A program made the position numbers and the translations under genes. A stretch of DNA of 22,184 nt from Candidatus Pacearchaeota archaeon (lineage in GTDB: Archaea > Nanobdellota > Nanobdellia > Pacearchaeales > GW2011-AR1): assembly GCA_016181885.1 (NCBI GenBank), contig JACOYJ010000031.1, positions 1-22,184 of the forward strand. The letters are read 5' to 3'. Under the pieces are notes generated by a model. It saw only the letters and a program-made list of their open reading frames with translations, was not told the DNA's origin and did no database searches. Of this stretch, positions 1 through 22,184 are shown one piece after another; within the stretch, counting starts at the first letter, position 1, and each line of letters starts with the position of its first letter.

Positions 1-305
1 TTTTCCTCAAAATCCTCGGCAGGAATTGAGCCAACAAACTGCTCTATTTTCTGCCCATCTTTAAAAAGAACAAAATTAGGTATATGCCTGATTCCATATT
101 TTTGCGCAACGTCGCTTTCTCCATCAATATTTATCTTCCCAAAATTAATCTTGCCATTATATTTTTTAGCAAGCTCCTCAATTATAGGAGTCATCATGAT
201 GCAAGGAGTACACCAATCAGCATAAAAATCTACGAGGACAATCCCCTTTTTTATAAAAGTGGCAAATTCTTTTCCTGATAGTTCAGCAACAAAATCTTCT
301 TTCAT
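1..305 (-). CDS. trxA: Thioredoxin (3' end runs off the left edge of the window)
   Basis: Absent from the ORF track because no stop lies inside the window. The minus-strand ATG at 305-303 opens MKEDFVAELSGKEFATFIKKGIVLVDFYADWCTPCIMMTPIIEELAKKYNGKINFGKINIDGESDVAQKYGIRHIPNFVLFKDGQKIEQFVGSIPAEDFEE. It has a WCxPC redox motif in the usual thioredoxin-fold context. The listed plus-strand ORF 84..278 is its antisense shadow. Confidence 0.85.
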   Translation of the reverse strand, partial: MKEDFVAELSGKEFATFIKKGIVLVDFYADWCTPCIMMTPIIEELAKKYNGKINFGKINIDGESDVAQKYGIRHIPNFVLFKDGQKIEQFVGSIPAEDFEE

Positions 306-436
306 CTTGTCCTCAAGCATTTTCTTTAATCATTATGCAGGTTTATAAAAGTTTTTATTGAGAATGCCGCTCATCTTTTAACACATATTTATTTATAAAA
401 CCACTTTCATTAAAATAAGAAATCAAAGGAGGTCAT

Positions 437-1303
437 ATGCAAACTTATTTAGACATTGTCCGCGAGATTCTAACAAAAGGCCATCGAAAATCCAATAGGA
501 CCGGTGTAGATACTATTGTTATTGATGGCGCGATTTTTAAGCACGACATGCAGGAAGGATTCCCGCTTCTTACAACTAAAAAGATGGCGACGAAATCAAT
601 AAGAGTTGAGCTTGAAGGATTTATCAAAGGAATTACAGATAAGAATTGGTATCAGGAAAGAGGTTGTCATATTTGGGATGAATGGGGGAATCCTCAAACG
701 GCCCCCTACGGCCACGATGAAGAATCGCGTGCAAGAATGAAAGCTGAAAGAGATTTAGGCCCGATTTACGGATGGCAGTGGAGGCATTTTGGAGCAGAAT
801 ACAAAGGCCACGATGCAAATTATTACGGAGAAGGTGTAGATCAATTGGCGAACGTTGTTCACACACTTAAGACAAACCCCCTAGACAGGAGAATGATTGT
901 TTCTGCGTGGAATCCGAACGATTTAGGCAAAATGGCCCTTCCCCCATGCCATTACAGTTTCCAAGTTACCAGCGATGGAGAAAAACTAAATTTATTTTGG
1001 AATCAACGTTCAATAGATACAATGCTTGGCCTTCCATTTAATATCGCGAGCTACGGATTTTTGCTCCATCTTCTTTCAAAAGAGTCTAAGATGAAGGAAG
1101 GCAATCTTGTGGGTTTTTTGGCAGACACTCAAATTTATGTCAACCAAGAGGACGGAGCATGGGAACAGGTTAGAAGATCTCCTTTGGAACTCCCAACAAT
1201 AGAAACACCGGAATTCACATCTATTTTTAACTGGACTCACGATCAAACTAAAATTAACAACTATCAATCACATCCTAAAATAGAATTTCCTTTAGCGATA
1301 TAA
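437..1303 (+). CDS. thyA: Thymidylate synthase ThyA
   Basis: 288 aa. Contains NRTG, FPLLTTKK and the active-site block RRMIVSAWNPNDLGKMALPPCH. An AAGGAGGT Shine-Dalgarno sequence lies at 427-434. Confidence 0.95.
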   Translation: MQTYLDIVREILTKGHRKSNRTGVDTIVIDGAIFKHDMQEGFPLLTTKKMATKSIRVELEGFIKGITDKNWYQERGCHIWDEWGNPQTAPYGHDEESRARMKAERDLGPIYGWQWRHFGAEYKGHDANYYGEGVDQLANVVHTLKTNPLDRRMIVSAWNPNDLGKMALPPCHYSFQVTSDGEKLNLFWNQRSIDTMLGLPFNIASYGFLLHLLSKESKMKEGNLVGFLADTQIYVNQEDGAWEQVRRSPLELPTIETPEFTSIFNWTHDQTKINNYQSHPKIEFPLAI

Positions 1304-1304
1304 A

Positions 1305-1862
1305 ATGACATTAACTTTAATCGCCGCTGTTGCAGATAAGAATGTAATTGGTTATAAAGGCACAATTCCATGGAGACAGACAAAAGCAGATAGGCAGTTT
1401 TACAAAGAAGACATGGAGAGATTCAGACAATTAACGATTGGACATCCAGTAATAATGGGAAGAAAAACCTGGGATTCTTTTGCAGAAAAATACAAGCCGC
1501 TTCCAGAAAGAATAAATATTATTGTAACAAGAGACAAAAATTTTTCCATAGGAAAAATAAATTCATCAGAAAGTGTTATTGTTGTCCATTCAATTGAAGA
1601 AGCTTTGAAGCATGAAGAAGGCCCATCCGGGAGATTTTCATCTAATTTATTTGTTATTGGCGGACAGCAGATTTATGAGCAGACAATTGGAATTGCCAAC
1701 GCAATTGAGCTTACAAGAATCCATGAAGAATTTGAAGGCGATGCATTTTTTCCGGAAATTCGTGAAAACGCATGGAATGTTAGAAAAACACAGCCAAGAG
1801 ATGGCTACACTTTTTTTAGCTATGAAAGGAAAAATGATGAAAATCTGAAAAAAAGTATTTAA
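1305..1862 (+). CDS. folA: Dihydrofolate reductase
   Basis: 185 aa. Contains the DHFR motifs LIAAVADKNVIGYKGTIPW, GRKTWDS and VIGGQQIYEQ. Its ATG lies 1 nt after the thyA stop (TAA-A-ATG at 1301-1307). Confidence 0.9.
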   Translation: MTLTLIAAVADKNVIGYKGTIPWRQTKADRQFYKEDMERFRQLTIGHPVIMGRKTWDSFAEKYKPLPERINIIVTRDKNFSIGKINSSESVIVVHSIEEALKHEEGPSGRFSSNLFVIGGQQIYEQTIGIANAIELTRIHEEFEGDAFFPEIRENAWNVRKTQPRDGYTFFSYERKNDENLKKSI

Positions 1863-1888
1863 ATTAAAATGGCCATAATAAAAACCTG

Positions 1889-2319
1889 TAAAGTAAACCC
1901 GCAATCTTGACATAAAAATTACTCGCTCCTATCGCCGTGTATTTTATTACTAACATTAATAACAAATCTGCGAATGAAATGAACAACCCAGCGCTAAAGC
2001 GCGGGGCATCAAATAAATAAAATGTTAAAACAAATCAATTCAATGTTAAGGAAGAGAGTTATAATATTCCCGCAAAATGCAGTCAAGGAACAATATATTA
2101 TTAAATTAATAATTGCATTTTATCATCAGTAAAATATTGGTGTCTAATTTAGCAAATTTTTACATCATATCCTATTTCAGATTTATCTGGCAGTTGAAAT
2201 AAATATTCATTCACTGGAAATTGTTTCATCTTGCAACTTTATGCTCTTCCATTAAACTCCCTGCGATAATAATGATTAAGAAATTAAATCATGGAATGTT
2301 GAGACATGAACTGGCTTAA
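1889..2319 (+). repeat. Intergenic direct repeat, copy A (about 431 nt), ending in the ATGAACTGGCTTAA mini-ORF start
   Basis: Aligns by eye with 7357-7728 in the same orientation. The first 100 nt or so (taaagtaaacc.gcaatcttgacataaaaattactc...aaatctgcgaatgaaatga) match at roughly nine positions in ten. The last 105 nt or so (gaaattgtttcatcttgcaactttat.ctcttccattaaactccctgcgataataatgattaag.aattaaatcatggaatgttgagacatgaactggcttaa) differ at only about 3 positions. The centre is divergent. Copy A carries about 59 extra nt, including the GC hairpin at 1987-2006. There is no long ORF on either strand. Confidence 0.8.
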
Positions 2320-2340
2320 CAAAACCCCAGAAGATTTAAA

Positions 2341-3579
2341 TTAAGCTTTTAATATTTTTTTTGCTTTGTGGAGTGAGTTGATGAATATATCTATTTCATC
2401 TTCTGAATTATAAACATAAAAACTGGCTCTGGCTGTTGCCGATACTCCAAGTTTAGCAGTTAACACCTGCGCGCAGTGATGTCCGGACCTGATTGCAATG
2501 CCATCCCTATCCAATAAAACAGCAAGATCGTGCGGATGCGCATTTTCAAAATTAAAAGATATAATCCCGCCCTTATTATCAATGTTTTTAGTCCCGTAAA
2601 TATGTAATTCTTTTATGTCCGCCATGCGCTCCAAAGCATATTTTGTAATCTCTTTTTCATGGTTTCTTACATTTTGCATTCCTATCTCGTTTAAATAGTC
2701 GATTGCAGCGCCGTAGCCTATAACATCGGCAATATTCGACGTGCCAGCCTCATACTTCCAAGGAAGATCGTTCCATGCAGTTTTGTACTTTTGCACTTCT
2801 TTTATCATGTCCCCGCCCGATATAAAAGGCGCCATATTTTCAAGATAATGTTTTTTCGCGTAAAGCACCCCAACTCCAGTAGGACCGAGCATTTTGTGCG
2901 CAGAAAATGCCATGAAGTCGCAGTTTAATTTCCGTACGTCAACTGGAAGATGCGGAACAGATTGCGCGCCGTCGACCATGACAGGTATCTCTTTTTCGTG
3001 GCAAGTTTTTATTATTTCTTCCAGCGGAGTTATAGTTCCGAGCAAGTTTGACATATGTGCGACAGACACCAGCTTTACTCTCCCAATATTCAAGATTTCA
3101 AGAAGATCGTCGATTACAATTCCACTGTCATCTACTCTTACATATTTTAATTCAGCATTTTTTTCCTGAGCCAATAATTGCCATGGAACTAAATTGCTAT
3201 GGTGCTCAAGTTCTGTTATGACTATTTTATCATTCTCCATTACATTCTTCTTTCCCCAAGCATATGCAACTAAGTTTATGGCCTCTGTTGCGTTTCTGAC
3301 AAAGATTATTTCTTCTCTACTTCCATTTATGAAGCTCGCAACTTTGTCTCTGGCGCTTTCGTAGGCAGCTGTCGCTTCTTCAGCCAATTGATAAACTGCC
3401 CGATGAACATTTGCATTATATTGCATGTAATAATTGCATATTGCGTTTATTACCGGCTTCGGTTTCTGCGTTGTTGCAGCATTGTCCAGGTAAATTAATT
3501 GTTTTCCATCGCGGACTTTTCTATTAAGAATCTGGAAATCTTCCCTGATTTTTGCGACATTTATATGGCTGTCTTTCAT
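2341..3579 (-). CDS. sufS: Cysteine desulfurase, SufS/CsdA-type class V aminotransferase
   Basis: 412 aa. The PLP-lysine block SAHKMLGPTGVGVLY and the catalytic-cysteine block RSGHHCAQ are typical of group II (SufS) desulfurases. Confidence 0.88.
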   Translation of the reverse strand: MKDSHINVAKIREDFQILNRKVRDGKQLIYLDNAATTQKPKPVINAICNYYMQYNANVHRAVYQLAEEATAAYESARDKVASFINGSREEIIFVRNATEAINLVAYAWGKKNVMENDKIVITELEHHSNLVPWQLLAQEKNAELKYVRVDDSGIVIDDLLEILNIGRVKLVSVAHMSNLLGTITPLEEIIKTCHEKEIPVMVDGAQSVPHLPVDVRKLNCDFMAFSAHKMLGPTGVGVLYAKKHYLENMAPFISGGDMIKEVQKYKTAWNDLPWKYEAGTSNIADVIGYGAAIDYLNEIGMQNVRNHEKEITKYALERMADIKELHIYGTKNIDNKGGIISFNFENAHPHDLAVLLDRDGIAIRSGHHCAQVLTAKLGVSATARASFYVYNSEDEIDIFINSLHKAKKILKA

Positions 3580-3605
3580 TTTAAATTAATTGTCTTTTTT
3601 AAGGT

Positions 3606-4604
3606 TTATTGGTTTAGATAATTCTCTATTTCTTCATTGACGAATTCAATTCCTATCCCAGCCTGTGCCAAAAGTTCTTCAGATTCTTTTCCGGCATGAT
3701 ACTTTTTTTCGCAGATGACTTTCTTTATTCCGGCGTTTATTATCATCTTAGCGCATGTTGAACACGGCGTCATCTTGCAGTAAAGAGTTCCTCCGCCTAT
3801 AGAAATGCCGTTTTTTGCCGCCTGACATATTGCATTCTGTTCGGCATGGGTTGTTCTTACACAATGCTGCGTTCTTGTTCCGTCTTCATGAACAATGGTT
3901 TTCATCTGATGCCCAACTTCGTCGCAGTGCGGAATTCCTATAGGGCTTCCGACATATCCTGTTACTAAAAGCCTCTTGTCTTTAGTTATAACACAGCCGC
4001 TTCTTCCCCTATCGCAAGTAGCTCTCTTTGCAACAGCTCTGCAAATCTCCGTAAAATATTCATCCCAGCTTGGCCTTTTTCCCCCGCTTTCAAGTTTCCC
4101 AACTATTTCATAAATTATTGTTTTAAGCTCTTCAATTGTCCCCTCATTAATTATTTTAAAATCAGCTTTATCCGCGCATTCTGAAATTTTCTCTTTATTT
4201 TCAGACTCAAGGAATTCATCCAAACTTATTATCCGCTCTTTTTCTTTGTTCATCGCCCTTTCGTATCTTATATGCGCCGCAGCGTCAAGCGAGATTACAA
4301 AGCATTCTTCTTTGCTTTTCAGTGCTTCAATCTCCTCAATGCAGTTAAGGCTTTCAATTACGCTTTTTTTCTCTGTTTTTTTCGCAAGTTCGTAAAGCGT
4401 TTCTATAATATATTCCTTCCCATTTTCAGCTTGAAACTCCGTGTAGATTTTATTGAGATTGTCTTTATCCGCAACAAGCCCTCTTTTTTTTAGCTCCTGT
4501 GTTAAAAAATATTCAACAGAATAATGCTGAAATCCTTTTTGTATAAGAAAATCAGCCACAGTTCCTTTTCCCGCAGCCGCGCTTCCGGTAAGCCCTATAA
4601 TCAT
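3606..4604 (-). CDS. Fusion protein: N-terminal NMP-kinase-like P-loop domain plus C-terminal dCMP (deoxycytidylate) deaminase
   Basis: 332 aa. The N-terminus MIIGLTGSAAAGKGT carries a GxxxxGKGT P-loop of the adenylate/cytidylate kinase type. The C-terminal half carries the zinc motifs HAEQNAI and PCSTCAKMI (HAE...PCxxC) of the ComEB/dCMP deaminase family. A TATA-like ATAAATATAAAT lies about 27 nt upstream of the ATG on the minus strand. Confidence 0.8.
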   Translation of the reverse strand: MIIGLTGSAAAGKGTVADFLIQKGFQHYSVEYFLTQELKKRGLVADKDNLNKIYTEFQAENGKEYIIETLYELAKKTEKKSVIESLNCIEEIEALKSKEECFVISLDAAAHIRYERAMNKEKERIISLDEFLESENKEKISECADKADFKIINEGTIEELKTIIYEIVGKLESGGKRPSWDEYFTEICRAVAKRATCDRGRSGCVITKDKRLLVTGYVGSPIGIPHCDEVGHQMKTIVHEDGTRTQHCVRTTHAEQNAICQAAKNGISIGGGTLYCKMTPCSTCAKMIINAGIKKVICEKKYHAGKESEELLAQAGIGIEFVNEEIENYLNQ

Positions 4605-4705
4605 TATTTGTCGAGGAAAGAGGGATTTATATTTATTATTAAGAAGAAATATATGTTGAAAAATAATGAATAAATGCTTAAATAATGGAAATTTTTATTT
4701 AAAAC

Positions 4706-5173
4706 ATGAAGCTTGATGATATTCTTAAAAACGGAGATATAAGGGTAAAGCTTTATGAAACAAGAGAAATCTGGTTTAATCTATATGATAATCATCCTAT
4801 AATGGGGTCGAGTTCTTATTCTTACGGCTCTGATACGATTCATAGGGTTTTTATAAGCCGTGCTAAAGCTATTTCAGAAGCTAAAGCTTTTGAGGACAAT
4901 TTAAGAAATAATGTGGAAAGCTTGGATAAGTTTGATAAAATGAGGGTTGCAGAACAGCATGGAGTTAATTGTAACGAGGATTATAGATTCAGGGTAGCTG
5001 TTTTTGAATACGACATTCCAATTAAAGATTTAGTTGAAAAAGACGGGGAAATATATTTTGCAAGGAGCCCTTTCTTGTTTTATATGCCCGAGAACATTTC
5101 TAATATTGACAACTCAATATTTAATAAAATCAAGTTTACACCAGCCTATGCAGTAGAGCATAAGATTGAATGA
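4706..5173 (+). CDS. Hypothetical protein (155 aa)
   Basis: Clean ORF in an otherwise unoccupied interval. I recognise no motif. Confidence 0.5.
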   Translation: MKLDDILKNGDIRVKLYETREIWFNLYDNHPIMGSSSYSYGSDTIHRVFISRAKAISEAKAFEDNLRNNVESLDKFDKMRVAEQHGVNCNEDYRFRVAVFEYDIPIKDLVEKDGEIYFARSPFLFYMPENISNIDNSIFNKIKFTPAYAVEHKIE

Positions 5174-5281
5174 TTTATTTAAATAATCAATTTGTTTGGC
5201 TAAGCTTGGATGAATAATCAAAAACATCTTATGCCTTTGAAACATAATAATTATTAAAAACGCTATTTTATTATCCTATTC

Positions 5282-5944
5282 ATGGCTTTTAGCATATCCC
5301 CAACAGATCTAAACCTAATGGAAGACTGCTCCAGATGCTTCTGGCTTGATAAACACCATATTTGGAATCGTTCCAGGGGGATATTTTCAAGCCTGCCTTC
5401 TGGCATGGACAAAATCATAAAAGCGCACTTTGATGTTTTTAGGAGGCGTGGTGAACTTCCGCCGGAATTGGCAAGGGAGCAGGCTTGCAGCGGAATGTTC
5501 CTGTTTAATGAAAACGATATATTAAAAAAATGGCAAAACAACTTTAATGGAATTTCTTATGTAGATCCGAAGGGAAATAGGTTTAGAGGCGCTGTTGATA
5601 ATCTGCTGGTTAATAGCGAAAATCTGGTAGTTTTAGATTATAAGACAAGGGGCTTTCCATTAAAATCGGATTCAGCAAGCTATTATCAGCTTCAGCTTGA
5701 TTCCTACAATTATTTGCTGAGAAAAAATGGGCGCAAAACAGAAAATTACTCATTCTTGCTATTTTATATTCCAAGCAGCGTTGACGAAGTGGGAAAGTTT
5801 ATCTTTAATACAACTTTGATAAAATTAGAGACCGATCCTAAAAGAGCTGAGAATAAGTGGGCAGAATCTTTGGTTTTGCTGAACAGCGCATGTCCTGAAA
5901 AAGAATGCGGCCATTGTGAGGGAAGAGGCAATAAATTAAAATGA
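5282..5944 (+). CDS. PD-(D/E)XK nuclease, Cas4-like, with a probable 4-Cys Fe-S cluster
   Basis: 220 aa. Has an N-terminal Cys motif EDCSRCFWL (compare CPR.aw in Cas4), an Asp in GAVDNLLV, a D-x-K in VVLDYKTRG, a QxxxY motif in YYQLQLDSYNYLL, and a C-terminal Cys triad CPEKECGHCEG. No CRISPR array or other cas gene lies in the window. Confidence 0.65.
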   Translation: MAFSISPTDLNLMEDCSRCFWLDKHHIWNRSRGIFSSLPSGMDKIIKAHFDVFRRRGELPPELAREQACSGMFLFNENDILKKWQNNFNGISYVDPKGNRFRGAVDNLLVNSENLVVLDYKTRGFPLKSDSASYYQLQLDSYNYLLRKNGRKTENYSFLLFYIPSSVDEVGKFIFNTTLIKLETDPKRAENKWAESLVLLNSACPEKECGHCEGRGNKLK

Positions 5945-6804
5945 AAAACCCGCAAAATTTTGTTTCAGTAAGCGGGGTATCTTCTATTGAACAGCTTGAG
6001 GAAATCGGGAATTTTTGCAGGCTTGAGAAATTTAATTCTCCAGTAGTTATTGGATATCAATTCTCAAACAAAAGCATAAATCAGGGAACTCATAATCCGA
6101 GGCAGCCAAGGATTAGTCATTTGAGGGAAATTACTGAAAAAACCTTGGATTACGGGCTAATTACAGCCTTTCATTATTATACGAAAGACAATTTAACTAT
6201 CGTGGGGGATTTGGAGAAGCTAGTGTCTTTAAGCGGCGCTAATCCGGAAAAAACACTTGTGCAGTTAAACACTCTTCCAGCAAATGTAAAAACATTGAAA
6301 CAGATTAAACAAATAGGATTTAAAACAATATTCAAAGTCGCTGTTTCAGATAAAAGTTCTGAAGGCTACGCTATTTGGAAAGGCCATGAAGTTCAGGATT
6401 TTCATTTTGGCGATATTTCTGCGTTAATTGGCCAGGTTTATGAAAGAAAAGCTTTTATTGATTATGTTCTTTTTGACCCAAGCCATGGCGTTGGTTTAGA
6501 TTTGAATTTGTCGCCGGGAAGTTTAGCCGTTAGGTTTGGAAAAGAGATATCTCAAAGATTTAAAAATTTAGGCTTAGTTTATGCGGGAGGAATCGGCCCA
6601 AATAATGCAGCAGAAACAATCACTTTCCTATTAAATTATTTCCCGCAGGGATTTAGCATTGACGCTGAAAGCGGGTTAAGGAATATTGTAAAAAACAACA
6701 GTGGAAAAACTTTGGATGAGCTAGACTTAAATTCTGTCAAAAAGTATCTTATGAGCGTGCATGATGGGTTAAAAATGCAGAGCAAATCTGCAGCCCAGAA
6801 ATAA
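5941..6804 (+). CDS. TIM-barrel protein distantly resembling phosphoribosylanthranilate isomerase (TrpF-like)
   Basis: 287 aa. The TrpF-like pattern runs FVSVSGVSSIEQLEEI (compare vKiCGit..ed), DYVLFDPSHGVGLDL (compare D..LlDs..GGtG..fdw), YAGGIGPNNAAETI (compare LAGGL.peNv.eAi) and GFSIDAESGL (compare GvDvsSGvE). It is larger than a canonical TrpF. The start overlaps the stop of the upstream nuclease gene (ATGA at 5941-5944). Confidence 0.5.
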   Translation: MKNPQNFVSVSGVSSIEQLEEIGNFCRLEKFNSPVVIGYQFSNKSINQGTHNPRQPRISHLREITEKTLDYGLITAFHYYTKDNLTIVGDLEKLVSLSGANPEKTLVQLNTLPANVKTLKQIKQIGFKTIFKVAVSDKSSEGYAIWKGHEVQDFHFGDISALIGQVYERKAFIDYVLFDPSHGVGLDLNLSPGSLAVRFGKEISQRFKNLGLVYAGGIGPNNAAETITFLLNYFPQGFSIDAESGLRNIVKNNSGKTLDELDLNSVKKYLMSVHDGLKMQSKSAAQK

Positions 6805-6900
6805 AAAACCTTCCGCTATTATCATTATCCCATTTATTTTTAATAGTTAATAGAAAATATATGAATGAAAGAATCAGTTAATTCTGTTCATTATCTGAAA

Positions 6901-6948
6901 ATCATTAAATGGATGAAACTATGAGCGTTAATTTATGAACTGGCTTAA
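6901..6948 (+). repeat. Partial third copy of the 3' end of the intergenic repeat
   Basis: atcattaaatggatgaaactatgagcgttaatttATGAACTGGCTTAA resembles the terminal aattaaatcatggaatgttgagacATGAACTGGCTTAA of copies A and B. The final 14-mer is identical. Confidence 0.55.
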
Positions 6949-6986
6949 AAAGAAAAAATTAAATACTTCCAAAACCTGTTAAATTA

Positions 6987-7217
6987 ATGAAAAAGGGGAA
7001 TGCCAGTTTTGGCGGTTTTATTGGGGGATTGGCCGGTTTTTTAGTGGGAATATTTATTCCAGTTGGCGGTGAGCTCAACGGCTCTTTCTTTACAAGAGTG
7101 ACTCAAAGGCTGATAGAAGCAGACACAACAGGATTTATTGTCTCGCTGATTTATGTAGTGATTGGAATATGCTTAGGGTACTCTATTGGCGCAGTTATCG
7201 CCCATTTTAAGAGCTAA
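6987..7217 (+). CDS. Small Gly-rich membrane protein (76 aa, two predicted TM segments)
   Basis: The hydrophobic stretches GGFIGGLAGFLVGIFIPVGG and FIVSLIYVVIGICLGYSIGAVIA suggest two TM segments. I cannot assign a family. Confidence 0.55.
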   Translation: MKKGNASFGGFIGGLAGFLVGIFIPVGGELNGSFFTRVTQRLIEADTTGFIVSLIYVVIGICLGYSIGAVIAHFKS

Positions 7218-7218
7218 A

Positions 7219-7353
7219 ATGAAATCTCCAAAAGTCGTTTTATTTTCAATGATTGCCCTTGGTTTTTTGGCCTTAACCTTTCTTGTCAGCTGGCTTTTTA
7301 TTATTGGCGCAGTTATTTTGGTGTTATTGAATCAGCGTGAATTGAATAAATAA
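7219..7353 (+). CDS. Small membrane protein (44 aa), below the ORF-track cutoff
   Basis: Own translation: MKSPKVVLFSMIALGFLALTFLVSWLFIIGAVILVLLNQRELNK. Its ATG lies 1 nt after the stop of the preceding gene (TAA-A-ATG at 7215-7221). It has two hydrophobic segments. Confidence 0.45.
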   Translation: MKSPKVVLFSMIALGFLALTFLVSWLFIIGAVILVLLNQRELNK

Positions 7354-7356
7354 CTA

Positions 7357-7728
7357 TAAAGTAAACCAGCAATCTTGACATAAAAATTACTCACTCATGT
7401 CATCGTGCATTTTATTATTAACATTAATGGCAAATCTGCGAATGAAATGAGCAGTTACGGCAAAGGACATTAATATTCCCGCAAAATGCAATCCATGAAC
7501 AATAGATTATTAAACTAATAATTGCATCTTATTCTAAATAAAATAACGGCGTCTAACATAATGGATTTTTATTAATATTCAATTTTTAGTTTTATTTGAT
7601 AATTAAGGTAAATGTTTATCTAAGGAAAATTGTTTCATCTTGCAACTTTATACTCTTCCATTAAACTCCCTGCGATAATAATGATTAAGGAATTAAATCA
7701 TGGAATGTTGAGACATGAACTGGCTTAA
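7357..7728 (+). repeat. Intergenic direct repeat, copy B (about 372 nt)
   Basis: See copy A. It has the same orientation and the same conserved ends. Its terminal ATGAACTGGCTTAA opens a 22-codon mini-ORF (7715-7783) that stops 6 nt before the ATG of the 7790 gene. Confidence 0.8.
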
Positions 7729-7789
7729 TAAACCGAAAAGCCTTAAAAGGCATTTGTTTCTTATAGCTTTGAAAGAGGCTTAATTAAAA

Positions 7790-9277
7790 ATGACCGGCGA
7801 AAATATAGATGAAGACAAGGAATTTGATGAAGGTTTTGAAACATCCATCGAGCCCGGAGTGAAATCAAAGCTGCTTTTGCTTGATGAGTTTGATGAGTCA
7901 AAGGTTGCGCAAGAGTTTAGAGATTTTTTTGCGTCACTTCATCCAGAAGAAAAAGAAGCCAGGCTTTACGTTTATACTCCCGCGCACGTCGGTTCTTTGA
8001 ATTCGATGGGTCTTTTCGGAGACTTCTCACCATCTGTAATCTATTCTTCAAATAAGCATAATGAAACTCATCTGCCATTCAGAGAAAAAAACTTAAGGGA
8101 GTTCGGCTACAGCAAATTATGTCATTTATATTGCACTTTAGACAAGTCAATTATGTTCGGATTTTTTAACAGGCACATGGCTAAGAGCAAGGTTTTTAAT
8201 TTGAATTCTGCAGCTACAATACTCCATCGGCCAGACCTAGTTCTTGACGCCAAGCCTTTAGAAGATAAAGAAATTTCTCCAGAAGAAGTTGTTAATATTT
8301 TATTTGCAGTCAAGAAAAATGCAACAAAGCTTTTAAGGGAAGTCCAGACAGAATATTCAAGAACTTATGATTCTCTGGAAGAGAGCCACTCATTTAAATA
8401 TCCGAAAGCTCTTGAAGAATTGCTTGGCGATAATTTGTCAAGGATACTTCTTTACGGCTCGAGCGCAAGAGGAGATGGAAATGATTATGATAATCTTGTT
8501 GCAATAAAGAGCTTGCCGGATGATTTTTACACTAAAATTCGCGGAGTAAAACCAAATGAAAATGGAAAAGATGTCGGCATAATTTTTGTGCCTGAAAATG
8601 TTCTCGACAAATTTTTATATATCAACGTTAGCAACAGCATTTTTAATGAGCATTCAAAGCCGTTAAAAGGCGATTTTCATTTCCCTATCGAATCGGAGAG
8701 ATATAAGATTTGGAAGGAAATGTATCATGCCGGATTCGGCTCCGCAAAATTAATTTCAGGAATGAATTTGGTTTTTAGGGAGCCGGAAATTTTATTTGAT
8801 AAAGAGGGTCTTTTTGAGTATTTTATGAAGCTTAATAGATTTACTCTGCATGGATTAATGCAGGGAGGCGGAAGAGTAATGCCGTCAAAAGAAGAGCTTT
8901 TGGATATTTTGAAAGACGATTTCGATTATCCTATTCCAGAATTTAGGCCTGATGCTTCTTATCTGCAGGAATCTTTCTTAAAGGCGAACAAAGCGAGCGT
9001 CGCAATATCAAAAAAGATGTATTCTTCTGAACTTGCGCGCGAACCCAACGAGCACCTTTTGGTTTTAGAATCAAGGCGAAGCGGAAAAATTTTTACTTCA
9101 TCATATCGCGGAAAAAAAGTCTATGTTTTTGGAGGAAGAGAAAAAATGAGAAAAGGAGATGTTGTTCCAGCAAGGCTTTTAGTTTCAGGCGAAGAAGGGT
9201 ATTATTCAAGAAAAAACGAGCTTCATCATAGGGGAATAGATTCCTCAGATGATTTTTATATTGGGAGAAGATTGTAG
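7790..9277 (+). CDS. Multidomain protein with a central minimal nucleotidyltransferase (Pol-beta/MNT-type) core
   Basis: 495 aa. RILLYGSSARGDGNDYDNLVAI matches the hGSxARGxxxxxxDxD signature of MNT/KNTase-type nucleotidyltransferases. A further acidic strand follows at DVGIIFV. The acidic N-terminal region of about 210 aa and the C-terminal region of about 90 aa (KKVYVFGGREKMRKGDVVPARLLV) are unrecognised. Confidence 0.6.
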   Translation: MTGENIDEDKEFDEGFETSIEPGVKSKLLLLDEFDESKVAQEFRDFFASLHPEEKEARLYVYTPAHVGSLNSMGLFGDFSPSVIYSSNKHNETHLPFREKNLREFGYSKLCHLYCTLDKSIMFGFFNRHMAKSKVFNLNSAATILHRPDLVLDAKPLEDKEISPEEVVNILFAVKKNATKLLREVQTEYSRTYDSLEESHSFKYPKALEELLGDNLSRILLYGSSARGDGNDYDNLVAIKSLPDDFYTKIRGVKPNENGKDVGIIFVPENVLDKFLYINVSNSIFNEHSKPLKGDFHFPIESERYKIWKEMYHAGFGSAKLISGMNLVFREPEILFDKEGLFEYFMKLNRFTLHGLMQGGGRVMPSKEELLDILKDDFDYPIPEFRPDASYLQESFLKANKASVAISKKMYSSELAREPNEHLLVLESRRSGKIFTSSYRGKKVYVFGGREKMRKGDVVPARLLVSGEEGYYSRKNELHHRGIDSSDDFYIGRRL

Positions 9278-9489
9278 GTTTTTATTATTTTAGAATTATT
9301 TTCATTTATGTTTTTCCATATCCGAGTTTTTTCTCGTTAATCGTGTATTAATTGCTCCAAACCAAACTTCGTCAAGGTTCTCCGCATAAAACCATATTAA
9401 CTTGGATACGCTTTGATTAGCTTATGTTAAACTTGTTTGTATTAACATCACAAAAACATTTATAAAACATGAATTGCATTTTATATAAA

Positions 9490-9924
9490 ATGAAAACAGC
9501 TTACGTCTTTTTGGGCATTTTAGTTCTTGCTCTTGCTTTAGGCTTGGTTTTCTTGGCGGGCGGAGATGAAAAAAATCCAGGAAGCATAAATGGAGGAGTG
9601 GTTTCCGAAGATAGCAATTCTGAAAATGGAAATGTTGTGACCTTTGAAGTTTCCGGAAAAAATTTCAGATTTTTTAGGGATAATCTTGAAAGCCCGGAGC
9701 TCAAAGTAAAACAAGGCGATAGAGTAAGAATCGTTTTTACTAATGAAGAGGGTTTCCACGATTTTGTTATTGATGAATTTGCTGGAGCCAGAACAAAGCA
9801 GATTCCCGCAGGCAGTTCAGAAACAATCGAGTTTGCTGCAGACAAAGCAGGAACCTTTGAGTATTACTGCAGCGTTGGAAAGCACAGGGCTAACGGCATG
9901 TTTGGAAAATTAATCGTTGAGTAA
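9490..9924 (+). CDS. Membrane-anchored cupredoxin (type 1 blue-copper domain)
   Basis: Signal-anchor MKTAYVFLGILVLALALGLVFLAG. Copper ligands are His in EGFHDFVID and Cys/His/Met in YYCSVGKHRANGM. The track start at 9469 is in frame. I prefer 9490 because the TATA box TTTATAAAA at 9459-9467 is centred about 27 nt upstream of it, which fits a leaderless mRNA. Confidence 0.8.
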   Translation: MKTAYVFLGILVLALALGLVFLAGGDEKNPGSINGGVVSEDSNSENGNVVTFEVSGKNFRFFRDNLESPELKVKQGDRVRIVFTNEEGFHDFVIDEFAGARTKQIPAGSSETIEFAADKAGTFEYYCSVGKHRANGMFGKLIVE

Positions 9925-9942
9925 AAAGAACCAAGTTCAACG
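9915..9942 (+). terminator. Hairpin spanning the cupredoxin stop codon
   Basis: cgttgag (9915-9921) pairs with ttcaacg (9936-9942): 6 Watson-Crick pairs plus one G:U, with a 14-nt A-rich loop. Its function is uncertain. Confidence 0.25.
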
Positions 9943-10037
9943 CAATCCGCTTCCACTCGCTCCATTTACGAGGTGCGCGCCTGTCCTTCGGGCAATTTGT
10001 CAAAATCAAAGATTTTGAAATTATAATTTTCCACCCC

Positions 10038-10051
10038 AAAGAGACTCGCTT
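10038..10051 (+). promoter_or_regulatory. Shared 14-mer AAAGAGACTCGCTT upstream of the yhhQ TATA box
   Basis: An exact inverted copy lies at 11363-11376 upstream of the convergent 182-aa gene. Here it ends 43 nt before the ATG and about 13 nt upstream of the TATA box TTTTTATA (10064-10071). Confidence 0.35.
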
Positions 10052-10093
10052 AAATAATATAACTTTTTATACCTGTTATTCTTACCTTTAATC

Positions 10094-10774
10094 ATGGTAG
10101 AAAAAAGAGAATCTCTAAAATATTTTAGTATAATTTCTACTTTCTTTGTCGCTACAATCATGATTTCGAACACTGTCGCAACAAAACTTTTTAGTTTAGG
10201 TCCTTTAATCTTTACGGGAGGAATTTTAATTTTTCCAATAGCTTATATTTTTGGAGATATACTTACTGAAGTCTATGGTTATGCTCGTTCAAGAAAAATT
10301 ATTTGGACTGGTTTTATTGCTTTAATTTTTATGTCTTTGATTTATTGGCTTGTTGGCTTATTGCCTCCTGCTCCAGCATGGCCAAATCAAGAGGCATATG
10401 TCGCTGTTTTAGGTTTAGTGCCGAGAATTGTTTTAGCTTCAATTATTGGATATTGGGCAGGTTCATTTTCTAATTCTTTTGTTATGGCAAAAATGAAACT
10501 GTGGACCAAAGGTAAACATCTTTGGATAAGAACAATTGGTTCAACAATTGTTGGCGAGGGAGTAGATACAGCTATTTTTGTCTTAATAGCTTTCTGGGGA
10601 ATTGTTTCAGGAGGAATTTTAATTTTAGTAATAATTTCAGGTTATGCTTTCAAAGTTGCATACGAAATAATTGCAACACCAATAACCTATAAAATAGTGG
10701 GATTTTTGAAAAAAGCAGAAGGAATAGATGTTTATGATACAAATACAAAGTTTAGCCCATTTAATTTAAACTAA
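10094..10774 (+). CDS. yhhQ: Queuosine-precursor transporter, YhhQ/DUF165 (VUT) family
   Basis: 226 aa polytopic membrane protein. The block FPIAYIFGDILTEVYGYARSRKIIWTGF is characteristic of the family. Confidence 0.85.
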   Translation: MVEKRESLKYFSIISTFFVATIMISNTVATKLFSLGPLIFTGGILIFPIAYIFGDILTEVYGYARSRKIIWTGFIALIFMSLIYWLVGLLPPAPAWPNQEAYVAVLGLVPRIVLASIIGYWAGSFSNSFVMAKMKLWTKGKHLWIRTIGSTIVGEGVDTAIFVLIAFWGIVSGGILILVIISGYAFKVAYEIIATPITYKIVGFLKKAEGIDVYDTNTKFSPFNLN

Positions 10775-11314
10775 ATCCAATCTATAAACTCCAAATACAA
10801 TTTGGTTTTTTCCAGTAATTTCTTTTAACAATCTTGCTCCTTGATTAGTGACAGATCTTATAGAAGTTTCGTTTTTCCAAGGGAGGTGAGGAATAACACC
10901 TTGAATAGATTGATTTCCTTCAGAATTTTCTTTTAATCTTTCAAACAATCTACAAGCATAAGCTCCTCCAATAAATGTTTTTGGTTTTCTTACTGCTAAT
11001 TGGTCTATATAAATAAAATCTTCTCGTTGTTTTACGAAATAATTGAAGACCGCATCATCTCTTAATTGAGGTTCTTGTTCTATTAATTGTTTCACAAAAT
11101 CAGAATCATAAGCCATACAAAAACCCCCTAATTCTGAATCACCACAACCAACAAAAAATAAATCACTTTCACTTCTTTTTCTATATTGTTCTTCACTTAA
11201 AGAATAGTCATAAAATCCGAATTTTTTATCTGCGTCTTTTGAAGTTACAACTAATGAATCTGCCAATTTCTTAATTTGAGAAATATCCTTTGTTTGAACT
11301 TTTCTTATTTCCAT
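10766..11314 (-). CDS. Hypothetical protein, weakly GNAT-acetyltransferase-like
   Basis: 182 aa. FIYIDQLAVRKPKTFIGGAYACRLFERL loosely resembles GNAT motif A. The 3' end overlaps yhhQ by 9 nt (convergent genes). The TATA-like TTTTAAAAAATA (plus-strand 11334-11345) is centred about 26 nt upstream of the ATG. Confidence 0.4.
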   Translation of the reverse strand: MEIRKVQTKDISQIKKLADSLVVTSKDADKKFGFYDYSLSEEQYRKRSESDLFFVGCGDSELGGFCMAYDSDFVKQLIEQEPQLRDDAVFNYFVKQREDFIYIDQLAVRKPKTFIGGAYACRLFERLKENSEGNQSIQGVIPHLPWKNETSIRSVTNQGARLLKEITGKNQIVFGVYRLDLV

Positions 11315-11362
11315 ATTAAAAAGGTTTCTTTGGTATTTTTTAAAACTTGCTCTTTTGAAGTA

Positions 11363-11376
11363 AAGCGAGTCTCTTT
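11363..11376 (-). promoter_or_regulatory. Inverted copy of the 14-mer AAAGAGACTCGCTT
   Basis: The plus strand reads aagcgagtctcttt. On the minus strand it ends 49 nt upstream of the ATG at 11314 and just upstream of that gene's TATA box. Confidence 0.35.
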
Positions 11377-11387
11377 TCCACTCCTAT

Positions 11388-11410
11388 CTTCTTTTTTAGA
11401 AAAAAAGAAG
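11388..11410 (-). terminator. Perfect 10-bp hairpin with an oligo-T run
   Basis: cttctttttt-aga-aaaaaagaag. The T6 run reads the same on either strand. It lies downstream of the 11686-12039 gene, which is consistent with an archaeal oligo-T terminator. Confidence 0.35.
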
Positions 11411-11685
11411 CAAAAAATGGCGCGCATCTTAAATTTTATAGGATAACTAAAAGCCTACCTGAACAAAGAGAGATTTTAGAAATATTATTACGGAGAATTA
11501 GAAACTTGCTCTGTTTAATTTCGCACCCCATCTGCCTTCTCGCTTACGCTCTAATCGTTGAACAGGCAGTTCTTCTTATGACATCTCCTTTATTTGTTAT
11601 TTCTTATTTTTTTCTTATTCGTAACCATTAAAAACACCAAAAGATTATACTCTTCATGAAGGTGAAAATAACTAAAGATTCCATT

Positions 11686-12039
11686 TTAATTTATTTTTCC
11701 TAAACCATATATTATTTTATAATCCATTCCAGAAGCTTCATTAAGTTCAGGAACTATCCTTTCAACATCTTGTCTCAGTGAAGAATCAGAAATAAAAATT
11801 ATGCCATTATTAATATCCACAACTTTTTTTCTAAACATTCCAAATAGTCCAATGCTTTTAACAAGTGAAACATAACGTCCCCCCAGTCCATATTCTCCCA
11901 GATACATTATATCACTCTTTAAATCTCTTGAATGATTCGCTTCTATTAACTTTTTTGCAAGATGTTCGCTAATAACAAAGTCGGCATCAGAACCCTCAAA
12001 CCTTCCATTTCTTATATCATCTAAACTTTCCATAGTCAT
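11686..12039 (-). CDS. Hypothetical protein (117 aa)
   Basis: Clean ORF. I recognise no motif. Confidence 0.5.
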   Translation of the reverse strand: MTMESLDDIRNGRFEGSDADFVISEHLAKKLIEANHSRDLKSDIMYLGEYGLGGRYVSLVKSIGLFGMFRKKVVDINNGIIFISDSSLRQDVERIVPELNEASGMDYKIIYGLGKIN

Positions 12040-12092
12040 TCATAAAAACAAGTAATTTATAAAGATTTCCGTGATTTTATTATAGTAAATAA

Positions 12093-12524
12093 TCACTCAA
12101 CAATTATTTCGCCTTTCATATATTCATGCAGCTTGCAGTGATAAGCGTAAGTGCCGGGATTGTTAAATGTGTGTGAATACATCTGAGCCTTAGAAAGAAG
12201 GACTGAATTTAGTTCGCTCCCGGAATCAGAAGTAACTGAGTGCTGGATTCCTTCTGTATTCTGCCATGTTACAATGTCTCCAACCTTGACTCTCAGAGTT
12301 GTAGGTTTGTAGGAAAAGTCTTTGATTAGGACAGTATATTCAACTCCGCCTCCAGAGCTTGAACTGCTGGAGCTAGAACTTGATGAGCCAGAGCTTGAAC
12401 TTGAGCCAAGGTTATCTCCAGGAAGAACTTCATTTTTTCCAGGAAAAAAAAGCATTAATGCAACCGTGACAATTGCGAGAGTAATTACTCCGGCCAACAA
12501 TACATTTTTCATTCTGCTTTTCAT
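12093..12524 (-). CDS. Membrane-anchored cupredoxin with a poly-Ser linker
   Basis: Signal-anchor MKNVLLAGVITLAIVTVALMLFF, then the linker SSSSSGSSSSSSSSSSSGGG. The copper ligands His (GIQHSV) and Cys/His/Met (YHCKLHEYM, C-x2-H-x2-M) match the amicyanin/pseudoazurin type. Confidence 0.8.
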   Translation of the reverse strand: MKSRMKNVLLAGVITLAIVTVALMLFFPGKNEVLPGDNLGSSSSSGSSSSSSSSSSSGGGVEYTVLIKDFSYKPTTLRVKVGDIVTWQNTEGIQHSVTSDSGSELNSVLLSKAQMYSHTFNNPGTYAYHCKLHEYMKGEIIVE

Positions 12525-12660
12525 TTTAATTTAAGGCTAATGTCCTATAAAAATCTTGGGGTTTTCGACCAAACCACTTAAAAATAGTTATAAATGTTTA
12601 AATACTTATTTTCTATTTGACTTACGCAAAATACAACTGCTAGTAAGTTATAGTGGATTA

Positions 12661-12680
12661 ACATACAACAGGTTGTATGT
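12661..12680. promoter_or_regulatory. Perfect 9+2+9 palindrome ACATACAAC-AG-GTTGTATGT upstream of nrdR-nrdJ
   Basis: The arms are exact reverse complements. It sits in the divergent intergenic region directly abutting the tandem repeats. It is a candidate operator and does not fit the 16-bp NrdR-box consensus well. Confidence 0.3.
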
Positions 12681-12681
12681 A

Positions 12682-12880
12682 TTACGGGATAAAGATTTTC
12701 CTCAGAGGCAAAGAAAGAAAATTGCTTGAGGGATTCTAAAAACCGTAGGTCTTTACGGGATAAAGATTTTCCTCAGAGGCCGAGGTTATTGGGAAGCGAG
12801 AAGAGTTGTTTATATATAACGACTTCACAATGGCCGAGCAGAAAAGAAGTTGCTTGAGGGAATCTTAAAACCGTAGGTTT
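12682..12880 (+). repeat. Two degenerate tandem copies of the nrdR 5' coding segment (units 12682-12752 and 12753-12880)
   Basis: The 28-mer ttacgggataaagattttcctcagaggc occurs exactly twice (12682-12709 and 12753-12780). The unit tails ttgcttgaggga.tct.aaaaccgtaggt also recur (12722-12750 and 12850-12878). Both parts align with the in-frame sequence directly upstream of and into nrdR (12881-12965: acgggattaaaacttctctcggaggc...gcttgaagtgcaaaaaacgctttac). Unit 2 carries a 54-nt or so insert containing TTTATATATAA (12809-12819). Confidence 0.7.
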
Positions 12881-12941
12881 AACGGGATTAAAACTTCTCT
12901 CGGAGGCAAAAAAAAGAAGTTTAAGGAGGAGGCGGGAATGC

Positions 12942-13292
12942 TTGAAGTGCAAAAAACGCTTTACAACATATGAGAAAGTTGAAAAGCAGGAATTTTGGAT
13001 TATAAAAAAAGATGACCGGCGTGAAAAGTTTCAGCGGGAAAAACTTGAGAAGGGGATACATTTGGCTTTTGAAAAAAGGCCTGTAGCAAAAGAAAAGATT
13101 GACAAAATGATAAACGAAATAGAAGAACAGCTTAGAAAAACAGGAAAAAGAGAATTGAAGAGCTCAGTAATTGGAGAAATTGTTATGAAAAAAATGAAAA
13201 AAATTGACAATGTAGCTTACATAAGGTTCGCTTCAGTATACCGCGATTTCAAGGACATAAATGATTTCAAGAAGGAAATGAGGGAGCTGTAA
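12942..13292 (+). CDS. nrdR: NrdR-family protein reduced to an ATP-cone; the first half of the zinc ribbon is missing
   Basis: 116 aa from a TTG start. (L)KCKKRFTTYEKVE matches the second CxxC and the RFTTxE block of NrdR. IIKKDDRREKFQREKLEKGIHLAF and VAYIRFASVYRDFKD are the ATP-cone. The in-frame upstream sequence reads GNLKTVGLTGLKLLSEAKKRSLRRRREC after a TGA at 12855-12857, with no Met and no first CxxC. AAGGAGGAGG (12923-12932) lies 9 nt before the TTG. Confidence 0.7.
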   Translation: MKCKKRFTTYEKVEKQEFWIIKKDDRREKFQREKLEKGIHLAFEKRPVAKEKIDKMINEIEEQLRKTGKRELKSSVIGEIVMKKMKKIDNVAYIRFASVYRDFKDINDFKKEMREL

Positions 13293-13293
13293 A

Positions 13294-16200
13294 ATGCCGG
13301 AAGAATTTTTAGACTATAAAACCGCTTTGGGAATGCGCATAGAGTTGTCAAAATACGCCAGGGATAATATGAATATCAGTTCTAATGCAAGATTTGTTTT
13401 TGAAAATGTTTATATGAGGAGCTTGGAGAACGGAGAAAGAGAAGATGTTTCCGACAGAATGGCTGCAATTGCCGTCGATATTGCAAGTGCAGAGATGAAA
13501 TACCTCCCAAAGGATATGCCTTATGAAAAAAAAATTGAGGCAGTTAAAGATAGAGCATTAAAGAATCTTGAGCTTTATGTTTCAAATGATTTTAGAGCTA
13601 ATACTCCGACGAATTTGAACATGGGAAGATGGGTTGCTAAATACAATGAAGACGGAGATCTTGCTGGGAGATATAGTCAGGCAAAACAGCTCGGCTCTGC
13701 TTGTTTTGTTATTCCCATTGAGGACACGTTTGGCCGCGATGTCTCGAATCTTGAAGATGGAATTCTTGAAGCATGGGTGACTCAGCAGTTAGTTCACAAG
13801 GGCGGCGGAGGGACTGGTTTTTCTTTTCAAAGACTAAGGCCAAAAGGCTCTATAATAGGATATAATCCAGCTGTCGATGGAATGCATTCAATTTCCTGGG
13901 ATGGAAGAAGGGGGGTTTCTTCAGGATTCGAATCTTTTTTAGAATCTTATTATAATGCATCTACAGAAGCGGTTAAGCAGGGAAACAGCAGACGGGGGGC
14001 AAACATGGGAATTCAGAGAATAGATCACATGGATTTTTTAGATCATATGTTTGCAAAATTTGGCAGGGACGTTGAAAGATCTGAGTGGAGGATAAAGAAT
14101 TTCAATTTGAGCCTTGCAGTTACAGATGAATTCATGGAGGCTGCTGAAAAAGGGCACACCTACACTCTTTTTAATCCACACAGGGCCAGACCAGAAATAA
14201 AAAGAGTTTTGGAAAAAAAGTTTGGAATTGAAAATCCTGAAGTGGTGAGGAAACAAGACATCGCAACTAGAGAACAATTTGAGTCAATAATAAATAGAAA
14301 TAGCGAAAACTTGTTTGCACCATTGACGACGCCAAATATGTATTTAGATGATGACGGAACAACAGTGATTAATGCTTATACCGGGGATGCGATTGGAACA
14401 GTTGTCGATGATATTGTAAGAATAGAAACTAGAAAAGTTCTGGGTTTATTTGCAAAGTTATCTCACTCCAACGGCGAGCCGGGGATGATTTTTATAGACA
14501 GAATAAATGAGAATAACGCCGTTCTTTTTGACAGGGAGATAGAATCAACAAATCCTTGCGGTGAGCAGCCCCTGCCCCCATATGCTGCCTGCAATCTAGC
14601 ATCAATAAATGTTGGGAATTTCGCAAGATACGGGGTATTTGATTCAGAAAATAAAATAAACCTTGAAAAAAAAGTAATTGACAATAAATTTACTAAAATT
14701 GAGAAAAGGAAAGACGGGAAAATAGGAGTAATGTATTATGACTGGGATACTCTAAGAGAGAGGGTCAACGAAGGGGTTAGATTCTTGGATAATGTCGTTG
14801 ATAGAAGTGATTTCCCGGCAGATAAAGTGAATAAAGCTGTTTCAGAATTGAGAAATATAGGGCTTGGTTATATGGGTGTTTGGGATGCTATGGTTTTGCT
14901 GAAGATGAGATATGGCTCTGGAGAATCTTATGAATTTGCTGAAGAGTTGGCGAAGGTTTTGCACGATGACAGTTTAGTCGCTTCTAAAAAACTCGCAGAA
15001 GAAAGAGGAGAATTTCCATTATGGAAAAAAAGTGCGCACAATCCGGATTCAGATCTTTATCAATGGATTACTTCAAATCCGAGAGCGATTCCAGATAGAT
15101 TCAGGGGAGGAAGAAGATTAAGCGACATTGTTGACAGAGAAAATGGAATGAGGTGGGGGGAGGGAAAAGTAAGAAACGTTGCAAGAATTACTCAAGCGCC
15201 GACAGGCACAATAAGAAGAAGTGCGGGGCATAAAGATGAAAAGCTGAATTTGGATAATTTAGCAATATCGTCGGGAATAGAGCCTATTTTTTCAATCATC
15301 GAACAATCAAATATTTTAAATGCAAAAATAGAAGATTGGAGCAGTGCTGCAGTAAAAATTTTAGAAAGAGAAGGGCTTGATGTCAAGGAAATCATGGAGG
15401 CTATAAGAAAAAATAAGGGAAGCGTTTCTATTTATGGATACACAGGCCAGGAAGTTGCAAAAACTCTGGAGAAAATTCCGGAAAATGTCAGGAATGTGTT
15501 GGTGACTGCTGCGGGGGGGGAGGGCAATTATTATGAAATAACTCCGGAACAGCACGCAAGAATGTTGATAGCTTTTCAAAAATACAATGATAGCGCTACA
15601 AGCAAAACAATAAACCTGCCGGAATCAGCAACCCCGGAGGATATTAGGGAAGCTTGGATGAATCTTTGGAAGCTTGGAGCTAAAGGCGGAACAATTTATA
15701 GGGATGCAAGCAGAAGTTTCCAGATATTGAACAGAATCGAGCTATCGAAGCCAGAAGGACGCTCAAAAATAAGGCGGCCTTTAGTGCAAAACGCGATTGC
15801 ATTCGAATTTCCATACTTGTCCTCAAACCCAAGGCAGGGAATTGGCGATGAGGATTTTGATCCAGACAGGTGTTTTACAACCATAACTTATAATCCAGTT
15901 AACAAAGGAGTCACGGGAATTTTTCAGAACATTTCAGATGTTGACGCAGAGAGAATTTCTTTGTTAACAGACTTGAATAGGGACAAGTCAAGGGCATTTA
16001 AACAGGGAAGAAGTATAGACGAAGTAATTGAAGACCTTGAAAAAATAAACATTGGCGGAAACATAACTGGAATTGTCGTTGATGAAGCAGTTATGCCTGA
16101 AGGAAGCAAGGAAAGGAAGAGATTTGAAGTAAGAGGCTCGACGACGAGAGAAGCAGCGCTTAACTCATTGTATGTTATGAAGTTCTTGACAGATGGCGGA

Positions 16201-16401
16201 AAAAGCTTCAACCCAGATTTCATGAAGGAAAGGCTTGATGCCTATTATCTTGGAAAAATAACTTTAAAGACGATAGTAAACACCAAAGGAAAAGTAAAAC
16301 TCGAAGAAGATGCTGGCGGAAGGCCTTCCATCCTCAGCAATGGCAAAGTTGTGAAGCTTCCGGATGAGATTTCCGGAATTGATTGTCCGGAATGCATGTA
16401 A
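13294..16401 (+). CDS. nrdJ: Class II (adenosylcobalamin-dependent) ribonucleotide reductase
   Basis: 1035 aa. Contains GGGGTGFSFQRLRP, RRGANMG, the active-site block NPCGEQPLPPYAACNLASIN, APTGT...SSGIEPIF, SKTINLP, GGTIYRDASR and a C-terminal CPEC pair. There is no N-terminal ATP-cone. The ATG lies 1 nt after the nrdR stop (TAA-A-ATG), and a GAGGGAG Shine-Dalgarno sequence lies upstream. Confidence 0.9.
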   Translation: MPEEFLDYKTALGMRIELSKYARDNMNISSNARFVFENVYMRSLENGEREDVSDRMAAIAVDIASAEMKYLPKDMPYEKKIEAVKDRALKNLELYVSNDFRANTPTNLNMGRWVAKYNEDGDLAGRYSQAKQLGSACFVIPIEDTFGRDVSNLEDGILEAWVTQQLVHKGGGGTGFSFQRLRPKGSIIGYNPAVDGMHSISWDGRRGVSSGFESFLESYYNASTEAVKQGNSRRGANMGIQRIDHMDFLDHMFAKFGRDVERSEWRIKNFNLSLAVTDEFMEAAEKGHTYTLFNPHRARPEIKRVLEKKFGIENPEVVRKQDIATREQFESIINRNSENLFAPLTTPNMYLDDDGTTVINAYTGDAIGTVVDDIVRIETRKVLGLFAKLSHSNGEPGMIFIDRINENNAVLFDREIESTNPCGEQPLPPYAACNLASINVGNFARYGVFDSENKINLEKKVIDNKFTKIEKRKDGKIGVMYYDWDTLRERVNEGVRFLDNVVDRSDFPADKVNKAVSELRNIGLGYMGVWDAMVLLKMRYGSGESYEFAEELAKVLHDDSLVASKKLAEERGEFPLWKKSAHNPDSDLYQWITSNPRAIPDRFRGGRRLSDIVDRENGMRWGEGKVRNVARITQAPTGTIRRSAGHKDEKLNLDNLAISSGIEPIFSIIEQSNILNAKIEDWSSAAVKILEREGLDVKEIMEAIRKNKGSVSIYGYTGQEVAKTLEKIPENVRNVLVTAAGGEGNYYEITPEQHARMLIAFQKYNDSATSKTINLPESATPEDIREAWMNLWKLGAKGGTIYRDASRSFQILNRIELSKPEGRSKIRRPLVQNAIAFEFPYLSSNPRQGIGDEDFDPDRCFTTITYNPVNKGVTGIFQNISDVDAERISLLTDLNRDKSRAFKQGRSIDEVIEDLEKINIGGNITGIVVDEAVMPEGSKERKRFEVRGSTTREAALNSLYVMKFLTDGGKSFNPDFMKERLDAYYLGKITLKTIVNTKGKVKLEEDAGGRPSILSNGKVVKLPDEISGIDCPECM

Positions 16402-16733
16402 AATTATTTTTAATTTTGATAATCTGAATTCCCTTGATTATCTTATCCCATTTATATTAATAAATTAACCTGTTTAAATCTGGCAATTAGTAGAAAATCA
16501 ATCAAGATAATTTTAAGGTAAGTTAATTGGCATAGAAGTTTAACAAAGCAAGTTCAAGTTAATTTAGCATAAATATCGCATCAGTGCAGATTTCTATACT
16601 AAAAAACGAGATAATGTCAAATAATTTATTATTTAGAGCTAGGATTATATGGGCTTAAAATTTGTATGAATTAACATGGTTTTTATAATATCCATTCCAA
16701 TAAATTTATAACCTTCAATTATTATAAAAAATC

Positions 16734-16838
16734 ATGGGAAAAAACAAATTTGGAATTATTGAGTGGGCAAAATTAATTATTGGGATGTTTGTCATTGTTG
16801 TTCTGCCTTTTGTTGCCCTGGCTTTCAGGCTGAACTGA
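16734..16838 (+). CDS. Possible small membrane protein (34 aa)
   Basis: Own translation: MGKNKFGIIEWAKLIIGMFVIVVLPFVALAFRLN. It has one clear TM segment and an AAAAATCATG start context. It is below the track cutoff. Confidence 0.35.
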   Translation: MGKNKFGIIEWAKLIIGMFVIVVLPFVALAFRLN

Positions 16839-16882
16839 ACAACATAAATCTTTATAAATAAACTTTTTCTTTGAATGAGGCA

Positions 16883-17392
16883 ATGGGATTGAAGAAAAAA
16901 ATAATTATTGGAAGCCTGCTTGGATTAACTGCATTGGGAACAATCGGAGGAAGTCAAGGCGGACTCCCTCCACTATATAATAAGACTGCTGAAGATTCTT
17001 ACGGGATTAAATTAGGATTTGTTACTTATTTAAAGCCAGGAACAAAACATTACGGATTAAATCTTGGATTAATTAACTTTAATGAGGGCGGAACTGTTAA
17101 TGGATTAAATATTGGGTGTTTTAATATACAATCTTTTGAGGCTTATTCTGATGAGAAAAATAATGGGGATAGTGTTGGCAAGGTAAATGGTCTTGAAATA
17201 AGTTTTGCAAATTTTCCAGACGGAAGTGCGGGTAAATTATATGCCCCGACAAAAGTTAATGGTTTGCGAATTGGATTGTTTGGAAATGGCGCGCAGGGAA
17301 ATGTGTTCCAAATCGGAGTTTATAATTACAATTGTTCAGAGGATGGAAATAAAGAAAGACCAATTTTGGGTGTTAACTGGAGATTTGACTAA
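16883..17392 (+). CDS. Secreted or lipid-anchored repeat protein (VNGL.IG..N repeats)
   Basis: Signal-like MGLKKKIIIGSLLGLTALGTIGG, followed by repeated GLNLGLINFNEGGTVNGLNIGCFNI, KVNGLEISFANF, KVNGLRIGLFGN and NVFQIGVYNYN. The track starts at TTG 16871; the ATG at 16883 is in frame. Confidence 0.6.
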   Translation: MGLKKKIIIGSLLGLTALGTIGGSQGGLPPLYNKTAEDSYGIKLGFVTYLKPGTKHYGLNLGLINFNEGGTVNGLNIGCFNIQSFEAYSDEKNNGDSVGKVNGLEISFANFPDGSAGKLYAPTKVNGLRIGLFGNGAQGNVFQIGVYNYNCSEDGNKERPILGVNWRFD

Positions 17393-17407
17393 TTTTCTCA
17401 ATAATTC

Positions 17408-17695
17408 TCAATCGCAATAAACATATTTTATTCCCTGGACGCAGTTCGCCGTTTCGCAGTTTGAACCCTGGGCAATAATGTTGTCTTCTGATGAAAATTC
17501 TATTATTCTTTCTCCTTTGGAATAGTTGAGGCATTTTATCTCAGGCGCAGAATTTTCGCAGCATCCGCAGCCGCAGGCAAGATATTCCTGCTGGCCCTGT
17601 TTTTGAGTTTTTTCAATAGTATAATAGAGAAATAACATCATTGCAGATAAAAGAATTCCTAATGCAATAATTAGCATCCATTTAAATTCTGCCAT
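17408..17695 (-). CDS. Small membrane-anchored Cys-rich protein (95 aa)
   Basis: N-terminal TM segment WMLIIALGILLSAMMLFLYY, followed by 9 Cys, including ACGCGCCEN. Confidence 0.5.
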   Translation of the reverse strand: MAEFKWMLIIALGILLSAMMLFLYYTIEKTQKQGQQEYLACGCGCCENSAPEIKCLNYSKGERIIEFSSEDNIIAQGSNCETANCVQGIKYVYCD

Positions 17696-17796
17696 TAAAT
17701 AACAAAGATAGTAATACTTTAAATCTTTCTAAATTAACTTGAACAAACTTTAATTGAGATTAATCAAATTATGATGCTCCATAAAATCATCTTATT

Positions 17797-18423
17797 TTAT
17801 GAGTTAGAAGTTAAACCAGTAAACCTATCTTTACTGGATTTTTTTCCCAACCCAAGCCCAGAAATTTCTCCAGACTGGATGGTGTTCCTGATGAATTTTC
17901 CGACATAAGGTCTGGCGGCTTCAAGGACTTTGTCCCACGCGGATTCCAAAGCAGTCAATCTTTCTTGATATCTTGTCTCAAGAACAGCAATATTACTTTC
18001 GCATTTTCCATCTGGAGTTGCGCATCTTATGCAATGCTCCCTCCAATTATTTAATGGAGCAAGATCATCTTTTTCTCTTAACAGGTTAACTACTTTTTCT
18101 AATCCCTCAATTACTGGACCAATTTCTGGCTGAGCTATTTTTAACATCCCTAATAGTGGCGCAGGATCATCAACTCCAAATTCTTTTAGAACTTCAGTAT
18201 AAACAACTTCAAGAGGTTTTGATACAAAATTGTTTCCAGCTCTCATTAATGTCTCATAACTTCTCATGCAATCCACCGCCCTCATTCTATATTCTTCTCG
18301 GCCAGTGGTTTGATGCAATCTGCAATAATCAATAACTGCTCTTAGGCTAGGCTGTCTTTCTTTTATGGAATTTGACAATTGTTGAAGCCCATCTTTGATC
18401 TGACTAAAATCTACGTTTACCAT
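17797..18423 (-). CDS. Hypothetical protein (208 aa from the ATG; the track uses TTG at 18435)
   Basis: Clean ORF. The ATG at 18423 sits in a TAAAATG context. I recognise no motif. Confidence 0.55.
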   Translation of the reverse strand: MVNVDFSQIKDGLQQLSNSIKERQPSLRAVIDYCRLHQTTGREEYRMRAVDCMRSYETLMRAGNNFVSKPLEVVYTEVLKEFGVDDPAPLLGMLKIAQPEIGPVIEGLEKVVNLLREKDDLAPLNNWREHCIRCATPDGKCESNIAVLETRYQERLTALESAWDKVLEAARPYVGKFIRNTIQSGEISGLGLGKKSSKDRFTGLTSNS

Positions 18424-18845
18424 TTTATTTCCCAATAATTATTATTTATAAGCTTTATGGTGATTAAATGACTAATTGCTTCGCTAAAACAAAATTCTGA
18501 TAATAAGAAAAATATTTTAAAGTTTGGTTAATATAAACAAGCTGAACAATAAGAACTAAAGTTAATATAAGAAAAATTAATGTTAAAACAAATTAATAGG
18601 AATAAGATTTTAATGTGGGGCAGATAGAACAAGATAATTCAGGTATGTCCGGGTTATCATAAATTATTTTTTAGGCTAGATTAATTTTAAAGAGAATTAA
18701 TATAAATAAGACGAGTTCAAGTCAATTCAAATTAATCAGAAAAATAATTTTTGGGTTGGATTAATATTATCTTGAAGTTGGGTTATTATTAAGAATACAC
18801 CTCTAAATCACGACAGAATTAGTTAGTCGTTGCCTCTGCAATTAT

Positions 18846-19016
18846 TCATCTTCTCTTCTTTTTCTTTCCGAAGAGCGAGAATCCCTTTGTTTTTTTCTTG
18901 CCCTTTCCAGATTTAGCAAGCTTCATTAACTTTGCAACTTTTGACTTTTTGCCCTTTTTGCTTGGGCCTCTTCCACCTTTCTTAGATTTCTTCACACTCT
19001 TTTTTCTCTTTGCCAT
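18846..19016 (-). CDS. Possible 56-aa polybasic (Lys-rich) protein, below the ORF-track cutoff
   Basis: Own translation: MAKRKKSVKKSKKGGRGPSKKGKKSKVAKLMKLAKSGKGKKKTKGFSLFGKKKKRR, with a TGA stop at 18848-18846. About half the residues are Lys or Arg. The frame is purine-rich, so it could be open by composition alone. It follows the micro-ORF chain with an 11-nt gap. Confidence 0.4.
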   Translation of the reverse strand: MAKRKKSVKKSKKGGRGPSKKGKKSKVAKLMKLAKSGKGKKKTKGFSLFGKKKKRR

Positions 19017-19027
19017 GTTACTATAAA

Positions 19028-19213
19028 TTAATTATCTCCGCCTGGTTCATAAGGGTCCATTTTATTAATCTCCTATTCCGCCACCAATTTTAATCTTCAT
19101 CTTCCATTTTTACTAATTTACGGATCCCCAAAGCTCATTTTAACCTGCACCACCATCGTCTCCCATTTTAAAATCCATTTGGTTGCATTTTACTATCCTG
19201 ATCCGCCGCCCAT
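19028..19213 (-). repeat. Array of 7 micro-ORFs / CCATTTTA repeats
   Basis: Minus-strand units: MGGGSG (19213-19193), MQPNGF (19188-19168), MGDDGGAG (19166-19140), MSFGDP (19138-19118), MEDED (19107-19090), an ATT-initiated unit IGGGIGD (19088-19065), and MDPYEPGGDN (19060-19028). The junctions read TAA-A-ATG or a close variant. On the plus strand the motif C(C/A)ATTTT(A) recurs 7-8 times. Confidence 0.6.
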
Positions 19214-19231
19214 TTTCTTTTCTTGAATATT

Positions 19232-19456
19232 GCTGACATATGGACTCGGTGAAGAAAGTGCCTTAAGCATCATCGAATCTAACTTAACCCGCCGATGTAC
19301 TTTAAAGGTTATCTTCTTCGCGCCATAAAACAAAGCTTAACAAGTGTGGATTTCGCGTGAAGAGTTATAGTCCAGTCTCCACGTTAATGGCCGAGCACTT
19401 GACAGAGGCTCATATGGACACACCCTTTTCAGAGCAACCGATCTGTCCTAGTCAGC
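19232..19456 (-). ncRNA. Unclassified structured RNA (about 225 nt)
   Basis: Visibly more GC-rich than its flanks, inside an 1120-nt interval with no ORF of 60 aa or more. Closing helices: GCUGAC (19456-19451) with GUCAGC (19237-19232), GGAC (19448-19445) with GUCC (19245-19242), and UCGGU (19441-19437) with ACCGA (19250-19246). A GNRA hairpin CUCU-GAAA-AGGG lies at 19434-19423. An 8-bp hairpin pairs CGUGGAGA (19383-19376) with UCUUCACG (19363-19356). UUAAGC (19340-19335) pairs with GCUUAA (19268-19263). G:U pairs in two of the helices would become C-A mismatches on the plus strand, so I assign the minus strand. Confidence 0.55.
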
Positions 19457-19479
19457 GTTGAATTATCAGAATATATTCC

Positions 19480-19488
19480 TATATAAAA
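19480..19488 (-). promoter_or_regulatory. Archaeal-type TATA box TTTTATATA
   Basis: The plus strand reads tatataaaa. Its centre lies about 28 nt upstream of the first base of the closing helix of the RNA (19456). Confidence 0.45.
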
Positions 19489-19555
19489 CTATTGTACTCC
19501 TTAAAAGTTAATACATTTTTATCGTAAATAATCTTTAAAAAAATCTAGGCGAGTT

Positions 19556-19816
19556 TTAAAATCGTTTTAAATAAAATGGAAGGGGAAAATATTGCATAAT
19601 TGTCTTATGCTTATCCAACACCGATTGCGGTTCATTTGAGCCGCCGTGTGCATAACCTCTACTAAAACTATCAGATTCTATTTTGCGCAGACAAACTCTA
19701 TTTTTCTCTCTTTGAAAAATATCACGAGAAACTTTAGCCCCATCAATCTTATAGTTAATAGTCCATCCTAATTCATCTCTTCCCTCGAGCATCTCTAATG
19801 TTCTCTTTAATTTCAT
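19556..19816 (-). CDS. Hypothetical protein (86 aa)
   Basis: ORF divergent from the dph6-like gene. I recognise no motif. Confidence 0.45.
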   Translation of the reverse strand: MKLKRTLEMLEGRDELGWTINYKIDGAKVSRDIFQREKNRVCLRKIESDSFSRGYAHGGSNEPQSVLDKHKTIMQYFPLPFYLKRF

Positions 19817-19869
19817 GTTACTTTTGCATCCTCAAACTTTAAAAACATTTATATCCATTAGTCGATATA

Positions 19870-20538
19870 ATGAAACTCGGCGTATTATTTTCTGGAGGAA
19901 AGGATTCCTGCTATTCGGCGTATATTGCCAAAAAGCAGGGGAACGAATTGGCTTGCTTGATCACTATTCATTCAGAGAACAAAAATTCTTACATGTTTCA
20001 CACGCCTTCAATAAAGAAAACTGAGGCTCAGGCAAAAGTCATGGGGATTCCTTTAATGGTGTTTAAGACAAAAGGTGAAAAAGAAAAAGAATTGAAAGAT
20101 TTAGAAAAGGCGATAAAAGAAGCGATAAAAAAATACAAAATTGAAGGAGTTATAAGCGGGGCAATTGCATCGAGATATCAATATGACAGGATAGGAAAAA
20201 TATGCGAAAAATTGAAGATAGAATCATTCACTCCTATTTGGCAGAATGACGAACTAGAATATCTTAATGAATTAATAAAAAATAAATTTAAAATAATAAT
20301 TACAGGAGTTGCCGCTTATCCTTTGGATGAAAAGTGGCTTGGAAAAGAAATAAACAGGGATTTTGTTGATAAAGCAGTTGATTTGAATAATAAGCATAAA
20401 ATTCATATTGCAGGAGAGGGTGGAGAGTTTGAGACTTTTGTTCTTGACTGTCCTTTATTTAAGAAGCCATTAAAAGTTAAAAAAAGCAAAATCACAGGAG
20501 AAAAAAACAGCTGGAGGCTTGAAATAGATGTGGAATGA
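19870..20538 (+). CDS. dph6: Diphthine-ammonia ligase / MJ0570-family PP-loop ATPase
   Basis: 222 aa. Has the PP-loop LFSGGKDS at the N-terminus. GAIASRYQYDRIGKICEKLKIESFTPIW and GEGGEFETFVLDCPLF are characteristic of the family. TATA-like CATTTATAT lies about 22-25 nt upstream of the ATG. Confidence 0.78.
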   Translation: MKLGVLFSGGKDSCYSAYIAKKQGNELACLITIHSENKNSYMFHTPSIKKTEAQAKVMGIPLMVFKTKGEKEKELKDLEKAIKEAIKKYKIEGVISGAIASRYQYDRIGKICEKLKIESFTPIWQNDELEYLNELIKNKFKIIITGVAAYPLDEKWLGKEINRDFVDKAVDLNNKHKIHIAGEGGEFETFVLDCPLFKKPLKVKKSKITGEKNSWRLEIDVE

Positions 20539-20552
20539 TAACGTCAAGCCGC

Positions 20553-20569
20553 GAACATTGAGAATGTTC
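20553..20569. other. Perfect 7-bp inverted repeat GAACATT-gag-AATGTTC between dph6 and the HAD gene
   Basis: Seen directly in the sequence. It is followed by the G-rich ribosome-binding region GGAGGGGGGAGATGGGGG. Confidence 0.3.
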
Positions 20570-20592
20570 TGGAGGGGGGAGATGGGGGTTGA

Positions 20593-21192
20593 ATGATAAC
20601 AACGATAATCTTCGACTTAAGTGAGGTTTATCTTAAAGGTTTGTTGGGAACCGAAAAGATTCTAGAGCCAATATTGAAACTTCCAGCAAAAGATATTTAT
20701 CACTCATTTAAAGGGGACCATTATATCAAATTTTTTCACGGAGAAATAAGTGAAGATGAATTTTGGGAATCTGTAAAAAACAATGCTAACTGGGATATAT
20801 CACTAAGTCAACTTAAAAATGCTGTCAGATCAAATTTTGCAGAAATTGAAGGAACTAGGGAGATAATCGAAAAACTAAAAATTAAGGGTTATAAATTAGG
20901 TCTTTTATCAGTTCACGCAAAGGAGTGGATAGAGTATCTTGAAAAAAAGTTTGATTATCATAAGCTATTTCACTCAACTATGTATTCATTTGAGGTTGGG
21001 ATTTCAAAACCAGATAAAAAATCTTATGAATTGATTATTGAAAAGTTAGGTGCCAAACCAGAAGAATGTCTCTTTATAGATGATCATGAAAAGAACATAA
21101 TTGCAGCTAAAGGGTTGGGAATTAACGCCATACATTTTAAAGATTCTAATCAATTAATTAGAGACTTGAATAAGTTTGATATTAAAATCTGA
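20593..21192 (+). CDS. HAD-superfamily hydrolase (subfamily IA-like)
   Basis: 199 aa. Motif I is IIFDLSEV, motif II LGLLSVH, motif III ISKPDKKSY and motif IV LFIDDHEKN. Confidence 0.78.
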   Translation: MITTIIFDLSEVYLKGLLGTEKILEPILKLPAKDIYHSFKGDHYIKFFHGEISEDEFWESVKNNANWDISLSQLKNAVRSNFAEIEGTREIIEKLKIKGYKLGLLSVHAKEWIEYLEKKFDYHKLFHSTMYSFEVGISKPDKKSYELIIEKLGAKPEECLFIDDHEKNIIAAKGLGINAIHFKDSNQLIRDLNKFDIKI

Positions 21193-21375
21193 CTTGAGAA
21201 TATGATTCCAAATCATAGCGAATCTAAACAAGCTTAACAATGCGCACCCTCTTGATTAAAAAGAAGTTTGAAAGTCAGATTAATATAAATAAGATAATCA
21301 AAGCAAGTTCAGGTTATCATTAATATCAATTTCTCTCTGGAATAGTTTTATAAATATCAGTCCCTTATCACGTTC

Positions 21376-21579
21376 ATGAGCTTAGAAACATTCATGGCTT
21401 CCCCATGGTTTATTCTTATTTTAATTTGGAGCCTGATATGGAAGGGAATTGCTCTTTGGAAAGCAGGAAGAAACAATCAGCTTGCGTGGTTTATCTGTAT
21501 GCTTGTGATTAATGTTGTTGGATTTCTCGAAATAATTTATCTTGCTTTCTTTCAGCCGAAGAAGAAGAGGAAGAAGTAG
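21376..21579 (+). CDS. Small two-TM membrane protein (DUF5652-like)
   Basis: 67 aa. WKGIALWKAGRNNQLAWFICMLVINVVGFLEIIYLAFF, followed by a KKKRKK tail. The TATA box TTTTATAAATA lies about 28 nt upstream of the ATG (leaderless). Confidence 0.55.
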   Translation: MSLETFMASPWFILILIWSLIWKGIALWKAGRNNQLAWFICMLVINVVGFLEIIYLAFFQPKKKRKK

Positions 21580-21600
21580 GAGATTGTTTAACTCTAAATT

Positions 21601-21963
21601 CTATTCTGCAATATTAACTGTTTCAACTAAAAATCCAGCGTTATTTAATCTATTTACATAAAAATTAGCAATCGGTTCTCTATTGATACCCCCTAATTTT
21701 TTTAAATGGGCTTTAAAAGAAGGTTCAATGTAATCTGTTAGGTAGCCAAAGCCGTACGCATTAAATTTAATATTTCTCTCTGAATTCCTTCTTTTAACAG
21801 TTAAGTCAATCCTGCAAGTGGGATGGTATTGCCCGCCCATATCATATTCATGCCCACGAGTTTCGCTAATTATAATCTTTTTATCGTCGCCTTCTTGTCC
21901 CGCCATCTCTATAAATTCTTGAAGATTTCCTGGCTGATTAAACAATAATTTTTTAAGAGACAT
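21601..21963 (-). CDS. Hypothetical protein (120 aa)
   Basis: Clean ORF. I recognise no motif. Confidence 0.5.
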   Translation of the reverse strand: MSLKKLLFNQPGNLQEFIEMAGQEGDDKKIIISETRGHEYDMGGQYHPTCRIDLTVKRRNSERNIKFNAYGFGYLTDYIEPSFKAHLKKLGGINREPIANFYVNRLNNAGFLVETVNIAE

Positions 21964-22064
21964 ACTCTAAATTAATTTAAAGGCTATTTAAAGATTTATA
22001 TCTTTGTAAAATGGACCTGTAGAGAATAGGAAAATCTTGAATTATCTGATATTTAATAATCAAG

Positions 22065-22184
22065 TTAAAGATATTTTTCCAAAGTTTCATAGTATTTTTT
22101 ATTGTTCCATAGTTTTTTCATAGAATCTTCTGATAAGATCAGCCAACCTAACTTTTCTCTTTTAATTTTTTTCTTAGATTCCAT
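22065..22184 (-). CDS. Possible small ORF at the window edge (39 aa if the ATG at 22184 is the true start)
   Basis: Own translation: MESKKKIKREKLGWLILSEDSMKKLWNNKKYYETLEKYL. The window ends exactly at the ATG, so the frame may continue upstream. Confidence 0.3.
   Translation of the reverse strand: MESKKKIKREKLGWLILSEDSMKKLWNNKKYYETLEKYL

Follow-up and report, generated by a model that had tools for sequence, protein, structure and literature searches.

The locus lies in a 22,184-nt stretch of DNA from a Candidatus Pacearchaeota archaeon (GenBank assembly GCA_016181885.1, contig JACOYJ010000031.1), which is called the window here. Read on the minus strand, it consists of a TATA-like box, TTTATATA (19480..19487), a structured RNA of about 225 nt (19232..19456), an A-rich linker, AAUAUUCAAGAAAAGAAA (19214..19231), an array of seven micro-ORFs to which the linker leads (19213 to 19028), and the gene of a 56-aa polybasic micro-protein (18846..19016).

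A conserved RNA and a polybasic gene flank the array

The original prediction placed the array between a structured RNA and a polybasic ORF with no Shine-Dalgarno (SD) sequence or TATA box of its own. Both neighbors were confirmed, the RNA by strong covariation, and they are the two halves of a widespread conserved pair. The RNA has the closing helices GCUGAC/GUCAGC, GGAC/GUCC, and UCGGU/ACCGA and a GNRA hairpin. Its long arm bears the invariant loop GGACUAUAACUC, and its 3' arm comes after the invariant GAAGAAGAUAACC. A scan with one exact DNA pattern found the RNA in at least 120 metagenome contigs. In an alignment of 58 sequences and 59 pairs, 92.3% of the cells were paired, compared to 34-41% in slid controls, and the covariation score was 0.433, compared to at most 0.12 in the controls, with double changes at 41 pairs. 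The RNA was assigned to the minus strand because it contains many G-U pairs. Folding of the single sequence gave a z-score of only -0.5 on either strand, a result that was misleading given the later covariation.

The RNA did not match any known family. Rfam 15 gave no match at the gathering score across the window, none covering the RNA at E ≤ 10 (18400-19900), and none at E ≤ 1 among 14 homologous loci. A hit to the archaeal C/D-box sRNA sR52 (RF01306) was dismissed as noise (16.7 bits compared to a gathering score of 50, E = 1.3). RNase P RNA and SRP RNA were also rejected on inspection by eye, as the RNA forms a four-way junction without P4-like or helix-8 motifs and without an Rfam match. 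No tRNA or tmRNA was found, and the RNA pattern was not found in viral contigs. A literature search on the invariant strings returned nothing relevant, and no paper was found in it that linked Pacearchaeota with "structured RNA."

The TATA-like box lies about 24 nt upstream of the first helix of the RNA, and the alignment contains TATA-like A/T-rich blocks at a similar upstream distance in many of the homologs. The box is the presumed promoter of a unit made up of the RNA, the array, and the ORF. A scan for sigma-70 promoters and intrinsic terminators was uninformative for an archaeon.

The polybasic protein begins with MAKRKKSVKK, contains GRGPSKKGKKSKVAKLMKLAKSGK, and is about 45% Lys/Arg. 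Its ORF is a genuine coding gene: across 88 distinct sequences, the entropy of the core motif was 0.52, 0.45, and 1.31 at codon positions 1, 2, and 3. No match to the protein was found in Pfam, NCBIfam, or PDB. A metagenome scan with a protein pattern of this ORF gave no confirmed hit, and the exact DNA pattern of the RNA succeeded. In about 105 loci among the matches listed, the RNA is immediately followed by a homolog of the polybasic gene. At least 100 metagenome contigs contain both, typically with 2-51 nt and no array between them; the spacer falls in this range in 88 of the 108 loci among the matches listed. Therefore, in most loci there is no room for a promoter belonging to the ORF itself. 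The neighboring genes of the module look diverse across loci and include membrane proteins, ribosomal-protein-like sequences, and enzymes. A synteny search through a diphthamide-synthase-like neighbor gene found no conserved upstream context in 18 GTDB genomes, and nhmmer found nothing. The 86-aa neighbor (19556-19816) is an orphan present in this organism only. The module of RNA and mini-protein may be a larger find than the array.

Layout and composition of the micro-ORF array

Direct reading of the frames confirmed seven micro-ORFs with stop-N-start junctions on the minus strand, and both the peptides and the junctions were exactly as first described. U1 (19193..19213, MGGGSG) starts with the ATG at 19213 and ends with TAG at 19195-19193, followed by TAA-A, which gives a TAG-TAAA-ATG junction. 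U2 (19168..19188, ATG at 19188, MQPNGF) and U3 (19140..19166, ATG at 19166, MGDDGGAG) each end in TAA-A-ATG. U4 (19118..19138, ATG at 19138, MSFGDP) is separated from the next ATG by a 10-nt gap, giving TAA-ATTAGTAAAA-ATG. U5 (19090..19107, ATG at 19107, MEDED) ends in TAA-A-ATT, and U6 (19062..19088, (I)GGGIGD) has ATT, not ATG, at its start position 19088 and closes with a double stop in TAATAA-A-ATG. U7 (19028..19060, ATG at 19060, MDPYEPGGDN) ends with TAA at 19030-19028, and the ATG of the polybasic gene follows 11 nt past this stop. An eighth micro-ORF, MNQAEIINL (19018..19050, ATG at 19050), overlaps U7 and ends in TAG-TAA-C-ATG on the polybasic start at 19016, with the same stop-N-start geometry as the junctions of the array. 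An alternative frame of 23 codons, MSAIFKKRKWAADQDSKMQPNGF (19168..19239), runs from an AUG inside the closing helix of the RNA to the stop of U2. The AUG equivalent to its start at 19239 is in frame with the polybasic ORF in three related loci (L034, L086, and L087).

The stop-to-start gaps are, in order, 4 nt (TAG-TAAA-ATG), 1, 1, 10, 1, and 4 nt (TAATAA-A-ATG). The final step onto the polybasic ORF is 1 nt from MNQAEIINL, after its TAG-TAA, or 11 nt from U7. These are co-directional ORFs within the overlap or approximately 10 nt from stop to start that is expected for coupling by termination-reinitiation (TeRe). Two of the junctions measure 10-11 nt and, therefore, coupling there would be only partial. 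The exact TAA-A-ATG junction had also been reported at three gene pairs of the window. This holds for the thymidylate synthase and DHFR genes at 1301 and for the ATP-cone protein and ribonucleotide reductase genes at 13290. The third pair, at 7215, is only putative and joins a 76-aa ORF to a small, putatively membrane-like ORF.

The six start-to-start spacings are 25, 22, 28, 31, 19, and 28 nt, all of them 1 mod 3 (P = 0.0014), although the units are paralogous and frame statistics of this kind are not fully independent. On the plus strand, CATTTT starts at 19058, 19105, 19136, 19164, 19186, and 19211, and AATTTT at 19086. The high density of this motif, which had been noticed by rough base-composition reasoning, was borne out by counting. 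The 64 copies of AAAATG on the two strands of the window amount to 0.27 per 190 nt, compared to six in the array (Poisson tail 5e-7; approximately 1e-4 once all windows are allowed for). Elsewhere in the window there are at most three copies per stretch, and the density in the remaining intergenic DNA is 0.24 copies per 190 nt on each strand. AAAAT[GT] occurs seven times in the array and at most five times in 5000 dinucleotide shuffles of it.

The composition of the units follows the reading frame. G makes up 68, 44, and 3% of codon positions 1, 2, and 3 (1 of 34 in the third phase), and the observed value was not reached in any of 20,000 trials with a random phase per unit. The encoded peptides are 57% Gly+Asp+Glu. 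In folding, the array RNA was less stable than 193 of 200 shuffles (z = +1.69). When GAUCACCUCCU was used as the anti-SD in place of the organism's own 16S 3' end, duplex energies of -7 to -10 kcal/mol were obtained ahead of approximately half of the restarts, compared to a background median of -2.4. The other restarts had weak duplexes, and U1 and the main ORF also scored weakly, at -0.3 and -1.7. The array also contains A-rich TATA-like blocks, such as ATTAATAAAA at 19070-19061, and these could serve as a promoter of the polybasic ORF itself.

The units are approximately 50-79% alike, are paralogous to each other, and carry the ATGG start of the polybasic gene. Tandem Repeats Finder (TRF) and an exact-repeat finder did not recognize 19028-19213 as a tandem repeat and, therefore, the duplications are not recent. 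The array also differs from a tandem repeat or minisatellite in its varying periods (19-31 nt) and in its identity, which reaches 64-79% for the best pairs only. The array is not an assembly artifact, as two independent Logan assemblies (L001 and L002) contain the identical sequence.

The array in related loci

A homologous array of six micro-ORFs (V1 to V6) was found in the same place in locus L048, next to an RNA that is 78% identical to that of the window. Four of its five start spacings are 1 mod 3, which makes 10 of 11 for the two arrays combined (P ~ 1e-4, with the same limit on independence), and G occupies 52, 42, and 17% of its codon positions. In 1.52 Mb of related loci, these two chains of micro-ORFs rank as the longest, and both are at this position. 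U1 is orthologous to V1 (MGGGIGD) and to the ...GDGSGE tail in L031, U2 resembles V4 (MEPNVGN), and U3 shares an identical 14-nt start, ATGGGAGACGATGG, with V6 (MGDDGDTWC) and also resembles a unit in L024 (MGDEDSG). Each of the collinear pairs U1/V1, U2/V4, and U3/V6 differs in length by exactly 3 nt. The linker is related as well: its part AUAUUCAA is common to relatives, and the 20-nt run AAAAGAAAATGGGCGGCGGA is identical in L048.

Four junctions in L048 have one base after one to three stop codons, and one has a longer gap. They include TAA-G-ATG, TAATAA-T-ATG, and TAA-A-ATG, and their cores vary (TAAGATGG, TAATATGG, and TAAAATGG). This difference in the junction bases argues that the conserved feature is the stop-start layout and the frame rather than the UAAAAUGG sequence. 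It also bears on the proposal that UAAAAUGG and its G-rich tail are binding sites for a protein or an RNA on a non-coding transcript, or promoter or origin boxes in the DNA, on either strand. An 8-mer does recur five to seven times with G-rich tracts alongside, and the array is single-stranded-like, which would suit binding. However, the core is not conserved between the lineages, the spacings obey the mod-3 rule rather than a helical or fixed period, the codon-phase composition is left without explanation, and no gene for Orc1/Cdc6 or another partner lies nearby. We consider binding sites highly improbable and no longer hold to the original suggestion of them. A replication origin with ORB boxes was rejected, with no orc1/cdc6 gene nearby and a spacing that follows the codon rule.

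The array in L048 ends about 110 nt before the polybasic ATG, and the intervening DNA has many stops. The polybasic start there has a TATA-like sequence, TTATTAAAA, at -24 to -16. Given this distance and this TATA-like sequence, a relay to the ORF cannot be the conserved function. The same gap weighs against the production of a single protein by serial +1 frameshifts at the stop codons, from U1 into the polybasic frame (MAKRKK...). The walk through the frames, 2-0-1-2-0-1-2-0-1, does arrive in the polybasic frame, but +1 shifts at stops would allow a walk through any sequence, frameshifting would not need an ATG at every unit start, and none of the approximately 105 polybasic homologs listed has a Gly/Asp-rich N-terminal extension. 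Such frameshifting is hardly credible.

Beyond L048, the array is rare. L031 has a degenerate remnant, which contains AAAAATTGG as in U6 and an analog of the MNQAEIINL junction (MDQENN-TAA-C-ATG), and L024 has a single array-like unit, located downstream of the ORF. Among the approximately 105 loci in the matches listed, Gly/Asp/Glu-rich micro-ORFs were found only in the window, in L048, in L031, and as this one downstream unit. Conserved uORFs are kept across the homologs of a main ORF, and those of the array are not. The original prediction had named homologous loci with the RNA and the ORF and without the repeats as evidence that would count against it, and such loci are common (88 of the 108 loci listed), the near relative L021 being one of them. 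The RNA-ORF module can thus do without the array, which is absent from about 100 of the homologous loci listed, including L021, and is present in L031 only in degenerate form.

The spacer that separates the RNA from the ORF is a hot spot for insertions and, in other loci, contains hairpins, hydrophobic small ORFs, or a truncated polybasic copy. Other insertions in it are coupled as well, by an ATGA overlap in L046, by TAG-C-ATG in L054, and by TAA-ATG in L088 and L135. Five further long spacers have no ATG at all. The ATG of U1 lies 28 nt after the 3' motif GAGUCC of the RNA, and that of V1 lies 37 nt after it. Both first starts are thus within the 2-51 nt range seen for the main start in most of the loci listed.

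This patchy gain and loss, from full arrays in two loci to a remnant in a third, would be expected if the array were a neutral by-product. Slippage between short TAAAATGG repeats would have duplicated the start region of the polybasic gene, leaving an untranslated or functionless spacer between expansion and decay, and slippage in GGN/GAY triplet runs, not selection, would account for the triplet regularity. The paralogy of the units, the insertion hot spot, and the lone unit downstream of the ORF in L024 agree with this explanation. However, with units only approximately 50-79% alike, neutral decay would be expected to have left 1-2-nt indels and destroyed some starts. Instead, 10 of 11 spacings are in frame, and within the three orthologous pairs every length difference is a multiple of 3. 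Also, G is nearly excluded from the third codon phase, and the ATG and stop codons are retained while the junction bases change. A neutral origin of the whole pattern, therefore, appears unlikely to us, although it is the most serious of the alternatives. The suggestion that the units are decayed duplications of a gene start holds largely for their origin, given their paralogy and their ATGG. It does not hold for the decay, as the frames are maintained.

The peptides themselves could be the products of a polycistronic micropeptide locus, that is, Gly/Asp-rich peptides of 5-13 aa (MGGGIGD, MGDDG.., and M.PN.G.) that might assist or oppose the polybasic protein or the RNA. Similar peptides appear repeatedly, both within a lineage and across lineages, and U6 and V1 both encode GGGIGD with two synonymous differences and a different start codon. 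Peptides this rich in Gly, Asp, and Glu adjoin a gene for a strongly basic protein, and the frames in L048 are kept even though that array cannot feed the ORF. Against this, orthologous peptides diverge freely past the first four codons (SG compared to IGD and GGAG compared to DTWC), the number and order of the units vary between lineages, and most lineages with the module are without such peptides. The Gly-Asp richness already follows from reading SD-like GGAGAU/GGUGAU in frame and, therefore, a peptide function is unneeded. We judge a micropeptide locus improbable.

Coupled upstream micro-ORFs as the favored explanation

The explanation that we favor, with moderate confidence, is that duplicated start modules gave rise to the array as a fast-evolving chain of upstream micro-ORFs, specific to the lineage, that are translated and coupled by TeRe. 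Each module would consist of a purine/G-rich body, whose Gly/Asp codons would double as an SD-like site (GGAGAU, GGUGAU, or GGAGG), then one to three stop codons, and then one base and ATGG. The array is located in the leader between the RNA and the polybasic gene, with its first start, at 19213, in the usual start place of the gene. Judging from the sequence, the TATA box at 19487-19480 would drive a single transcript of the RNA, the array, and the ORF. A ribosome would begin at U1, terminate 1-4 nt before the next start, and reinitiate, and TeRe would repeat along the chain. The last step to the polybasic ATG would take place through MNQAEIINL-TAG-TAA-C-ATG or over the 11-nt gap after U7. 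The net effect would be that ribosome flux, probably attenuated, crosses a 200-nt insertion; without the chain, this insertion would cut the ORF off from its original start site. The micro-ORFs are presumably translated, and their effect on the polybasic ORF may be to feed, to tune, or merely to tolerate its translation.

The earlier idea of a reinitiation relay or delay leader is retained in part. In-frame stops, length differences in multiples of 3, the composition by codon phase, the context of the starts, and the weak folding all agree with it, and the array in L048 does not, since its distance from the ORF is too great for short-range reinitiation. The ATT at the start of U6, the two junctions of 10-11 nt, the weak SD scores of U1 and the main ORF, and the A-rich TATA-like blocks within the array also speak against the favored explanation. 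A more far-reaching version is rather doubtful: the RNA would be an undescribed DPANN riboregulator or RNP RNA that controls the adjacent start, and a relay of seven to eight micro-cistrons would convey its decision 200 nt to the ORF. This would be a natural "ribosome bucket brigade" in which Gly/Asp codons double as in-frame SD tethers. Bolder still, the polybasic protein or the RNA could have functional partners in the Gly/Asp micropeptides.

Comparison with known systems

Serial leaders of short ORFs are known from eukaryotes. In yeast GCN4, mammalian ATF4, and the CaMV 35S leader, multiple short uORFs set the flux to the main ORF through repeated termination and reinitiation, by 40S scanning over tens to hundreds of nt under eIF2 or TAV control. 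The array shares with them very short ORFs ahead of a main ORF, but its 1-nt junctions resemble prokaryotic coupling, and it has no known regulatory input. Bacterial leader peptides and attenuators likewise have a short leader ORF with biased codons, and Gly and Asp codons dominate the array. Unlike attenuators, which usually have one leader ORF and alternative hairpins, the array is unstructured and without competing hairpins, and the gene downstream is Lys-rich with no link to Gly/Asp supply. Drosophila tarsal-less/polished rice has tandem micro-ORFs encoding related peptides with a strictly conserved motif and a demonstrated function. The array resembles it in its tandem micro-ORFs and related short peptides, but its conservation is limited to the first codons and the frame.

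The closest likeness is to coupled gene pairs in archaea and bacteria. A native pair coupled at +1 nt has been documented in Haloferax volcanii (Huber et al. 2019, PMC6728339; 2023 follow-up, PMC10666635). Archaeal TeRe works at overlaps or at +1 nt. At a distance of 13 nt it is about 60% less efficient, and at about 22 nt it no longer occurs; of the upstream ORF, the final 15 nt are enough for coupling (PMC10666635). SD motifs within the upstream ORF often help reinitiation in largely leaderless archaea (PMC6728339). As in such pairs (PMC6728339, PMC10666635), the ORFs of the array are on the same strand and -4 to about +10 nt apart, with candidate SD-like motifs at the 3' end of the upstream ORF before about half of the restarts, and the TAA-A-ATG junction is also used at real gene pairs of the window. 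In contrast, the documented cases couple two full-length genes, often for subunits of one complex, whereas here six to eight consecutive cistrons of 5-13 codons form a leader, and the chain is not conserved across the polybasic gene family.

Significance

If the micro-ORFs are translated as proposed, the array would be a natural case of many serial TeRe steps in an archaeon. It would then bear on the strictly local nature of reinitiation, which is lost beyond about 20 nt, by bridging a long insertion without ribosome scanning, and its SD-like sequence and Gly/Asp coding would be two readings of the same bases. Independent of what the array does, the RNA and the polybasic ORF form a widespread pair, present in at least 100 metagenome contigs and so far without annotation. 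With an RNA that has no Rfam family and a protein that has no Pfam or NCBIfam family, the pair is a new target for DPANN RNA biology and genome annotation.

The micro-ORF array and its junctions

Reading the minus strand from 19213 to 19028 bore out the seven mini-frames and the junctions of the original prediction. The micro-ORFs (U1-U7) translate, in order, as MGGGSG, MQPNGF, MGDDGGAG, MSFGDP, MEDED, (ATT)GGGIGD, and MDPYEPGGDN. Two features were additional to that description. The start-to-start spacings (25, 22, 28, 31, 19, and 28 nt) are all 1 mod 3 (6/6), which puts each stop in the frame of the start before it. Also, an eighth, overlapping micro-ORF, MNQAEIINL (ATG at 19050, minus strand), runs into the polybasic start (19016) through TAG-TAA-C-ATG. 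The array sequence is identical in two Logan assemblies. The motif excess suspected earlier was found as well, with six AAAATG per 190 nt in the array compared to 0.27 window-wide and 0.24 per strand in other intergenic DNA of the window; the maximum elsewhere in the window is three per stretch. In 5000 dinucleotide-shuffled versions of the array, the motif count always stayed below the observed one.

The TAA-A-ATG junction was also present, as claimed, at real gene pairs: at 1301 (thymidylate synthase to DHFR) and at 13290 (ATP-cone protein to ribonucleotide reductase). At 7215, it links a 76-aa ORF to an unlisted, apparently membrane-like ORF of ~45 codons (MKSPKVVLFSMIALGFLALTFLVSWLF..., 7219-7355, plus strand) and, therefore, this small gene pair is probably real. 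Most leading genes in the window have a TATA-like box ~25-35 nt upstream of the ATG, no Shine-Dalgarno (SD) sequence, and a leaderless look. A strong GGAGG-type SD is seen at a few starts (e.g. 437, 12942, and 20593), and A/T-rich TAAA or TTAAA immediately 5' of the ATG is common. Upstream of the ATP-cone (NrdR-like) gene, 12660-12925 (plus strand) contains long imperfect direct repeats (ACGGGATAAAGATTTTCCTCAGAGGC in two copies plus a third, diverged one, and two copies of TTGCTTGAGGGA.TCT.AAAACCGTAGGT) and, at 12663-12682, a 20-nt palindrome, ACATACAACAGGTTGTATGT; they could represent operator boxes or a leader that was duplicated.

The flanking RNA and polybasic ORF

The sequence comes from a DPANN MAG assigned to Candidatus Pacearchaeota. 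Its array lies between a structured RNA (19456-19232, minus strand) and a 56-aa polybasic ORF (19016-18846, minus strand), which are a conserved pair on at least 100 metagenome contigs (the window; homologous loci L021 and L025-L146). Both elements had been proposed earlier and proved genuine. For the RNA, 92.3% of cells were paired compared to 34-41% with slid partners (58 sequences, 59 pairs), the covariation score was 0.433 compared to at most 0.12 in controls, and in 41 of the 59 pairs both partners had changed. G-U pairs are frequent, which assigns the RNA to the strand of the polybasic ORF. It is ~225 nt long and forms a four-way junction with invariant GGACUAUAACUC and GAAGAAGAUAACC. 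Rfam 15 gave no matches to it, and an exact-pattern scan with two segments invariant in the RNA (GGACTATAACTC, a 35-50-nt gap, and GAAGATAACC) found it on at least 120 metagenome contigs.

Among the matches listed, ~105 loci have, 3' of the RNA, an ORF of 35-75 aa that is rich in Lys/Arg and carries the motif GR.PS.KSK.SKVKKLIKLAK. The retention of this motif and its entropy at codon positions 1, 2, and 3 (0.52, 0.45, and 1.31) identify a real gene, with no relatives in Pfam, NCBIfam, or PDB. The ORF starts 2-51 nt after the 3' GAGUCC of the RNA in 88 of 108 loci among the matches listed. Since a promoter specific to the ORF would not fit into so short a spacer, the two are likely co-transcribed. 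Neighboring genes vary between loci. L021, identified by its homolog of the 212-aa downstream gene, has a 3' RNA part ~92% identical to that of the window with the polybasic ORF directly after it, and two further polybasic homologs (L025 and L026) lie 17-37 nt 3' of the RNA.

The closing region of the RNA (19456-19441 with 19253-19232, minus strand; columns 32-51 and 249-271 of A4, the alignment of RNA homologs) has a fixed layout: outer helix, 2x4-nt internal loop, invariant 4-bp GGAC/GUCC helix, 3-nt bulge, and inner helix. It loosely resembles an archaeal bulge-helix-bulge (BHB) processing site but is not a canonical BHB; by this analogy, excision or circularization of the RNA is a possibility. 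An AUG in the closing helix (CCAGAUGUCAGC) opens a frame, MSAIF... (19239-19168, minus strand, in the window; also L034, L086, L087, and L094), that runs directly into the polybasic ORF in some lineages (e.g. MSAIFTKTKMKKRG...) and in the window closes after 23 codons, at the stop of U2. The intergenic region 18436-18845, which separates the polybasic gene from the 212-aa gene of an orphan family, has a very high AT content (22-26% GC), with (G)GTTAATATAA-like boxes at ~18527, 18561, 18697, and 18760 and TTGGGTT(G/A) motifs.

Distribution and geometry of the array

The array is not a conserved element of this locus, as most homologs with both RNA and ORF lack the repeats, an outcome that the original prediction had named as a refutation. 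L021, whose ORF is 80% identical to that of the window, has no array, and in ~100 more distant loci, among the matches listed, the spacer is without Gly/Asp-rich micro-ORFs. The array is, thus, outside the RNA-ORF module and dispensable in most lineages, yet it is not unique to the window. L048 (RNA 78% identical) has six micro-ORFs between RNA and ORF (V1-V6: MGGGIGD, MERRIINMHPEGG, MGDMDT, MEPNVGN, MGDRIDGWSR, and (MVK)MGDDGDTWC), joined by TAA-G-ATG, TAATAA-T-ATG, TAATAATAA-A-ATG, TAA-A-ATG, and one longer gap. L031 (RNA 78% identical) retains an 82-nt remnant there, made up of (ATT)GDDGEGETG, MMVKEKLGDGSGE, and a MDQENN frame that meets the main ORF at TAA-C-ATG. Across the 1.52 Mb of fetched loci that were scanned, the chains of L048 and the window were longer than any other run of micro-ORFs. 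In L024, the region upstream of the ORF is off the contig, and a unit of the array's family (AAAAATGGGCGACGAAGATAGCGGTTGA, MGDEDSG; 100-150, plus strand) lies just 3' of the polybasic stop; at that point the window carries a 24-nt insert of unrelated sequence, ATAATTGCAGAGGCAACGACTAAC (18845-18820, minus strand), and L021 has nothing.

Within each array the units are paralogs of one another, and the window and L048 arrays are collinear (U1/V1, U2/V4, and U3/V6), with 20 identical nt in U1/V1 and 14 in U3/V6. Each of the three pairs differs in length by exactly 3 nt. Over both arrays, 10 of 11 start spacings follow the 1 mod 3 rule (P about 1e-4, assuming independence), and the junction bases vary while the stop-one base-ATGG layout is retained. 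G occupies codon positions 1, 2, and 3 in 68, 44, and 3% of codons in the window and 52, 42, and 17% in L048. This phase tracks each unit's own ATG despite the +1 frame advance per junction, at a value reached by none of 20000 random-phase trials. The original suggestion of repeated binding sites fails these codon-phase and lineage-conservation tests; it was rejected because the L048 junction bases differ and a codon-phase signal is present. A +1-frameshift reading was also rejected, on specific tests of homologs and the L048 array.

Neutral expansion and decay would account for the patchy distribution, but poorly explains why frames are maintained among units of 50-79% identity; TRF also found no recent repeat in the array. 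Since the peptides diverge freely past the first four codons, the apparent targets of selection are the start, frame, and stop, not the peptides themselves. Peptides as the product are possible, weakly suggested by the retention of GGGIGD with synonymous changes.

Proposed origin and mechanism

The first start, 19213, is 28 nt after GAGUCC, the usual site of the polybasic gene start, and so the array can be read as duplicated start modules of that gene. This position and the paralogous units uphold the start-duplication origin suggested originally. The duplicated modules would have become a chain of coupled micro-uORFs that hands ribosomes on to the polybasic start, probably with losses. The closest known mechanism is termination-reinitiation (TeRe) coupling of prokaryotic gene pairs. 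In Haloferax volcanii, TeRe functions at overlaps and at +1 nt, drops ~60% at 13 nt, and is gone at ~22 nt, and the terminal 15 nt of the preceding ORF are enough (PMC10666635). SD motifs within the upstream ORF often aid coupling in mostly leaderless archaea (PMC6728339). The array appears to fit this design step by step. Its RNA is less stably folded than 193 of 200 shuffles, and GGAGAU, GGUGAU, and GGAGG, which abound in the unit bodies, are Gly-Asp/Gly-Gly codons and SD-like alike. Duplexes with an anti-SD that may not be the host's own reach -7 to -10 kcal/mol before several, not all, restarts (background median -2.4).

The closest layouts are the multi-uORF leaders of GCN4, ATF4, and CaMV, which rely on eukaryotic scanning, unlike the TeRe-type junctions of the array. 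A limited literature search found no archaeal precedent for 6-8 micro-cistrons chained in series through 1-nt junctions.

Other insertions indicate that the RNA-ORF spacer is an insertion hot spot, and they are likewise arranged for coupling (an ATGA overlap in L046) or ATG-free (five long spacers). In L054, a second, truncated copy of the polybasic gene (MCNCGCKKKKKRKKRR; 1482-1620, plus strand) is joined by TAG-C-ATG, TAA-ATG links two small hydrophobic ORFs in L088 and L135, and stem-loops are seen in L041, L049, L085, and L126.

In L048, ~110 nt separate the end of the chain from the polybasic ATG, and a TATA-like block lies at -24 to -16 relative to that ATG; therefore, feeding the polybasic ORF cannot be the common function of the arrays. 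Of the proposed reinitiation relay, the coupled-uORF geometry stands (10/11 spacings, stop-N-start kept), and a conserved relay does not, being absent in most loci. The array is most likely a chain of TeRe-coupled micro-uORFs derived from start duplications, for which we infer a single transcript, translation, and an effect on the ORF. From the sequence comparisons, it seems to be a heritable, selection-shaped feature of a small clade, set within a widespread, unannotated module of structured RNA and polybasic micro-protein.

Follow-up and report, generated by a model that had tools for sequence, protein, structure and literature searches.

Structured RNAs at the 5' end of mRNAs for small basic RNA-binding proteins are known as autoregulatory leaders, among them those of the bacterial ribosomal proteins L1, L10, L20 and S15, the leader of the archaeal L1 operon and the K-turn in the 5' UTR of L7Ae. 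Large RNAs can also be encoded together with a protein partner, as in bacterial RNase P RNA with C5, or within the 5' UTR of the partner, as in the omega-RNA of IscB/IsrB and the IS110 bridge RNA. A further set, large bacterial ncRNAs discovered through comparative genomics, comprises the raiA motif, OLE, ROOL, GOLLD and HEARO RNAs, which are longer than 200 nt, multi-helical and pseudoknotted, show strong covariation and form G+C-rich islands in A+T-rich intergenic regions; the raiA RNA was reportedly read at first as a cis-regulatory leader of its downstream gene. Two ribozymes also have to be considered here, namely the lariat-capping ribozyme GIR1 (~190 nt), which lies directly upstream of an ORF and creates the 5' end of its mRNA, and the hairpin ribozyme with its four-way junction.

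The DNA analysed here, referred to as the window, is a stretch of 22,184 nt from a Candidatus Pacearchaeota archaeon. Positions 19232–19456 of its minus strand encode a folded RNA of 225 nt in which three arms besides the closing stem meet at a four-way junction (covariance-model scores 232–244 bits). It is one member of a previously uncatalogued family of ~225-nt RNAs (221–228 nt) in Pacearchaeota and Nanoarchaeia, members of the DPANN archaea, and this family is real and structured. The initial annotation, made from the letters of the window, had read the segment as a promoter-driven, minus-strand, multi-helix RNA of about 225 nt, and this central reading is supported by the homologues and their covariation. 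The segment is also, as had been pointed out, richer in G+C than the AT-rich spacer around it, with 45.8% in 19232–19456 versus 22.2% and 24.4% in the flanks (19457–19555 and 18436–18845) and 35.4% in the whole window.

The family was recovered in 10 distinct contigs, with covariance-model scores of 173–244 bits, and eight of the members are full length. Identity among the latter is 66–80%, and 88 columns are invariant, mostly in loops and junctions. A covariance-model search across ~375 kb of DPANN loci found a single copy per locus and none elsewhere. No Rfam 15 family (4227 covariance models) matched in the whole window at gathering score, and at E≤10 nothing overlapped the RNA in window positions 18800–19800 or in five homologous loci (L020, L030, L031, L033 and L034), which bears out the earlier statement that no known family could be assigned. 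Literature searches found no description of the 225-nt RNA.

Folded by energy minimisation (-67.5 kcal/mol), the minus strand forms the terminal helix of 6 bp, the GGAC/GUCC and UCGGU/ACCGA helices, the GAAA hairpin and the 8-bp hairpin. Single-sequence folding of the window RNA alone, compared with shuffles as proposed earlier, provides modest evidence: the z-score is -2.39 (3 of 200 shuffles fold as well), and the plus strand has a similar value of -2.11. In the family alignment, 93.7% of the pair cells hold a pair and compensatory double changes occur at 35 of 68 pairs, while none of 500 shuffles matched the family pairing and slid controls reached 36–43% paired cells with 6–8 compensatory pairs. 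Furthermore, L031 and L041 were folded independently and gave the same architecture as the window RNA, with such members being ~70% identical. The common fold is a four-way junction on a closing stem of P1a, P1b and P2, from which the GNRA hairpin P3 and the long arms A and B extend.

In detail, the 5' strand of P1a (GCUGAC, 19451–19456) pairs with GUCAGC (19232–19237), and compensatory changes are found in all six pairs, giving for example GCCGAC/GUCGGC and CUUUAC/GUAAAG in other members. P2 (UCGGU, 19437–19441, with ACCGA, 19246–19250) is 100% paired and changes from G:C to A:U in two members. P3 (GCUCU-GAAA-AGGGU, 19422–19435) is likewise 100% paired, with a GAAA loop in six members and GGAA in two. 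Arm A (19321–19421) is long and irregular, a hairpin whose internal loops AGCCUCUGU / UUAAGCUU and GCYAUUAA / CGAAAYCY are conserved; its helices 5–8 show compensatory changes at 16 pairs, and the arm has invariant blocks. It includes the covarying hairpin PA4 (19357–19383), in which the 8-bp stem CGUGGAGA/UCUUCACG encloses the invariant loop GGACUAUAACU and is replaced elsewhere by CGUGGAG/CUUCACG, UAUGGUG/CGCCAUA or UACGGCG/CGCUGUA. In arm B (19251–19319), the stem GAAGAAG/CUUUCUUC closes a hairpin whose apical loop, RGGUUAAG, is conserved, and helices 9 and 10 show compensatory changes at 11 pairs, e.g. GUAGGAG/CUCUUGC in L031.

The sequence and the helices named in the initial annotation are present on the minus strand at the coordinates it gave, and covariation among homologues, the check it had suggested, backs the terminal helix, UCGGU/ACCGA, the GNRA hairpin and the 8-bp hairpin. 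Two of its helices fared less well. The GGAC/GUCC extension (P1b, 5' strand at 19445–19448) belongs to the minimum-energy fold, but it is the weakest helix, without any compensatory change and with the 5' GGAC missing from L030 and L043. The long-range helix UUAAGC/GCUUAA is real in the window sequence but not conserved, since its 3' arm changes to GUUUAA, GCUCAA or GUUCAA with no compensating change opposite; in its place, two separate arms each pair locally. The choice of the minus strand, originally based on G:U pairs, is confirmed by the invariant G:U pairs together with the promoter and the co-oriented downstream gene. Two further structural candidates were rejected, namely a tertiary pairing of CCUCUGU with the loop of arm B, which is broken in L039, and a bulge-helix-bulge motif for splicing or circularisation at the closing stem, where the bulges, as read from the sequence, lie on the wrong sides.

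Two candidate pseudoknots, both formed by loops, would probably connect these elements. In PK1 the hairpin loop of arm A (YGGAC; UGGAC at 19370–19374) would pair with the 3' tail GUCCR (GUCCA at 19241–19245, with the invariant GAGUCC), a segment that can alternatively pair in P1b. In PK2 the CGAAAYCY strand (AAUCC at 19348–19352) would pair with the RGGUU of the arm-B loop (GGGUU at 19286–19290). For both, 100% of the cells are paired, with one covarying pair each in 8–10 sequences. The outer pair of PK1 is U:A in five members and C:G in three (L030, L041 and L043, the last judged by eye at an alignment gap), the other four pairs being invariant; the last pair of PK2 is C:G in two members and U:A in seven, and its covarying column fits a local 2-bp pairing equally well. 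A kissing pair UAACU/GGUUA can also be formed, but it is invariant and competes with PK2. The family has two GGAC elements, one in the 5' strand and one in the hairpin loop, competing for the single invariant 3' GUCC. The initial annotation had suggested that two copies of GUCCAUAUG might allow a structural switch; the duplicate is real in the window, but the family does not conserve its first copy. Instead, movement in the RNA would most likely come from the GUCC pairing either with the 5' GGAC, as P1b, or with the GGAC of the loop, as PK1.

Upstream of the RNA, the centre of the A/T-rich box TTTTATATA (19480–19488, minus strand) lies 28 nt ahead of position 19456, the first paired base. TATA-like boxes at ~27 nt (about -22 to -36) before this base are found in all eight full-length members, some of them with a purine-rich BRE-like stretch on the 5' side, so that the position of the box noted earlier is conserved; we infer that it acts as the promoter of the RNA. 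Most other genes of the window have a TATA-like box ~25–30 nt before the ATG and no SD, which suggests that their mRNAs are leaderless. Immediately 3' of the RNA, oligo-T runs (T6; T5AT5) are found in L030 and L041. The initial annotation had transcription probably running on into an array of micro-ORFs. Read-through itself is probable, but it is not with this array that the RNA is linked.

The conserved tie is instead to a gene which had not been linked to the RNA, that of a 56-aa lysine-rich microprotein with the motif GRGPSKKGKKSKV.KL.KLAKSGK (18846–19016, minus strand), the only conserved neighbour. The RNA lies directly upstream and on the same strand of a gene for such a protein (44–68 aa) in 10 of 10 loci, a count biased by ascertainment since the members were found via the protein and RNA copies without the gene would be missed. 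The spacer between RNA and gene measures 7–25 nt in 8 of the 10 members, 51 nt in L034 and 215 nt in the window, and in seven of the eight short-spacer members the start codon lacks an SD. This gene lacks a separate TATA-like box at the distance seen for other genes, and the spacers are too short for a second promoter. Synonymous codon differences between the loci show that the ORF is protein-coding. The protein family comprises at least 33 clusters at 50% identity; in six further clusters the N-termini are mis-called and correspond to the translated 3' part of the RNA, and these extensions by gene callers run in different frames in different members. About 40–50% of the residues are Lys or Arg, and the AlphaFold model (mean pLDDT 69) shows a single helix, residues 26–36, in an otherwise disordered chain. 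Profile searches at E≤10 against Pfam, NCBIfam and PDB sequences, including the chains of solved ribosomes, gave no match, and no known RNA-binding family was hit; PHROGs and PADLOC yielded nothing either.

The 215-nt purine-rich spacer of the window (19017–19231, minus strand) contains the six micro-ORFs and lies outside the conserved module. It is missing from all nine other members, whose spacers measure 7–51 nt, and is an insertion between RNA and microprotein gene that is specific to the lineage of the window. The other neighbours differ at every locus (PCNA/Cdc6, SMC/RNase HII, primase, prismane and AMP-binding proteins, among others). Since a convergent gene comes next in L039, L041 and L043, the unit there consists of the RNA and the ORF only. 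The ORF of 86 aa upstream is an ORFan, and the contigs carrying it are all identical to the window, hence offering no variation. A synteny search with the Dph6 neighbour in GTDB genomes gave 17 loci (best 77% amino acid identity) with no shared neighbours, and no homologue of the RNA was detected in them by nhmmer, blastn or covariance models. A 19-nt loop pattern scanned against metagenome DNA matched once, by chance, on a G+C-rich bacterial contig (L029), and five scans of viral contigs with conserved RNA patterns gave chance matches or none, with none confirmed by nhmmer or covariance model. The idea of a DGR template or variable repeat was dropped, there being no second copy of the region within the window, and no transposon ends or nuclease genes were found near the RNA.

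Judging from their arrangement and sequences, the RNA and the microprotein probably work together, and the RNA is most likely a binding partner and/or translational operator of the protein. The explanation that we put first, at a level of confidence just short of even, combines both roles. RNA and ORF would be transcribed together, the RNA forming the 5' part of the transcript, as suggested by the TATA-like box at a conserved distance from P1a and by spacers without room for a second promoter. The RNA would be the main product, and the microprotein would bind it as a dedicated basic cofactor, forming an RNP; this binding is proposed from the conserved adjacency and the composition of the protein, and the content of Lys and Arg and the disorder around one helix fit such a role. 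The oligo-T runs directly after the RNA in L030 and L041 suggest that the RNA is itself a product. In addition, folding of the RNA or binding of the protein may gate translation of the ORF in a feedback, since in most members an SD-less start codon follows the closing helix by 7–25 nt in an organism with otherwise apparently leaderless genes. Given the longer spacers in the window and in L034, the start codon cannot be under direct steric control in every member.

Among described systems, the autoregulatory leaders share with our family a conserved structured RNA at the 5' end of the mRNA of a small, very basic protein, a start codon near the closing helix in most members, and the association of one RNA family with one gene family. 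In contrast to the ribosomal-protein leaders, the RNA is far bigger and more complex, its 225 nt forming a four-way junction and two candidate pseudoknots and including 88 invariant positions, the microprotein matches no ribosomal protein in Pfam, NCBIfam or PDB chains, and the window spacer is long. With RNase P RNA and C5, omega-RNA and bridge RNA it has in common that a large RNA is co-encoded, and probably co-transcribed, with a presumed protein partner, which, being basic, could neutralise charge and stabilise the fold; unlike in those systems, the partner is a disordered peptide of 44–68 aa without catalytic domain, and there is no sequence or covariance-model similarity. The size, the multi-helix and pseudoknotted structure, the strong covariation and the G+C-rich island in an A+T-rich intergenic region all recall the raiA, OLE, ROOL, GOLLD and HEARO RNAs, from which the family differs by its occurrence in archaea (DPANN), an unrelated fold, the absence of an Rfam match and its strict coupling to one microprotein gene.

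In place of a binding partner, the RNA could be a ribozyme or a dedicated processing signal by which the primary transcript is cleaved close to the 3' limit of the RNA, releasing a stable RNA and a nearly leaderless microprotein mRNA. The size of the RNA, its GNRA loop, the candidate pseudoknots and the many invariant positions amount to a complexity typical of ribozymes, and the invariant GAGUCC sits at the 3' boundary. The mostly SD-less genes of the window with a TATA-like box at about -26, suggesting leaderless mRNAs, and the short, mostly SD-less approaches to the ATG fit as well, and the RNA precedes its ORF as GIR1 does. It shares with the hairpin ribozyme a four-way junction, as well as an internal loop whose strands are GAAA / UAUUA, and GCYAUUAA / CGAAAYC may loosely recall loop B. 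These loop-B-like strands are however in permuted connectivity and ~20 bp away from the junction, and loop A is absent: no AGAA/N-GUC internal loop is seen, and GUC is paired in both models. The hairpin ribozyme was accordingly rejected as an identity. No self-cleaving ribozyme of Rfam and no GIR1 model matched at E≤10, a group-I-like core is lacking, and spacers of 7–25 nt exceed true leaderless 5' ends. We consider self-processing unlikely.

A sensor function is slightly less likely still. It would make the RNA a 5' UTR aptamer whose ligand might be, for example, a cation, a polyamine or a metabolite related to lysine, with a P1b/PK1 switch controlling read-through or translation. Its place in the 5' UTR, with the 3' strand of the closing P1 helix 7–25 nt from the start codon in most members, and the highly conserved junction and loop nucleotides suit an aptamer, and the oligo-T tracts of L030 and L041 could serve as attenuators. 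The mutually exclusive pairings of the GUCC are compatible with a switch and say nothing of a ligand. Riboswitch classes, however, usually precede varied genes of one pathway; here a single gene family follows, with no evident metabolic or transport function. A conserved expression platform or other element is missing from a spacer that varies between 7 and 215 nt, and no riboswitch family of Rfam matched. Resemblances to the T-box and to the cobalamin and lysine riboswitches were discarded, being unsupported by Rfam models or topology.

That the RNA is a housekeeping RNA in disguise, i.e. a diverged or reduced RNase P or SRP RNA, or a trans-acting RNA unrelated to the microprotein, appears very improbable. 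One copy per locus in chromosomal housekeeping contexts would fit, and Nanoarchaeum equitans, of the same class, is known to lack RNase P. The order of P1, P2 and the P3 hairpin at the 5' end and the long-range pairing of GAAAYCY with RGGUUA (PK2) bear a superficial resemblance to P1–P3 and the strands of P4 in RNase P RNA (GAAAGUCC / GGCUUA). In RNase P RNA, P4 (CR-I and CR-V) is nested inside P2, directly after P3. The 5' strand of PK2, in contrast, lies in arm A after PA4, within a helix that has its other strand further 5', and the pairing crosses the arm-A helix PA3. Moreover, RNaseP_arch, RNaseP-T and Archaea_SRP gave no covariance-model match even at E≤10 in six loci, and neither CR-II/CR-III nor the SRP helix-8 motifs are present in the family, its sole tetraloop hairpin, P3, being a 5-bp stem without internal loops. 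RNase P is further disfavoured by a review according to which proteins of the RNase P RNP are present in all archaeal genomes examined, including DPANN (PMC6380272). Other small RNA classes gave no better result: ARAGORN found no tRNA or tmRNA gene in the window, the only snoRNA-like matches, all weak (E 0.86–8.6), lie outside the RNA, and no conserved C/D or ACA boxes are seen in the alignment. Finally, there is a negligible probability that the segment is no functional RNA but a G+C-rich spacer arisen by chance or what is left of a decayed coding sequence. One might cite for this the folding z-score of only -2.4, similar on both strands, and the short ORFs (28 and 46 aa) overlapping the region. 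It is already refuted by the covariation at 35 pairs; in addition, identity of 66–80% is kept where one neighbouring protein is only 55% identical, stops occur in all frames and the gene-caller extensions run in different frames in different members.

Returning to RNA and microprotein as partners, a further-reaching form would be an archaeal RNP of a double-pseudoknotted ~225-nt RNA and a dedicated microprotein, a single-copy housekeeping unit of Pacearchaeota and Nanoarchaeia (~0.6 Mb genomes) that may be catalytic; we regard this as possible, though rather doubtful. If true, it would represent a new class of large functional RNA instead of a gene-specific leader, and the RNA of the RNP might process its own transcript to a leaderless mRNA or act on another cellular RNA.

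New large RNAs with strong support from covariation are rare, and almost none are known from the DPANN archaea, which have minimal genomes and are uncultivated. With 225 nt and a peptide of ~50 aa, the pair offers a compact synthetic system for RNA-peptide recognition and for possible new ribozyme or riboswitch chemistry. It also poses the problem of how an internal ORF with no SD comes to be translated where mRNAs otherwise seem to be leaderless. RNA and microprotein are kept across lineages in which the other genes have diverged and been rearranged, suggesting an important function that is missed by current annotation, where gene callers translate the RNA as spurious N-terminal extensions.

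The minus strand of the interval 19232–19456 reads as the initial annotation described it, and its G+C content of 45.8% is clearly enriched over the flanking spacers (22–24%) and the whole window (35.4%). RNAfold predicts a closed multi-helix fold of -67.5 kcal/mol, in which the proposed terminal helix, the GGAC/GUCC and UCGGU/ACCGA extensions, the GAAA hairpin and the 8-bp hairpin are all present. The folding z-score against shuffled controls was -2.39, but the plus strand reached a nearly equal value (-2.11), so that the case made by the window sequence alone is suggestive rather than strong. In agreement with the earlier failure to assign a family, Rfam 15 returned no match in the whole window at the gathering score and none overlapping the RNA at E<=10, ARAGORN found no tRNA or tmRNA in the window, and no earlier description of this RNA was found in literature searches.

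A synteny search via Dph6 gave 17 GTDB loci without common neighbours and without an RNA homologue, and the Logan contigs matching the window were identical to it, hence offering no variation to compare. The 212-aa ORF downstream (17797–18435, minus strand) has a 55%-identical homologue on a 1.2-kb contig, L020, which starts with the last 90 nt (3') of the RNA (93% identity to the window across the aligned part), with a lysine-rich ORF 10 nt further on that is homologous to window 18846–19016 (minus strand). A profile built from these two microproteins yielded four more proteins, and an exhaustive HMMER search resulted in 33 clusters at 50% identity, all sharing the motif GR.PS.K.K.SKV+KLI+LAKSGK; the taxonomically labelled members belong to Candidatus Pacearchaeota and Candidatus Nanoarchaeia. 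The RNA lies directly upstream of the microprotein gene in every fetched contig (L030, L031, L033, L034, L035, L039, L041 and L043), its 10 sequences in total having been ascertained via the protein. Six further clusters (P0014, P0015, P0016, P0020, P0031 and P0032) carry mis-called N-terminal extensions which correspond to the translated 3' part of the RNA. Public gene calls continue the ORF upstream across the RNA, using two different frames, and so give spurious N-termini such as FKELFSPSPYVS or ALLHRVL; the extensions are annotation artefacts that hide the RNA.

The microproteins comprise 44–68 aa as called, with about 40–50% Lys/Arg, and the ORF is clearly protein-coding, as synonymous codon differences are visible between loci. 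No match was found in Pfam, NCBIfam, PDB sequences, PHROGs or PADLOC. The AlphaFold model (mean pLDDT 69) shows one helix (residues 26–36), the rest being disordered.

For the structural comparison, 8 full-length and 2 partial distinct sequences were aligned to a covariance model. The full-length RNAs share 66–80% pairwise identity (mean 72%) with 88 invariant columns. In this alignment, whose fitting to the model biases it in favour of the structure, 93.7% of the cells are paired and 35 of the 68 pairs show compensatory double changes, the covariation among homologues that the initial annotation had proposed to look for. None of 500 column shuffles matched these values, and sliding the partners by 1–3 columns reduced pairing to 36–43% and compensatory pairs to 6–8. 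From a plain MAFFT alignment of four sequences, RNAalifold recovered all 68 of these pairs, with compensatory changes at 19, and the single-sequence folds of L031 and L041 agree with the consensus.

In detail, the closing stem consists of P1a (6 bp, covariation at all six pairs), P1b (GGAC/GUCC, the weakest helix) and P2, which leads into a four-way junction. The junction carries P3 (a 5-bp stem capped by a GNRA loop) and two arms. Arm A, of about 100 nt, is built from four helical segments and two conserved internal loops and contains the previously described hairpin with its invariant loop GGACUAUAACU; arm B, about 70 nt long, has RGGUUAAG as its apical loop. Neither the UUAAGC/GCUUAA helix nor the first copy of the GUCCAUAUG duplicate, both highlighted in the initial annotation, is conserved among the homologues.

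A screen for additional pairings gave two candidate pseudoknots, each supported by one covarying pair. PK1 joins a hairpin-loop YGGAC with the 3' tail GUCCR, where five members have U:A as the outer pair and three have C:G; it competes with P1b, whose 5' GGAC is absent from L030 and L043. PK2 joins AAYCY (inside CGAAAYCY) with RGGUU of the arm-B loop, two members having C:G and seven U:A as the last pair, and is less certain because the column of that pair also fits a local 2-bp helix.

The TATA-like box noted upstream of the RNA (TTTTATATA, 19488–19480, minus strand, with its centre 28 nt upstream of the first paired base) keeps its position in all eight full-length members, at about 22–36 nt before P1a, and in some a purine-rich BRE-like stretch lies 5' of it. 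In about 375 kb of DPANN loci searched with the covariance model, each module of RNA and microprotein ORF held exactly one RNA copy, and none occurred outside the modules. Our analysis thus shows a conserved, covarying RNA of 221–228 nt that has a conserved TATA-like box upstream and is tied to a single microprotein gene.

P1a and the ATG are separated by 7–25 nt in eight members, by 51 nt in L034 and by 215 nt in the window. The RNA-to-ORF spacers are too short for a promoter of their own and mostly miss a Shine-Dalgarno motif. L034, a G+C-richer member, has an extra stable hairpin (CUCCGGC-AUAAA-GCCGGAG, 134–184) between RNA and start codon. Oligo-T tracts directly follow the RNA before the ATG only in L030 (T6, 1841–1850) and L041 (T5AT5, 9987–10000), where they may act as partial archaeal terminators setting the RNA:mRNA ratio. 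The window spacer (19017–19231, minus strand, 215 nt, 67% A+G) is purine-rich and contains six 'aaaAUG' micro-ORFs (MGGGSG, MQPNGF, MGDDGGAG, MSFGDP, MEDED and MDPYEPGGDN), three junctions being UAAAAUG stop/start overlaps. As it is missing from all nine other modules, this array is a recent, lineage-specific insertion between the RNA and the conserved ORF and not a conserved partner of the RNA.

The genes flanking the RNA in the window are archaeal housekeeping genes (thymidylate synthase, DHFR, a dCMP deaminase fusion, ribonucleotide reductase, Dph6 and a HAD hydrolase), and the remaining neighbours vary from locus to locus, the next gene being convergent in L039, L041 and L043. Genes for DNA replication or dNTPs are frequent among the neighbours (PCNA and Cdc6 in L035; SMC, RNase HII, PolB and FEN1 in L041; primase in L043; gyrase A in L039; RNR, ThyA, DHFR and dCMP deaminase at 437–16401 of the window), and diphthamide-pathway genes adjoin the module twice (window Dph6, 19870–20538; L039, 9433–9726), which could be chance in small genomes. 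The ORFs on both sides of the window module are near-orphans: among 5.8 billion clusters, the 212-aa ORF has just two homologous clusters (55% identity) and the 86-aa ORF directly upstream of the RNA (19556–19816, minus strand; HYT23_04200 at NCBI, from a Candidatus Pacearchaeota MAG) none but itself. The spacer between microprotein gene and 212-aa ORF (18436–18845, 410 nt, 24% G+C) contains imperfect direct repeats of 36–45 nt spaced by about 93–104 nt (families D1 and D2). L020 and L023 retain a portion of its 3' end (TTTAGCGAAGCA...TAATCACCATAAA), which resembles the promoter region of the 212-aa gene.

Tentatively, and at somewhat below even chances, we suggest that RNA and microprotein ORF are co-transcribed on one transcript and that the peptide binds the RNA as a cofactor. 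Where the start codon is close, RNA folding or peptide binding would gate translation too, with P1b versus PK1 as the likely switch. Alternatively, a self-processing ribozyme might free a nearly leaderless microprotein mRNA. Among the upstream regions of about 20 ORFs in the window, most are without a Shine-Dalgarno motif and show a TATA-like box some 25–30 nt ahead of the ATG (e.g. 11686–12039, 12093–12524, 17797–18423 and 19870–20538), so that leaderless mRNAs appear to be the rule; the lysine-rich gene departs from it through its long structured leader. This seeming norm makes the ribozyme attractive, unlikely as we consider it. A ligand or ion riboswitch is improbable, as only one gene family lies downstream and no platform is conserved. 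A universal RNA that has diverged, or a trans-acting RNA unrelated to the microprotein, is very improbable: covariance models of known families gave no matches, the PK2 topology is wrong for P4 of RNase P RNA, and RNase P proteins have been reported from DPANN genomes (PMC6380272). Chance is refuted by the covariation and is practically negligible.

In behaviour, autoregulatory leaders of small basic proteins and RNA-plus-basic-cofactor RNPs come closest to this RNA, and in appearance it resembles raiA, OLE and other large orphan ncRNAs known from comparative genomics; it is assigned to none of these systems, since none of the testable membership features clearly places it there. We rate it as a protein-coupled structured RNA, which may, though less likely than not, represent a genuinely new RNP or ribozyme class.
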